Source: Alphaproteobacteria bacterium | GTDB taxonomy: Bacteria; Pseudomonadota; Alphaproteobacteria; Bin95 | DNA length: 64,000 bases | Direction of reading: 5' to 3' | Assembly: GCA_965205265.1 (NCBI GenBank) | Contig: CBDBGH010000003.1 | Coordinates: 3,456,001 to 3,520,000 of the forward strand | Shown: positions 1 through 64,000 of the stretch, piece after piece | How the letters are laid out: every line of letters starts with the position of its first letter | Position numbering within the stretch: position 1 is the stretch's first letter | The notes under the pieces: generated by a model | The model's input: the letters and a program-made list of their open reading frames with translations, nothing else | Database searches by the model: none | What the model was told of the DNA's origin: nothing | Made by a program: the position numbers and the translations under genes

Positions 1-835
1 TCCCCATGTTCGCGAGCGCCCTCAGAAAGGCCCGCTGCTCGACGGTCAGGTCGCCCAGAACTCCGAACTCGTCCGGACCAATGCCGAGGATGTACTCGAC
101 TCGACGCTCGTTGACTTGCCACCGGCTGCCGGTGAACACTCCAGCCTTCGCAAGCCACAGCCGCATCATGCTCGGATGTTTGCCGCCCGACGGATAGTGG
201 ATGCCGCGGGCTGCAAGGCCCTCCCGAAGGGTGGTCAGGTTCACCTGTTCGCCCGCCGCGACCATGTCGCGAATACACTGGACCAGTGTCATTCCATGAA
301 GATGGAGGAGAATATGTCTGGCCAGTCGGTCGTGCAGAGCATCCTCGTCATTGCGCAGGTCGTTGAGTTCCTGACCGAACGGGGTCAGCGCCGCATCCCG
401 ATCGATGATCCCGTAGGCGATCATCCCGAGCTTCGTGTTATTGGCGAGCTTGGCGCGGTTGTAGGCGCTGGTCTTGTGCCCCTCAAACCAGGCTTTCCGA
501 ACGGCCTCCTCGAAGGCCCGCCAGTCCCCGCCATGGAGGGCCGCGAACTCCAGCACCTTCGGAAGCTCGATCTGCGAGGGCGAAAACTCGCTGCCGAAGG
601 GCAGGTCACTTTTTCTGCTCACCAATCCTGCCTTTCCTGGCTCGTCAGTGCGCTTCCCGGCTGCTTCCCGCGCGGCATGCCAAAGGAAAGGGCCGAATGC
701 GGAGACGGCCTTCCGGATGACCCACGCAGTGGACACATCGTTGGCTTCGGCAAGAGCGGCGATGCGCTCGTAATCAGATTTCTCGAAGCTGACGCTCAGT
801 CGGGCGGTCTGCTTGTTCTGCCTGGGCCGACCCAT
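1..835 (-). CDS. Partial ORF running off the window start: N-terminal ribbon-helix-helix (CopG-like) segment in frame with a putative restriction endonuclease (internal GTG start at 622)
   Basis: Hand translation, not in the ORF track because there is no stop: MGRPRQNKQTARLSVSFEKSDYERIAALAEANDVSTAWVIRKAV (RHH pattern) then, from 622, VSRKSDLPFGSEFSPSQIELPKVLEF...KLANNTKLGMIAYGII..., open to base 1. The endonuclease call is from recalled family resemblance only; no catalytic motif is inside the window. Confidence 0.55.
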   Translation of the reverse strand, partial: MGRPRQNKQTARLSVSFEKSDYERIAALAEANDVSTAWVIRKAVSAFGPFLWHAAREAAGKRTDEPGKAGLVSRKSDLPFGSEFSPSQIELPKVLEFAALHGGDWRAFEEAVRKAWFEGHKTSAYNRAKLANNTKLGMIAYGIIDRDAALTPFGQELNDLRNDEDALHDRLARHILLHLHGMTLVQCIRDMVAAGEQVNLTTLREGLAARGIHYPSGGKHPSMMRLWLAKAGVFTGSRWQVNERRVEYILGIGPDEFGVLGDLTVEQRAFLRALANMG

Positions 836-858
836 GGCATCGAACCCCTGTCTTCTGG

Positions 859-879
859 TCTGGTGTATTTTACACCAGA
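859..879. promoter_or_regulatory. Inverted-repeat operator candidate upstream of the RHH ORF
   Basis: TCTGGTGTA-TTT-TACACCAGA, perfect 9-bp arms, 24 bp upstream of the ATG at 835. Confidence 0.55.
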
Positions 880-953
880 TGAACGGAGGAACAATCCCCA
901 CGATGCTGGGGAACGATGCCTGCGTCTCGCCAAAGGTGGATATAGACAGCTAA

Positions 954-2584
954 CCCACTCTATTCGGCACGGGGCGATGAAGTAGCGGCGAACGTTGCCC
1001 AAGTCGTTGGATTCGGATAGAAGTTCGTTGTCCAGTGCACTTCTGCCGAGGCAACGAAAGCGCCACGCCCGCCATGACCGAAGATACCTTCCTCCCGTTC
1101 GATCTTCCAGCCGTAAGCCGCAAGAAGGTAACCGCCGATTTCGCGGGCGGTTTGATCTCGTCGGACGGGGGCCTGGTCCTGCCGCGCGCGGCGGAACATC
1201 GGCTCGGGCTGGCCGAGGCGCTGGTCGGCTGCATCCGGGAATGGCGCGACCCCGACCGGGTGGTTCACTCGCTGGCGGCGATGCTGATGTTTCGCATGTT
1301 CGCGATCGCCTGCGGCTACAAGGACGCCGACGCCCTTCGACAAGCTCAGGAGCGACGCGCTCAGGGCGGATCCGCTGTTCAAGCTGGCCGTCGGCCGGAC
1401 GCCGGAGAGCGGCCGCGATCTGTGTTTCCAGCCGACCATGAGCCGGCTGGAGAACGCGCCCTCGCGGATCGAGGTGGCGCGTCTGACGGCCGCCCTGGTG
1501 GACATCTTCTGCCGTTCTTTCCCGGCTCCGCCGGCAACGATCACGCTCGATATCGACGACACCTGCGACCGGATCCACGGCCATCAGCAGCTGTCGCTGT
1601 TCAACGCCCACTACGACACAAGGTGCTTCCTCCCAGTCCACGTCCATCAGTCGAGAGCGGCAGGCCGGTGGCGGTCCTCCTGCACCCCGGCAAGACGCCG
1701 TCGGACGTCGAGGTCCGCGCCCTGATCAAGCACTTGGTGCGGCGCATCCGCCGACACTGGCCGCGCACCCGGCTGACCTTCCGCGGCGACAGCCATTACG
1801 GCCGCCGCGAGGCGATGGGCTGGTGCGAGGCGAGCGGCGTCGACTACATCTTCGGCCTGGCCGGCAACGCCGTGCTGCACGGCCTCGCCTACGAGGTCGG
1901 AGACGATATCAAGGTGCGCGGCGCCGAGGCCGGGGCGGAGAGGATGCGCGGCTTCGCCAGTTTCGATTATGCCGCGGCATCGTGGAGCCGCCAGCGCCGC
2001 GTCGTCGCCCGGCTGGAAGCCACGACGCGCGGCTTCGACGCGCGCTACATCGTCACCTCGCTCACCGGCGAGCCCCGCTATCTCCATGAAGGAGTCCATT
2101 GCGCGGAGGGGACACGCGGAAAACCTGATCAAGCGGCATCGCGCCCAGCTCGCTTCCGACCGCACCTCCTGCCAGAGCCCGCTCGCCAACCAGTTCCGCC
2201 TAGTGCTGCACACCGCGGCCTGCTGGCTGATGCTTGCGCTCCGCGACGCGGTGCCGCGCCGAATGCCGCTCGCCTGGACCGAGTTCACGACCCTCCGGCA
2301 GAGCCTACTCAAGATCGGCGCCCGGGTGGTCGAGAAGGCCGCCCGTGTCCGCATCCACTTCGCCTCGGCCTGTCCCAACGCCGCCCTGTTCCGCCTGCTC
2401 GTGGGCCGGCTCGCGACCTCGGGCCCCTGATCCCCGGGGCGGTGTGCCCCGCGAACCCGAGACCCTTGAACCCCCAACCCAGACACCGACAATCTCAGAT
2501 CCCGGCACCCCACAAGGCGCCGATCGGTAGACCCTGCGCGCTCCCAATTAACCGATAAAAGCGCCGTCTCGCGAATAAGTACGG
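954..2584 (+). mobile_element. IS1380-family insertion sequence
   Basis: CC...GG ends with imperfect IR (cccactctattcg / cgaataagtacgg); 4-bp target duplication CTAA at 950-953 and 2585-2588; IS1380-type transposase inside. Confidence 0.85.
1074..2430 (+). pseudogene. IS1380-family transposase, frameshifted (about 1340, 1650, 2105)
   Basis: MTEDTFLPFDLPAVSRKKVTADFAGGLISSDGG..., TLDIDDT, RGDSHY and ENLIK...SDRTSC...ANQFRL motifs are spread over different frames. Confidence 0.85.
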
Positions 2585-2621
2585 CTAAAGAGATATCCCG
2601 TCGAAGACCCTCATCTGGATT

Positions 2622-4280
2622 GGGTGCAAGTCCCGTATGGCGATTGTAACAGGTTGATTTATTGAGATTTTGCGTTGGTTTCCGATGGCCTTTTGGGCTG
2701 ATCGGTGACAATCGGGGTTTCGGGGTCGGGATCTTGTCACGGCCGCTCGGTTGCGGGGCCGGAAGCGGGACCGCTCCGCCCGCCAGAGGCGGGTAGGATG
2801 TTGTTCTGAACCAACCACAACCACGGGAGCGGCCCCATGGCAGTTTCGCAGTCTGCATCCTGCTCGTCCATCGATCTTGCCGGCTTGCCGGCCCGGATAG
2901 TGGAGGCGCTGTCGGGGCTGGTTGCGGTCTGTCGCGAGCCGCTTGCTTCGCCGCCCTGCGCGGCCGCATTCGAGGAGGTGGAGCTGCGCGTTCGGGAGAG
3001 CGTGAACGCGCTGGGCTGCGCGGTTCTGGGGGCCTGGGTGGAGGGTCTGGACGACGGGGCGTTGCGGGTCGAGCGGGCCGGGCAGTGCTGGTTCCGGGTG
3101 CCGGCCACGGCGAAGACGATCATGAGCACGCTCGGCCCGGTGACCTGCAGCCGGGCGCGCTATCGCCACGGCGCTGAGCGGGCATCGCTCGTGCCGGTGG
3201 ACGAGAGCCTGGGGCTGGTGAACGACTGCCTGACGCGCCCGGCCGCGCGGCTCGGACTGCTGATGATGGGCCACTGCACGGCGCGGGAAGCCGAAGCGTT
3301 CTTCTCGGAGATGGGCGCCATGGCGCCGTCCGCGAGCACGCTGCAACGGCTCGCCCGGACCATGCATGAGCGCTGGGAGGGCTTCGGGCCGCAGGCGATG
3401 GACGCTATCCGGGTCGCAGACGACATCCCGCCCGAGGCGGCCAGCGCCTCCGTCTCGCTTGACGGCGTCATGGTGGCGCTGCGCGCCGACGAGGACGGGC
3501 GCGCCGAAGCCTGCTGGCGCGAGGCCGCTTGCGGCACGGTCTCCTTCCACGACCGGGAAGGAGAGCGGCTCCGGACCCTCTACTTCGCCCGCATGCCCGA
3601 GAGCGGCAAGACCACGCTGAAAGCCCAACTCGCAAGCGAGGTCGCGCATATCCGGCGGGCCCGCCCCGATATCGCCATCGTTGCGCTTGCCGATGCAGCC
3701 CCCGACAACCGGACCTTCCTGGAAAGCCTCTCGCCCGAGGCCGAGGCCGTCGACTTCTGGCACGCCTGCGAGCACCTCCGCACGGCCTCCGACCATGCCG
3801 TCGATCCCCGCTGGTTCGAGACTTACCGCCATATCCTGCGCCATGACCCGCGCGGCAGCGCCAAGGTGATCCGGGCGCTGCGCTATCTGCGCGACAAGGC
3901 AGGCAGGAACCGCGCCGCGCGCAACGCCGTCGAGCGCGAACTCGCCTTCTTCCGCAAGCACCGCAGGCGCATGCGATACCGCGACCTCAGCGACCGGTGC
4001 CTCGCCATCGGCTCCGGCGTGGTCGAGGCCGCCAACAAAACGCTCGTCACTCAGAGAATGAAGCGCTCCGGCATGCGATGGCGTATCCAAGGCGGGCAGG
4101 CCGTCCTCACCGTACGCGCCCTCATCAAATCCGGGCGCTTCGACCGTGCCTGGAACGCCATCATGGGCGATGACCATACCCCGGCTAACGACAACATCCG
4201 CACCGGCAAACAACCCAGGCTCGCCACGTGAAACACGAACCTCAGCCCAGCCGCATCATCGCCATACGAGATTCACGCCC
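2622..4280 (+). mobile_element. ISKra4-like insertion sequence
   Basis: IRs GGGTGCAAGTCCCGTATGGCGAT / ATCGCCATACGAGATTCACGCCC; 8-bp target duplication TCTGGATT at 2614-2621 and 4281-4288. Confidence 0.85.
2837..4231 (+). CDS. DDE transposase, ISKra4/ISLre2 (UPF0236-like, p-MULT) type
   Basis: Motifs SLDGVMV, ADAAPDN, DFWHACEHL, IGSGVVEAANK...RMKRSGMRW. Confidence 0.85.
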   Translation: MAVSQSASCSSIDLAGLPARIVEALSGLVAVCREPLASPPCAAAFEEVELRVRESVNALGCAVLGAWVEGLDDGALRVERAGQCWFRVPATAKTIMSTLGPVTCSRARYRHGAERASLVPVDESLGLVNDCLTRPAARLGLLMMGHCTAREAEAFFSEMGAMAPSASTLQRLARTMHERWEGFGPQAMDAIRVADDIPPEAASASVSLDGVMVALRADEDGRAEACWREAACGTVSFHDREGERLRTLYFARMPESGKTTLKAQLASEVAHIRRARPDIAIVALADAAPDNRTFLESLSPEAEAVDFWHACEHLRTASDHAVDPRWFETYRHILRHDPRGSAKVIRALRYLRDKAGRNRAARNAVERELAFFRKHRRRMRYRDLSDRCLAIGSGVVEAANKTLVTQRMKRSGMRWRIQGGQAVLTVRALIKSGRFDRAWNAIMGDDHTPANDNIRTGKQPRLAT

Positions 4281-4374
4281 TCTGGATTGCGGTGGCAGCT
4301 TGCTTGGCCATAACGCAGGAGCAGGCTCACAACCATTCCTGTTTGGGGATTATATACGATAGTGCCGAAACCCC

Positions 4375-4542
4375 TCAATCCGGCTTCCGCTTCCAGTCCA
4401 CGTCAACGGTCCTGACAACGGCCTTCGCCAAATCCTCCGGCGTCCCTTCCGGGAACTCGACTTCTTCCTCCTTCTCGGCCTTGGACGGCTGGTAGGTGGA
4501 GCGGACAAGGGAGACGCGGGGAGCGGGTTTGCGGGTGGTCAT
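4375..4542 (-). CDS. Small hypothetical protein (55 aa)
   Basis: Hand translation MTTRKPAPRVSLVRSTYQPSKAEKEEEVEFPEGTPEDLAKAVVRTVDVDWKRKPD; below the ORF-track cutoff, plausible composition. Confidence 0.5.
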   Translation of the reverse strand: MTTRKPAPRVSLVRSTYQPSKAEKEEEVEFPEGTPEDLAKAVVRTVDVDWKRKPD

Positions 4543-5024
4543 GGTTCAATCCAGTTTGGGTGTCGCGCGAATAACACCCGGCAGTTCTTCGATGGGCCGC
4601 ATATCCTTCAGGTGCTTGGTGATCTTGGTCATGACTGACTGGCCTTCGGCCATACGCACAAGCCGACCGGCTTGTTCCTCGGCAACCTCACCTTTCCGCC
4701 ACATGTTGAAGACGATCTTGTCCGGGCAGATACCGACACACAGCAGTCGGGATGCGCGCAGATCGCGGTGGTGCAAGCCCGCACATAAACCCCACAAGCC
4801 GAGCATCGCGATCACGGTCCATTAGCGTTTTCGACCGCACTCAGGAACGCAGATGCTCGAACCTCGTCCCCATCGCGAGGATCCGATGTTGGTGGTCATC
4901 GATTCGGAAGTCCGCCGGTAAGCCCTGCGCCTCCGGGAGGAGGGGATAGCGTTCGGTCGGTCGAAGGACGGGGGCCGGAGGGTGCCGGACCTTCACCGTC
5001 TTCCCGCCATGCCGGAGGCTGCCG

Positions 5025-6050
5025 ATGACCGAACCCGGGACGATTTCCGCCGACTACACGCTGCGCCCGAGTGAGCTTGTGGCGACGCTGGCGCTGCTGG
5101 TCGAGGCCCGCCAGCCCTGCATCGTCTGGGGCCCGCCCGGGGCGGCCAAGAGCGCCATCGCGCGGCAGGTCGCGGCCGAGGCCGGACGCGCCTATGTCGA
5201 CATCCGTGCGCTGCTGCTCGATCCCGTGGACCTGCGCGGCATCCCCTGGCGCGACACTGACGGCCGCACCCGCTGGGCGCCGCCGGCCTTCCTGCCACCG
5301 GCGGACGATCCCGGCCGCTGGCTCATCAACCTGGAAGAACTGCCCTCGGCCGTGCCGCTGGTGCAGGCCGCCCTCTACCAGCTGGTCCTCGACCGGCGGG
5401 TCGGGGAGTACGAACTGCCCGAGGGCGCCTCGCTGATCGCCTGCGGCAACCGCGAGGGCGACAGGGGCGTGGTCCACCGCATGCCGACGCCGCTGGCCTC
5501 GCGCTTCGTCCACCTGGAGGTCGCGGTCGACGCCGACGACTGGCTCGCCTGGGGCGCCGCCAACGGCATCGCCCCTGAGGTGCTGTTCTGGATCCGCATG
5601 CGCCCGGACCTGCTGCACGCCTTCGATCCGCAGGCGAAGGAGAAGGCGTTTCCCTGTCCCCGCACCTGGGAGATGGCCTCCGGCATCGTCAACCGGCGCG
5701 TCGGCCTCGATGCGGGCGTCGAGCGCGCCCTGTTCCGGGGCACGGTCGGCGAGGCGGCGGCGGTGGAGTTCTCGGCCTTCCTCAAGGTGTGGAGGGAACT
5801 GCCCCATCCCAAGGCGGTGCTCGACGATCCCGCGGGCGCCCCGGTGCCGGAGAACGCCAGCGCCCTGATCGCGCTCTGCGGCGCGCTCTACCGCATGGCC
5901 GACGACATCACGCTCGACGCCATCGTCACCTATGCCGGACGGCTGCGGCGCGAGGTCGGCGAGTTCCTGGTCGGCTCCTGCGTCCGCCGCGACCCGGACC
6001 TCCAGCGCACGCCCGCCTTCATCCGCTGGGCGGCGGCGCGCACGCCATGA
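5025..6050 (+). CDS. MoxR-like AAA+ ATPase (AAA_5 type)
   Basis: Walker A variant GPPGAAKS, PVDLRGIP, Walker B variant INLEE, GNRxxD, PLASRF, PCPRTW; GGAGG RBS. Confidence 0.85.
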   Translation: MTEPGTISADYTLRPSELVATLALLVEARQPCIVWGPPGAAKSAIARQVAAEAGRAYVDIRALLLDPVDLRGIPWRDTDGRTRWAPPAFLPPADDPGRWLINLEELPSAVPLVQAALYQLVLDRRVGEYELPEGASLIACGNREGDRGVVHRMPTPLASRFVHLEVAVDADDWLAWGAANGIAPEVLFWIRMRPDLLHAFDPQAKEKAFPCPRTWEMASGIVNRRVGLDAGVERALFRGTVGEAAAVEFSAFLKVWRELPHPKAVLDDPAGAPVPENASALIALCGALYRMADDITLDAIVTYAGRLRREVGEFLVGSCVRRDPDLQRTPAFIRWAAARTP

Positions 6051-6208
6051 CGAAGGACCCGAAGGCCGCACCGGCGGTCTGGAGGATTCTCCATGATCCC
6101 GCAGGAGACGCGCCCTCGCGCGCCTACGCCGTGCGCGCTCCCGACCGCGAAACGGCAAGACGCAGGCCCGCCGCCGCCCTGAACGTGCCGGTGTGGACCC
6201 TGCGATAG
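6047..6208 (+). CDS. Small hypothetical protein (53 aa)
   Basis: ATGA overlap with the AAA stop codon; MTKDPKAAPAVWRILHD... Confidence 0.35.
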   Translation: MTKDPKAAPAVWRILHDPAGDAPSRAYAVRAPDRETARRRPAAALNVPVWTLR

Positions 6209-6252
6209 CCCTCACGGTCCCGCCGGACACCCCTCACACAGGAGTTGCCGCC

Positions 6253-7152
6253 ATGAATCTCACCCACGACGCCATGCTGGTCGGCTTGCGCATCGCCGCC
6301 TGGTCGGGCCGGCTCCACGACCGGCAGGCCTCGACCCATGTCGCGGTCCATCACGAGGCCAGCGCCGCCGCCGGGCGCTACAACAAGCGCCTGCTGCCCA
6401 GGACCGCCTTCGCCGCGCTCAACGCGACCGTCAGCGCGGCGCGCGGCGCCCACTACGCCAACACCCTCCCCTGGGACGACCAGGGGAGCCGCCTGCTCAC
6501 CGTCGCCAACCACGAGCGCTACACCGGACTGATGGAGGGCCTGCGGGAGCGTCTGGTGCGCGAGCGCGCCCGCTTCATCGAGGACTACGACGACAACATC
6601 GACAGGGCCCGGCTGGAACTCGGCCGGCTGTTCCGCATCGCGGACTATCCCGCGAAGGAGGATCTGCACGGCAGGTTCGGCCTGCGCTGGCGCATCGTCC
6701 CGGTGCCCGACGCCGACCACTTCATGGCGAAGCTGGCTTCCGCCGACACCGAGCGGGTGAAGCGCGACATCGAGAGCCAGATCGAGGAGCGCCTCCACGA
6801 CGCGGTGGGCGACCTCTACCGGCGCCTGGGCGAAGCGGTGGAGCGGGTCTCCGAACGCCTTCGGGAAGACGGCGACGGCAAGCCGCTGGTGTTCCGGGAT
6901 TCGATGATCGGCAACATCCGCGAACTGGTCGAGGTCGTGCCGCGGCTCAACATTTTCGGCGACGACGAGCTTGCGCGTCTCTGCGGGCAGGTCAAGGAGA
7001 AGATCGCCAGCGTCGAACCGGACGCACTCAGGCCGTCGAAAAGCTTCGACCCGGCGGCGCGGGCCCGCGTCAAGCGCGAGGCCGATGCGCTGGCGGAGGC
7101 GTTCGCGGGGTATTTCGGGACGCGGGCCGAGCCGGTGCGGGAGGCGGCGTGA
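6253..7152 (+). CDS. Helical hypothetical protein, DUF3150-like partner of AAA/vWA modules
   Basis: GGAG RBS; MNLTHDAMLVGLRIAAWSG...NKRLL...TLPWDDQGSRLL...DYP; lies between the AAA and vWA genes. Confidence 0.7.
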   Translation: MNLTHDAMLVGLRIAAWSGRLHDRQASTHVAVHHEASAAAGRYNKRLLPRTAFAALNATVSAARGAHYANTLPWDDQGSRLLTVANHERYTGLMEGLRERLVRERARFIEDYDDNIDRARLELGRLFRIADYPAKEDLHGRFGLRWRIVPVPDADHFMAKLASADTERVKRDIESQIEERLHDAVGDLYRRLGEAVERVSERLREDGDGKPLVFRDSMIGNIRELVEVVPRLNIFGDDELARLCGQVKEKIASVEPDALRPSKSFDPAARARVKREADALAEAFAGYFGTRAEPVREAA

Positions 7153-8432
7153 TGGCGCACCGGGAATCGGCCGAGCGGGTGAGCCGCTGCGTCACGGCGC
7201 TGCTGCGCCGGCAACCCTTCTTCGGCGCGCTCGCGCTTCGCCTGCCGGTGCGGGCCGATGCCGGCCGCGAGACCCTGGCGAGCGACGGGCGCGAGATCCG
7301 CTATTCCCCGGCCTGGATCGCGGAGACCGACGCCCACCTGATCGAGACCGCGATCGCCCGGGTGGTGCTCGCCTGCGCGCTCAAGCACCACACGCGGCGC
7401 GGCGCGCGCGGCCCGGAACGCTGGCAGCGCGCCTCGCAGCTGGTCACCCACGGGCTGCTGAAGGAGGCCGGGTTCGTCCTGCCGCCGGACGCCGAGGCCT
7501 GGGACGGCATCAGCGTCGAGCAGGCCTATGACCGCCTGCCGGAGCCCGACGGCGATGACGCCGCGCCGTCCGGTTCGGACGGGTCGGGCAACGGAAACGG
7601 TGCGTCCGGCTCCCCGTCCGGCAGCGATGGCGGTGACGCCGACGACCCGTCCGGCCGGGGCGAACCCGGACAGGATGGCGCCGGGCCGCCGAGTTGCGAT
7701 CCCGCCCGCACCGGCGAGGTCATGGATGCGCCGTCCGGCATCGGTTCCGGCGAAGACTCCTCTGGCCCGCCGCCGGGCGCTCTCGCCGCCGAGGAGCAGG
7801 CGTGGGACGAAGCGATGCACCAGGCCGCCAGCCTCGCGAAGGCCGAAGGCCGGATGCCCGGCGCCGTCGCGGAGACGGTGAGGGGCGCCCATGTCTCGGC
7901 GCTGGACTGGCGCGCGCTGCTGCGCCGCTTCATGACCGGGGCGGCGAAGAGCGACTATTCCTGGAGCGTCTCCAACCGGCGCTTCATCGACTCCGGCCTC
8001 TACCTGCCCTCGCTTCGTTCCGAGGGCATGGACGCCATCGCCGTCATCGTCGACACCTCGGGCTCGGTCGACACGGCGACCCTGGCTGCCTTCTGGTCGG
8101 AGGTGCGCGAGGCGGCGATGGAGACCGATCCCGCGCGCGTCATCGTGCTCCAGGTCGACACCGCGGTGCGCGACGCCGCCGAGTACCCGCCCGACGGCCT
8201 GCCCGAGGAGATCGTCGTCAGGGGCCGGGGCGGCACCGACTTCCGGCCCGGCTTCGCCTGGCTGGAGGAGCATGACGTGAGGCCCGCGGTCTGTCTCTAC
8301 TTCACCGATCTGGATTGCAGCCGCTACCCCGAGGCCGAACCCGGCTACCCGGTGCTGTGGTGCGACTGGCAGTCCGGCGCCGGACCCTTCCGGCCCCCGC
8401 CGCCCTGGGGCGAGCGCATCGACATCGCCTGA
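7149..8432 (+). CDS. DUF2201-type metallopeptidase-like domain plus vWA domain protein
   Basis: PFFGALAL, acidic Gly/Ser linker, MIDAS motif DTSGS, GRGGTDFRP, YFTD; overlaps the upstream stop codon. Confidence 0.85.
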   Translation: MMAHRESAERVSRCVTALLRRQPFFGALALRLPVRADAGRETLASDGREIRYSPAWIAETDAHLIETAIARVVLACALKHHTRRGARGPERWQRASQLVTHGLLKEAGFVLPPDAEAWDGISVEQAYDRLPEPDGDDAAPSGSDGSGNGNGASGSPSGSDGGDADDPSGRGEPGQDGAGPPSCDPARTGEVMDAPSGIGSGEDSSGPPPGALAAEEQAWDEAMHQAASLAKAEGRMPGAVAETVRGAHVSALDWRALLRRFMTGAAKSDYSWSVSNRRFIDSGLYLPSLRSEGMDAIAVIVDTSGSVDTATLAAFWSEVREAAMETDPARVIVLQVDTAVRDAAEYPPDGLPEEIVVRGRGGTDFRPGFAWLEEHDVRPAVCLYFTDLDCSRYPEAEPGYPVLWCDWQSGAGPFRPPPPWGERIDIA

Positions 8433-8563
8433 GCTTCGGCCCCCCGGCCCGCGCCGCCGGGAGAGGAGCCGGGCGGCGGTCCGGGGCGAAGCGGCCGGGC
8501 CGGCGGGAGCCGGTCCCCGACGCCGCTTTCTCCCCTTCTCCATACACCATCCAGGAGGTTTGC

Positions 8564-10837
8564 ATGAACCGCACCGCCACGACCGGCGCTCCCGGGGACG
8601 GGCCGCGCATCCGGGAGATCCCGCTCTCCCGGCTCGGCCTCGCGCCCGAGAACGTCCGCAGGACCCCGCCCGATGCCGAAGCCGACGCCGCGCTCAGGGC
8701 CTCCATCGCCGCCTTCGGCCTGCTGGAGAACCTGGTCGTCCGGCCCGATGAGCCCGACGAAGCCGGCGCCGAACGCTTTGCCGTGGTCGCGGGCGGGCGC
8801 CGCCTTCGGGCCCTGCAGGCGCTGGCCGCGGACGGCGCGCTGGAGGCCGGCCATCCGGTGCCCTGCCAGGTCAGGGCCGGCAGCGACGCGCCCGGCGAGG
8901 TCTCGCTCGCCGAGAACGTCATCCGCATCGCCATGCACCCGGCCGACCAGGTCACGGCTTTCGCCGAACTGGCCGCTGCCGGCCGGTCGGTCGCCGCCAT
9001 CGCCGCGCGCTTCGGCGCGTCGGAGCGCATCGTCGAACAGCGCCTGCGCCTCGGCAACGCCGCGCCGGAACTGCTCGACACCTACCGGGCCGACGCGATC
9101 GACCTGGAGACGCTGAAGGCCTTCGCCGTCACGACAGACCGGGCGCGCCAGCTGGCGGTCTGGGAGCAGGTCTCGGCCCAGGGCTACCGCCCGTCCGCCT
9201 GGCAGGTGAAGCGGCTGCTGACCGAGGAGCGGGTGCCGGGGGCTTCGGCCATCGCCCGCTTCGTCGGGGCGGAAGCCTACGAGGCCGCGGGCGGACAGGT
9301 CATGCGCGACCTGTTCGCCGATGACGACGAGGCCGGCGTCTGGTTCGAGGACCCGGCGCTGCTGGAGACGCTGGCCACGGCCAGGCTCAGGGCGGCCGCC
9401 GACGAACTTTCGACACGCTGGAAGTGGGCCGTGCCCATGGTCGAGATCGACTGGAGCACGACCGCCCGCCATGGCCGCATCCATCCGCAGCCTTCGCCGC
9501 CGACCGACGAGGAACAGGCCGAGCTCGCGAAGCTGGAGACCCGCCAGGACGAACTGGCCGCTCTCGACGAGGACGACTGGACGGCAGAGCTGGCCGCCGA
9601 GGCCGAAGCCGTCGAGGCCCGGCTCGACGCGATCGCGGCCGCCGTCGACGCCCGCGCGGTGTTCCGCCGCGAGGACTTCGCCATGGCGGGCTGCATCGTC
9701 ACGATCGGCCATGACGGCGCGATGCAGGTCATCGCCGGTCTGGTCAGGCCCGAGGACATGCCGGCGGAGACCGGCGCCGCGGCAGCGCAGGCCGGCAACG
9801 GCCGCGACCCGGATGCCGCGAGCCACGCAACCCATGCCGCCGGTCCGGCCATGGCCGCGCCGATGGCGGGGCCGAAGGACCGCGAGGCGGAGGCGCGCAG
9901 GGAGGCGGGCGTCGGCATCGGGCTTGCCGAGGACCTGCGGTCCATCCGCACCGCGCTGGTCAAGGCCCATCTGGCCCAGGACTTCGAGGCCACCTTCGAC
10001 CTCATGCTGTTCCAGATGGGCCGCGCCCTGTTCGCGCCGGGTTACCACAACCACGCCCTCGACATCGCGGTGAAGGAGACCCCCGACCGGCCCAACACCC
10101 GGATGAACGACCCCGACTTCGCGGAATGGTCGCCCGGCGAGACGATGCTGGCGGACCGTTCCGGCCTGCCGCTGGACTGGCTGGAGGCCGCCGACGACGG
10201 CGAGGCCTTCGCCGCGCTCCGGGCCCTGTCCCGGGCGGAGAAGGAGACGCTGTTCGCGGCCTGCGTCGCGCGCACCGTGCAGGGCCAGCTCGCCTTCGAG
10301 CTGCAGGCGCGGCCCGAACTCGAAGCCACCGTGGCCCGGCTCGGCATCGACTTCGCGGGCCATGTCCGCCCGACCGCCGGCCTGCTGTGGTCGCGCATGC
10401 CGAAGGGCCGCATCCTCGACATCGCCCGCACGGTGTTCGGCGCCGCCTGGGCCTCGGCGCGGTCGAAGTACAGGAAGCCGGCGCTGGCCGAGGCGATGGA
10501 GCAGGCCTTCGCGGCCGGCGAGCGCCCGCTCGGGCTCTCCGCCGCCGCCCACGCGGCCGCCCTGGCCTGGACGCCGCCGGGGTTCGCCGCCTTCGATGCC
10601 GGGCGGACGGACGGCAACGCCGGGAACGCGGCAGCCGCTGCCGGAGACGCGCCGGGCTCCGAACCCGCGTCCGGCCCGGCGGCCGATGCGGCCGGAACGA
10701 TGGAGGCGGCCGAACCGGAGACCGGGCGGCCGGACGCCGCCGCAACCGCCGATCCGGTGCCTCCGGTTCCGGTCAACGGCCATGACGTCGATGCCGGCCC
10801 GGCGGCGATCCCTGAGTTCCTGCGCCACGTCCGGTAG
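8564..10837 (+). CDS. ParB/Spo0J N-terminal domain protein (large leading-region ParB-like)
   Basis: ENVRRT, SIAAFGLLENLVV, AGGRRLRAL, SLAENVIR, HPADQ, HTH; AGGAGG RBS before ATG 8564. Confidence 0.88.
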   Translation: MNRTATTGAPGDGPRIREIPLSRLGLAPENVRRTPPDAEADAALRASIAAFGLLENLVVRPDEPDEAGAERFAVVAGGRRLRALQALAADGALEAGHPVPCQVRAGSDAPGEVSLAENVIRIAMHPADQVTAFAELAAAGRSVAAIAARFGASERIVEQRLRLGNAAPELLDTYRADAIDLETLKAFAVTTDRARQLAVWEQVSAQGYRPSAWQVKRLLTEERVPGASAIARFVGAEAYEAAGGQVMRDLFADDDEAGVWFEDPALLETLATARLRAAADELSTRWKWAVPMVEIDWSTTARHGRIHPQPSPPTDEEQAELAKLETRQDELAALDEDDWTAELAAEAEAVEARLDAIAAAVDARAVFRREDFAMAGCIVTIGHDGAMQVIAGLVRPEDMPAETGAAAAQAGNGRDPDAASHATHAAGPAMAAPMAGPKDREAEARREAGVGIGLAEDLRSIRTALVKAHLAQDFEATFDLMLFQMGRALFAPGYHNHALDIAVKETPDRPNTRMNDPDFAEWSPGETMLADRSGLPLDWLEAADDGEAFAALRALSRAEKETLFAACVARTVQGQLAFELQARPELEATVARLGIDFAGHVRPTAGLLWSRMPKGRILDIARTVFGAAWASARSKYRKPALAEAMEQAFAAGERPLGLSAAAHAAALAWTPPGFAAFDAGRTDGNAGNAAAAAGDAPGSEPASGPAADAAGTMEAAEPETGRPDAAATADPVPPVPVNGHDVDAGPAAIPEFLRHVR

Positions 10838-10852
10838 CCGTCCCGTCCCGAT

Positions 10853-10891
10853 GAAGCGCCCCGCCGGGCGGCAAACCCGGCGGGGCGCTTC
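10853..10891 (+). terminator. Strong stem-loop after the ParB-like gene
   Basis: Perfect 16-bp stem GAAGCGCCCCGCCGGG / CCCGGCGGGGCGCTTC with 7-nt loop; weak U tract. Confidence 0.55.
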
Positions 10892-10922
10892 CGTTTCCGC
10901 ATGTCCCAACGGAGGTCCACCC

Positions 10923-12737
10923 ATGAACCGCACGATCCGCGCCCGCATCCACGACAGCGCCGTCAGGCGCGTCACCCGCATCTACGCCGCCACCCTCGCC
11001 GAGATCTTCGTCGAACTGCTGCAGAACGCCCGCCGCGCCGACGCCGCGCGGGTGCGCATCTCTGTCGCCGCTTCCGCTCCCCGTCCGGCCGACTCCGTCC
11101 CCGCGACCGGCGACACGCCGTTCACCGTCACCGTCTCCGACGACGGCGCCGGCATCGCCGATCCCGCCGTGCTGCTGAGCTTCGGCGAGAACGGCTGGGA
11201 CGACGCCCTGGTCCGGCGCGAGGACGCCGCCGGCTTCGGCTTCGCCAGCCTGGCGCGGCGCACCTGCGCCGTCTCCTCCAGGCCGCGTGCGCCCGGCGGG
11301 GAGACGATGCCCGGCTGGCAGGTCTCCCTGTCGCCGGAGCACTTCCTCGGCGAGGCGGACGCCGAGGTCCATGCAGACGAAAGCGCGCCGCACCCGCACG
11401 GCACGGCGGTCTCGTTCCGGGCAGCGGAATCCGCCGCCGCCATCCGCAATGCTGCCGCGGCCGCCGCCCGGCATTATCCTCTGCCGGTGGTCTTCGAGGA
11501 TCGCACCGGCGGCGATGCCGCCCCGGAGGAGCTGCCGCGCCGCGCCTTCCTCGACGGCGCGGTCCATGCCGAGCCGTGGCGCGGCCTCGTCTTCGGCGTC
11601 TTCAGGAACCGCCATGACGGCTACAGGGACCCCGACCTCAATGTCCACGGCCTGACGCTTGCCGTCGGCCTGCCCACCGTCGAGACCGTCCACGGCGCCG
11701 CCTGGTCCGTGCTGGCCGATGCCGGGGACTGCCCCGGTCTCGAACTGGTGCTGCCGGCCCGCAAGGAGGCGGTCGAGAACCCCTTCCTCGGCGAGATGCG
11801 GGACGCCGCCCGTCTCGCCATCTGGCGCGCCATGGCGGCCGACCCCGATCCGCGCCCCGGCTTCGGAGACTGGATGCAGGCCCGCGAGGCCGGCATCGCC
11901 ATCGCCCCGCCGCCGGCCGTGCTGCGGCCCTGGCGGCCCGCCATCGCCAGCATCGACGACTGGCGCGACCCGCCGCCGCTCGCCGCCGCCGGCCCGGACG
12001 CCCTGGTCATGGCGGACGATCCCGAACCGCCGGAAGCCCAGGCGCTGTGGCGCGCCGCCGAACGCGACGGCCTCGCGCCGCGCCTGTTCGAGGCCGACCG
12101 CCGGCTCGAGGGCTACCCCTGGTACGACCGCCTCGACCGGGCGGCCGGCATCGCCATCAAGGTCACGCTGGACGGCACGCCTCATGCGCTCGGCGACGCC
12201 CCGCTGCCCGAACGGACAGATCCGGCCGCCGCGGCGCTGCCGCCGAGGCCGGACGCGGTCCGCATCGACCTCGCCGTCCGGGCGGCGGACGGGCGGGAAC
12301 GCACCCTCGGCCTTGCCGCCGATCTCGCCTTCGCCGGCGAGGCCTGGCGCTGCTGGCTCGACGACGCCCTGCCGCTGGTGACCGCCGGCAGCGCGCTGCA
12401 GCCGCACGACCTCGCGGCCTTGCTGCGCGCCGCCTTCTTCTCGGCCTCCGACGACGCCGACGCCGACAGCTACGAGACCCAGCTCGCACGCTTCGACGGC
12501 GACGCCCTCCACCTGGCGACGCGGCTGCTGCTGTCGGACGACGACGCCTGCCGCCAGTCCCTCGCCGAGGCGGCGCAGCGCGAGCTGATGTGGCTCGTGC
12601 CCGCGAACCGCGCCGTCGATATCCGCATCCGCCGGCCCGACGTCACCGTCACCCTCGCCGATCGCAGGGTTGCCGTCAGTCTCGGCCCGGCCGGTCCCGG
12701 CGAGGCCGATCCGGCGCCGGAGGTTCCCGCCCGTTGA
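10923..12737 (+). CDS. GHKL (HATPase_c) ATP-binding protein
   Basis: N box ELLQNARRA, G1 box DDGAGI, G2 box GFGFASL; GGAGG RBS. Confidence 0.8.
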   Translation: MNRTIRARIHDSAVRRVTRIYAATLAEIFVELLQNARRADAARVRISVAASAPRPADSVPATGDTPFTVTVSDDGAGIADPAVLLSFGENGWDDALVRREDAAGFGFASLARRTCAVSSRPRAPGGETMPGWQVSLSPEHFLGEADAEVHADESAPHPHGTAVSFRAAESAAAIRNAAAAAARHYPLPVVFEDRTGGDAAPEELPRRAFLDGAVHAEPWRGLVFGVFRNRHDGYRDPDLNVHGLTLAVGLPTVETVHGAAWSVLADAGDCPGLELVLPARKEAVENPFLGEMRDAARLAIWRAMAADPDPRPGFGDWMQAREAGIAIAPPPAVLRPWRPAIASIDDWRDPPPLAAAGPDALVMADDPEPPEAQALWRAAERDGLAPRLFEADRRLEGYPWYDRLDRAAGIAIKVTLDGTPHALGDAPLPERTDPAAAALPPRPDAVRIDLAVRAADGRERTLGLAADLAFAGEAWRCWLDDALPLVTAGSALQPHDLAALLRAAFFSASDDADADSYETQLARFDGDALHLATRLLLSDDDACRQSLAEAAQRELMWLVPANRAVDIRIRRPDVTVTLADRRVAVSLGPAGPGEADPAPEVPAR

Positions 12738-12805
12738 TCCGGCCGGGCTCCGTCCCGCTCGCCGGGACGGGGCGCGTCGGTTCCGCTTCACTGGAGAACA
12801 GTGCC

Positions 12806-13564
12806 ATGCCCGATTCCGTGACGGGTTTCGACGACATGCCGCGCTGCGGCGTGCCCGCATCGGTCCGGCCGGCCGCGGACCGCCGGCTCCGGCGCCGCTT
12901 CCTGCGCGCCGGACGCGAGGCCGTCGACGACCGCGACCTGCTGGAACTGCTCCTCGCCGGCCGCCCGTCGGCGGACGGCGCCCTTGCCGCAACCCTGCTC
13001 GACATCTTCGGCACGGCCCCGCGCGTCCTCGCCGCCCGGGCCGACCGGCTGCGCACCGTGCCCGGCCTGCCGGACGACGCCATCGCCGCCCTCAAGGCCG
13101 CCGAGGCCCTCGGCATCCGCATGGCGCGGGCGGAGGTTCCGCCCCGGGTCCGCCCCTCCCTCGGCAGCTACGGCAAGGTGGTCGACTATTGCCGCGCCCT
13201 CGCCGGCCACCGTGAGGTCGAGGAGTTCCATGTCCTCTACCTCGACTGCCGGAACCGTCTCATCGCCGACGAATGCGTCCAGAGAGGCTCCGTCGGCCAC
13301 GCGCCGGTCTATCCGAGAGAGATCTGCATCCGCTGCCTCGAACTGCAGGCCAGCGCGGTCGTTGTCCTCCACCCGCACCCTTCCGGCGCTCCCGATCCGT
13401 CCCGTGCCGACCTCGTCATGACGCGACGCATCGAGGACGCGCTGAAGACGATCGAGGTCACACTGCTCGACCATGTGATCGTCACCCCCGCCGCCGCCTT
13501 CAGCTTCAGCCAGCAGGGCCTGCTCCGAACGGCCGCCCCGGCCCGGGCGACCACCGCCTCTTGA
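12806..13564 (+). CDS. radC: RadC/JAB domain protein
   Basis: DLLELLL, EEFHVLYLD, GSVGHAPVYPRE, HPHPSG..PSRAD, LLDHVIV. Confidence 0.9.
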   Translation: MPDSVTGFDDMPRCGVPASVRPAADRRLRRRFLRAGREAVDDRDLLELLLAGRPSADGALAATLLDIFGTAPRVLAARADRLRTVPGLPDDAIAALKAAEALGIRMARAEVPPRVRPSLGSYGKVVDYCRALAGHREVEEFHVLYLDCRNRLIADECVQRGSVGHAPVYPREICIRCLELQASAVVVLHPHPSGAPDPSRADLVMTRRIEDALKTIEVTLLDHVIVTPAAAFSFSQQGLLRTAAPARATTAS

Positions 13565-13582
13565 CACGACAAGGACACCGCC

Positions 13583-13999
13583 ATGCCCGACATCTCCACC
13601 GCCGCGCCGTTCGGCCCGGTCGTCTTCTCTTATACCCGCCGCCAGGCGATCGCGGACGGCGTGCTCGTCGACGTCACCGGCACCGCCCGCGAGGCCGGCT
13701 TCCGCATCCCCGTCGCGCTCAGCCGCAGCGTGTGGGACCGGCTGGTCGCCCTGCCCGAGGGCTACCGCGGCGTTCAGGACGAGGCCGGACGGCTGTGGGA
13801 CGTGCTCTGGATGGCGCGCCATCACGCGCTCGGCGCACCCGGCAGCGACCGCGTGAGGATGTGCGTGTCCGTGCGCGACATCGCCGAGGACCTGCGCGAC
13901 AGCAGCCGCCCGCCCCGCCGGCACTTTCCCGTCGTGGTCCTCGGCCCCGGCGACGAAGGTGAGGCGGTCGCCACCATCATGTTTCCCGAGGACGACTGA
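13583..13999 (+). CDS. Hypothetical protein (DUF6573-like)
   Basis: FGPVVFSYTRRQAIADGVLVDV...QDEAGRLWDVLW...GPGDEGE...TIMFPED. Confidence 0.75.
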   Translation: MPDISTAAPFGPVVFSYTRRQAIADGVLVDVTGTAREAGFRIPVALSRSVWDRLVALPEGYRGVQDEAGRLWDVLWMARHHALGAPGSDRVRMCVSVRDIAEDLRDSSRPPRRHFPVVVLGPGDEGEAVATIMFPEDD

Positions 14000-14085
14000 A
14001 CCGCCCGCGCCGCGATCCGCAGCCGGCGTGAACCCGGCGATCGACCGGCGTGCGATCGAAGACGCGAACTGACAGGGAGGAACCC

Positions 14086-14331
14086 ATGACCAGGGCCGGA
14101 AAGGAATACCTCAGGCAGTGCTTCCGGAAGGTGGGGCTCGACCTCGGCTGGGTGCCCGACCCCCATGTCGCGCAGATCCTGAAGGACGGCGCATACCAGA
14201 AGCAGTTCCCGTCATGGCGCGAAGTCGAAGCCTGGCTCTCCGGCTACGAACGCGCGCTCAAGCACCATGCCCCCGAAGTCTACGCCCGAAGCGAGGCCGC
14301 CCGTTACGAAGCGCTGCAGAAGAAGGACTGA
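14086..14331 (+). CDS. Hypothetical protein
   Basis: GGAGG RBS; protein-like composition; co-directional with the cluster. Confidence 0.65.
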   Translation: MTRAGKEYLRQCFRKVGLDLGWVPDPHVAQILKDGAYQKQFPSWREVEAWLSGYERALKHHAPEVYARSEAARYEALQKKD

Positions 14332-14390
14332 CCGTCCCGCAACGCCTCGGCGCCTGTCCCCCGCATCCTCCAGCGCCCGAAGGAGCCGTC

Positions 14391-14897
14391 ATGCTGCACC
14401 GCATCACCGGCCGCGCCATCAAGTGCGGTTCCGCCGCCATCTCCGCCATCGCCGGCATGCCGACCCACGAGGCCGCCGCCGTCATCCGCCGCCTCACCGG
14501 CCGCCATGCGGTCAACGGCGTTCACATGGACGAGCTCGCCGCCGTCCTCGCCGAACTCGGCCGGGCGCCTGTCCAGGCGCTGCGTCATCCCACGCTTCGC
14601 GACCGCCCCCATGCCCGCGATGAGATCCGGAAACGCCTCTTCGCGGATGTCCCGTTCGAGGTCCGCGCCGTCACCCTCGGAACCTTCCTCGACGCCGCGC
14701 CCCCGGGCGCCTGGGCGATCGCGACGAGCGGTCACGTCGTCGCGTATGGCGATGGGCTCGTGGCGGATTCCGCCTGGTTCTTTTCGCGCCGGCCGGCGCC
14801 GTGGTCCCGGGACAACCCGGACCACGCCCGCGTTGCACTCCGGCGCATCGCGGAAGCCGTCCGCTTCGCGCCGGTCTCCAGGCAGCGGGAGGGCTGA
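14391..14897 (+). CDS. Hypothetical protein
   Basis: AGGAG RBS; MLHRITGRAIKCGSAAISAIAG...GHVVAY (a Cys...His pair reminiscent of papain-like folds, weak). Confidence 0.6.
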   Translation: MLHRITGRAIKCGSAAISAIAGMPTHEAAAVIRRLTGRHAVNGVHMDELAAVLAELGRAPVQALRHPTLRDRPHARDEIRKRLFADVPFEVRAVTLGTFLDAAPPGAWAIATSGHVVAYGDGLVADSAWFFSRRPAPWSRDNPDHARVALRRIAEAVRFAPVSRQREG

Positions 14898-14900
14898 CCC

Positions 14901-15545
14901 ATGCCCAGGATCATCGAGACCACGGTCTACGACATCGACGAACTGTCCGGCGCAGCAAAGGAGGCCGCCCGAAGCTGGTATCGCCAGGCAGGCCTGCACA
15001 ACGACTGGCACGACGCCGTCTGCGAAGACTTCGAGACGGTCTGCGGGCTCCTCGGCGTCACCCTCGCCACCACGCCCGTGCCCCTCCATGGCGGCGGAAC
15101 CCGCGACAGCCCCCGCATCTTCTTCCAGCTCGCCTTCGCGCAGGGCGACGGCGCCAGTTACGAAGGCACCTACAGCCACGCCGGGGGCGCGGGCAAGGCC
15201 ATTCGCGCCCACGCTCCGACGGACGAGGAACTGCACCGGATCGCCGATGCCCTGCGCGACATCCAGAGGCGGAACTTCTTCCAGCTTCATGCCACCGTCC
15301 GCCAGCGGGGCCGCCATTGCCACGAATACGCCATGGCGGTCGAGGTCGAGCGCGACAGCCCCACCGGACAGCCTCCCACCGATGGCGCCGAGGACGCCGT
15401 CACCGGGGCGCTGCGCGACCTCGCCCGCTGGCTCTACCGTCAACTCCGCGCCGAATTCGAATACATGACCTCCGACGAGGCCGTCGACGAGGCGCTCGCG
15501 GCCAATGCGTTCAGCTTCACCGCGGACGGTCGCAGATTCGGCTGA
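14901..15545 (+). CDS. Conserved plasmid/ICE protein (family often annotated 'antitoxin of toxin-antitoxin stability system')
   Basis: MPRIIETTVY..DELS..AKEAARSWYR...QGDGAS...NFFQL...LRDLARWLYRQL..E.EY.TSDEAVDE. Confidence 0.75.
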   Translation: MPRIIETTVYDIDELSGAAKEAARSWYRQAGLHNDWHDAVCEDFETVCGLLGVTLATTPVPLHGGGTRDSPRIFFQLAFAQGDGASYEGTYSHAGGAGKAIRAHAPTDEELHRIADALRDIQRRNFFQLHATVRQRGRHCHEYAMAVEVERDSPTGQPPTDGAEDAVTGALRDLARWLYRQLRAEFEYMTSDEAVDEALAANAFSFTADGRRFG

Positions 15546-15641
15546 CCTCGCCGATCATTTCGACCCGTCCTTCCCACCATTGACGAGGCCTGCACCGCCC
15601 GGCAATCCTTCCTCCGCGCTGCCATCCAAACAGAGTGCTTC

Positions 15642-16670
15642 ATGCTCGATCTCCACGCCATCAATCTTCATCTTCAGGAGCGGCTCGAACGGGCCGGGCG
15701 CGAGGAAGTCCGCGCCGTCGAGGCCGCGCGTTGGCTCGACGAGGCAGGCCTGCTGCCAGACCGCAAGAACGGCCTGCCGCTGCGCAATCTGCTGCGCGCC
15801 GGACGCATCGCAGGCCAGCAACAGCGTCCGGACCGCAAGAACGGCGCATGGTTCATCCGCCGCCTCGCGGCATCCCGCGACGCCGACGCGATCCGCGAGG
15901 CCCGCGAACGCTTGCGCCGCTGTCTCCCCATCGACCGCGACGCCTTGCCGTCCGACTGGCCGGTGAACCAGGGATCCGCCGTCTTCTGGCAGGAACTCGG
16001 CAAGACGGTCGCGGCTTTCGGATACCTGGAACACATGCTGGCCTCCACCTGCCACGCACTCCTCGCAACCGGCGAGCGGGCCACCGCGCTTCTGGAATCG
16101 AAGGACCAGGAGGCCATGCGCCGGTGGACCAGGCGGCTCCTGGCCTCCCGGACCGACACCCTGCACCGCCTGACGCGTGAACTCGACCGTGTCCTGAAAG
16201 AAGCCGGCCTGGTCCCCCGCGCCGTTCGCAAGGAACTCGTGGCCCGCCTCGACGAGATCAGGCCCTGGCGCAATGCACTCTGCCACGGCGCCTGGCTCAG
16301 TGTCGCCGAAGACGGATCCGCCTGCCTTGACTACGTTTACAGCCACGAAGACCTCCCCGCCGGGTTCGAACGGAACGTTGACATCAAGCGCCTGTGCGAC
16401 ATCCGTGCCCGCGCGGTCGATATCACCGTACGCATCGCCGAAGTCGCCTCCGTCGCCGGGCCCGCCTACAGGCATATGGGCGGCGTCGGCTACGCCCTCG
16501 CCACCCTGCTGCCGCGCATGCATGCGCCGAGAAGCGGCTCTCCCGAACCGGAACTGCTGCACGCGGCGCAGCGCGCCCTCAGGCGCGACGACACGCTCAT
16601 CAAGAAGAAACTCACCCGGCGTCTGGCGGCGACCGATACCGCCGGGACCGGACCGACCGGGACGGATTAG
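15642..16670 (+). CDS. Hypothetical protein
   Basis: 342-aa ORF with plausible codon use; C-terminal part ELG..VAAFGYLE...WRNALCHG has an RxxxxH HEPN-like motif. Confidence 0.6.
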   Translation: MLDLHAINLHLQERLERAGREEVRAVEAARWLDEAGLLPDRKNGLPLRNLLRAGRIAGQQQRPDRKNGAWFIRRLAASRDADAIREARERLRRCLPIDRDALPSDWPVNQGSAVFWQELGKTVAAFGYLEHMLASTCHALLATGERATALLESKDQEAMRRWTRRLLASRTDTLHRLTRELDRVLKEAGLVPRAVRKELVARLDEIRPWRNALCHGAWLSVAEDGSACLDYVYSHEDLPAGFERNVDIKRLCDIRARAVDITVRIAEVASVAGPAYRHMGGVGYALATLLPRMHAPRSGSPEPELLHAAQRALRRDDTLIKKKLTRRLAATDTAGTGPTGTD

Positions 16671-17170
16671 CGAAGTCTCTCTGCTTCCTCGGCCGGGCGC
16701 CGACATCGGACCGCGCCCCAGCGACGTCCGGAAGCGGCGCATCCCGCAGGCTCTCTTCGGCCATGGCTTGCTCGTCTCGCGCAGCGCCATCCCGATCGTG
16801 AACTCCAAGTCATCCATCGCGGAGGCGAACGGTTGATGTTCCCGCTCATCGGTTGAGCGGACGCACAAGAACATTGTCAGGGTATCGGCCGCCGCCGGTT
16901 GTGCCGCGGCCGCTTTCGGCACGGACGACGGATTCCACCCCCTCCAGTCCGAGCGCCCTCGGCGATTCCCTGTCGCTGCCCGTGCCGACCGCCCGCCGTT
17001 TCGGCGACTCGCTGCTTCCACCCTCACATCTTCGTGCGTCTCGCCGCCGGGAGTCCGGCCAGCCGGCCGGGGGCGGTCCGGCGGGGCGGGGCGCGAGTCC
17101 TGTCCCGCGCCGGCCGCCTGCCCCGGTGCGACCCGGGGCCCGTCGATGTCCTTCCAGCACGGAGCCTGCC

Positions 17171-20100
17171 ATGCTCGACGCCCGCCCGGCGCCGGACGCC
17201 CTCGCGCGTCCGCCCCTTGCCGCCAACCCCATTGATCGTCCCGCCGCCCGCCCGGTCCGGGGCGACGCGACCCTCGCCGCGGCCCAGGCCCTGCTGCCGG
17301 TGCTGGAGGCCGGCACGCCCCTCGACGCCGCGACCCTGCGCGAGACCATGACGGCCGCCTTCGGCGCGACCGACGCCGCCGGCGGCTGGGTGTGGAAGGA
17401 CGCCTGGGAGGCCGCCGAGGCGGCCGTCGTGCTGTTCCTCCGGCGCCACGGCCGCGCCATGCGCCGCCATGCCGGCCCGGGACCGGACGGACCCCACCGC
17501 ATGCTGGCGATGCTGGAGGCGGTCGCGGCACTGGAGCCCTCGCACACCAGGCGTTCCGAGGAACAGGTCCGGCTCCAGCAGTTCTCGACCCCGCTGCCGC
17601 TGGCCTGGGCCGTGCTCCAGGCCGCCGCCGTCGGGCCGGGCGATGTGGTGCTGGAACCCAGCGCCGGCACCGGCATGCTGGCGGTGATGGCGGAATGCGC
17701 GCTGCGCGGCCGGGCGGCGGGCGCGCTCCATCTCAACGAGGTGGCCGCGACCCGCGCCAGGCTGCTGGCCGGGCTGTTTCCGCACGCCCCGGTGACCGCC
17801 TTCAACGCCGAGGCCATCGCTGACCGGCTGCGCGGCGTCCGGCCGACCGTGGTGCTGATGAACCCGCCGTTCTCGGCCACGCCGGGGGTGGCGCGGATCA
17901 ACCACGGCGCCGACCTCCGCCATGTCCGCTCCGCCGCCTCGATGCTGCCGCCGGGCGGGCGGCTGGTCGCCATCACCTCGGCCCGTTGCGTCCTCGGCGA
18001 CGCCGTCGGCCGGCTCGATCCCCCGGCGCGCTGCATCTTCACCATGGCCATCGACGGCCGCGCCTATGCCCGGCGGGGCACCGGGTTCGACACCCGCCTC
18101 AGCGTGCTGGAGCGCGGCGCCGGACCGGCCATCCACCTCGACGGAACCGCCCGCGCCGCCAACGCCGCCGAACTGCTCGACGCCGTCATCGCGGGCGTGC
18201 CGTCGCGTCTGTACATGGCGCCGCCGCCGGTTCCCGCCTGTCCCGCCCGCGACCTGTTCGGCAAGCCGGCAGTGGCGAAGCCCGCCACGCGCCGGGGTCC
18301 GAAGCCCGCATCGACACCCGAGACGCGGCAGTCCCACGACTGGGGGCCGGTCTCCGAACTCGCCGTCGAGACCGATCCGGTGGAACCTGCCGCCGACGCC
18401 CCTGCAAACGACGCCGGCCCCTGGGCCCCGTGGCGGCCGGGTGTCGTGCGGATGGCGGGCGCGGTCGCGCACCCGACACCGCTGGTGCAGTCCGCCGCCA
18501 TGGCCGCCGTGCCCCATCCCGTGCCGACATACCGGCCCATGCTGCCGGACCGCGTCGTGACCGAGGGCTTGCTGTCGGACGCCCAGCTGGAGAGCGTCGT
18601 GCTGGCGGGCGAGGCCCATGCCCCGCACCTGGCGGCGGACTACCGCATCGGCTCCGGCTGGGAGACCGTCCACCGCTGCCGCGAGGACGGCGGCGATGAC
18701 AGGGAAGAGGTCGTCACGTCCGAGGGCGAGCCCCTGTCGGCGCCGGTGCGCTTCCGCCGGGGCTGGATGCTGGGCGACGGCACCGGCTGCGGCAAGGGCC
18801 GCCAGGTCGCCGCGATCATCCTCGACAACCGCCTGCGCGGCCGGAAGAAGGCGCTCTGGCTCTCGCAGTCCGACAAGCTGCTGGAGGACGCGCGGCGCGA
18901 CTGGACCGCGCTTGGCGGGCTGGAAAGCGACGTCATCCCGCTCGGCAGTTTCCGCCAGGGCATGGAGATCCCGCTCGATGCCGGCATCCTGTTTGCCACC
19001 TACGCCACGCTGCGCTCGCCCTCCCGCCAGGGGAAACCCTCGCGGCTCGACCAGATCGTCGCGTGGCTCGCGGGCTCCCTCGACGAGGAGGATCGCCACG
19101 GATTCGACGGGGTCGTGGTGTTCGACGAGGCTCACGCCATGGCCAACGCCGCCGGCTCGAAGGGCGAGCGCGGCGAGACCAAACCGTCGCAGCAGGGCCG
19201 CGCCGGGCTGCGGTTGCAGAACGCGCTGCCCGATGCCCGCATCGCCTATGTCTCGGCCACCGGCGCCACCACGGTGCCGGGCCTCGCCTATGCCGGACGC
19301 CTCGGCCTGTGGGCCGCCGGCGAGACGCCCTTCGAGACCCGCGCCGCCTTCGTCTCCGCCATGGAGGCCGGCGGCGTCGCCGCGATGGAGGTCGTCGCCC
19401 GCGACCTCAAGGCGCTGGGCCTCTACCAGGCCCGCGCGCTCGCCTATGACGGCATCGAGGTCGACATCCTGGAACATCCTCTCACGCCCGAGCAGCGGCG
19501 CATCTGGGACGCCTATGCCGGCGCCTTCAAGGTGATCCAAGCCAACATCGAGGAGGCGCTCACCGCCACCGGCATCGTCCAGGGCGGGGACACGTTGAAC
19601 CGGAACGCCAAGGGCGCCGCCTTGTCCGCCTTCGAGGCCACGAAGCAGCGCTTCTTCGGCCATCTCCTGACCGGCATGAAGTGCCCCTCCCTGATCCGCG
19701 CCGTCGAGGCCGACCTCGACGCCGGCCGCTCGGCGGTGGTCCAGCTGGTCTCGACCGGCGAGGCGCTGATGGAACGGCGCATCGCCGAGGTCCCGGCATC
19801 CGAGTGGGACGATCTCAACATCGACCTCACCCCGAGAGACGCGATCCTCGCCTACCTGATGCACGCCTTCCCGGTGCAGTTGCAGGAGCCGTTCACCGAC
19901 GACGGCGGCAATCTGCTCAGCCGGCCCGCGACCGACACGCAAGGCAACCCGGTGATCTGCAAGGAAGCCGAGGAGAGGCGCGATGCGCTGATCGGGAAAC
20001 TGGCGGCCCTGCCGCCGGTGCCGACGGCATTGGACCGGATCGTGCAGCACTTCGGGCACGAGGCCGTCGCCGAGGTGACCGGGCGGTCGCGGCGCGTGCT

Positions 20101-21646
20101 CAGGATCGCCGATGCGAAGGGCGAGCGCCTGGCGCTGCGCTCGCGGCCGGCCTCGGCCAACCTCGCCGAGACCGCCGCCTTCATGGACGGGACCAAGCGC
20201 ATCCTTGTCTTCTCCATGGCCGGCGGCACCGGCAGGAGCTACCACGCCGATCTCTCCTGCGGGAACACCGAACGCCGCATCCACTACCTGCTGGAGCCCG
20301 GCTGGCGCGCCGACCAGGCGATCCAGGGCCTAGGCCGCACCCACCGCACGCACCAGGCCTCCGCCCCGCTGTTCCGCCCCGTCACCACCGACGTCAAGGG
20401 CGAACGCAGGTTCATCGCCACCATCGCAAGGCGGCTCGACAGCCTCGGCGCCATCACGCGGGGCCAGCGGGATTCCCAGACCGCCATGGGCGGCCGCGAT
20501 GCGGCGCTGTTCCGCGAGAGCGACAACCTGGAGAGCGTCTACGCCCGCGCTGCGCTGCGTCAGTTCTACGGCGCGCTCTGGCGCGGCGTCATCGACGACT
20601 GGACCTTGGAGCGCTTCGAGACCGCCACCGGCCTCAGGCTCACCTGGGAAGGCGGCCTCAAGGACAACCTGCCGCCGATGCCGACGTTCCTCAATCGGCT
20701 GCTGGCGCTTCCCATCGCCGAGCAGAACCAACTCTTCGCCGAACTGGAGGACCGCATCGCCGCCAACATCGAGCAGGCCATCGAGGCCGGCACCCATGAG
20801 GTCGGCGTCGAGACCGTCACCGCCGATTCGCTCATCGTCGCCGGGCGCGAGACCCTCCACGCGCATCCCGGCGCCGGCGCGGCGACCGAACTCGTCGAGA
20901 TCGTCCGTTGCGACCGGCTGGCGCCGCTCGCCGCCGAGGCCGCGCTGGAGATCGGCGAACGCGATCCCGGCCCCGACGGGAAGCCGCGCCTCGCCGTCAA
21001 TGCCCGCTCCGGGCGCGCCGCCGTCCTCCTGCCGGCGCCCTCGCGCCTGTTCGACGACGGCGGCGTCCAGGAACGGGTCCGCCTGATCCGGCCCGCCGCA
21101 GCTGAGACCATGGCCCGGGCCGAACTCGACGCCTCCCGTTGGCGCCGCGCCGACGAGGCCAGGTGGCGCGCTGTGTGGGACGCCGAGATCGCCGGCCTGC
21201 CGTCGCACCGGGACTCGCGCTTCTGGCTCGCCACCGGCCTGCTGCTGCCGGTCTGGGACCGCCTGCCGGCCGACAACATGCGCGTGCGCCGGCTCACCGC
21301 CGACTGCGGCGCGGCCATCATCGGCCGCGTGCTCGACGCCGAACAGGTCCGCGCCGTGCGGCTGAGCTTCGGCCTCGGCGGCGGTCCCGCCATGACCGGC
21401 GCCGAAGCCTTCGAGGCGGTCATGGGACGCGGCAACGCCCTCGCCCTCGCCAATGGTTGGCGGCTCGCCCGCCGGAGGATCATGGGCGCCGACCGCATCG
21501 AGGTCGAGGGGCCGGACGACACCGACGTGGACACGCTGAAGCGCATGGGCTGCACGGTGGAGATCGTCTCCTTCCGCGCCCGCATCTTCGCGCCCACGGC
21601 GGAGGCGCTCGAACGCATCCTCGAACGCTGGCCGCTCGCCGCCTGA
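17171..21646 (+). CDS. Strawberry-notch family methyltransferase/helicase
   Basis: QQFSTP, LEPSAGTG, MNPPF (N6-MTase motifs), GDGTGCGKGRQ, DEAH, SATGAT, QGLGRTHRT. Confidence 0.92.
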   Translation: MLDARPAPDALARPPLAANPIDRPAARPVRGDATLAAAQALLPVLEAGTPLDAATLRETMTAAFGATDAAGGWVWKDAWEAAEAAVVLFLRRHGRAMRRHAGPGPDGPHRMLAMLEAVAALEPSHTRRSEEQVRLQQFSTPLPLAWAVLQAAAVGPGDVVLEPSAGTGMLAVMAECALRGRAAGALHLNEVAATRARLLAGLFPHAPVTAFNAEAIADRLRGVRPTVVLMNPPFSATPGVARINHGADLRHVRSAASMLPPGGRLVAITSARCVLGDAVGRLDPPARCIFTMAIDGRAYARRGTGFDTRLSVLERGAGPAIHLDGTARAANAAELLDAVIAGVPSRLYMAPPPVPACPARDLFGKPAVAKPATRRGPKPASTPETRQSHDWGPVSELAVETDPVEPAADAPANDAGPWAPWRPGVVRMAGAVAHPTPLVQSAAMAAVPHPVPTYRPMLPDRVVTEGLLSDAQLESVVLAGEAHAPHLAADYRIGSGWETVHRCREDGGDDREEVVTSEGEPLSAPVRFRRGWMLGDGTGCGKGRQVAAIILDNRLRGRKKALWLSQSDKLLEDARRDWTALGGLESDVIPLGSFRQGMEIPLDAGILFATYATLRSPSRQGKPSRLDQIVAWLAGSLDEEDRHGFDGVVVFDEAHAMANAAGSKGERGETKPSQQGRAGLRLQNALPDARIAYVSATGATTVPGLAYAGRLGLWAAGETPFETRAAFVSAMEAGGVAAMEVVARDLKALGLYQARALAYDGIEVDILEHPLTPEQRRIWDAYAGAFKVIQANIEEALTATGIVQGGDTLNRNAKGAALSAFEATKQRFFGHLLTGMKCPSLIRAVEADLDAGRSAVVQLVSTGEALMERRIAEVPASEWDDLNIDLTPRDAILAYLMHAFPVQLQEPFTDDGGNLLSRPATDTQGNPVICKEAEERRDALIGKLAALPPVPTALDRIVQHFGHEAVAEVTGRSRRVLRIADAKGERLALRSRPASANLAETAAFMDGTKRILVFSMAGGTGRSYHADLSCGNTERRIHYLLEPGWRADQAIQGLGRTHRTHQASAPLFRPVTTDVKGERRFIATIARRLDSLGAITRGQRDSQTAMGGRDAALFRESDNLESVYARAALRQFYGALWRGVIDDWTLERFETATGLRLTWEGGLKDNLPPMPTFLNRLLALPIAEQNQLFAELEDRIAANIEQAIEAGTHEVGVETVTADSLIVAGRETLHAHPGAGAATELVEIVRCDRLAPLAAEAALEIGERDPGPDGKPRLAVNARSGRAAVLLPAPSRLFDDGGVQERVRLIRPAAAETMARAELDASRWRRADEARWRAVWDAEIAGLPSHRDSRFWLATGLLLPVWDRLPADNMRVRRLTADCGAAIIGRVLDAEQVRAVRLSFGLGGGPAMTGAEAFEAVMGRGNALALANGWRLARRRIMGADRIEVEGPDDTDVDTLKRMGCTVEIVSFRARIFAPTAEALERILERWPLAA

Positions 21647-21753
21647 GCGGCCCGTGTGTTACCCATGGCCGGCCCGGCGCCCGCTGTCATGACGCCGTCG
21701 GCGCATCGAGGTCCGTACCGCCGGCCCCGATTCCACGGACAAGGAGCACCTTC

Positions 21754-22023
21754 ATGACCGCGCAGACCCTGCCCGACGAACCCGACTTCTGCTTCGTCCC
21801 GGCCTGGGACGTCGAAACCGACGTGCAGCAGATCCGCATCGTCATCGAGGGGCTGGCCGGCCATGTGCCGACCGCCCTGATCGCGTTGAACCTCGACGAT
21901 GCGCTGAACATCTGCGACAAGCTCAACCGCCGCCTCGGCCACGACCGCGAGGCCTGGACCGCCATGGCCGCCGCCTCCATGCAGGCCGAGGACGACGATC
22001 CCGGGGGCGGCGCATCGCACTGA
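21754..22023 (+). CDS. Hypothetical protein
   Basis: AAGGAG RBS; MTAQTLPDEPDFCFVPAWD... Confidence 0.65.
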   Translation: MTAQTLPDEPDFCFVPAWDVETDVQQIRIVIEGLAGHVPTALIALNLDDALNICDKLNRRLGHDREAWTAMAAASMQAEDDDPGGGASH

Positions 22024-22034
22024 GCCGTTCCCCT

Positions 22035-22051
22035 GCTGCGCAGCCGGCCCG
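22035..22051 (+). repeat. 17-bp direct repeat left of the TA module
   Basis: GCTGCGCAGCCGGCCCG, identical to 22888-22904. Confidence 0.8.
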
Positions 22052-22062
22052 CGGGCGGCGGC

Positions 22063-22091
22063 TTGCCGATCATCTACACAAATGCTATATC
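22063..22091 (+). promoter_or_regulatory. Sigma70-like promoter of the TA operon
   Basis: TTGCCG-17 bp-TATATC with TGn extended -10. Confidence 0.5.
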
Positions 22092-22138
22092 TCGAAACTG
22101 ACCCAACACCCCGTGCCTTGCGCAAGAAGGAGACCGTC

Positions 22139-22396
22139 ATGCCCCAGGTGAACTTCCGCACGTCCAGCGAGCGCCTGACCGTCATCGACCGCGCGGCGGC
22201 GATTCGGGGGGTCAGCCGCACCGAGTTCGTGCTGCGCTCCAGCGAGGCGGCGGCGATCGAGGTCCTGAACGAGCGCCCGGTCATCGCCCTCGACGACGAG
22301 GCCTGGGACGACTTCGTCGCCGCGCTCGACGCGCCGGTGGAGGTCGACCCCGCCGTGAAGGCGCGCTACGCGCGCAAGCCCCTGTGGGACCGCTAG
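22139..22396 (+). CDS. DUF1778 RHH antitoxin (TacA/AtaR type)
   Basis: VNFRT...IDRAAAIRGVSRTEFVL...LDDEAWDDFVAALDAP; directly upstream of a GNAT gene. Confidence 0.9.
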   Translation: MPQVNFRTSSERLTVIDRAAAIRGVSRTEFVLRSSEAAAIEVLNERPVIALDDEAWDDFVAALDAPVEVDPAVKARYARKPLWDR

Positions 22397-22887
22397 GCCC
22401 GCCTGAGCCGCTCGCGCCCCGCCACGACATCTCGCAGTTCTCCTCGGGGGTCCCCACCCTCGACGCTTGGCTGCACGGCAAGGCGCGGCTGAACGAGGCC
22501 AGGGGCGGCGCGCGCACCTATGTGGCCTGCGACGGCGACCGCGTGGCCGGCTTCTACAGCCTCGCCGCCAGTTCCGCCGAACGGCGGCGGCTGTCGTCCC
22601 GGGTCGGCCGGAACATGCCCGACCCGGTCCCGGTCATCCTGCTGGGGCAGCTTGCGGTCGACGAGGCCTGGCGGGGCCGGGGTCTCGGCTCCGACCTCCT
22701 GGTCGACGCCGCGAGACGCGCGCTCGCTGCCGCCGGCGTGGTCGGCGCCCGCGCTGTCGTCGTGCAGGCCATCGACGATCGCGCCCGGGCCTTCTACGAA
22801 AGGTTCGGCTTCCATCCGTTCTCCGAGCGTGAGCCGCTCATGCTGGTGCTGCGCATGTCCGAGATCGACCGGCTCCTGGCGCCCTGA
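22384..22887 (+). CDS. GNAT acetyltransferase toxin (TacT/AtaT type)
   Basis: FSSG..LDAWL, VAGFYSL, P.PVILLGQLAVD...RGRGLG, A.AFYERFGF. Confidence 0.9.
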   Translation: MGPLGPPEPLAPRHDISQFSSGVPTLDAWLHGKARLNEARGGARTYVACDGDRVAGFYSLAASSAERRRLSSRVGRNMPDPVPVILLGQLAVDEAWRGRGLGSDLLVDAARRALAAAGVVGARAVVVQAIDDRARAFYERFGFHPFSEREPLMLVLRMSEIDRLLAP

Positions 22888-22904
22888 GCTGCGCAGCCGG
22901 CCCG
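22888..22904 (+). repeat. 17-bp direct repeat right of the TA module
   Basis: GCTGCGCAGCCGGCCCG immediately after the toxin stop codon. Confidence 0.8.
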
Positions 22905-23314
22905 TCGCCGCCCTCTCGGCCGCGCGGGCCAGGACCAGGCGATCCGGACGGGCAAGCTGAACAGTACCTCCCATATCGCCGCGGCCACCGGCCCGAACAC
23001 GCCGGCGGACACCGCCGCCGGAACCGTCAGGGCGCCGAGGCCGCTTCCCGCCGCCCGGTCCGCGCGCCGGTAGCCGGACCGACACAGGCGCCGGCCGCCA
23101 GGGGCTGACGGCAAACCGCGGGGCGCGGCCGGCGCAAGCGGTCCCGGGGCCGCCAACCGCTCTCTGGGACTCCGAACGCCGCATGGGACGGACCGAACCG
23201 GGTCGCAGCCGCAGAGCCGGAGAGGAGCGCCTGTCGGGCGAGTGTCCGGCAGGCCGGAGAGAGTGGTCTTTCCGCGCCGATGCCGGGCCGGGCAACGGCA
23301 GAGGAGACCCCGCC

Positions 23315-23524
23315 ATGTTCCATCCCGACCATTCCCTCGACGATCAGACCGGCGAACTGCTCGCCGAGCTTGGCATCCCGTCCGCCTGCGTGCGCGAAGT
23401 GATCGCCGAGGACCGGGCGCTGCGCTGCGCCGACCGCGAGGCGGTGTTTCCCGAACGGCGCATCGCGGACCTCTTCCCGGCTCCCGCGCCCGCCCCGGCC
23501 TGCCGGAGGTGGAGGAGGGCTTGA
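23315..23524 (+). CDS. Small hypothetical protein upstream of ssb
   Basis: GAGGAG RBS; ELLAELGI....REVIA resembles ELLAEAGL....REVLA at 41516. Confidence 0.55.
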   Translation: MFHPDHSLDDQTGELLAELGIPSACVREVIAEDRALRCADREAVFPERRIADLFPAPAPAPACRRWRRA

Positions 23525-23616
23525 GGAGATCGAACGGTCGGGGGGTCGGGAGAGTGACCCCGGCCCCGGCCGTTCGCAAGCAAACGTCAGCAACCAGCCT
23601 TGCAAGGAGATTCTCC

Positions 23617-24063
23617 ATGGCATTCGGTCTCAACCGCGCCGAACTGATCGGCCGCCTCGGCGCCGACGTCGCCGTCAATCACCTCCAGAGCGGCGGCCGC
23701 GTCGCCAATCTGAGCATCGCCACCGACGAGTCCTACATCGACGCCAAGACCGGCGAGCGGGTCGACCGCACCGAGTGGCACCGCATCGTCACCTTCCAGG
23801 ACGGCCTGATCGACATGCTGGTCAGGCACGCGGTCAAGGGCCGTCTGGTCTACGTCGCCGGCAAGCTCCAGACCCGGCGCTGGAAGAAGGAGGGCGAGGA
23901 CTCCGACCGCTTCTCCACCGAGATCCTGCTGGTCCCGGGCGGCCGCGTCCAGTTCCTCGACAAGGCCAACGGCTCCCGGCCGCAGCCCGACCCGGACATG
24001 GCGGGCGACGCCGCTCCGGTTGCGGCGCCCGCCGACATGGACGGCGACCGGATTCCGTTCTGA
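23617..24063 (+). CDS. ssb: Single-stranded DNA-binding protein (copy 1)
   Basis: LNRAELIGRLG, SIATDES, TEWHRIV, KGRLVYVAGKLQTRRW, C-terminal DRIPF. Confidence 0.95.
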   Translation: MAFGLNRAELIGRLGADVAVNHLQSGGRVANLSIATDESYIDAKTGERVDRTEWHRIVTFQDGLIDMLVRHAVKGRLVYVAGKLQTRRWKKEGEDSDRFSTEILLVPGGRVQFLDKANGSRPQPDPDMAGDAAPVAAPADMDGDRIPF

Positions 24064-24090
24064 TCGGCGTCATGCTTCCTCCCCGGCCTG

Positions 24091-24118
24091 GCCGGCGCTT
24101 CGGCGCCGGTCTTTTTTT
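24091..24118 (+). terminator. Rho-independent terminator
   Basis: GCCGGCGC-TTCG-GCGCCGGT followed by T7. Confidence 0.75.
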
Positions 24119-24293
24119 GCTGCCGGTCCGGAGGCGTCCCCGGTTCCATGGCGCGTCCGCGCTTCGCGCGGCGCGCGCCTTCTCCGGCGCCGGCCGGAGG
24201 CGGAGGCCGGCCGGTATCGGGCGTTCCGTTCCCATGCAGGAGTCCCGCCATGCCCGATGACAGGTTCCGCCGCCGTCCCGCCGGGGGCCGGCC

Positions 24294-25268
24294 ATGAACG
24301 CCGGCGCCCTCGCCGCCGCGCTCGCGGCGCGCGCCGAGGCGGTCTGCCGCCACTATTTGCCCCACGGCCGTCGCCAGGGCCGCTACTGGATCTGCGGCGA
24401 TCTCGACGGCGCCCGCGGGCGCTCCCTCTTCGTCCGCCTTTCCGGCCCCGGCAAGCCGGGCGGCTGGACGGATGCCGCCACCGGCGAGCACGGCGACCTG
24501 CTCGACATCATCCGCCACCGCTCCCGCGCGCCGACGCTGCGCGCGGCGCTCGACGAGGCGCGGCGCTTCCTCGCCTTGCCGGCTGCGCCGGCAACGGCAT
24601 CGGACGACCCCTGGGACGCCACCGAGGCGGCGCGCCGCCTGTGGCGCGGCTGCCGCGCCCTCGACGGCAGTCACGCCGAGCGCTATCTCCACGCCCGCGG
24701 GCTCGGCCGCTGCCGCTTCGCGGCGCTGCGCTTCCACCCGGCCCTTCGCTACCGCGAAGGCGCCTCGGTGCGCCGCCTCCCGGCGCTGGTCGCCGCCGTC
24801 ACCGGCGGCGACGGCCGGCTCTTCGGCGTCCAGCGCACCTGGCTCGATCCGTTCCAACCCGCCAAGGCGGGGGTCGCGCATCCGCGCAAGGCGCTCGGCC
24901 GCATCCACGGCCTCGCGGTGCGCTTCGGCGTTCCCGCCGACGACGCTGCGCTCGTCGTCGGCGAGGGCATCGAGACCGTGCTCTCGCTGGTCGCCGCCGT
25001 GCCGGAAATCCGCGCCGCGGCAGCGCTCTCGGCCGGCAGCCTCGGCGCATTCGCGCCTCCGCCCGGCCTCGCCCGGCTGGTGATCGCGCGCGACAACGAC
25101 GAGGAGGGCGCGCGCGCCGCCGAACGCCTCGCCCGGCGCTCCGCGCGGGCCGGCGTCGCCGCCACGGTGATCGTCCCTCAGGGCAACGACTTCAACGACG
25201 ACCTGGTCGCGCTCGGCGCGGCGGCGCTGCGCGCCCGCCTCGCGCCCCTGTTCCGCGCCGGCGCCTGA
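24294..25268 (+). CDS. Toprim-domain (primase-like) protein, copy 1
   Basis: GRYWICGD, GDLLD, YLHARG, LRFHP, GVQRTWL, GEGIET, ARDND, DFND. Confidence 0.85.
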   Translation: MNAGALAAALAARAEAVCRHYLPHGRRQGRYWICGDLDGARGRSLFVRLSGPGKPGGWTDAATGEHGDLLDIIRHRSRAPTLRAALDEARRFLALPAAPATASDDPWDATEAARRLWRGCRALDGSHAERYLHARGLGRCRFAALRFHPALRYREGASVRRLPALVAAVTGGDGRLFGVQRTWLDPFQPAKAGVAHPRKALGRIHGLAVRFGVPADDAALVVGEGIETVLSLVAAVPEIRAAAALSAGSLGAFAPPPGLARLVIARDNDEEGARAAERLARRSARAGVAATVIVPQGNDFNDDLVALGAAALRARLAPLFRAGA

Positions 25269-25336
25269 CCCAGTCCGGGGAGGGAGAGGAAAGCGGAGGC
25301 CGGGCAAGCCGCCCCGAAGAGAGGAGGAGGGAGATC

Positions 25337-25672
25337 ATGAGTTCCGTCATCAACCTGAAGCACGCGCCCACGCTGCGCGCGCTGCTCGCCCGCCATCCGG
25401 TGCAGGACGCCGCCGTCCTGATCGACCGCCGCACGCCCTGGGGCAATCCGTTCCGGATCGGCCCCGGCCAGGACCGCGCCCGGGCGACCGCGCGCTACCG
25501 CGCCGATCTCTGGCGGCGCATCCGCGCCGGCGAGATCGATCTGGAGGCGCTGGCCGCGCTGCATGGCCGCCGCCTCGCCTGCTGGTGCGCGCCGCTGCCC
25601 TGTCACGGCCATGTGCTGGCCCGTGCCGCGGCCTGGGCGGCGCGGCAGCTGGCGGACGGGGGCGCGTCATGA
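25337..25672 (+). CDS. DUF4326 protein, copy 1
   Basis: IDRRTPWGNPF...L.GRRLACWCAPLPCHGHVL. Confidence 0.85.
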   Translation: MSSVINLKHAPTLRALLARHPVQDAAVLIDRRTPWGNPFRIGPGQDRARATARYRADLWRRIRAGEIDLEALAALHGRRLACWCAPLPCHGHVLARAAAWAARQLADGGAS

Positions 25673-25896
25673 GTGCCATCGCCTTCCGCCGTATCGCACC
25701 GGACGTGGCGCGCGTCTACTGCGACGGCGACCATGTCGGCGACGTCTGCGCCCGCGACGATCCGCTGCGCGAGGGCGCGCGGTATTACGTCATCCATCTC
25801 GACGAGGATCCGCGCGGTCCCTGCCGCGTCCATGACCGCGACCGCATCCGCGAGGTGGCCAGGCAGCGGATCCTCTCGCATCCGCTGTGGGGGTGA
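25669..25896 (+). CDS. Hypothetical protein, copy 1
   Basis: ATGA overlap; conserved paralog at 43870. Confidence 0.7.
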   Translation: MSAIAFRRIAPDVARVYCDGDHVGDVCARDDPLREGARYYVIHLDEDPRGPCRVHDRDRIREVARQRILSHPLWG

Positions 25897-26150
25897 ACCG
25901 CTGTCCATCGGCGCCCCATCGAACGGTGCGGGGATCGTCCGGGCGATGCCTCCGGTCGCTGGCGCTCCCTGCGCGCTTCGCTTGCACGGCCGGCCGCCAG
26001 GTCCGGGAGCACTCCCGGAGGCCGTGCCGGGCCGCACCGCCCAAGGGGTCCGTGCGTGTTGAAACAGATACGCACCCTGCTGTGATGTCCCATTGTGCCA
26101 CACGTGCTCACTCCACCAACCCGCTGCGCGGGTCCTCCGCTCCGCTCCGG

Positions 26151-26283
26151 CCGGGACTCGCAATGAAACGGCGCTCGCGCGCCTAGGCCCGATGGCGCGC
26201 GCGACCGTGGCTCCGCGCTCGCTGCGCTCGCTTGTGCGCCCGCACCATCGCGCACCCCATCGGGCCATTCATTCCGGTCCCGG
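26151..26283. promoter_or_regulatory. Large stem-loop upstream of DUF2493 (candidate Frpo/ssi-like ssDNA promoter or primosome site)
   Basis: Nested stems ccgggac..aatgaa / ttcatt..gtcccgg and ggcccgatgg / ccatcgggcc; covaries with 44312-44445. Confidence 0.55.
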
Positions 26284-27038
26284 TGGTTCCGCTGCGCGCG
26301 CGTGACCCAACAGGACACCACACCGGGGATCGGCCCCGGACGTGAAACCGATCAAGGAGATCGACATGAACACCATCATCGACACCATCGAGAGCACCGC
26401 GCACTCCGTCACCGCAACCGTCTGCGAAAACGCGGCGCTCTACGGCGCCACCCCCGAGCGCGACGAGTTCGATACCCGCGCCATCTGGGACCAGGACGGC
26501 GCCATCGATGCCGTCGCCGAAGCCTTCCGCGTCATCGCCGCCGACGTCTGCCCCGACGGCTTCCAGCTCGCCGACGAGCGCGAGAGCCTGCTCTGGGGCT
26601 TCGTCAACATGCTCCACGCCCAGACACAGCGCATCGAGCGCTCCGTCGACAGGCTCACCCCCGAACTCCGCGACCTCCAGCGCGAACAGGACGGCTCCGA
26701 GATCAAGTCCCGCGAACTCGAACTCGTCACCGACCGCGCACAGAACCTCGGAGACCGACGCGACGCCTTCGAGACCCTATAGCGCGACAATCTGGGTGAG
26801 AGCCGCGCGTCAATCAGGATGAGATTCCCCGGCGGCATCGGCGAGTTGATGATTGTCGCGCGGGGCGCGGATTGCAAGCGGTTTCGGATTTTGATTGTCG
26901 CGGCGCGACAAACAAGGTTTTCGGAGAGCGTTTTGATTGTCGCGGGGGGGCCGTCGGGTCGGAGAAGAGACGGCCCGCGGAGGCGATTCCCGCGGGCCGT
27001 GAGTGTTGTGGCCGCTGGGCCGATCTGGCGGCAGCGGT

Positions 27039-29386
<2,348 letters not shown>

Positions 29387-30453
29387 CTACTCGGAAAAAC
29401 GTCACCGTTCGCCCAGCCGACCGACCCCGCCAGAAGGTCCAGGAAAAATTTTTTGAGGCGGCGGCCCGGAACTCCGGTCGGGCTACGCCCTCCCTCCGTT
29501 CCGGGCCGCCGCCTTCCCCCGTCTCATCCTGATTGTCGCCAGCGTCTCAAGCTGATTGTCGCGCCGCAAGACCCTGCGCGACGCCGCCGCCGACGCCTAC
29601 CGCGACGCCACCGGCGAGGTCTGGCGCCCCCGGCGCGGCAGCCACGTCTCCGAAACCGGCAAGCTGACCTCCGCCAGCATCGACGCCCGCGACTTCATCC
29701 GCGCCCGCAAGGACCGCAAGACCGCCGCCCACCTGCCGCAGGGCACCCTCGTCGCCATCGCCGGCGGCAGGGACATCGCCGACCCCGCCGCCGTCATCGC
29801 ACGCCTCGACCAGGCCCGCGCCAAGTACGCCGACATCGTCCTCGTCCACGGCGGCGGCCCCGGCGTCGAGAAGATCGCCGCAGGCTGGGCCGAGCGGAAC
29901 GGCGTCCACCAGGTCGTCTGCAAGCCCGACTGGGACCGCCACGGGCGCGCCGCACCCTTCCGCCGCAACGACGAACTCCTCAACCTCCTGCCCAAGGGCG
30001 TCATCGCCTTCCCCGGCTCCGGCATCACCGAGAACCTCGTCGACAAGGCGCGCCAGCTCGGCATCCCGGTCATGCGCTGCGCCGCCTAATCCGCAACACT
30101 CTCGCGGGCCGCACCGTCGCTCCGGCGGCAGTGCGGCCCGTTTCCGCGTGCGCACACCGGTCGCTGCAACGCCATCCTCGCGCGCGCTCCGCGCCGCGCT
30201 CGGGCTCCGCATCCGCGTCACCCGACGCTGCACCATGCCGCGCATGAGTGCACCGGCCACTGCGCCGAACCCGGCGCACTGCCGCCCGCGCGCCCTCGCA
30301 TCATGCTCCGCATGAATGCTCCGGACGCCGCGCCCGACGCCGCCGCTCACACGCCGCGGCGGCTTCCCTCCGCCGCTCTCGCCGGCGTCGATTCCCCCAT
30401 CGTCAATGCCGCAGACTCAGCCGTCCCGACCGCCCGGGGCGGCCTCGGTTCGT

Positions 30454-30476
30454 CACACCCGACGCATCTGTGATGC
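30454..30476 (-). other. MOBF-type nic/oriT core (site A)
   Basis: Minus strand GCATC-ACA-GATGC-GTCGGGTGT^G; compare F TGCGTGGGGTGT^G and R388 GCACC-GAAA-GGTGC-GTATTGTCT^A. Confidence 0.7.
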
Positions 30477-30680
30477 CTTTTCGCCTTCCGGTTGGCGTTG
30501 CGGGAGGTTGCCGGGGAACCCTTGTTTTGCAACGGTTTCCGGTCTTCCCGCCTGCCGCTTCCTTGTCCTCCTGCCCGCGAGCCCGGGGCCCTGTCCAGGA
30601 CACGTTGTGGCATGTCCTGCGGGTCGGGTCCACCCGTCCCGGACGCTCGGCCCCTTCCGGCGCGCCGCGGCCGGGTTCGT

Positions 30681-31955
30681 TCAGAACTGGCGCACGAAGC
30701 TGAGTTCGGCGCGGTTGCGCCGGTAGTCGAGGGCCTGGGCGTTGGTCTTGCGCTGCTCGCGGATGAGGGAGAGGCGGGGGCTGAAGCCGAGCACGGTCAC
30801 GGCGCGGTTGTGGACCGAGACCGAGAGGGTCCGCGTGTCGTCCCGGCGCGGCTTGCGGTCGATGGTGCGGTGGGCGGCGCCGCCGCCCTCATAGTCGGTG
30901 CGCTGCAGGGCGGCGCGCAGGCCGAGCGTGAAGCCGGCCGGCAGCGCCAGCGTGGCGCCGAGGCTCGCCCGCGGGCCGCTGTTGCGCCAGTGTTCGGCCC
31001 TGGCGCGGGCCCAGCTCCAGCCGGCATTGCCGCCGAGGCGCAGGATGGTCAGCGCGGCCCAGTTGGCGCCGAGCGAGACGTCGCCCACCGGGCCGTCGAG
31101 CCAGTCGCAGCCGCGGCAGTTGCGCCGGGCGGCGCCGGCGCGGGCGAAGAGCGCGAGGCGCGGCGTCAGCAGATGCTCGCCTTCGAGGCGCAGGCCGACG
31201 CTGTCGGTCTCGGGCCGGCCGGCGGTCCATTGCCGGTCCGCGGTCGCCAGCAGGCTCGCTTCGGTGCGGGCGTCGATCAGCCAGCGCGGGCCGACATGGG
31301 CGGCAAGGAAATGCCGGTCGAACTCCCCGCCCCTGTATTCCCGGACGCTGGCGTCCGCCCCGGCGCGCAGGCGCAGGCGGTCGTTCAGCGGATGCTGGTA
31401 TTCGCCGCCGCCCCAGAAGGAGACGCCGAGGCCGGATTCGGGCTTCGCGGGATCGTCCAGGGTGAAAGGCAGCCGGCCGAACGGGGTGTCGAGGAAGACC
31501 GTGCGCTCGCCCGAGGCGGCGTTGAGGTTGCTGTCCGGGACGATGGCCGCCCCGAACCACGCCTCCCAGCGCCGCCGCGCGCGGATGATGTCGAGGAAGC
31601 GCCGGATGTTGGCGGCGACCGCCGGGGGCACGTCGCCCGCCAGCACCTGCTCGAAATGCCGCCGCGCCAGCGTGTCCTCCTCCTTCAGGAAGAAGGCGCG
31701 GGCGAGTTCGAGACGCACCCGCACCAGCTCCGGGCGGTCCACCAGGATGGCCCGGAAGGCGGCGACCGCCTCGTCGAGCCTGCCCTCGCGGGCTTCCCGG
31801 TCCGGTGCGGCATCGGCGGCGGCAAGCGCCTCCATCCCGGCCCGGAAGCGCATGTCGGTCGCATCCTGGCCCAGGGCGGGGCGCGCGACGGGCGCCGCAA
31901 CAAGCAGGACCGACAGCCCCGCCAGCACGGGAACAAGGAACCGGAAAGGTCTCAT
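30681..31955 (-). CDS. Slam / DUF560 surface-lipoprotein translocator (type 11 secretion), copy 1
   Basis: Signal peptide, TPR segment (P.LVRVRLELARAFF...ARRHFE.VLA), DSNLN motif, amphipathic beta strands, C-terminal Phe. Confidence 0.85.
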   Translation of the reverse strand: MRPFRFLVPVLAGLSVLLVAAPVARPALGQDATDMRFRAGMEALAAADAAPDREAREGRLDEAVAAFRAILVDRPELVRVRLELARAFFLKEEDTLARRHFEQVLAGDVPPAVAANIRRFLDIIRARRRWEAWFGAAIVPDSNLNAASGERTVFLDTPFGRLPFTLDDPAKPESGLGVSFWGGGEYQHPLNDRLRLRAGADASVREYRGGEFDRHFLAAHVGPRWLIDARTEASLLATADRQWTAGRPETDSVGLRLEGEHLLTPRLALFARAGAARRNCRGCDWLDGPVGDVSLGANWAALTILRLGGNAGWSWARARAEHWRNSGPRASLGATLALPAGFTLGLRAALQRTDYEGGGAAHRTIDRKPRRDDTRTLSVSVHNRAVTVLGFSPRLSLIREQRKTNAQALDYRRNRAELSFVRQF

Positions 31956-32086
31956 CGCGTCTGTCGCATCGCTTGCCGTCCGGGCTCCCGATCGAAAAAG
32001 AAGGGCGGCGCAGGAAACGCGCCACCCTTGTCACGACCGGGAACCGGGCCGGCCTCCCGCATGAACGGGAGCCCGGCCCCGTGCGG

Positions 32087-34735
32087 CTACTCCGTCGTCG
32101 GCGTCTGAAGCTCCGTGCCGAAGGCGCCGACCATCCGGTGGGTGCCGCCGTGTTCGGCCTGGAACTTGCCCATGATCGCGGTCGGATGGTTGCTGCCGTC
32201 GCCGCCATTCTCAACCGTGCCGGGCTTGTCGTCATACAGGTTGGCCACCCAGCTCCCGGCCGGCGCCGCCTTGTTGCCGTTGATCGACCACACCGTCTTT
32301 TCCGTGTTGACGATGTGGCCCTTCTGGGCATCGGTGGCCAAGCTGGGGTCGGTGGTCCAGGCCGCCTTGTTCAACGTCACGCTCCAGTCGTTCTTCATCC
32401 CGTTTTTCAGCCTGAAGTCGTGGATCGTGCCGGTCAGGCCCGTGTCGGCGTTCAGGTTGGCGGTCCCGAACTGGGCCTTCAGCGTGGCCGTCGCCGTGAA
32501 CTCGCCACCGCCGCCCTTCTCGTTGAGCGGGTCGTTGATGGCGTACCAGCCGATCGCGGGGCCCTCATAGGTCGCCGCCCTGCCTCGGTTGACGTTCAGG
32601 CTCTTGCCGTCCGTGGCGAGATCGACGCCCCCGCCGACGGACTGGTAGAAGGCGCTGACCGCCGCCGGCATGCCGTCGGCGTCGTTCCGCACCCACCAGC
32701 CGAAGTACATGTAGCTGAGGTCCCTTTCCAGCACCTTCGCGCCCGCGTCGTGGACGAAGTACCAGTCGGCGGACATGAAGTAGCCGCCGAACCCGCCTCC
32801 TCCGACCCCGGTCTCGACCGTGCAGGTGCCGCTTGCGGGGCAGAAGTAGTTGCCCGGCGCGCCGTAGTAGGTGCCGGGGACCTTGATCTCCGCGCCCCCG
32901 TCGGCCGGCTTCGGAGCGGTCACGGACCCTATCCCGACGGTCCACTTGTCGAACGTGGCGGATGCGATCGCCCGGTCGACCCCGGTGCCCAGGGTCAGTC
33001 TGCGCGCGTGTTTTGGGCCGCTGTTGCCGGATACGAACGGCTCGTAGGTCCCCTTGTTGATCCAGTCGGTGTCGTCCTTGAAGAACTTCGCGGCATCCAT
33101 CGGGACGACACCCCATCTCTCCAGCGGGCCGCCCTGCCGGTCGTTGTACACCCGGACCTTGTCGGTGACCTTCATGCTGCCGGAGCCGGTGGTCCTTTCG
33201 TAGTGCGTGACGTTCCACCGGCCCACCTTGTCCATGGTCGTGTCGTGCCCGGGGCGCCCCTCCGCGCCGTGCCTGAAGTACACGGCGGTGTGGGTGTTCG
33301 CAGTCGCGATGCTCCCCGCGCCGGCCGCGGGGTCGATGCGGAAGTCCCCCCGCTCGCCCCTCTGACCGGTCGCCTCCGCCGGGGCGTCGTGCTGGCTATC
33401 GGTGATACTGGTGATGTAGTACGGGACGGTCGCGAGGTTGTTCAGCGCGTTCACCGGGGCCGTTGTGTCATCGGACGGACCCATCGCCGCGTACAGCGCC
33501 CGGCCCATCCTGTGCCCGTCCATGCGCGCCGTCTTGGCGTCGCCGAAGGCGTCCTCCTGCAGGGCGAGCCTCGTGCGCAGCAACTCCTTGTTGGCCTCGG
33601 GGATGTTCGCGTCCGCGATCGCCGTCTTGGCCGCCGCGATGGCGGCTTCGACGTCGGTCACGGTGCTTTCCTCGGACAGGGACGTGATCCTGGCGATCGC
33701 GTCCATGACCGCCTTAATCTCGCCGTCCGTGATCGTCGTGACGACGCCGGCGATGCGGGTCTCCTCGGCCTTGGCCGCCATGCGGGAGTCCTTGGCCCGG
33801 TCGAGCGCGCCCTGATGCATGGCAATCTTCGAGCGAAGCTTCGCCTTTTCAGACTCGGGGATGTTTGCGCCCTCGATCTCCGCCTTGGCCGCGTCGATGG
33901 CGGCCTGGGCGTCCGTCACGGTGTCGTCGCCGGACGTGTTCGTGACCATCTTGACCGCCTCCATGGCCGCCGCGACCTGGGTGCCCTCGATGTTCTTGAC
34001 AACATGATCGTGGTAATGGCCCTGCGCCGTCTTGATCTGCCCGTCGTCAGCGTCCGCACGGTCCGCCTGAGCCTGATACCGGTCCTTTTCGTCGTCGGTC
34101 AGATCCTCGGCGCCCGCGATCGCCGCTTTCAGCTCTCTGAGAGCGGCCATGGCGGCGTCGAGCTGCGCCTTCGTGGGCGTCACGCCCGCAAACGCCGCAA
34201 GAGCCATGTCGAGCTTTCCGGAAGCCCCCGAAAGCGCGTTCATCTGCTCTTTCCGGTCCACGGCTGTCTGGGCACTGGCCAGTTGCGTCCGATACGTCGC
34301 CTTGTTGGCATCGCTCACGTCGCCCGCATCGTCCAGCGCCTCCTTGAGAGCCGCGATGGCCGCCTTGGCCGCGGCGAGCTTGTCCGCGTCCGACAGGTCG
34401 GACGTGTCGACCTCGGCGAGCGCGTCCATCAGCGCCTTCTTCTGATCCATCTCGCGAGCCATCGTCGCCAGCACCGTCTTGCGCGCCGCAGCCGCCGCCT
34501 GAAGCTTCGCGAGCTCCTCGCCGGAAACGCCGGCCGTTGCATCGGCAACGGCCTTGTCGACCGCAGCGTCCGTCGTGGCCGCCTTGATGGCCGCGTCCGC
34601 CTTCTGGTAGGGCGTCTGCGTCTGCGCCGGCATCTGCGTCGTCGTCGACGGCGAGCTTCCGCCCCCGCCGCAGCCGGCAAGCCCCAGAGCCGTGGCGGCC
34701 ATGACCGCGATCGCCCAATGCTTCACAATTCTCAT
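32087..34735 (-). CDS. 882-aa lipoprotein with helical N-terminal repeats and C-terminal TbpB-like beta-barrel, copy 1
   Basis: Lipobox LAG-C then GGGG; YFGWW, ATYEGPAIGWY, GEFTATATLKAQF, LTGTIHDF, MVGAFG; directly upstream of Slam. Confidence 0.8.
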   Translation of the reverse strand: MRIVKHWAIAVMAATALGLAGCGGGGSSPSTTTQMPAQTQTPYQKADAAIKAATTDAAVDKAVADATAGVSGEELAKLQAAAAARKTVLATMAREMDQKKALMDALAEVDTSDLSDADKLAAAKAAIAALKEALDDAGDVSDANKATYRTQLASAQTAVDRKEQMNALSGASGKLDMALAAFAGVTPTKAQLDAAMAALRELKAAIAGAEDLTDDEKDRYQAQADRADADDGQIKTAQGHYHDHVVKNIEGTQVAAAMEAVKMVTNTSGDDTVTDAQAAIDAAKAEIEGANIPESEKAKLRSKIAMHQGALDRAKDSRMAAKAEETRIAGVVTTITDGEIKAVMDAIARITSLSEESTVTDVEAAIAAAKTAIADANIPEANKELLRTRLALQEDAFGDAKTARMDGHRMGRALYAAMGPSDDTTAPVNALNNLATVPYYITSITDSQHDAPAEATGQRGERGDFRIDPAAGAGSIATANTHTAVYFRHGAEGRPGHDTTMDKVGRWNVTHYERTTGSGSMKVTDKVRVYNDRQGGPLERWGVVPMDAAKFFKDDTDWINKGTYEPFVSGNSGPKHARRLTLGTGVDRAIASATFDKWTVGIGSVTAPKPADGGAEIKVPGTYYGAPGNYFCPASGTCTVETGVGGGGFGGYFMSADWYFVHDAGAKVLERDLSYMYFGWWVRNDADGMPAAVSAFYQSVGGGVDLATDGKSLNVNRGRAATYEGPAIGWYAINDPLNEKGGGGEFTATATLKAQFGTANLNADTGLTGTIHDFRLKNGMKNDWSVTLNKAAWTTDPSLATDAQKGHIVNTEKTVWSINGNKAAPAGSWVANLYDDKPGTVENGGDGSNHPTAIMGKFQAEHGGTHRMVGAFGTELQTPTTE

Positions 34736-34899
34736 GAACCCTTCTCCTTTCAGCAGGAACGCCTCGCCGGTCCCCGATGCAAACTCCGGGCAAAGTGTAG
34801 GTGGAACGCAGGGCGTGTCAACAAACTAAAACACTTCATGCGCCGTTCCCTCATGCGAGCCCCAGCGCAGGCGGAGCATAGGCGGACAGGACGGGAGAA

Positions 34900-35286
34900 T
34901 CAACAACTCCGGAGCTTCCGCTCGACCGCCACCGCCACCCGCTCGGCGGCTTGGCCGAGGGTCGCGTCGTCGAGATGGACATAGCGGTTCGTCGTGCTGG
35001 CCCGGCGGTGTCCGAGCAGGCGTCCTGCGACATGCAGGCTTTCGCCATTCATGACGGCGTGCGAGGCATGCGCATGTCGCAGGTCATGAAGCCGCGCATC
35101 CGCCACGATCCCGGCCGCATCGCGCGTCGTGGTCCAGAAATAGTGGAGTTCGTTGCTGCCCAACGGCCCGTCTCCGCTCCTGCCCGGAAACACACATTCC
35201 CCGGACGCCGATTCGGCGAGGCCGGCCAGCAACGCCCGCGCCGCTTCGCCCAGCAGAACGTGCCTCGGGCCCGTCTTGGTGTCGGG
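34900..35286 (-). pseudogene. 3' fragment of tyrosine integrase (int2)
   Basis: Matches the last ~128 codons of 56110-57267 (HDLRH, LGH, TTNRY); 5' part missing. Confidence 0.9.
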
Positions 35287-35516
35287 AAGAAGAGTTTATT
35301 CTGTAACCCACTATACTGCAACGATTATTGTTTTCTCTCAACGTCATTCGCGATCAAACCGAAAGCGGTTTCGGTAGCAACGCAGCGTAGAATGGCGCGT
35401 CCGTTTCGAGAAACGTTCCGTCGGGCCGTGGAGGGCCTTCGGGTCTTGGGGGATGAGGAGACGGTTATCCGCCCCTTGTCCTGCGCACAGCCGTCCGACC
35501 GCGCCCGGGTTCGATT

Positions 35517-35750
35517 CTACCGATCGAGGGTGCGCCGCCAATCTTTTCGGAGTGTGCGGAGCCAGATGTCCTTTTTCGGCTGGGCTCGTTTGGTATGCCG
35601 GTCGTAACGCCCGCGCCCCTGGGTGGTCCCGGCGTTGATCCATCCCGAGGCGCGATAGACGGCGCCGGTGTAGCGCGGGGTCTCGACGAAGGTCTTGATG
35701 AGCACGGGGGTGACGTTGTGGCGCTCGGTCCAGTCGACGGGCAGGCGTCC
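35517..35750 (-). pseudogene. DUF4338 (DruA-like) C-terminal remnant
   Basis: LPVDW..RH...PVLIKTFVE.PRYTGAVYRASGW...GTTQGRGRYD.....PKKDIW. Confidence 0.7.
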
Positions 35751-35919
35751 GCGCTCCGTCCGACGCGTCTCGCCGGCCCACCGTCCTTCTTCCGGTCTCC
35801 CCGCCCGCGCGCTCCTTGCCGGCAGGAGGGGAGGCCTGGCCGTGAGCGGGGCGGCGGTCGGGTGTCCGGGGAGGGCGTCCGGCCGCTGTTTCCCCCCACG
35901 GCATGATGGAGACGGCAGC

Positions 35920-36246
35920 ATGAGCGCAGCGATCGCGATTCCCGGCAACACCGCGGCAACCTTTCTCACCCATTTCTTCGGACCCGGCCTGTCCGACGAC
36001 GACCGCTATGTGGTCGAGCGCTACCGCACGCTCGCGAACGGCGACATTCGGCGTTGCCCGGACCCGGCGCCTGCCAGGGGCCGGCGCAAGGCGGGCCATG
36101 CCACCGCGACCTTGAAGGCGGTGAAGGAGATGCGGCCCGAGCGCAACGAGATCATCATCTGCACCGGCCTCGGCACCCGGGGCGGGGTCCAGTACTGGGG
36201 CGTCTACGCCATGGGGTTCGGTATCGACCGCCGCCAGAAGGGCTGA
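35920..36246 (+). CDS. Hypothetical protein
   Basis: GGAGA RBS; MSAAIAIPGNTAATFLTHFF... Confidence 0.55.
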   Translation: MSAAIAIPGNTAATFLTHFFGPGLSDDDRYVVERYRTLANGDIRRCPDPAPARGRRKAGHATATLKAVKEMRPERNEIIICTGLGTRGGVQYWGVYAMGFGIDRRQKG

Positions 36247-36353
36247 CCGCCCCCTTCCGGGACATCCTGCCGGCCCGACGCCAGCGGGGCGTCCGCCTTT
36301 CCCCTTGTTCCACGAACCGAGGAGGACGGCATGACCTGTGCCGACCCGGAAAT

Positions 36354-36385
36354 CCGCCGAAATTCCGAGCTCGGAATTTCGGCGG
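36354..36385. repeat. Perfect 32-bp palindrome at the left RIT junction
   Basis: CCGCCGAAATTCCGAG|CTCGGAATTTCGGCGG. Confidence 0.9.
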
Positions 36386-36527
36386 TTATCCCGAGTCGCT
36401 TCTAATGCCGAGTCGGGTGCGGAAGTCACCTTGTCCATTGAGTTTCTCCATAGGTTTACTCGGCATTAAATTCGGGTGTCATCGCGCCTATGAGTCGTCC
36501 CCCCTTTCGATGAAATGGAGGACGACA

Positions 36528-38108
36528 ATGGCTTCAAGACGAGATCGCCGGCCCCTGCTGGCGACTACGGCACTGACCAGCATCGACCCGGTCATTCGAG
36601 CGTTTATCGACGATCTCCGTGTCCGTCGGGGGATCGAAGGAAATCGTGTCCGTCGCTACCGGAGCACTGCCCGACACTTCGTGGTCTGGCTTGCGTTGAC
36701 CGGTATTGCGCTGGAAACAGTCGACCGCACAGCGATCGAGCGTTTCCTCCAACACGACTGCGAGTGCAGTGCGGGAATGCCGGCGTCTGCCGGGTTCAGT
36801 CGATGGAGCAAACGCCGCTCCTGGCCTCCCCTCATGGATTTCGTCTATTTCCTCGAGCGGGCGGGCAAGATCGAGACCCCTGGCGAACTGGACGGGAATC
36901 TCCGGCTTCTCGAAGATCATCTCGATCACATGCGCGGCAGCGGCCATGCCGATAGAACCCTCGTGCTGCATCGCAGCGCATGCGCGAATCTCATTGCCTG
37001 GTTCCATTTCTCGCGGATCCCGCTGCGCGATCTAACCCCGGATGCATATGCTCGGTTCCGGTGTCGGCAGTTCATCTGTTCGATCCCCGGAGTGTTCTAC
37101 GGCCAAGGGATAAGTTCCCCCGAAGGTATTCGTTACGACCGAGCGATCCGCAAGTTCCTCGACCACCTTGTCGTGATCGGACGGATTGAACCCTTGGACC
37201 CGGTGCCGGAGGAAGAGCCGCCCGCGGTCATCGAGAGGTTCTCGGCATGGCTTGAGCGCCATCGAGGTCTCCGCCCCAAGACGATACGGCAGCACACCCA
37301 TCTGATCGCTGCCGTCCTGCCCGATCTCGGAGACGATCCCGAGGTCATTGATACGGCACTGATCCGCCGGGTGCTGTTCGAGCAACTTGAGCACCGATCT
37401 GCAAAGTATGCGAAACGGCTGACGACCGCGATGCGCGTGTATTTACGGTTCCTGGCATCGGAACATGGCACCGCGGCTACGCTGGTCGAGGCCGTGCCAA
37501 CGGTGCCCCAGTGGCGCCTGTCGGCGTTGCCGCGATACATCCCGCCCAACGATGTCGAGCGTGCTATCGCGTCGTGCGACGACGACCCGGTGGGCGCGCG
37601 AAACCGTGCCATCCTGCTGCTTCTGGCGCGACTGGCGCTGCGAGCCGGCGATGTGGTTGATCTACGCCTCGGCGATATTGACTGGGACAAGGCCGAGATC
37701 CGTGTTGCAGGCAAATCACGGCGGCAGACGGCACTGCCTCTGCCCCAGGATGTCGGCGATGCGCTCCACGCCTATATCGCGACGGTTCGGCCAAGGGTGG
37801 ACGAAGAGAAAGTCTTCCTCTGCGCCAACGCCCCCTGGCGTCCTTTCCCGGGTTCATACGTTGTCAGTTACGTGGCTCGGAGTGCGCTGGATCGTGCCGG
37901 AGTTTCCACGCTCGCCAACCCCGGTCGCGGTGCGCATGTGTTCCGCCATTCGCAAGCAACCGGGTTGCTCAGATCCGGAGCAACGCTGGACACCATCCAG
38001 TTCCTGCTTCGACACGAGTCCCGAAACAGCACGGAAATCTACGCCAAGACCGATGCGGTCATGTTGCAGGAGGTTGCACAACCCTGGATCGGAGGGATGG
38101 AAGGATGA
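36528..38108 (+). CDS. Tyrosine recombinase RitA-like (526 aa, extended N-terminus)
   Basis: LPRYI, RNRAILLLLARLALR, GKSRR, HVFRHS, LRH, TEIYAK. Confidence 0.9.
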   Translation: MASRRDRRPLLATTALTSIDPVIRAFIDDLRVRRGIEGNRVRRYRSTARHFVVWLALTGIALETVDRTAIERFLQHDCECSAGMPASAGFSRWSKRRSWPPLMDFVYFLERAGKIETPGELDGNLRLLEDHLDHMRGSGHADRTLVLHRSACANLIAWFHFSRIPLRDLTPDAYARFRCRQFICSIPGVFYGQGISSPEGIRYDRAIRKFLDHLVVIGRIEPLDPVPEEEPPAVIERFSAWLERHRGLRPKTIRQHTHLIAAVLPDLGDDPEVIDTALIRRVLFEQLEHRSAKYAKRLTTAMRVYLRFLASEHGTAATLVEAVPTVPQWRLSALPRYIPPNDVERAIASCDDDPVGARNRAILLLLARLALRAGDVVDLRLGDIDWDKAEIRVAGKSRRQTALPLPQDVGDALHAYIATVRPRVDEEKVFLCANAPWRPFPGSYVVSYVARSALDRAGVSTLANPGRGAHVFRHSQATGLLRSGATLDTIQFLLRHESRNSTEIYAKTDAVMLQEVAQPWIGGMEG

Positions 38109-39034
38109 CGAAAAAAACCACCATCACCGACCATGTCGAGCGCTTTGTCGCGATGAAGCAGAAACTCGGCTACCGCTTCCCGTCGAGTGCCTGGCCACTG
38201 CAAGGCTTCGCGCGGTTCGCCGAGGATCGTAGCGAGACATTCATTCGTTCCGCGACCGCCGTCGAGTGGGCGTCGACGGCGCGATCGCAGTCGCAGCGGG
38301 TCAGGATGCTGCATACGGTTCATGCACTAGCCTGCTGGCTGCACGCCGAGGATGTTCGCCACGAAGTACCGCCTCGTGACGCTCTGGGTTATCGGTCCAG
38401 ACGCAGGCCGAAGCCGCACCTGATATCGACTCCAGACATCCAGAAACTGCTGACGGCGGCGCTTTCCGTGCCGCCCCACGGCACGATCGCCCCCCTGACC
38501 TGGCATTACATGTTCGGCCTCATCGCAGTAGCCGGGCTGCGCATCCGCGAAGCTCTCGCACTGACGCTGAATGACGTCACCCCGGACGGTTTGGTCATCC
38601 GCGACACCAAGTTCGGGAAGTCCCGGATGGTCGCGCTGCACCCGACCACCCGGCATGCGCTGAACCGTTACCTGGCGGTACGGCGCAAGGAGAAAACCCC
38701 GGACAGACATCTGTTCGTTGTCACCACTGGCGGGCCGCCTTGCTACTCCAGGGCGCAGAAAGTCTTCCAGCGGATCGCGGAACAAACGGGAATCCGCGAA
38801 CCCGGTACAGCACGCGGTCCGACACTCCACTCACTGCGCCACAGCTTCGCCGTGCGGTCATTCGAGAACCTGGAACCCGGCGCCGATCCGGACCGTCATA
38901 TGCTGGCGCTCGCCACCTATCTCGGCCACTCCCAAGTCCAGCATACCTACTGGTATCTGGAATCGACGCCTGTCCTTCTGCGCAGCATCGCCGAAGCTGC
39001 CGAGAGGGCTCACGCGCATGGGGGGATCCGATGA
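38105..39034 (+). CDS. Tyrosine recombinase RitB-like
   Basis: LGYRF, GLRIREAL, TKFGKSR, HSLRHSFAV, LATYLGH, TYWYL. Confidence 0.92.
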   Translation: MTKKTTITDHVERFVAMKQKLGYRFPSSAWPLQGFARFAEDRSETFIRSATAVEWASTARSQSQRVRMLHTVHALACWLHAEDVRHEVPPRDALGYRSRRRPKPHLISTPDIQKLLTAALSVPPHGTIAPLTWHYMFGLIAVAGLRIREALALTLNDVTPDGLVIRDTKFGKSRMVALHPTTRHALNRYLAVRRKEKTPDRHLFVVTTGGPPCYSRAQKVFQRIAEQTGIREPGTARGPTLHSLRHSFAVRSFENLEPGADPDRHMLALATYLGHSQVQHTYWYLESTPVLLRSIAEAAERAHAHGGIR

Positions 39035-40023
39035 CCGATCTTGCCCCCCACCTTACCACCTTCCTTCAGGAGCATTTGCCCAAAGAGCGGCGCTTTAGCC
39101 GGCACACCGTGCAAGGCTACACCGATTGCTTCCGGCTGCTGGTCCTCTACGCGGCCGAAAACATCGGAATCCGTCCCTGTGCCTTGAAGATCGAGCACTT
39201 CACGGTGGCGTTTCTGCTGTCCTTCCTCGAGTTCCTGGAGAACGACCGGGAAAACAGCGTCGGCACCCGCAATATCCGCCTCGCCGCCATCAAGTCCTTC
39301 TTCCGGTATGTGGAATACCGTGTCCCGGGCTGTCTTGACCTCGCATTGCAGGTGCGCGCTGTCCCGCACAAGCGTGCCAACAGGCCACTGATCGACTGGC
39401 TCGACCGGGACGAGATGCAAGCGATCCTGGACGCGCCGGACACCGCGACGGTCGCAGGTCTACGTGATCGGGCGATGCTGCACCTGTGTTATGCCGCCGG
39501 GCTCCGGGTGTCGGAGTTGATCGGGCTGACGCTCGATAGACTGTCGGGTCCACAGATGGAAACCATCCGCATCCTGGGCAAGGGGCGGCGTGACCGCGAA
39601 CTGCCGTTGTGGAAGGAAACCAGGAGCGTTCTCAACGAGTGGCTGGACGTCCGGCCGCCGGTCAATAACCGCTACCTGTTCCTCAACGCACGAGGACGGG
39701 CGATGAGCGCGGATGGCTTCGCGTACATCCTCAAGAAGCATGTCGCCACGGCTACACCGAAGGCTCCGTCGCTCCGGAGCAAGCGGGTGACCCCGCATGT
39801 GCTGCGTCATGCCACCGCCATGACGATCCTGCACGCCACCGGAGACGTCCGGAAAGTCTCTCTCTGGCTCGGCCACGCGGACATCAAAACCACCGAAGCG
39901 TATCTCCGTGCAAGCCCAGTGGAGAAACTGGAAATCCTTCAGAACAACCCACCGCCGTCCATCAGACCGGGGACGTTCCGCGGTGTGCAGGACGACCTGA
40001 TGAGTGTTCTCAGCGCGCGATGA
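39031..40023 (+). CDS. Tyrosine recombinase RitC-like
   Basis: TRNIRLAAIKSFFRY, GLRVSEL, GKGRR, PHVLRH, LWLGHA, TTEAY. Confidence 0.92.
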   Translation: MTDLAPHLTTFLQEHLPKERRFSRHTVQGYTDCFRLLVLYAAENIGIRPCALKIEHFTVAFLLSFLEFLENDRENSVGTRNIRLAAIKSFFRYVEYRVPGCLDLALQVRAVPHKRANRPLIDWLDRDEMQAILDAPDTATVAGLRDRAMLHLCYAAGLRVSELIGLTLDRLSGPQMETIRILGKGRRDRELPLWKETRSVLNEWLDVRPPVNNRYLFLNARGRAMSADGFAYILKKHVATATPKAPSLRSKRVTPHVLRHATAMTILHATGDVRKVSLWLGHADIKTTEAYLRASPVEKLEILQNNPPPSIRPGTFRGVQDDLMSVLSAR

Positions 40024-41515
40024 CACCCGAATTTAATGCCGAGTAAACCTATGGAGAAACTCAATGGACAAGGTGACTTCCGCACCCGACTCGGCATTAG
40101 AAGCGACTCGGGATAACCGCCGGGCGCGCGACCGCGCGCGCATCGCCAGACGCACCGCCGAACGGACCGAGGCCGGCCTGTGCACGAGATGCGGCAGCAC
40201 CGGGCCTGTCCCGGAGCGCCGCCTGTGCGCGCCCTGCAACGAGAAACAGAACCGCGCGAGCCGGGCGCGGGACGCCCGCCTGCGGGCCGGCAGGAAACCC
40301 CGGCGCGACCCCGAACGGGCAAGGCGTCATGGACGTGAGCGCGACCGCAAGCTCTATGCCGAGCGCGCGGCCGCCGGCATCTGCACCAGGTGCGGCCGGG
40401 CCCCGGCGCGCCCGGACCGCACGACCTGCGGGCCTTGCGCGGAGAAGCATCGTGCGCGTGACCGCGAGCGTGACGCCCGGGCCAGGGCCCAGGGCATGCC
40501 GTATGGCGGGCGCGACCCGGAGGCCCGGCGCAAGGCCGGCCGGGAGCGCAGCCGCCGGCGCAGCGAGGCCCGCCAGGCCGCCGGCCTCTGCACCCGCTGC
40601 GGCAACACCCCGCCCGAAGAGGGCCGGACCATGTGCGGGCCGTGCCGCGCGGACAGGCGGCAGGCGAAACGCGCCCGCCATCACGGTCGCCGCGCCGCCG
40701 GATTGTGCGTCCGGTGCGCGGCGCCCGCGCCGGACGGCAGGGCGTATTGCCCGCCTTGCGCCGGGACCCGGAGCCGGCGGCGGGACCGGAAGGCGAAGCG
40801 GGAGGCCGACCGCCGGCGTTATGCCGAACGCAAGGCCCGGGGCGATTGCACCAGTTGCGGCAAGCCGGCCAACGGGGCGGCCGAGTGCCAGGACTGTCGC
40901 GACGCCGCCCGCGACCGCTACGACGCCCGCAGAACCGCCGGGGTCTGCGTCAAGTGTCAGGCACCCACCTTCGATGGCGCCGCTTACTGCGCGCCCTGCG
41001 CCGTCGTCAGGGCCGAGCGCCGCGACCGCGAGGCCGAACACGCCGCCCGCCGCGACCGCTATGCCGGTCGGAGGGCCCGGGGCCGCTGTGTCGCCTGCAA
41101 CGCGCCCTCGCCGGGCGTGGCGCGTTGCGAGCCCTGTTCGCGCAGGCACCGCGAGAGTTCGGGCGCGTTCCGCGGCATCCCGTTCTGGGACCCGCAGTAT
41201 ACGGTGATCGAGATCGCCACCGGGCGCGAGCACGGGCCGTTCGACAGCGAGGCCGATGTCGCGCTCTGCCTCGTCTTCGAGAAGCTCTCGCGCGACGAGG
41301 TCGAGGTGCTGTGCGATGCCAGCCCCATGGCTTTGCTGACGGCGCCACCCTGGTGAGCCGGCGCGGCCCCGGATCGGCGTTCGCCTGCCCGTCCTGCTTC
41401 CGCCGGGCTGTCGTCCCGGAGTTGGAGAAGGGCTTTGGCGGGGGCGAGCGCCCGGCGGGGTGGAAGGGAGCGGCCCTTCCGCTGGATGTCCGGGCGCCGT
41501 CCAGGGGAGATGCCC

Positions 41516-41653
41516 ATGTCCGAGTTCTTCCACGACGCCGATGCGGCAACCGGCACCGAACACGACGCGCCGGCCTGCGACGAACTGCTGGCCGAGGCCG
41601 GTCTCGACAGCCGGGCCATCCGCGAGGTCCTCGCCGGCCGCGACGCAGAGTGA
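41516..41653 (+). CDS. Small hypothetical protein upstream of ssb copy 2
   Basis: GGAG RBS; resembles 23315-23524. Confidence 0.5.
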   Translation: MSEFFHDADAATGTEHDAPACDELLAEAGLDSRAIREVLAGRDAE

Positions 41654-41760
41654 AGGAAAGCGGGAAGAAGGTGAGCGGCAGGGGGCCGGGGAGAGGGATC
41701 GACCCGGCTTCCCCCGTTCGCAACCCATCGTCAGCAACCAGCCATTCAAGGAGATTCTCC

Positions 41761-42210
41761 ATGGCATTCGGTCTCAATCGCGCGGAACTGATCGGCCGCC
41801 TCGGCGCCGACGTCACCGTCAATCACCTCCAGAGCGGCGGCCGCGTCGCCAATCTGAGCATCGCCACCGACGAATCCTACATCGACGCCAAGACCGGCGA
41901 GCGGGTCGACCGCACCGAGTGGCACCGCATCGTCACCTTCCAGGACGGGCTGATCGACATGCTGGTGAAGCACGCCGTGAAGGGCCGCCTGGTCTATGTC
42001 GCGGGCAAGCTCCAGACCCGGCGCTGGAAGAAGGAGGGCGAGGACTCCGACCGCTTCTCGACCGAGATCCTGCTGGTCCCGGGCGGGCGCGTGCAATTCC
42101 TGGACAAGGGCAACGGCGCCCGGAGCCAGCCCGACCCGGACATGGCGGGCGACGCCGGCACGGCTCCCGCCCCGGCGCCTGCCGACATGGACGACCGGAT
42201 TCCGTTCTGA
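41761..42210 (+). CDS. ssb: Single-stranded DNA-binding protein (copy 2)
   Basis: Near-identical to copy 1; C-terminal DDRIPF. Confidence 0.95.
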   Translation: MAFGLNRAELIGRLGADVTVNHLQSGGRVANLSIATDESYIDAKTGERVDRTEWHRIVTFQDGLIDMLVKHAVKGRLVYVAGKLQTRRWKKEGEDSDRFSTEILLVPGGRVQFLDKGNGARSQPDPDMAGDAGTAPAPAPADMDDRIPF

Positions 42211-42240
42211 TCGGCATCACGCTTCCTCCCTCCCAACTCG

Positions 42241-42270
42241 GGCCGGCGCTTCGGCGCCGGCCTCTTTTTT
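42241..42270 (+). terminator. Rho-independent terminator
   Basis: GGCCGGCGC-TTCG-GCGCCGGCC followed by TC and T6. Confidence 0.75.
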
Positions 42271-42450
42271 GCTGCCGATCCGGAGGCGTCCCCGGCCCCC
42301 ATGGCGCGTCCGCGTTTCGCGCGGCGCGCGCCTTCTCCGGCGCCAGGCGGGGGCGGAGACCGGCCGGTATCGAGCGTTCCGTCCCGATGGAGGAGTCCCG
42401 CCATGTCCCGCAATCCATTGCCGTCCCGCCTGCCCGGGCGGGGGCCGGCC

Positions 42451-43449
42451 ATGAATGCCGGCGCCCTCGCCGCCGCGCTCGCGGAGCGCGCCGAGGAAGT
42501 CTGCCGCCACTACCTGCCCAACGGACGGCGGCAGGGCCGCTACTGGATCTGCGGCGATATCGACGGCGCCCGCGGCCGCTCCCTCTTCGTCCGCCTCTCC
42601 GGCCCCGGAACGCCCGGCAAGTTCACCGACGCGGCCTCGGGCGAGCATGGCGACCTGCTCGACCTGATCCGCCACCGCTCCCGCGCGCCGACGCTGCGCG
42701 CGGCGCTCGACGAGGCGCGGCGTTTCCTCGCCGTGCCGGCGGACCCCGTCCCTGTATCCAGCGAGCGGTATGACGCCACCGAGGCGGCGCGCCGCCTGTG
42801 GCGCGGCTGCCGCGCCCTCGACGGCAGCCATGCCGAGCGCTATCTCCACGCCCGCGGGCTCGCGCGCTGCCGCTTCGCGGCGCTGCGCTTCCACCCGGCG
42901 CTTCGCTACCGCGAAGGCCCCTCGGTGCGCCGTCTCCCGGCGCTGGTCGCCGCCGTCACCGGCGGCGACTCCGGATCGCAGTCCGGGGCAGGCGGCCGGC
43001 TCTTCGGCGTCCAGCGCACCTGGCTCGATCCCCGCTCGCCCGCCAAGGCGGATGTCGCCCATCCGCGCAAGGCGCTCGGACGCATCCATGGCCTCGCCGT
43101 GCGCTTCGGCCAGCCCGGCGACGGCGCTGCGCTGGTCGTCGGCGAGGGCATCGAGACCGTGCTCTCGCTGGTCGCCGCCCTGCCCGAGATCCGCGCCGCG
43201 GCGGCGCTCTCGGCCGGCAGCCTCGGCGCCTTCTCTCCGCCTGCCGGCGTCGCCCGCCTCGTGATCGCGCGGGACAACGACGAGGACGGCGCACGCGCCG
43301 CCGAACGCCTCGCCCGGCGCTGCGCGCGGGCGGGCGTCGCCGCCACGGCGATCGTGCCCCAGGGCAACGACTTCAACGACGACCTGGTCGCGCTCGGCGC
43401 GGCGGCGCTGCGCGCCCGCCTCGCGCCCCTGTTCCGCCCCGGCGCCTGA
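42451..43449 (+). CDS. Toprim-domain protein, copy 2
   Basis: Paralog of 24294-25268 with an 8-aa insertion (SGSQSGAG). Confidence 0.85.
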   Translation: MNAGALAAALAERAEEVCRHYLPNGRRQGRYWICGDIDGARGRSLFVRLSGPGTPGKFTDAASGEHGDLLDLIRHRSRAPTLRAALDEARRFLAVPADPVPVSSERYDATEAARRLWRGCRALDGSHAERYLHARGLARCRFAALRFHPALRYREGPSVRRLPALVAAVTGGDSGSQSGAGGRLFGVQRTWLDPRSPAKADVAHPRKALGRIHGLAVRFGQPGDGAALVVGEGIETVLSLVAALPEIRAAAALSAGSLGAFSPPAGVARLVIARDNDEDGARAAERLARRCARAGVAATAIVPQGNDFNDDLVALGAAALRARLAPLFRPGA

Positions 43450-43516
43450 CCCGGCGTGGCAGGAGAAAGAGGAAAGCGAGGGTCGGGCAAGCCGACCCGG
43501 GGAGAGGAGGGAGCCG

Positions 43517-43873
43517 ATGGACGCCGTCATCAATCTGAAGACCGAACCGAGACTGCGGGAAGCGTTCGACCATGCACAGGTAGTCAACAACACCGTGCTG
43601 ATCGACCGCCGCACGAAGTGGGGAAACCCGTTCCGGATCGCACCGGCCTGTTCGAGGGAACAGGCGGTCGCCCGCTACCGCGCCGATCTCTGGCGCCGCA
43701 TCCGCGCGGGCGAGGTGTCACTGCAAGAACTCGCCGCGCTCGACGGCTGCTGGCTTGCATGCTGGTGCGAGCCGGAGCCGTGTCATGGCGACGTGCTGGC
43801 CCGCGCGGCGGCCTGGGCGGCGCAGGTGCTGGCGGAACGCAGCGCCCGCCAGGCGGAGGGGGGCGCGTCATGA
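43517..43873 (+). CDS. DUF4326 protein, copy 2
   Basis: IDRRTKWGNPF...LACWCEPEPCHGDVL. Confidence 0.85.
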   Translation: MDAVINLKTEPRLREAFDHAQVVNNTVLIDRRTKWGNPFRIAPACSREQAVARYRADLWRRIRAGEVSLQELAALDGCWLACWCEPEPCHGDVLARAAAWAAQVLAERSARQAEGGAS

Positions 43874-44097
43874 GCGCCATCGCCTTCCGCCGCATCGCCC
43901 CGGACCAGTCCCGCATCTACTGCGACGGCGACCATGTCGGCGACGTCTGTGCCCTCGACGATCCGCTGCGCGAGGGTGCGCGGTATTTCGTGGTGCATCT
44001 CCACGAGGATCCGCGCGGTCCCTGCCGCGTCCATGACCGCAACCGCATCCGCGAGGTGGCCAGGCAGCGGATCCTCTCGCATCCGCTGTGGGGGTGA
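43870..44097 (+). CDS. Hypothetical protein, copy 2
   Basis: Paralog of 25669-25896. Confidence 0.7.
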   Translation: MSAIAFRRIAPDQSRIYCDGDHVGDVCALDDPLREGARYFVVHLHEDPRGPCRVHDRNRIREVARQRILSHPLWG

Positions 44098-44311
44098 CCC
44101 GCCATGACTGTCAAGCTGCGCGCTCCGCTTGCAAGGCTGACCGACAGGTCCGGGGATGCTCCCGAAGGCCGTGCCGGGCGGCAGCGCCCATCGGGTCCGT
44201 GCAAGGGGAAAGAATTTGCCTGCGTGCGTGCTGTCCCATTGTGCCACACGTGCTCACTGCACCAACCCCGCCGGCGGCGGGGTCCTCCACTCCGCTCGCG
44301 CTCCGTTCCGG

Positions 44312-44445
44312 CCGGGACTCGGAATGAAACGGCGCTGAAGCGCCTAGGCCCGGCGGAATGCGCGACCGTGGCTCCGCACTCGCTCCGCTCGCTTGTGCGC
44401 CCGCACCACTCGCGCATCCCGCCGGGCCATTCATTCCGGACCCGG
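44312..44445. promoter_or_regulatory. Large stem-loop upstream of DUF2493, copy 2
   Basis: ggcccggcggaatgcgcga / tcgcgcatcccgccgggcc, compensatory changes relative to copy 1. Confidence 0.55.
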
Positions 44446-44534
44446 TGCTTCCGCTGCGCGCGCGTGACCCAACAGGACATCACTTCGGGGCGCAACGCTC
44501 CGATAGCTGCAACCCGATCGTCAAGGAGATCGTC

Positions 44535-45470
44535 ATGAACACCATCATCGAGAACATCGACACCGTCGAGAGCACCGAGCACTCCGTCACCGCAACCGTC
44601 TGCGACAACGCCGCCCTCTTCGGCGCAACACCCGAGCGCGACGAGTTCGATCCCCGCGTCGTCTGGGACAAGGACGATGCGCTGACCGCCGTCGAGGAAG
44701 CCTTCCGCATTCTCAGCGACGGCGTCTGCCCCGACGGCACACAGCTCGCCGACGAGCGCGAACACCTGCTCTGGGGGTTCGTCAACATGCTCCACGCCCA
44801 GACACAGCGCATCGACCGCAGCGTCGACAGGCTCACCCCCGAACTCCGAGACCTCCAGCGCGACCAGGACGGAACCGAGATCAGGTCGTTCGAGCTGGAG
44901 ATGACCACCCACCGCGCGCAGAACCTCGGAGACCGCCGCGACGCCTTCGAGAAAATGCGCGACGCCTGCGCCGATGCCTACCGCGAGGAAACCGGAGAGG
45001 TCTGGCGCCCGCGCCACGGCTCGCACGCATCCCGGACCGGCAAGCTCACCTCCGCCGCCATCGAGGCCCGCGACTTCATCCGCGCACGGAAGGACCGCGA
45101 GACCATGGCCCACCTGCCGCAAGGCACCCTCGTCGCCATCGCAGGCGGCAGGGACATCGCAGACCCCGCCGCCGTCATCGCCCGCCTCGACCAGGCCCGC
45201 ACCAAGTACGCCGACATGGTCCTCGTGCACGGCGGCGGCCCCGGCGTCGAGAAGATCGCCGCACGCTGGGCCGAGCGGAACGGCGTCCACCAGATCGTCT
45301 GCAAGCCCGACTGGGACCGCCACGGACGCGCCGCGCCCTTCCGCCGCAACGACGAACTCCTCAACCTCCTGCCCAGGGGCGTCATCGCCTTCCCCGGCTC
45401 CGGCATCACAGAGAACCTCGTCGACAAGGCGAAGCAGCTCGGCATCCCGGTCATGCGCTGCCCAGCCTGA
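44535..45470 (+). CDS. DUF2493 (SLOG/YspA-like) protein, intact copy
   Basis: LLWGFVN, GDRRDAFE, VAIAGGRD, LVHGG..GVE, PDW.RHGRAAPFRRN, AFPGSGIT. Confidence 0.88.
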   Translation: MNTIIENIDTVESTEHSVTATVCDNAALFGATPERDEFDPRVVWDKDDALTAVEEAFRILSDGVCPDGTQLADEREHLLWGFVNMLHAQTQRIDRSVDRLTPELRDLQRDQDGTEIRSFELEMTTHRAQNLGDRRDAFEKMRDACADAYREETGEVWRPRHGSHASRTGKLTSAAIEARDFIRARKDRETMAHLPQGTLVAIAGGRDIADPAAVIARLDQARTKYADMVLVHGGGPGVEKIAARWAERNGVHQIVCKPDWDRHGRAAPFRRNDELLNLLPRGVIAFPGSGITENLVDKAKQLGIPVMRCPA

Positions 45471-45894
45471 CCGCAGCACATCGCGGGCCGCGTCGTCATC
45501 CCGGCAGCGGGACGGCGGCGCGGCCCGTTTCCTCTTGCGCACACACTTCGCGCGGCAACGCCATCCTCGCGCGCGCTTCGTCCTGCCCCGGACCACGACC
45601 CGGGGGCTCGCTGCCCTCGCCGATCGCGTCTGCGGTCCGCTGCCGCGTCACGCGCCGCTGCACCATGCCGCCCATAAGTGCACCGGCCACTGCGCCGAAC
45701 CCGGCGCACCGCCGCCTGCGCTTCCGTCGCGCGCCCTCGCATCATGCTGCGCATGAATGCCTCGGACGCCGCGCCCGACGCCGCCGCTCACACACGCCGC
45801 GGCGGCTCCCCTCCGCCGCTCTCGCCGGCGTCGATTCCCCCATCGCTCATGCATCGCAAATCGTGCTCCGACGGGCCGCGCCCGTCTCGGTCCA

Positions 45895-46159
45895 CACACC
45901 CGACGCACCGATGGTGCAGGGAGAACCGTGCCGCCCATGTCCACATATGCCGCCCATGCCACGGTCACTGGAACGGGTGTCCGCCCCTGTCCGCTCCTGT
46001 CATGCCGGAAACAGTTGCCACCGATCGGTGGCGGAATGCACCGCTCGCGATCCGAAAAATAATGCTGTTTATCAACATGTTGTCGATACGCGCACCGATT
46101 GCGACCGCCGCGTGTGACGGCCGTGTTTATGGCATTCCCTGCGCACCACCGATCGGTGG
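45895..46159 (-). other. Apparently intact MOBF-type oriT (site B)
   Basis: Minus strand GCACC-ATC-GGTGC-GTCGGGTGT^G; IHF consensus TATCAACATGTTG at 46070-46082; palindromes at 46017-46032 and 46146-46159. Confidence 0.7.
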
Positions 46160-46221
46160 CATGGACGGGCGCGCCACATGATGGCAAACTGCCAACCGGC
46201 AATCGCCTCATTCGCCCCTCG

Positions 46222-47610
46222 GAGATCGTGTTCCGAGCGGTGGTGTAAGAGCCTGGCGGCCGTCGCGGTATCCGGCGGGTAGGGCCGGTAGGCTCAGGCT
46301 GCCACGGCGGGCAGCTTGACGGTTGCATTGTCGCTCACGGGAGCGATCGATTCCAGCGTCATGTATCTGGCCCTCTGGACGGCCCATTCGTCGTTCTGCT
46401 CGAGCAGGATGGCGCCGATCAGCCGTGTTATGGCGTCCTCGTTGGGGAAGATGCCGACGGTGTTGGTACGCCGCTTGATCTCGCCATGGAGTCGTTCGAG
46501 CGGGTTTGTCGAGTGCAGCTTGGGGCGATGCGCGGCCGGGAAGGTCATGTCGGCGAGAACGTCGTGCTCGGCCTCGTCCATGAGAGCGGCGAGCTTCGGC
46601 GCCTTGGCCCTGAGCTGGTCGGCGACCTGGCGCCACTGGGCGGAGGCGCTGTCTGCATCCTCCTGGGCGAAGGCGGTGGTGACGAAGGCGGACACGACGC
46701 GCCGGCCCTGCTTGCCGGCATGGGCGAGCAGGGTGCGCATGAAGTGGACGCGGCAGCGCTGCCATGTGGCGCCGAGGACGCGCGTTGCAGCCGCCTTCAG
46801 GCCCTTGTGGTCATCGGAGACGACCAGCTTGACGCCGCGCAGGCCGCGGCGGGCCAGGGAGCGCAGGAAGGAGGTCCAGAAGGTCTCGGCCTCGGACGCG
46901 CCGATCGCCATGCCGAGCACCTCGCGGCGGCCCTGGTCGTTGACCGCCACCGCGATCGTGACCGCGACCGAGACGACGCGCCCGGCCTCGCGCATCTTCA
47001 CATAGGTCGCGTCCAGCCACAGATACGGCCAGTCGCCCTCCAGCGGGCGGTCGAGGAAGTCGCGGATCTTGCCGTCGATCTCACCGCACAGCCGCGACAC
47101 CTGGCTCTTCGAGATGCCCGACATGCCCATGGCCTGCACCAGGTCGTCCACCGAGCGGGTCGACACGCCCTTGATGTAGGCCTCCTGGATCACCGCCGTC
47201 AGCGCCTTCTCCGCCATGCGACGCGGCTCCAGGAAGCCCGGGAAGCAGCTCCCCTTGCGCAGCTTCGGGATCTTCAGCTCCACCGTGCCCGCGCGCGTCT
47301 CCCGCAAGGCCCTCCACCTCAAGCGCCATCAAACGCTCGGCCGTGAACCCGATCATCTCGCGAAGCAGATCGGCGTCCGAACTCTTCTCCAAAAGCGCCT
47401 GCAGGGTCATCATGTCCTTGGTGGTCATCGTGGTACTCCTCCGGTCGGATGGACTGTAGAAGCCCAACCCTAACCGGCACCGCGATGGCCATCCGCTATG
47501 GATAAGTGGCCCGCCGCCGCCAGACTCCACACGGTCGCGGCGCCGGGCCACTTACCCACAGCTACCGATGCTGGCTCCTGCTCCTACACCACGCCTGGGG
47601 GCACGACCTC
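46222..47610 (-). mobile_element. IS256-family element, defective
   Basis: IRs GAGATCGTGTTCCGAGCGGTGGTGTA / TACACCACGCCTGGGGGCACGACCTC; no matching target duplication. Confidence 0.85.
46294..47428 (-). pseudogene. IS256 transposase with internal deletion/frameshift near 47305
   Basis: MTTKDMM...LMALEVEGL jumps to [15 protein letters not shown], missing the usual RNGYR segment; [27 protein letters not shown]. Confidence 0.85.
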
Positions 47611-47677
47611 AGGCCGCGGACGCACCTCTCCCGTGGCGGGCCGAATCCCGCTTTCGGGGGCAGTGACGAAGGGGTGA

Positions 47678-47980
47678 TCAGGCTGCGAGACGTCGTCGTC
47701 GCTCGCGGTTGAGCGCCCGTTTGCGCTTGCGCTCGGCCTGGACTATCTCCTGCTGACGCAAGCGGCCGATGCGGATCAGGTTGCAGGCGACCACCGACAT
47801 GGCGACCATGCGTGCAAACCCGTCAGCACCGTAGGACAGGACGCGGGACATGCCGTGGTGTTCGAGCATGTTGATTGCCGACTCGATGCCGGGATGACGC
47901 TTGCGGGCGGCGACAAACTCCGGCGCCTCCTGGCGCCGGGCCTGTTCGGCCGTCGGCTTGCCCTTTTTCGGCAGCGCCGT
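47678..47980 (-). pseudogene. C-terminal fragment of an ISNCY/IS5-like transposase
   Basis: LPKKGK...EFVAARKRHPGIESAINMLEHHGM.RV...G.DGF.R.VAMSVVACNL.RIG. Confidence 0.65.
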
Positions 47981-48321
47981 CAGTTCAAGCTTTGCTGACA
48001 GATCCTCATAGGTTTTTCCACTGACCGATCAGGACATCGAAGCCGGCATTGGCGACGACGACATGCAGGTGGGGATGCCAGTCGAGTCTCTGGTTCCATG
48101 TATGCAGGACGGCGGTGCCACCGATCCTGGCACCGAAACTGCGGCGCGACAATCAGCTTGAGACGCTGGCGACAATCAGGATGAGACGGGGGAAGGCGGC
48201 GGCCCGGAACGGAGGGAGGGCGTAGCCCGACCGGAGTTCCGGGCCGCCGCCTCAAAAAATTTTTCCTGGACCTTCTGGCGGGGTCGGTCGGCTGGGCGAA
48301 CGGTGACGTTTTTCCGAGTAG

Positions 48322-50669
<2,348 letters not shown>

Positions 50670-50930
50670 ACCGCTGCCGCCAGATCGGCCCAGCGGCCAC
50701 AACACTCACGGCCCGCGGGAATCGCCTCCGCGGGCCGTCTCTTCTCCGACCCGACGGCCCCCCCGCGACAATCAAAACGCTCTCCGAAAACCTTGTTTGT
50801 CGCGCCGCGACAATCAAAATCCGAAACCGCTTGCAATCCGCGCCCCGCGCGACAATCATCAACTCGCCGATGCCGCCGGGGAATCTCATCCTGATTGACG
50901 CGCGGCTCTCACCCAGATTGTCGCGCTATA

Positions 50931-51223
50931 TCGCACGCCTCGACCAGGCCCGCGCCAAGTACGCCGACATGGTCCTCGTGCACGGCGGCGGCCCCGGCGT
51001 CGAGAAGATCGCCGCAGGCTGGGCCGAGCGCAACGGCGTCCACCAGGTCGTCTGCAAGCCCGACTGGGACCGCCACGGTCGCGCCGCACCCTTCCGCCGC
51101 AACGACGAGCTGCTCAACCTCCTGCCCAAGGGCGTCATCGCCTTCCCCGGCTCCGGCATCACCGAGAACCTCGTCGACAAGGCGAAGCAGCTCGGCATCC
51201 CGGTCATGCGCTGCGCCGCCTGA
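50931..51223 (+). pseudogene. 3' fragment of DUF2493 gene, copy 3
   Basis: IARLDQARAKYADMVLVHGG...GIPVMRCAA starts right at the IS21 end. Confidence 0.85.
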
Positions 51224-51663
51224 TCCGCAACACCCTCGCGGGCCGCACCGTCGCTCCGGCGGCCGTGCGGCCCGTTCCCGCGTGCGCACACCGGTCACCG
51301 CAACGCCTTCCTCGCGCGCGCTCCGCGCCGCGCTCGGGCTCCGGCTCGCTGCGCTCGCCGACCGCGCCTGCGTTCCGCGTCACCCGCCGCTGCACCATGC
51401 CGCGCATGAGTGCACCGGCCACTGCGCCGAACCCGGCGCACTGCCGCCCGCATCGCGCGCTGCACCCGTGCAGGCGCCGCTGCGCGCGCTGCCGCCCGCG
51501 CGCCCTCGCATCATGCTGCGCATGAATGCCTCGGACGCCGCGCCCGACGCCGCCGCTCACACGCCGCGGCGGCTTCCCTCCGCCGCTCTCGCCGGCGTCG
51601 ATTCCCCCATCGTCAATGCCGCAGACTCAGCCGTCCCGACCGCCCGGGGCGGCCTCGGTTCGT

Positions 51664-51686
51664 CACACCCGACGCATCTGTGATGC
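51664..51686 (-). other. MOBF-type nic core (site A')
   Basis: Identical to site A. Confidence 0.7.
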
Positions 51687-51890
51687 CTTTTCGCCTTCCG
51701 GTTGGCGTTGCGGGAGGTTGCCGGGGAACCCTTGTTTTGCAACGGTTTCCGGTCTTCCCGCCTGCCGCTTCCTTGTCCTCCTGCCCGCGAGCCCGGGGCC
51801 CTGTCCAGGACACGTTGTGGCATGTCCTGCGGGTCGGGTCCACCCGTCCCGGACGCTCGGCCCCTTCCGGCGCGCCGCGGCCGGGTTCGT

Positions 51891-53165
51891 TCAGAACTGG
51901 CGCACGAAGCTGAGTTCGGCGCGGTTGCGCCGGTAGTCGAGGGCCTGGGCGTTGGTCTTGCGCTGCTCGCGGATGAGGGAGAGGCGGGGGCTGAAGCCGA
52001 GCACGGTCACGGCGCGGTTGTGGACCGAGACCGAGAGGGTCCGCGTGTCGTCCCGGCGCGGCTTGCGGTCGATGGTGCGGTGGGCGGCGCCGCCGCCCTC
52101 ATAGTCGGTGCGCTGCAGGGCGGCGCGCAGGCCGAGCGTGAAGCCGGCCGGCAGCGCCAGCGTGGCGCCGAGGCTCGCCCGCGGGCCGCTGTTGCGCCAG
52201 TGTTCGGCCCTGGCGCGGGCCCAGCTCCAGCCGGCATTGCCGCCGAGGCGCAGGATGGTCAGCGCGGCCCAGTTGGCGCCGAGCGAGACGTCGCCCACCG
52301 GGCCGTCGAGCCAGTCGCAGCCGCGGCAGTTGCGCCGGGCGGCGCCGGCGCGGGCGAAGAGCGCGAGGCGCGGCGTCAGCAGATGCTCGCCTTCGAGGCG
52401 CAGGCCGACGCTGTCGGTCTCGGGCCGGCCGGCGGTCCATTGCCGGTCCGCGGTCGCCAGCAGGCTCGCTTCGGTGCGGGCGTCGATCAGCCAGCGCGGG
52501 CCGACATGGGCGGCAAGGAAATGCCGGTCGAACTCCCCGCCCCTGTATTCCCGGACGCTGGCGTCCGCCCCGGCGCGCAGGCGCAGGCGGTCGTTCAGCG
52601 GATGCTGGTATTCGCCGCCGCCCCAGAAGGAGACGCCGAGGCCGGATTCGGGCTTCGCGGGATCGTCCAGGGTGAAAGGCAGCCGGCCGAACGGGGTGTC
52701 GAGGAAGACCGTGCGCTCGCCCGAGGCGGCGTTGAGGTTGCTGTCCGGGACGATGGCCGCCCCGAACCACGCCTCCCAGCGCCGCCGCGCGCGGATGATG
52801 TCGAGGAAGCGCCGGATGTTGGCGGCGACCGCCGGGGGCACGTCGCCCGCCAGCACCTGCTCGAAATGCCGCCGCGCCAGCGTGTCCTCCTCCTTCAGGA
52901 AGAAGGCGCGGGCGAGTTCGAGACGCACCCGCACCAGCTCCGGGCGGTCCACCAGGATGGCCCGGAAGGCGGCGACCGCCTCGTCGAGCCTGCCCTCGCG
53001 GGCTTCCCGGTCCGGTGCGGCATCGGCGGCGGCAAGCGCCTCCATCCCGGCCCGGAAGCGCATGTCGGTCGCATCCTGGCCCAGGGCGGGGCGCGCGACG
53101 GGCGCCGCAACAAGCAGGACCGACAGCCCCGCCAGCACGGGAACAAGGAACCGGAAAGGTCTCAT
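51891..53165 (-). CDS. Slam / DUF560 translocator, copy 2
   Basis: Identical to copy 1. Confidence 0.85.
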   Translation of the reverse strand: MRPFRFLVPVLAGLSVLLVAAPVARPALGQDATDMRFRAGMEALAAADAAPDREAREGRLDEAVAAFRAILVDRPELVRVRLELARAFFLKEEDTLARRHFEQVLAGDVPPAVAANIRRFLDIIRARRRWEAWFGAAIVPDSNLNAASGERTVFLDTPFGRLPFTLDDPAKPESGLGVSFWGGGEYQHPLNDRLRLRAGADASVREYRGGEFDRHFLAAHVGPRWLIDARTEASLLATADRQWTAGRPETDSVGLRLEGEHLLTPRLALFARAGAARRNCRGCDWLDGPVGDVSLGANWAALTILRLGGNAGWSWARARAEHWRNSGPRASLGATLALPAGFTLGLRAALQRTDYEGGGAAHRTIDRKPRRDDTRTLSVSVHNRAVTVLGFSPRLSLIREQRKTNAQALDYRRNRAELSFVRQF

Positions 53166-53296
53166 CGCGTCTGTCGCATCGCTTGCCGTCCGGGCTCCCG
53201 ATCGAAAAAGAAGGGCGGCGCAGGAAACGCGCCACCCTTGTCACGACCGGGAACCGGGCCGGCCTCCCGCATGAACGGGAGCCCGGCCCCGTGCGG

Positions 53297-55945
53297 CTAC
53301 TCCGTCGTCGGCGTCTGAAGCTCCGTGCCGAAGGCGCCGACCATCCGGTGGGTGCCGCCGTGTTCGGCCTGGAACTTGCCCATGATCGCGGTCGGATGGT
53401 TGCTGCCGTCGCCGCCATTCTCAACCGTGCCGGGCTTGTCGTCATACAGGTTGGCCACCCAGCTCCCGGCCGGCGCCGCCTTGTTGCCGTTGATCGACCA
53501 CACCGTCTTTTCCGTGTTGACGATGTGGCCCTTCTGGGCATCGGTGGCCAAGCTGGGGTCGGTGGTCCAGGCCGCCTTGTTCAACGTCACGCTCCAGTCG
53601 TTCTTCATCCCGTTTTTCAGCCTGAAGTCGTGGATCGTGCCGGTCAGGCCCGTGTCGGCGTTCAGGTTGGCGGTCCCGAACTGGGCCTTCAGCGTGGCCG
53701 TCGCCGTGAACTCGCCACCGCCGCCCTTCTCGTTGAGCGGGTCGTTGATGGCGTACCAGCCGATCGCGGGGCCCTCATAGGTCGCCGCCCTGCCTCGGTT
53801 GACGTTCAGGCTCTTGCCGTCCGTGGCGAGATCGACGCCCCCGCCGACGGACTGGTAGAAGGCGCTGACCGCCGCCGGCATGCCGTCGGCGTCGTTCCGC
53901 ACCCACCAGCCGAAGTACATGTAGCTGAGGTCCCTTTCCAGCACCTTCGCGCCCGCGTCGTGGACGAAGTACCAGTCGGCGGACATGAAGTAGCCGCCGA
54001 ACCCGCCTCCTCCGACCCCGGTCTCGACCGTGCAGGTGCCGCTTGCGGGGCAGAAGTAGTTGCCCGGCGCGCCGTAGTAGGTGCCGGGGACCTTGATCTC
54101 CGCGCCCCCGTCGGCCGGCTTCGGAGCGGTCACGGACCCTATCCCGACGGTCCACTTGTCGAACGTGGCGGATGCGATCGCCCGGTCGACCCCGGTGCCC
54201 AGGGTCAGTCTGCGCGCGTGTTTTGGGCCGCTGTTGCCGGATACGAACGGCTCGTAGGTCCCCTTGTTGATCCAGTCGGTGTCGTCCTTGAAGAACTTCG
54301 CGGCATCCATCGGGACGACACCCCATCTCTCCAGCGGGCCGCCCTGCCGGTCGTTGTACACCCGGACCTTGTCGGTGACCTTCATGCTGCCGGAGCCGGT
54401 GGTCCTTTCGTAGTGCGTGACGTTCCACCGGCCCACCTTGTCCATGGTCGTGTCGTGCCCGGGGCGCCCCTCCGCGCCGTGCCTGAAGTACACGGCGGTG
54501 TGGGTGTTCGCAGTCGCGATGCTCCCCGCGCCGGCCGCGGGGTCGATGCGGAAGTCCCCCCGCTCGCCCCTCTGACCGGTCGCCTCCGCCGGGGCGTCGT
54601 GCTGGCTATCGGTGATACTGGTGATGTAGTACGGGACGGTCGCGAGGTTGTTCAGCGCGTTCACCGGGGCCGTTGTGTCATCGGACGGACCCATCGCCGC
54701 GTACAGCGCCCGGCCCATCCTGTGCCCGTCCATGCGCGCCGTCTTGGCGTCGCCGAAGGCGTCCTCCTGCAGGGCGAGCCTCGTGCGCAGCAACTCCTTG
54801 TTGGCCTCGGGGATGTTCGCGTCCGCGATCGCCGTCTTGGCCGCCGCGATGGCGGCTTCGACGTCGGTCACGGTGCTTTCCTCGGACAGGGACGTGATCC
54901 TGGCGATCGCGTCCATGACCGCCTTAATCTCGCCGTCCGTGATCGTCGTGACGACGCCGGCGATGCGGGTCTCCTCGGCCTTGGCCGCCATGCGGGAGTC
55001 CTTGGCCCGGTCGAGCGCGCCCTGATGCATGGCAATCTTCGAGCGAAGCTTCGCCTTTTCAGACTCGGGGATGTTTGCGCCCTCGATCTCCGCCTTGGCC
55101 GCGTCGATGGCGGCCTGGGCGTCCGTCACGGTGTCGTCGCCGGACGTGTTCGTGACCATCTTGACCGCCTCCATGGCCGCCGCGACCTGGGTGCCCTCGA
55201 TGTTCTTGACAACATGATCGTGGTAATGGCCCTGCGCCGTCTTGATCTGCCCGTCGTCAGCGTCCGCACGGTCCGCCTGAGCCTGATACCGGTCCTTTTC
55301 GTCGTCGGTCAGATCCTCGGCGCCCGCGATCGCCGCTTTCAGCTCTCTGAGAGCGGCCATGGCGGCGTCGAGCTGCGCCTTCGTGGGCGTCACGCCCGCA
55401 AACGCCGCAAGAGCCATGTCGAGCTTTCCGGAAGCCCCCGAAAGCGCGTTCATCTGCTCTTTCCGGTCCACGGCTGTCTGGGCACTGGCCAGTTGCGTCC
55501 GATACGTCGCCTTGTTGGCATCGCTCACGTCGCCCGCATCGTCCAGCGCCTCCTTGAGAGCCGCGATGGCCGCCTTGGCCGCGGCGAGCTTGTCCGCGTC
55601 CGACAGGTCGGACGTGTCGACCTCGGCGAGCGCGTCCATCAGCGCCTTCTTCTGATCCATCTCGCGAGCCATCGTCGCCAGCACCGTCTTGCGCGCCGCA
55701 GCCGCCGCCTGAAGCTTCGCGAGCTCCTCGCCGGAAACGCCGGCCGTTGCATCGGCAACGGCCTTGTCGACCGCAGCGTCCGTCGTGGCCGCCTTGATGG
55801 CCGCGTCCGCCTTCTGGTAGGGCGTCTGCGTCTGCGCCGGCATCTGCGTCGTCGTCGACGGCGAGCTTCCGCCCCCGCCGCAGCCGGCAAGCCCCAGAGC
55901 CGTGGCGGCCATGACCGCGATCGCCCAATGCTTCACAATTCTCAT
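53297..55945 (-). CDS. TbpB-barrel lipoprotein, copy 2
   Basis: Identical to copy 1. Confidence 0.8.
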   Translation of the reverse strand: MRIVKHWAIAVMAATALGLAGCGGGGSSPSTTTQMPAQTQTPYQKADAAIKAATTDAAVDKAVADATAGVSGEELAKLQAAAAARKTVLATMAREMDQKKALMDALAEVDTSDLSDADKLAAAKAAIAALKEALDDAGDVSDANKATYRTQLASAQTAVDRKEQMNALSGASGKLDMALAAFAGVTPTKAQLDAAMAALRELKAAIAGAEDLTDDEKDRYQAQADRADADDGQIKTAQGHYHDHVVKNIEGTQVAAAMEAVKMVTNTSGDDTVTDAQAAIDAAKAEIEGANIPESEKAKLRSKIAMHQGALDRAKDSRMAAKAEETRIAGVVTTITDGEIKAVMDAIARITSLSEESTVTDVEAAIAAAKTAIADANIPEANKELLRTRLALQEDAFGDAKTARMDGHRMGRALYAAMGPSDDTTAPVNALNNLATVPYYITSITDSQHDAPAEATGQRGERGDFRIDPAAGAGSIATANTHTAVYFRHGAEGRPGHDTTMDKVGRWNVTHYERTTGSGSMKVTDKVRVYNDRQGGPLERWGVVPMDAAKFFKDDTDWINKGTYEPFVSGNSGPKHARRLTLGTGVDRAIASATFDKWTVGIGSVTAPKPADGGAEIKVPGTYYGAPGNYFCPASGTCTVETGVGGGGFGGYFMSADWYFVHDAGAKVLERDLSYMYFGWWVRNDADGMPAAVSAFYQSVGGGVDLATDGKSLNVNRGRAATYEGPAIGWYAINDPLNEKGGGGEFTATATLKAQFGTANLNADTGLTGTIHDFRLKNGMKNDWSVTLNKAAWTTDPSLATDAQKGHIVNTEKTVWSINGNKAAPAGSWVANLYDDKPGTVENGGDGSNHPTAIMGKFQAEHGGTHRMVGAFGTELQTPTTE

Positions 55946-56109
55946 GAACCCTTCTCCTTTCAGCAGGAACGCCTCGCCGGTCCCCGATGCAAACTCCGGG
56001 CAAAGTGTAGGTGGAACGCAGGGCGTGTCAACAAACTAAAACACTTCATGCGCCGTTCCCTCATGCGAGCCCCAGCGCAGGCGGAGCATAGGCGGACAGG
56101 ACGGGAGAA

Positions 56110-57267
56110 TCAACAACTCCGGAGCTTCCGCTCGACCGCCACCGCCACCCGCTCGGCGGCTTGGCCGAGGGTCGCGTCGTCGAGATGGACATAGCGGTTC
56201 GTCGTGCTGGCCCGGCGGTGTCCGAGCAGGCGTCCTGCGACATGCAGGCTTTCGCCATTCATGACGGCGTGCGAGGCATGCGCATGTCGCAGGTCATGAA
56301 GCCGCGCATCCGCCACGATCCCGGCCGCATCGCGCGTCGTGGTCCAGAAATAGTGGAGTTCGTTGCTGCCCAACGGCCCGTCTCCGCTCCTGCCCGGAAA
56401 CACACATTCCCCGGACGCCGATTCGGCGAGGCCGGCCAGCAACGCCCGCGCCGCTTCGCCCAGCAGAACGTGCCTCGGGCCCGTCTTGGTGTCGGGCAGC
56501 GCGAGCCGGTCCGGCTTGACCTCGCACCAGCGCAGGCGGCGAATCTCCCCCGGCCGGCACCCGGTCAGCAGGAGCAGGCGCACCGCCGCGGCGCAGACCG
56601 GGTGTTCGGCCTCGCGCTCGCGCAGCACCGCGCCCAGCTTCGCCAGATCGTCCGCACCCAGCAGCCGCCCGCGCGGCGGACGCCGGTAGCGGACGATGCC
56701 CGTGCACGGGTTCCCGGCGGCCTCGGGCCGATGACCCCACGCGACGGCGCAGTCGAACATGTTGCGAAGGATGTCATGGGCGCGGTTCGCCCCGCCCGGC
56801 CTCCGCCGCCCGTAGTCGTGGAAGAAGCGGGCAATGTCGGCCCGCACGACCGCGCCGACGCGCAGATGGCCGAGCGCGGGCAGGATGGCGCTGTCGAGGT
56901 AGCTCAGGGTCGCCTGCACCGTGGACGGCTTCCAGGACGGGGCGCGCCGCTCGACATATTCCACGGCGAACTTCGCCAGCGTCGGGCCGGAAGCGGGAAG
57001 GGGCAGAGAATCGCCGACGCCCTTCTCGCGGGCGAGGAAGGCGAGCGCCGCAGCGCGCGCCCGGTCGGCCTTTACCGCCTCCGGCCTGCCGAGCGTGACC
57101 CGGCACGGCTTGCCGTCGCGCCGGAAGCGGAACACCCAGGATCGCGCGCCGTTGGGCTGGACGCGCAGCATGAAGCCCTGAAGGGCGGTATCGTGGACGG
57201 CGTATTCGCGTTCGCGCGGACGGGCCGCGAGCGCGAGCGCATCGGTCAGCCGGGCGCGTTCGGTCAT
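56110..57267 (-). CDS. Tyrosine integrase with arm-binding (DUF4102-like) N-terminus (int2)
   Basis: D..LQGFMLRVQPNGARSW, TGCRPGE, DTKTG, HDLRH, LLGH, TTNRYVH; ATGA-coupled to int1. Confidence 0.92.
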   Translation of the reverse strand: MTERARLTDALALAARPREREYAVHDTALQGFMLRVQPNGARSWVFRFRRDGKPCRVTLGRPEAVKADRARAAALAFLAREKGVGDSLPLPASGPTLAKFAVEYVERRAPSWKPSTVQATLSYLDSAILPALGHLRVGAVVRADIARFFHDYGRRRPGGANRAHDILRNMFDCAVAWGHRPEAAGNPCTGIVRYRRPPRGRLLGADDLAKLGAVLREREAEHPVCAAAVRLLLLTGCRPGEIRRLRWCEVKPDRLALPDTKTGPRHVLLGEAARALLAGLAESASGECVFPGRSGDGPLGSNELHYFWTTTRDAAGIVADARLHDLRHAHASHAVMNGESLHVAGRLLGHRRASTTNRYVHLDDATLGQAAERVAVAVERKLRSC

Positions 57268-58415
57268 CGGTCCGCCTCCCCGCCGTCGAGCATGGCGGCA
57301 AGGCCGCGCGAGACCCGGTTCGCGGCCTCGAACACGGAGCCCTCGGCAAGGTGCGCATAGCCGAAGGTGGTCTGGATGTCGGCATGGCCGAGCAGCCCGG
57401 CGACGATGCGCAGGCCCTCGCCGCCGCCGACCGCGACCGCCGCATAGCTGTGGCGGAGATCGTGAATGCGCAGCGTCGGCAGACCCGCCGCCGCGCGGAC
57501 CGCGTTCCATGCCCTGTCCACCGTCGCAGGGCCGCCGCAGGGAGACGCGAACACCCACGGGCAGTCGTCGCGCCGGGGTTGCGCCGCGAGCACGGCGCGG
57601 GCGGGCGATGCGAGCCGGATCGTGCGCGGACCGGTCTTGCTGTCGGGCAACACAACACGGTCGCCGTGGACATGCTCCCACCTGAGCCGCAGAGCCTCGG
57701 ACTTGCGCGCGCCGGTATGGAGCAGGAAGCGCAGCGCGGCGACGGCGACCGGCCATTCCGCTTCCGCGCCGTCGAGCGCCCGCCCAAGCGCGGCGAACTC
57801 GTCGTCCGTCAGGTAGTGCGCCTCGAAGCCGGTCCTGCGCCGCCGCAGCCCCTTGCACGGGTTGGAGTCCTCGCGCCGCAGGCCGAGCGCCTCCGCGTGC
57901 TTCATCATCGACGACAGCACCGCCAGCGCCCGGTTCGCCGATCCCGCCCGCCTGGCCGACAGATCGTCGAACCAGTTGTGCACATCTTTCGCGCCGATCG
58001 AATCGACGCGCCGACCGCCAAACACGGGCAGGATGAAGCGGTTCATGCCGTCCGCGTGCGCGCGCCGCGTCGCCGGCTTCCAGCGTTCGGCGCAGTCGGC
58101 GAGGAACGCCGGCGCGAACGTCCGCACCGTCGGCACCGTCGCCGGTGCGCCGCCCGTCTCCGCATCGGCGAGCAGCGCTCGCGCCGCGTGCCGCGCATCC
58201 TCGACCGTCAGTTCGTCGAGCGCGCCGAGCGTCCGCCTGACGACGGAGCCGCCCGCGCGCCGGTGCACGATCCATGTCTTGCGCCCTTTCGCCCGCACCC
58301 GCAGGCCGAGGCCCGGCGCGGCGCTGTCCCACAGCACGGCCTCGCGCCCGTCCGCAGCAGCGAAGGCGCGCGCCCGCGCCTCGGTGATCTTCGTCCTCTT
58401 CGTTCCGTTCGGCAT
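57264..58415 (-). CDS. Tyrosine integrase with arm-binding N-terminus (int1)
   Basis: LWD...PGLGLRV...GRKTW, TGARKSE, DSKTG, HDLRHS, LLGH, TTFGYAH. Confidence 0.92.
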   Translation of the reverse strand: MPNGTKRTKITEARARAFAAADGREAVLWDSAAPGLGLRVRAKGRKTWIVHRRAGGSVVRRTLGALDELTVEDARHAARALLADAETGGAPATVPTVRTFAPAFLADCAERWKPATRRAHADGMNRFILPVFGGRRVDSIGAKDVHNWFDDLSARRAGSANRALAVLSSMMKHAEALGLRREDSNPCKGLRRRRTGFEAHYLTDDEFAALGRALDGAEAEWPVAVAALRFLLHTGARKSEALRLRWEHVHGDRVVLPDSKTGPRTIRLASPARAVLAAQPRRDDCPWVFASPCGGPATVDRAWNAVRAAAGLPTLRIHDLRHSYAAVAVGGGEGLRIVAGLLGHADIQTTFGYAHLAEGSVFEAANRVSRGLAAMLDGGEADR

Positions 58416-58632
58416 CTTCCGACCCCTTCCCTTGTCTGCCGGTCGCAGGAGCCCCCGTTGGGGAACACCCAGGACACGCCGGGGAACGGCGTCGGGTTCG
58501 AAGATCGGAAGGGCCGGAAGTGCCGCACTCAAACGCCGCGCGGGCTGCAAGCCATTGTCAGAACTGGCCTTGCGGCGCTTCGCGGATGCGGGGGCGGAGT
58601 GATGATTTCTACGCCCTTCGGCGCGTGGTTCT

Positions 58633-58803
58633 CACACCCGACGCACCGCTGGCGCCCTCAGATCCAGGCGCGCGCCTGGCATGTCTTGCCTGCGTTTTCA
58701 GCGCCCTGAAACGACACGGTGTTGATGGGCGGAGTTGCCCCCGATCGGGGGTCCGGCGCAGTCAGACTGACTGCACGGAATCATCCGCCGAATCAAGGTC
58801 TTG
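58633..58803 (-). other. MOBF-type nic core plus oriT accessory region (site C)
   Basis: Minus strand GCGCC-AGC-GGTGC-GTCGGGTGT^G (one G.T pair); IHF consensus AATCAAGGTCTTG at 58791-58803. Confidence 0.68.
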
Positions 58804-59069
58804 CACACCCCGTCCATCGGCCGTGTGACGGCGTGTTGCGCGATCATGCGCATCAGCCCGGGAAATCCCCTATGGAGCAGTCAATCCGACTGCGCGCCCG
58901 GCTGCGCCCACTGTTGACAGCAGTCACTCCGACGGTACGGCCGGAACCGCTGTCGGGCCGGCTCCGCCGCATCAGGGGACGCCCGGCGGTGTTTCGTTGG
59001 CTACCGGTTTCGGTCTGGCCGTCGTACCATGCGGAGATGGAATCCGCACGGGAGGAGGCCCGGAGATCA

Positions 59070-59408
59070 ATGGCCGAGACGTTCACGAGGACCATCCGGG
59101 TCACGCCGGAGCAATGGGAGCGGATCGAAGAGGCCGCCAGGGAACGCGAGGTTTCCGCCAACCGGCTCGTCGTCGACCTCGCCATGGCGGCCCTCGACCG
59201 GCGCCCATGGCCGCGCACCGAACTCGACATCCAGGTCGCCAAGGCCGCCCTGTTCGCCGCCCAGGTCCTGCGGCGCGGTCTCATTGCCGACGGACGCGAG
59301 GCCGAGGTCGAGGACATCATGCGGTTCGTTTCGACATTGACGCCCGAAGGCGCCGCCAGCCCGGTGCCGTTATTCGACCCGCCGCCTCGGCCATCCGACC
59401 TTCGATGA
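59070..59408 (+). CDS. RHH-like protein, candidate relaxosome accessory factor; 3' end overlaps an IS256 remnant
   Basis: TRTIRVTPEQWERIEEAAREREVSANRLVV (beta-helix-helix pattern); GGAG RBS; next to oriT site C. Confidence 0.65.
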   Translation: MAETFTRTIRVTPEQWERIEEAAREREVSANRLVVDLAMAALDRRPWPRTELDIQVAKAALFAAQVLRRGLIADGREAEVEDIMRFVSTLTPEGAASPVPLFDPPPRPSDLR

Positions 59409-59512
59409 TCTCGGCCAGCGCCTGGCGCCCGAGCGGGCGATAACCCTCGCCCCACTCCAGTCCGTCTGCCTGCATCTCCTTCACCACCTCAAACGCCTGC
59501 GGTAGGCTCATG

Positions 59513-59602
59513 ATCGTCGCAGCTTGCTGGGACATGCGGGGTGCTCCTGCTTGTGATTGTCATCACCACAGGGAGGCCCCCTTTCTGCCTGACACATAAA
59601 TT
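59513..59602 (+). repeat. 90-bp direct repeat (left target duplication of IS1634)
   Basis: Identical to 61519-61608 and abuts the IR. Confidence 0.92.
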
Positions 59603-61518
59603 CCTGACTTCGACGGTTGGGCTGACTTCTGACCGATCTCGCGTCTGGAGTTTTCAGTAAAGCCAATGAGTTGGCAGTTGCGGTGCGGTCAAGCTGCGTT
59701 GTAGTGCCTAGTAAATCTTTGAGACTGTCAATGCCTCCGCCACGCGCTACACTCCCCCCATGTTCGTGCGCATCAAGACCTCCCCCAACAGCCCGCGACG
59801 CTCGGTCCAGATCGTCGAGGCCGTGCGCGACGGCGGCAAGGTCCGACAGCGCATCGTCCGCCATGTCGGCGTGGCCATGGACGAGGACGAGCTCGAGCGC
59901 CTGAGGCAGCTCGGCGAGTACGTCAAGGCGAAGCTGGAGGACGAGCGTCAGCCGGCATTGTTTGCGCCCGAGAAGATCGCTGAGCAGGCGATCCGTGTCG
60001 GCCGCCGGGGGGACGGCAAGGAGGAACTCCCGGTCGACCTCAAGCAGCTTGAAGAGGAGCAGCGCCTGATCACAGGCATCCACGAGGTCTATGGCGAGAT
60101 CTACCGGCTGCTGGGCCTCGACGCGCTGCTGCCGCGCTCGCGCTACCGGGCCTCCCATGACGCGCTGTTCCATGTGGTGATGGCGCGGGTAGCCAACCCC
60201 GACAGCAAGCGGGGCAGCGTGCGCCGGCTCGAGGAGGACTTCGGCGTGAGTCTTCCGCTCGAGAAGGTCTACCGGATGATGGATCAGCTCGACGCGACGG
60301 TGATCGAGCGACTGCGCACGCGCGTCGGCGAGGCGAGCCGGTCGCTGCTGCCGGAGCCGGTCGCGATCCTCTTCTTCGATTGCACCACGCTCTACTTCGA
60401 GACGGCCGCCGAGGACGAGCTTCGCCAGCACGGCTTCAGCAAGGACGGCAAACACAAGGACTCGCAGGTTCTGCTGGCGCTGATGGTGACGCGCGAAGGG
60501 CTGCCGATCAGCTACGAGGTCTTCCCCGGCGCCACCTACGAGGGACACAGCATGGTCCCGGTCCTGCAGGACATGCAGCGCCGCCACCAGGTGGAGCGCA
60601 CGGTATGCGTGGCCGACCGGGGCATGCTGAGCGCCGACAACCTCGACGCCATGGACGCCATCGGCGGCGAGTATGTCGTCGGCGCGCGGCTGCGCAAGCT
60701 GCCGCTCGCGCTGCTGGGGCAGGTTCTCGACCCCGGGACCTATGCCCCGCTGGAGGGCTCACAGGACCGCCGGGTCGGCGAGTGGGAGTACAAGGGCCGT
60801 CGCCTGATCGTCGTCTTCTGCCCCCAGCGCGCACGCAAGGACGCGCACGAGCGCCGCCATCAGGTGGAACGCCTGCTCGACAGGCTGGCCCGCAGCGACA
60901 ATCCCAGGGAACTGCTCTCCAATCACGGGGCGAAGCGCTTCATCGCCGTCGAGGGCGACGCACGGCTCACGGTGAACCCGGAGAAGATCGCCGAGGCCGC
61001 ACGATGGGACGGGCTCACCGGCGTCATCACCAATCTGCGCGACGCGCGCGTCACCGAAGTGATGGCTCACTACCAGGGGCTCTGGCAGGTCGAGGAGAGC
61101 TTCCGGATCACCAAACACGACCTGAAGATACGTCCCATCTGGCACTGGAACCCGGACCGGATCCGCGCTCACATCGCCATCGCCTTCCTGGCCTTCGCCT
61201 GCGTTCGACACCTTGCGTACCGCGTCGCCATCCAGAAGCGGCGGATGTCCCCGGAGGTCATCCGCTCCGCCCTCGTCCACCGCCAGTGCTCCCTGCTGCG
61301 CTGTCGGCAATCGGGCAACCGCTACGTCATCCCCTCGAAGCCGACACCGGCGGCGGAGCAGATTTACGCAACCATGGGGCTGCCCCTGACGATCACCCCG
61401 TATCAACTCGCCTGACCGTCGACGAAGCACGGCTCGAAGAAATGCCGGATGTAGTGCCTAGCCGAAATGAGAACCAGGCAATATCAACTACTTATGCGAA
61501 TCAACCGTCGAAGTCAGG
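59603..61518 (+). mobile_element. IS1634-family insertion sequence
   Basis: Perfect 17-bp IR CCTGACTTCGACGGTTG / CAACCGTCGAAGTCAGG. Confidence 0.92.
59760..61415 (+). CDS. IS1634-family transposase
   Basis: FFDCTTLYFE, GFSKDGK, VADRGM, WDG, Y..LWQVEESFR.TK.DL.IRPI.H, RIRAHI.I.FLA. Confidence 0.92.
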   Translation: MFVRIKTSPNSPRRSVQIVEAVRDGGKVRQRIVRHVGVAMDEDELERLRQLGEYVKAKLEDERQPALFAPEKIAEQAIRVGRRGDGKEELPVDLKQLEEEQRLITGIHEVYGEIYRLLGLDALLPRSRYRASHDALFHVVMARVANPDSKRGSVRRLEEDFGVSLPLEKVYRMMDQLDATVIERLRTRVGEASRSLLPEPVAILFFDCTTLYFETAAEDELRQHGFSKDGKHKDSQVLLALMVTREGLPISYEVFPGATYEGHSMVPVLQDMQRRHQVERTVCVADRGMLSADNLDAMDAIGGEYVVGARLRKLPLALLGQVLDPGTYAPLEGSQDRRVGEWEYKGRRLIVVFCPQRARKDAHERRHQVERLLDRLARSDNPRELLSNHGAKRFIAVEGDARLTVNPEKIAEAARWDGLTGVITNLRDARVTEVMAHYQGLWQVEESFRITKHDLKIRPIWHWNPDRIRAHIAIAFLAFACVRHLAYRVAIQKRRMSPEVIRSALVHRQCSLLRCRQSGNRYVIPSKPTPAAEQIYATMGLPLTITPYQLA

Positions 61519-61608
61519 ATCGTCGCAGCTTGCTGGGACATGCGGGGTGCTCCTGCTTGTGATTGTCATCACCACAGGGAGGCCCCCTTTCTGCCTGACA
61601 CATAAATT
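61519..61608 (+). repeat. 90-bp direct repeat (right target duplication)
   Basis: Identical to 59513-59602. Confidence 0.92.
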
Positions 61609-62039
61609 CTTACGTCACCCGTCGTAGGCCGGCATTTGCCTTCGGCCTTCGTGTATTCTATACAGGGAGTCGGCATGGTTTGCTGCCGCCTTGCGACCGC
61701 AATCAGTCCGTTACAGGGGTAAAGTCATGACGAACACTGCAAGCGGTAGGGGTCAGGACATGACCGCCCTCACGTGCGCGCGACCTTCGTGCCCCCCCCC
61801 CGGCAGGTAATCGGGCGGCTTTCGTGCGTCCGCACCTTGGCTCTTGAGCGGCGTTCTGGCGGGGTCCGCCTGACGCAAGCTCTCCCGACGACACCCCGCT
61901 TGTTTGAACATGACATCGGAACTGCTGCGGGTTTCCGGGACGGAACCGGCTTCGAGCCTCGCCCGTGGCGCAATCGAATCCGGCACCGCTTCACAGCGCC
62001 AACGGCGGGGTGGCGGCCTCACCAAACGGAGAATGGATC

Positions 62040-64000
62040 ATGACAGTCGAAGGCATCACGCTACGCGGCGGTGAGGCGGCCGATACCCTGACGGGCGGCG
62101 ACGGCAATGACCAACTCCATGGCGGCGCCGGCGGCGACACCCTCGACGGCTGGTCCGGCAATGACACCGTGCATGGCGATGCGGGCAACGACACCCTCTA
62201 CGGCGGCGACGGCAACGACACGCTTGACGGCGGCGAGGGCGTCGACACGCTGTGGGGCGGACGGGGCAACGATACCCTGAAGGGTGGCAGGGGCGATGAC
62301 TGGATGTCGGGCGGCCTCGGCGCCGACACCTTCGCGTTCGCGGTCGGGGACGGACACGACAAGATCTCCGACTTCGAGGACGGCGACACCATCAGGGTCA
62401 CCGGCGTATCCGGGGGCTTCGAGGCGCTGGTCATCGAGCAGGACGGCGCCGATACCGTCATCCGTTACGGCGACGGCGACAGCATCCGATTGTCGAACGT
62501 GTCGGCGGCGTCGCTGACAAAGGACCGCTTCGAGTTTCCTGCCGCCGAGGGTAACCCGCAGGGCGGTGAAGACGACGACGACACCCCGAACGGCGGCGAG
62601 GGCGACAGCGACGGGGGAGGCGAAGGCCCCGCCCAGGAGCAGGTAACCCGGACGGAAAGCGACGGGGACGGCGTCGCCCCGCAGAAGGCCGCCGGAGTGA
62701 CGCGGAAGGGCGGCAATGGCGCCGATACCCTCGACGGCGGCGACGGCGACGACACCCTGAAGGGCCGCGGGGGCGCCGACACGCTGAACGGCGGCAAGGG
62801 CAACGACCTCCTGAAGGGCGGCAATGGCGCCGACACCCTGAACGGCGGTCTCGGCGACGACACGCTCAGGGGCGGCCGGGGCGACGACACCTTCGTGTTC
62901 AAGGCTGGAGACGGCCACGACACCATTGCCGATTTCGTAGACGGCGACACGATCCGCCTTGATGGCGTGACTGGCGGGTTCGCGGCACTGGTCATTGAGC
63001 AGGACGGGGACGATGCCGTCGTCCGCTACGGCGACAGGGTCGACACCATTCGGCTCAAGGGCGTCTCGGCGGACTCCCTGGATGAAGACGACTTCTCGCT
63101 GCCGGACAGCTCTGGCGGCGGCGACAAGGTCGCATACGGCGCCGGCCAGCGGGACAAGGCTGCGACCGCGTCGACCGGCGAGGAGACACAGAAATCTGGC
63201 ACCGGCGCTACCGGGAACACCGGGAACGTGCCGGAACCCAAAGGCGTCACCGTGACCGGCGGCGACGGCGACGACCATCTCTGCGGCGGTCTGGGCGACG
63301 ACCACATCACCGGTGGCGGCGGAGACGACATCCTGGAAGGCAAAGCAGGCAACGACACTGTTCACGGCAACGATGGCGACGACCGCGTCTACGGCGGCGG
63401 CTGGGCTGGCTTCAACGACGACGGCGACGACACACTCTACGGCGGCGCCGGTGCAGACATCGTCGTCGGCGGCAACTGGGGCATTCACGTCCTTCTCCGC
63501 GACGGCGACGACGGCGACGACACGCTCTACGGCGGCGATGGCGACGACACCCTCGTCGGTGGCCACTGGGGCCATGGCACCACCACCAAGGGCGCCGGCG
63601 ACGACGGCAACGACACCCTCTACGGCGGCACCGGCAACGACTTCCTCATCGGTGGCAACTTCGACAGCAAGAGCAACCGCACCAACGACGGCGAGGACGG
63701 CAACGACACACTCTACGGCGGCGATGGCGACGATACCCTCGTTGGCGGCAACTGGGGCAACGAGGTTCACTGGGAGCTGTCGCGGATGGACGGTGATGAG
63801 AAGGTCGTAGAACAATCCGGAGTTTGGCCATGGAGTGGCGATGTCGGCAACGGCGCTGACACCCTCGTCGGCGGCAAGGGCAATGACGTGCTGTGGGGCG
63901 GTGGCGGCGCCGACAGGTTCGTGTTCGATCGGGAATCCAACACCGACACTATCTGCGACTTCGAAGACGGAGTGGATACCCTCGTCATCCAGGGCGGCAT
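62040..64000 (+). CDS. RTX (hemolysin-type calcium-binding repeat) protein, partial, runs off the window end
   Basis: GGAGA RBS, ATG 62040; many GGxGxDxL nonapeptides and GHDxIxDF motifs; frame stays open to 64000; absent from the ORF track. Confidence 0.9.
   Translation, partial: MTVEGITLRGGEAADTLTGGDGNDQLHGGAGGDTLDGWSGNDTVHGDAGNDTLYGGDGNDTLDGGEGVDTLWGGRGNDTLKGGRGDDWMSGGLGADTFAFAVGDGHDKISDFEDGDTIRVTGVSGGFEALVIEQDGADTVIRYGDGDSIRLSNVSAASLTKDRFEFPAAEGNPQGGEDDDDTPNGGEGDSDGGGEGPAQEQVTRTESDGDGVAPQKAAGVTRKGGNGADTLDGGDGDDTLKGRGGADTLNGGKGNDLLKGGNGADTLNGGLGDDTLRGGRGDDTFVFKAGDGHDTIADFVDGDTIRLDGVTGGFAALVIEQDGDDAVVRYGDRVDTIRLKGVSADSLDEDDFSLPDSSGGGDKVAYGAGQRDKAATASTGEETQKSGTGATGNTGNVPEPKGVTVTGGDGDDHLCGGLGDDHITGGGGDDILEGKAGNDTVHGNDGDDRVYGGGWAGFNDDGDDTLYGGAGADIVVGGNWGIHVLLRDGDDGDDTLYGGDGDDTLVGGHWGHGTTTKGAGDDGNDTLYGGTGNDFLIGGNFDSKSNRTNDGEDGNDTLYGGDGDDTLVGGNWGNEVHWELSRMDGDEKVVEQSGVWPWSGDVGNGADTLVGGKGNDVLWGGGGADRFVFDRESNTDTICDFEDGVDTLVIQGG

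What the first reader, a model, noticed from the sequence alone, without database searches (positions are those of the whole stretch)
51664..58645. Candidate new element: twin-integrase cassette inserted in a MOBF oriT nic site, carrying a type 11 secretion module
Seen: a ~7-kb block (two translationally coupled, catalytically intact tyrosine integrases, then a lipoprotein, then Slam) is bounded by direct copies of CACACCCGACGCA. Its left flank is the DUF2493-ending leading region. Its right flank has an IHF box and an RHH gene. The site at 45895 has a homologous left flank, a right flank matching site C for about 10 bp (ccgatggtgc vs ccgctggcgc), an IHF box at a similar distance and no cassette, so it looks like the empty target. 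Known: the core matches MOBF nic sites; TrwC-type relaxases recombine tandem oriTs; oriT-integrating IMEs are described in streptococci but encode their own relaxase. Inference: this is a relaxase-less element that integrates into the host oriT. On excision it would carry its own nic plus hairpin (GCATC-ACA-GATGC) and could be mobilised by the host relaxase, spreading surface-lipoprotein cargo.
Basis: partly seen in the sequence, partly recalled or inferred. Interest (0 to 1): 0.9.

Follow-up and report, generated by a model that had tools for sequence, protein, structure and literature searches.

The report
Integrase cassette that inserts into oriT
A 7-kb mobile cassette with two integrase genes and a surface-lipoprotein export pair sits exactly at the predicted nicking site of a conjugative element's transfer origin, which suggests a class of small elements that live inside, and may hitch rides on, conjugative elements.

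Summary
All four genes lie on the minus strand: int1, int2 (ATGA overlap), a lipoprotein, and Slam. The 13-mer is exact four times in the window against 0 expected.

The 13-mer is the core of a MOBF-type nic site. On the minus strand it reads 5-bp hairpin, then GTCGGGTGT|G. It matches F in 12 of 13 bases and has the R388 hairpin in the same register. It lies between the DUF2493 leading region and the T4CP-TrwC genes in this genome's ICEs.

A sister species has the uninterrupted site, with both flanks homologous. The cassette is multi-copy here and meets different oriT flanks. In other genomes, 10 of 10 int1 relatives with an intact 5' end have the nic-like core about 83-95 bp upstream. Their cargo varies: restriction or methylase genes, or lipoprotein plus Slam.

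The crossover maps to GGTGTG(A), which contains the predicted nick.

No relaxase is encoded. Whether the integrases or a TrwC-type relaxase makes the insertion is unresolved. Excision and mobilisation are untested. The closest known kind is the IME_oriT of Firmicutes. I rate this a new variant of a known kind.

The parts
51664..51676 (-). Left copy of the 13-bp core. Minus strand reads TGCGTCGGGTGT|G, with the nick predicted between T and G. This is a hybrid site: host leading-side flank plus the cassette's own hairpin.
   Evidence: Exact match. Homology with the empty site of G011 ends at this core.
51674..51686 (-). Cassette-borne hairpin GCATC-ACA-GATGC. Its 3' arm runs into the core, in the same register as R388 IR2.
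   Evidence: The same GCATC/GATGC stem sits at the cargo end of relatives L019, L026 and L029. R388 sequence from PMC4814116 Table 1.
51687..51890 (-). Non-coding 3' end of the cassette. It holds a block (CGTGTCCTGRAC) also present at the same end of L019 and L029, which carry different cargo. It may be an arm-type site (inference).
   Evidence: Sequences printed, compared by eye.
51891..53165 (-). Slam (surface lipoprotein assembly modulator, type 11 secretion outer-membrane component), 424 aa.
   Evidence: PF04575 at 1.7e-18, 67.6 bits, cutoff 22, profile 1-288/288. TPR_Slam scores below its cutoff.
53297..55945 (-). 882-aa lipoprotein, the probable Slam cargo. It has an LAGC lipobox. The C-terminal part resembles TbpB-type barrel proteins in a language-model search only.
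   Evidence: Lipobox read. No Pfam, NCBIfam or PDB sequence hit. Atlas features score 0.92-0.94 to clusters partly carrying PF01298 (a lead only).
56110..57267 (-). int2, a P4-like tyrosine integrase of 385 aa. Its start overlaps the int1 stop (ATGA). Positions 56484-56496 (GTCTTGGTGTCGG) are a recurrent breakpoint in other copies.
   Evidence: Pfam domains. Sequence and overlap. Breakpoints.
57264..58550 (-). int1, a P4-like tyrosine integrase. The ORF is 428 aa from a TTG start; an ATG lies at residue 46.
   Evidence: Pfam. Sequence. Orthologues at 75-97% aa identity in other genomes.
58611..58632 (-). Cassette end on the int1 side: inverted repeat ACGCGCC-GAAG-GGCGT followed by GGTTCT (read on the + strand). 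This is the cassette's version of the second hairpin found on the 3' side of the nick in every host oriT. It is conserved in relatives.
58633..58645 (-). Right copy of the core. A hybrid site: cassette int1-side flank plus the host hairpin and trailing side.
   Evidence: Homology with the G011 empty site resumes here.
58643..58655 (-). Host hairpin GCGCC-AGC-GGTGC, with one G-T mismatch.
58791..58803 (+). IHF-consensus match, 146 bp from the core. Its counterpart at 46070-46082 lies 163 bp from core B.
   Evidence: 4 matches in the window against 0.05 expected. Aligned with the G011 empty site.
59037..59408 (+). Conserved oriT-adjacent small gene, probably a ribbon-helix-helix/MobC-like relaxosome accessory protein. 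This is an inference from the sequence; it matched no family.
   Evidence: Homologues lie beside the empty sites at C3:3189768 and C3:3552858 (46-48% aa) and in G011 (82% aa). No Pfam or NCBIfam hit.
30454..35286 (-). Second cassette copy: core, hairpin, Slam, lipoprotein, and the 3' part of int2. It is cut at the int2 motif and followed by foreign DNA of lower GC.
   Evidence: 99.92% identity over 5013 bp to 51484-56496. Junction sequence.
45895..45917 (-). Unoccupied oriT-like site of ICE copy B: core plus hairpin GCACC-ATC-GGTGC.

Best explanation
The block from 51677 to 58645 is a discrete integrative element that encodes no relaxase. It is inserted at the predicted nick position of a TrwC (MOBF)-type origin of transfer belonging to a chromosomal ICE.

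On the minus strand every such site reads: 5-bp hairpin, GT-NN(N)-GGTGT|G, (A/T)GAACC-like, then a second hairpin. The DUF2493, toprim and SSB leading-region genes lie on the 3' side. The relaxosome genes (RHH-like gene, or the 3' end of T4CP-TrwC) lie on the hairpin side.

The element carries its own versions of both halves: the hairpin GCATC/GATGC next to Slam, and the second hairpin next to int1. Its circular junction would therefore be a complete oriT look-alike. Insertion leaves two hybrid nic sites in direct orientation.

Most likely model:
1. The translationally coupled pair int1/int2 recombines this look-alike with a resident oriT. The crossover falls within GGTGTG(A).
2. The element is then carried as the first DNA transferred by the ICE.
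3. Alternatively, it is transferred on its own when a resident TrwC relaxase starts at one hybrid nic and stops at the next.
4. Either way the cargo spreads. Here the cargo is a Slam plus surface-lipoprotein pair; in relatives it is restriction or methylase genes.

Shown: the boundaries, multi-copy status, the empty site, the oriT identity by architecture and synteny, the family with variable cargo, and the crossover interval.

Inferred: which enzyme catalyses insertion, and whether excision and mobilisation occur.
For: Boundaries:
- Exact 13-mer, 4 in the window against 0 expected. There are 11 exact copies in the 5.7-Mb genome, all at ICE or cassette junctions.
- Sister species G011 has the DUF2493 flank, the core, a hairpin, a trailing flank 75% identical over 685 bp, and the RHH-like gene (82% aa), all contiguous. 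Its homology to the window's left junction stops at the core, and its homology to the right junction starts at the core.

oriT identity:
- The genome has 9 TrwC genes, with T4CP genes upstream of three and VirB4-like ATPases in three elements.
- A nic-like site lies about 450 bp after the DUF2493 stop in 7 of the 8 loci examined; the eighth (C3:2356013) runs into coding sequence without one.
- At C3:4733515 the TrwC gene ends 0.8 kb from the hairpin of the site where cassette int1 begins.
- In the ICEs at C3:3427 kb and C3:3781 kb, homology continues on both sides of the site.
- Of 55 genome matches to GCGT-N3-GTGT, 12 have a perfect 5-bp hairpin in register, and all 12 lie at these sites.
- The stems co-vary: GCATC/GATGC, GCACC/GGTGC, GCAGC/GCTGC.
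- The F nic is TTTGCGTGGGGTGT^GGT (PMC2504302 passages). R388 is GCACC-GAAA-GGTGC-GTATTGTCT/A (PMC4814116 Table 1). So the core shares 12 of 13 bases with F. The site has the R388 stem and the same 9-nt distance from stem to nick.

Mobility:
- Nine further loci in the genome hold segments at least 97% identical.
- The int1 end meets 4 kinds of flank (RHH side, TrwC side, another integrase unit, ankyrin genes). The Slam end meets at least 2 kinds.

Family:
- 10 of 10 loci from other genomes with an intact int1 5' end have the core 83-95 bp upstream.
- 3 of these also show the far end with a GCATC/GATGC hairpin plus core (L019, L026, L029).
- Cargo: an Mrr-like nuclease (L019); NOV_C/Mrr plus a methylase (L029); a methylase (L017); lipoprotein plus Slam (L020, L026, L027).
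- L020 is inserted in the oriT type whose empty form is at C3:3427 kb in this genome.

Crossover:
- The two cores differ in L019 (GG against CG) and L026 (TCC against CG). The variable middle always stays with its hairpin.
- In the window the base after GTGTG differs (ACGAACC against AGAACC).
- Exchange is therefore confined to GGTGTG(A).

Integrase role:
- The int genes always sit at an element end, pointing inward.
- Other twin pairs in the genome flank unrelated junction sequences. This fits the pairs being general integration modules.
- Position within the pair is phylogenetically conserved: 3 changes against a mean of 7.7 in shuffles, and 0 of 500 shuffles as low.

No relaxase: only four genes fit in the block, and none has a relaxase domain.
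Against: - No circle junction and no empty allele of this exact site were seen. They are absent from the assembly, from Logan contigs of 4 runs (contigs only, rare forms are dropped) and from JGI metagenome contigs.
- No excisionase gene is present.
- Only this copy is fully intact. The other nine loci with cassette-derived segments in the genome are truncated, interrupted or hybrid.
- In one MAG, three cassette copies (L020, L026, L027) share an in-frame deletion in int1. It removes the Arg, Lys and HxxR region, yet the copies have different upstream neighbours. So int1 catalysis in cis is not needed for whatever produced those arrangements. Insertion of other units next to a resident cassette could also explain them.
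- TrwC alone can integrate DNA into a 17-bp (14+3) oriT core, and TrwA and IHF help (PMC3264647 passages). The shared sequence here is of that size and position.
- One right junction (C3:5320883) has no hairpin and lies next to ankyrin-repeat genes.
- L029 and L017 lie among ordinary chromosomal genes or island remnants with no recognised ICE gene within 10 kb.
- Hairpin folding energies alone are not significant (z from -1.3 to -1.9).
- The nick position is inferred by analogy, not measured.
Confidence: 0.6

Rival explanations
1. Relaxase-made insertion. The cassette is an oriT-bearing circle that a TrwC-type relaxase joins into a resident oriT by HUH strand transfer at the nick, and releases again by initiating at one nic and terminating at the next. 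The integrases would not be the enzymes that make these junctions. They might serve double-strand integration elsewhere, dimer resolution, or nothing.
For: - TrwC of R388 integrates incoming DNA into an oriT copy. The target can be reduced to 14 nt 5' plus 3 nt 3' of nic, and TrwA and IHF enhance the reaction (PMC3264647 abstract and passages).
- Here the sequence shared by element and target is the proximal hairpin arm plus the core up to about 1 nt past the predicted nick. The crossover interval GGTGTG(A) contains that nick.
- No identity is needed 3' of GTGTG (L019, L029).
- The genome has 9 TrwC genes.
- The cassette hairpin stem equals that of a resident ICE oriT at C3:2557606.
- Copies with a catalytically gutted int1 still occur with different neighbours.
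Against: - Every family member keeps an integrase pair at one end, pointing inward, at a fixed distance from the core (10 of 10). This is the usual layout of integrase-driven islands.
- About 200 bp of non-coding DNA beyond the hairpin is conserved between cassettes with different cargo.
- Related twin pairs in the same genome flank junctions with no nic-like motif.
- F TraI, whose nic the core most resembles, is stated not to catalyse oriT-specific recombination (PMC3264647 introduction).
Confidence: 0.22
2. The core is not an oriT but the attachment site of the large ICEs themselves. The window would then show islands stacked in tandem at one chromosomal att site.
For: - The genome holds about 13 other tandem integrase pairs.
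- Units do sit in tandem arrays bounded by cores: L019 has three cores in direct order, and L027 and C3:5159 kb show arrays as well.
- No tRNA is needed for this reading.
Against: - The conserved ICE backbone runs through the site: T4CP, TrwC, 0.8 kb, hairpin, core, 0.45 kb, DUF2493. Homology lies on both sides in different ICE copies and in G011.
- The leading-region genes are all oriented so that the predicted transferred strand is their template.
- The site matches published MOBF nic sites in sequence and register.
Confidence: 0.05
3. Artefact or chance. The repeats and duplicate cassettes come from misassembly of a repeat-rich region, or from chance 13-mers.
For: - The genome has 7.28% estimated contamination or duplication.
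- The region is a mosaic of IS21, IS256-like and other insertions.
Against: - 0 exact matches are expected.
- The same junction architecture occurs in independent assemblies of other organisms.
- The empty site occurs in a sister species.
- Contigs from public runs of three studies cover the block and end at the same repeat borders.
Confidence: 0.02

Closest known systems
IME_oriT of streptococci and staphylococci (Libante et al. 2020, PMC7563843; abstract and passages seen)
   Same: Small integrative elements bounded by direct repeats and inserted in the oriT of a host ICE. They carry cargo and use the ICE as both host and helper.
   Different: Those encode their own Rep_trans (MobT-like) relaxase and one integrase with an excisionase. 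They target MobT-type oriTs in Firmicutes. This element has no relaxase or excisionase, has two overlapping P4-like integrases, and targets TrwC/MOBF-type oriTs in Proteobacteria. Its end sequences copy the whole nic architecture.
Relaxase-less integrative elements carrying only an oriT ('iOriTs', Ares-Arroyo et al. 2026 preprint, doi 10.64898/2026.01.13.699239; abstract and section list seen)
   Same: An integrative element without relaxase or mating-pore genes. Its only link to a helper is an oriT-like sequence.
   Different: As described in that abstract, those are chromosomal islands with an oriT somewhere inside. Here the oriT look-alike is the attachment site itself, and the target is the helper's own oriT.
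TrwC-mediated oriT-specific recombination and integration (Agundez et al. 2012, PMC3264647; abstract and passages seen)
   Same: It yields DNA flanked by two hybrid oriT copies in direct orientation, with exchange at nic. It needs a minimal 14+3 nt target and is helped by IHF and an RHH protein.
   Different: That is a laboratory reaction of plasmid R388. No natural cassette family using it was found in my searches. This element also keeps integrases.
Strand-biased circularizing integrative elements (SE-6945/SE-6283, PMC9345347; abstract and passages seen)
   Same: Small elements of about 7 kb with two tyrosine recombinases and cargo, associated with conjugative plasmids.
   Different: SEs have intA-CDS2-intB-CDS4, 19-bp terminal inverted repeats and 6-bp spacers. 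Their authors found no oriT. The integrases here are adjacent, overlapping, of P4 type with arm-binding domains, and the ends are direct nic-like cores.
Integron cassettes and CTX-phi-type integration of folded single strands (recalled; also mentioned in the PMC9345347 introduction)
   Same: Tandem arrays of promoter-poor cargo units, each ending in a hairpin-forming recombination site. Tyrosine recombinases act on hairpin DNA.
   Different: There is no evidence here that the integrases act on single strands. Each unit here carries its own integrases.

Membership tests
MOBF (TrwC/TraI-type) oriT nic site | Conserved nic core similar to characterised MOBF sites | tested here: met
   The minus strand reads TGCGTCGGGTGTG. 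F reads TGCGTGGGGTGT^G, so 12 of 13 bases match. The site at C3:2557606 matches 13 of 13. F sequence from PMC2504302 passages.
MOBF (TrwC/TraI-type) oriT nic site | Inverted repeat immediately 5' of the nick, with its proximal arm running into the core | tested here: met
   A perfect 5-bp stem is in register at 12 of 12 ICE or cassette sites, and at none of the other 43 matches to the loose motif. Stems co-vary. The stem GCACC/GGTGC and the 9-nt distance to the nick equal R388 (PMC4814116 Table 1). Folding z-scores alone are weak.
MOBF (TrwC/TraI-type) oriT nic site | Lies in a conjugative element with a cognate relaxase, between the leading region and the relaxase module | tested here: met
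   9 PF08751 genes. T4CP next to three of them. VirB4-like ATPases in three elements. The site lies about 450 bp after DUF2493 and about 0.8 kb after the TrwC stop.
MOBF (TrwC/TraI-type) oriT nic site | Cut by the relaxase at the stated position and supports transfer | not testable with these tools
   Needs a nicking assay and mating experiments.
IME_oriT (oriT-integrating IMEs of Firmicutes) | Integrated in the oriT of an ICE and bounded by direct repeats | tested here: met
IME_oriT (oriT-integrating IMEs of Firmicutes) | Encodes its own Rep_trans-family relaxase | tested here: not met
   The block has four genes and none has a relaxase domain.
IME_oriT (oriT-integrating IMEs of Firmicutes) | One integrase plus an excisionase | tested here: not met
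   Two overlapping integrases are present, and there is no further ORF.
Relaxase-less oriT-only integrative elements (iOriT-like) | Integrative, lacks relaxase and MPF genes, and carries a sequence like a helper's oriT | tested here: met
   Gene content. The cassette hairpin plus core equals the hairpin stem of the resident ICE oriT at C3:2557606.
Relaxase-less oriT-only integrative elements (iOriT-like) | Mobilised in trans by a helper | not testable with these tools
   Needs mating assays.
Tyrosine recombinase, P4-like integrase | Phage_integrase catalytic domain with R-K-HxxR-H-Y, and an N-terminal arm-binding domain | tested here: met
   Pfam PF00589, PF13356 and PF22022 match both proteins. 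Motifs read: int1 has TGARKSE, SKTG, HDLRH and GH..GYAH; int2 has TGCRPGE, TKTG, HDLRH and GH..RYVH.
Type 11 secretion (Slam plus surface lipoprotein) | Slam outer-membrane protein (DUF560/SlipAM barrel) | tested here: met
   PF04575 at 67.6 bits against a cutoff of 22, full-length profile.
Type 11 secretion (Slam plus surface lipoprotein) | Adjacent lipoprotein cargo with a C-terminal TbpB-like barrel | tested here: inconclusive
   The lipobox is present. There is no Pfam, NCBIfam or PDB hit. The Atlas feature search points to clusters that partly carry PF01298, with scores of 0.92-0.94. No fold was predicted.
Strand-biased circularizing integrative elements (SE) | intA-CDS2-intB-CDS4 core and 19-bp terminal inverted repeats | tested here: not met
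   The integrases are adjacent with nothing between them, and the ends are direct repeats. SE features come from PMC9345347 passages.

The most novel reading that the evidence does not exclude
oriTs of MOBF-type ICEs and plasmids in Alpha- and Gammaproteobacteria may serve as integron-like platforms. Cargo units, each ending in a hairpin plus nic core, would accumulate in tandem at the nick. Each unit would be released and transferred separately as a single-stranded circle when the relaxase starts at one nic and stops at the next. The paired tyrosine integrases would then re-insert it, acting on the folded single-stranded oriT look-alike as IntI does on attC or XerCD on CTX-phi. That would be a system in which an HUH relaxase and tyrosine recombinases share one site.
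Probability: 0.15. Interest if true: 0.9.

Novelty: new variant of a known kind. Interest (0 to 1): 0.72.

Why it matters
If this reading is right, conjugative elements of Proteobacteria have a dedicated class of small parasites or passengers. These recognise the one sequence every conjugative element must keep, its nick site, and copy that site so they can be moved by the host's relaxase.

That would explain how cargo such as surface-lipoprotein export pairs and restriction-modification genes enters ICEs at the very start of the transferred strand. It would also bear on ICE transfer efficiency, since a second nic site could cause early termination.

It would extend the oriT-targeting lifestyle, known from Firmicutes elements that have their own relaxase, to relaxase-less elements in Gram-negatives.

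It also offers a natural test of whether relaxase-mediated integration, so far a laboratory reaction, operates in nature. The integrase pair could be of interest as a heteromeric site-specific tool.

Tried and rejected
1. Reads. Only Logan contigs were available for the four runs laid. None of the 15 joints listed (9 more not shown) was a joint skipping 51677-58645 or a back-joint linking 58632 to 51677. Contigs drop rare forms, so this says nothing either way. Contigs end or begin at 51657, 56483-56512 and 58618-58640, which fits repeat borders.

2. Circle-junction probe in JGI metagenome contigs: 0 hits. The cassette int1-side end as a probe: 0 hits.

3. C3:4707889 first looked like a circle junction, with an int-side-like flank, the core and the cassette hairpin. 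I rejected this. The flank belongs to another unit type and is homologous to L019 just after its core at 3328. An IS21 cuts the cassette 18 bp beyond the hairpin.

4. tRNA target: there are no tRNA genes in the window.

5. The + strand ORFs implied by the coordinates: no Pfam hit and wrong GC3 pattern.

6. Family assignment of the 882-aa protein and of the RHH-like ORF: no hit by Pfam, NCBIfam or PDB sequence search.

7. VirB4 by PF03135: no match in the genome. AAA_10 found three candidates instead.

8. Close int1 orthologues in the same genus: not found. In the 16 other species searched the best identity was 47%.

9. Literature. I found no paper describing a proteobacterial element integrated in a MOBF oriT, and none describing paired P4-like integrases with a nic-like att site.

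11. I did not run complex prediction for int1 with int2. A pass would probably reflect likeness to solved recombinase tetramers. No fold of the lipoprotein was predicted.

Full report
OBSERVATION

The 13-mer CACACCCGACGCA is exact at 30454, 45895, 51664 and 58633, all in one orientation. None is expected by chance. With two mismatches allowed the count is unremarkable.

Between 51664 and 58645 the real genes lie on the minus strand (GC3 pattern; Pfam):
- int1, 57264-58550
- int2, 56110-57267
- an 882-aa ORF, 53297-55945
- Slam, 51891-53165 (PF04575, 67.6 bits, full-length profile)

The long + strand ORFs over the same DNA have no family hit. The int1 stop and int2 start overlap as ATGA. Both proteins keep the R, K, HxxR, H and Y residues of tyrosine recombinases. 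The 882-aa protein begins with an LAGC lipobox (all read). Only a language-model search links its C-terminus to TbpB-type barrel proteins (a lead). Pfam, NCBIfam and PDB sequence searches gave nothing. No relaxase and no excisionase fit in the block.

THE WINDOW IS A MOSAIC

A self-comparison shows three copies of a conjugative leading region:
- Copy A ends at 30466. It holds SSB, DUF7146-toprim and DUF2493/YAcAr.
- Copy B ends at 45907 and is intact.
- Copy C ends at 51676. Only the last ~118 codons of DUF2493 remain, cut by IS21.

There are two inverted IS21 copies (26778-29568 and 48140-50930).

A second cassette copy spans 30454-35286. It is 99.92% identical over 5013 bp, and the identity starts 180 bp left of the core. 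So copies A and C share a flank lineage. This second copy is cut inside int2.

To the right, site B runs into an IS256-family transposase. Site D runs into an RHH-like ORF and then another IS.

WHAT THE 13-MER IS

On the minus strand each site reads: 5-bp hairpin, GTCGGGTGTG, (A/T)GAACC-like, then a second GC-rich hairpin.

Published sequences:
- F nic: TTTGCGTGGGGTGT^GGT (PMC2504302 passages).
- R388: GCACC-GAAA-GGTGC-GTATTGTCT/A (PMC4814116 Table 1).

So the core shares 12 of 13 bases with F. Site B has the very stem of R388 IR2 and the same 9 nt between stem and nick.

The genome holds nine TrwC-family genes, T4CP genes upstream of three and VirB4-like ATPases in three elements.

A site of this architecture follows the DUF2493 stop by about 450 bp in seven of the eight loci I examined. 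Core variants include TGCGTTAGGTGTG, TGCGTGGGGTGTG and TGCGTTCCGGTGTG. At C3:3427 kb and C3:4734 kb the TrwC gene ends about 0.8 kb from the hairpin. Homology between ICE copies continues on both sides of the site, so the site is internal to the backbone and not an ICE end.

The leading-region genes all lie on the strand that makes the predicted transferred strand their template.

Of 55 genome matches to a loose motif, 12 have a perfect hairpin in register, and all 12 are these sites. The stems co-vary (T-A, C-G, G-C at one position).

Two of the window's four IHF-consensus matches (0.05 expected) lie 146 and 163 bp from cores D and B. B and D also share a palindrome about 110 bp out.

I conclude that the site is a MOBF-type oriT and that the nick is predicted after GGGTGT. 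The cut itself is not measured.

THE BLOCK IS AN INSERTION

In sister species G011 the following are contiguous: a DUF2493 gene, an L1-like flank, the core CACACCCCACGCA, a GCAGC/GCTGC hairpin, a trailing flank 75% identical to window 58664-59348, and an orthologue of the RHH-like ORF at 82% aa.

In a three-way alignment this sequence follows the window's left junction up to the core and follows the right junction from the core on. The cassette ends align to nothing. This is an attB/attL/attR triad.

Two further unoccupied sites with the RHH-like gene are in this genome, at C3:3189768 and C3:3552858.

COPIES IN THIS GENOME

Nine more loci hold cassette segments at least 97% identical. There are 11 exact cores in the genome.

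The int1 end stops at the core in five places and meets four kinds of flank:
- the RHH side (window);
- a TrwC 3' side (C3:4734329);
- another integrase unit (C3:5159379 and its duplicate at C3:5351421);
- ankyrin-repeat genes, with no hairpin (C3:5320883).

The Slam end meets the DUF2493 flank three times, plus at least one other flank. Only the window's copy is uninterrupted.

THE FAMILY ELSEWHERE

A scan of one genome per species found 16 loci with int1 relatives at 75-97% aa identity, in Alpha- and Gammaproteobacteria and other MAGs.

All 10 loci whose int1 5' end is present have a nic-like core 83-95 bp upstream, followed by the conserved second hairpin. The other 6 are truncated and showed none.

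Three loci also show the far end, with a GCATC/GATGC hairpin plus core (L019, L026, L029).

Cargo differs:
- L019: Mrr-like nuclease.
- L029: NOV_C/Mrr plus a DNA methylase.
- L017: a methylase.
- L020, L026, L027: lipoprotein plus Slam.

L020 sits in the oriT type whose empty form is at C3:3427 kb here. L026 and L027 are followed by DUF2493.

L029 and L017, however, lie among ordinary chromosomal genes or island remnants with no recognised ICE gene within 10 kb. The L029 upstream hairpin is of the cassette type and lies next to an antitoxin-like fragment (my reading). This suggests a decayed neighbouring unit.

More distant overlapping integrase pairs (45-47% aa) occur in Paracoccus versutus pTAV1 and a Leisingera plasmid. 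They also have a hairpin plus a ..GGTGTG or ..TGTGTG motif about 200 bp upstream.

In same-genus genomes no close int1 orthologue was found; the best identity in 16 species was 47%. Yet 5 of 11 fetched loci have a nic-like core beside the integrase, on the hairpin side.

CROSSOVER INTERVAL

The two cores of one element can differ: GG against CG in L019, and TCC against CG in L026. The variable middle always stays with its own hairpin.

In the window the base after GTGTG differs between the junctions (ACGAACC at the host side, AGAACC at the cassette side).

Exchange is therefore confined to GGTGTG(A), which contains the predicted nick. No identity beyond GTGTG is needed (L019, L029).

MECHANISM

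Both a tyrosine-recombinase overlap of 6-7 bp and a relaxase strand transfer at the nick fit this interval.

For the integrases:
- They are universally present at an element end, pointing inward, at a fixed distance from the core.
- Non-coding DNA next to the hairpin is conserved across different cargo.
- Other twin pairs in the genome flank unrelated junction sequences, so the pairs look like general integration modules.
- Position within the pair is phylogenetically conserved.

For the relaxase:
- TrwC integrates DNA into a 14+3 nt oriT core with help from TrwA and IHF (PMC3264647).
- The shared sequence here has that size and position.
- Three cassette copies in one MAG share an int1 with its catalytic core deleted in frame.

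I put the integrase route at about 0.6 and the relaxase route at about 0.2. Either way, the two hybrid nic sites in direct orientation would let a resident relaxase transfer the cassette alone, or as the first DNA of the ICE. This step is inferred.

COMPLICATIONS

Units occur in tandem. L019 has three cores in direct order. L027 and C3:5159 kb also show a second unit type, whose integrase sits next to its hairpin.

int2 carries a recurrent breakpoint at GTCTTGGTGTCGG. Another twin-integrase element and hybrid integrase genes join there.

COMPARISON WITH WHAT IS KNOWN

oriT-integrating IMEs are described in Firmicutes. They have their own Rep_trans relaxase, one integrase and an excisionase (PMC7563843).

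Relaxase-less integrative elements bearing only an oriT are described in a 2026 preprint.

TrwC-mediated integration is a laboratory reaction.

Elements with two tyrosine recombinases (SEs) have a different gene order and different ends.

Five literature searches found no proteobacterial element that integrates in a MOBF oriT, and no paired P4-like integrases with a nic-like attachment site. Supplements were closed.

I rate this a new variant of a known kind.

LIMITS

No excision product was seen.

Noticed in passing
window 56484-56496; also window 35274-35286, G000:C3:5323045, C3:4736520, C3:5161500, C3:5353542: There is a recurrent breakpoint inside int2 at GTCTTGGTGTCGG, which encodes the conserved PDTKTG strand. 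One junction leads into AT-richer foreign DNA. The complementary junction is followed by another twin-integrase pair. Three loci are int2::other-integrase hybrids joined at the same motif. This looks like a second site-specific element that targets integrase genes. It also suggests large rearrangements between such sites.
   Followed up: partly
window 35287-41680: This foreign segment of lower GC (about 62-63% against about 70%) follows the truncated cassette copy. It contains perfect 108-bp inverted repeats at 36380-36487 and 40015-40122 and three ORFs that I did not annotate.
   Followed up: no
window 26778-29568 and 48140-50930: Two inverted copies of a 2791-bp IS21-family element (499-aa and 279-aa ORFs) are 99.96-100% identical. 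One splits DUF2493 of ICE copy A. The other truncates DUF2493 of copy C. Further copies lie next to cassette remnants elsewhere, for example at C3:4708183.
   Followed up: partly
G000:C3, about 13 loci (e.g. 2384275-2386545, 2545963-2548214, 2742006-2744279, 3281506-3283936): The genome holds many tandem P4-like integrase pairs, 35-45% identical to int1/int2. Same-genus genomes have dozens of such integrases. Three pairs are preceded by a different hairpin motif: GCACC-N3-4-GGTGC followed by TAACTATCTGAAAT. That may be another hairpin-type attachment site.
   Followed up: partly
window 45895-45907 versus G000:C3:3189768: Site B and the site at C3:3189768 have nearly identical left flanks (their DUF2493 genes are 100% identical) and the same hairpin. 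They differ in the core middle (CGA against TAA) and in everything beyond the hairpin. B may therefore be a recombinant oriT or a footprint of an earlier exchange at the nick.
   Followed up: no
window 59508-59603 and 61514-61609: A 96-bp direct repeat (99% identical) brackets a DDE_Tnp_1 transposase gene (59760-61415) just right of the RHH-like ORF.
   Followed up: no
window 61965-64000: A large open-ended ORF has many 27-nt (nonapeptide, GGxGxD-like) repeats and looks like an RTX-type calcium-binding repeat protein.
   Followed up: no
G000:C3:5315145-5320523 (L039): Three ankyrin-repeat proteins lie next to one cassette remnant. Such eukaryote-like proteins are typical of host-associated bacteria.
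   Followed up: no
L053 (Paracoccus versutus pTAV1, NZ_CP035285.1, locus 8700-12000): In a cultured organism's plasmid, overlapping twin integrases follow an SSB/nrdH leading-type region and a 7-bp hairpin plus ATCAGGTGTG. They are followed by a BrnT/BrnA toxin-antitoxin pair. The far end is lost to an IS21 fragment. This could serve as an experimental model.
   Followed up: partly
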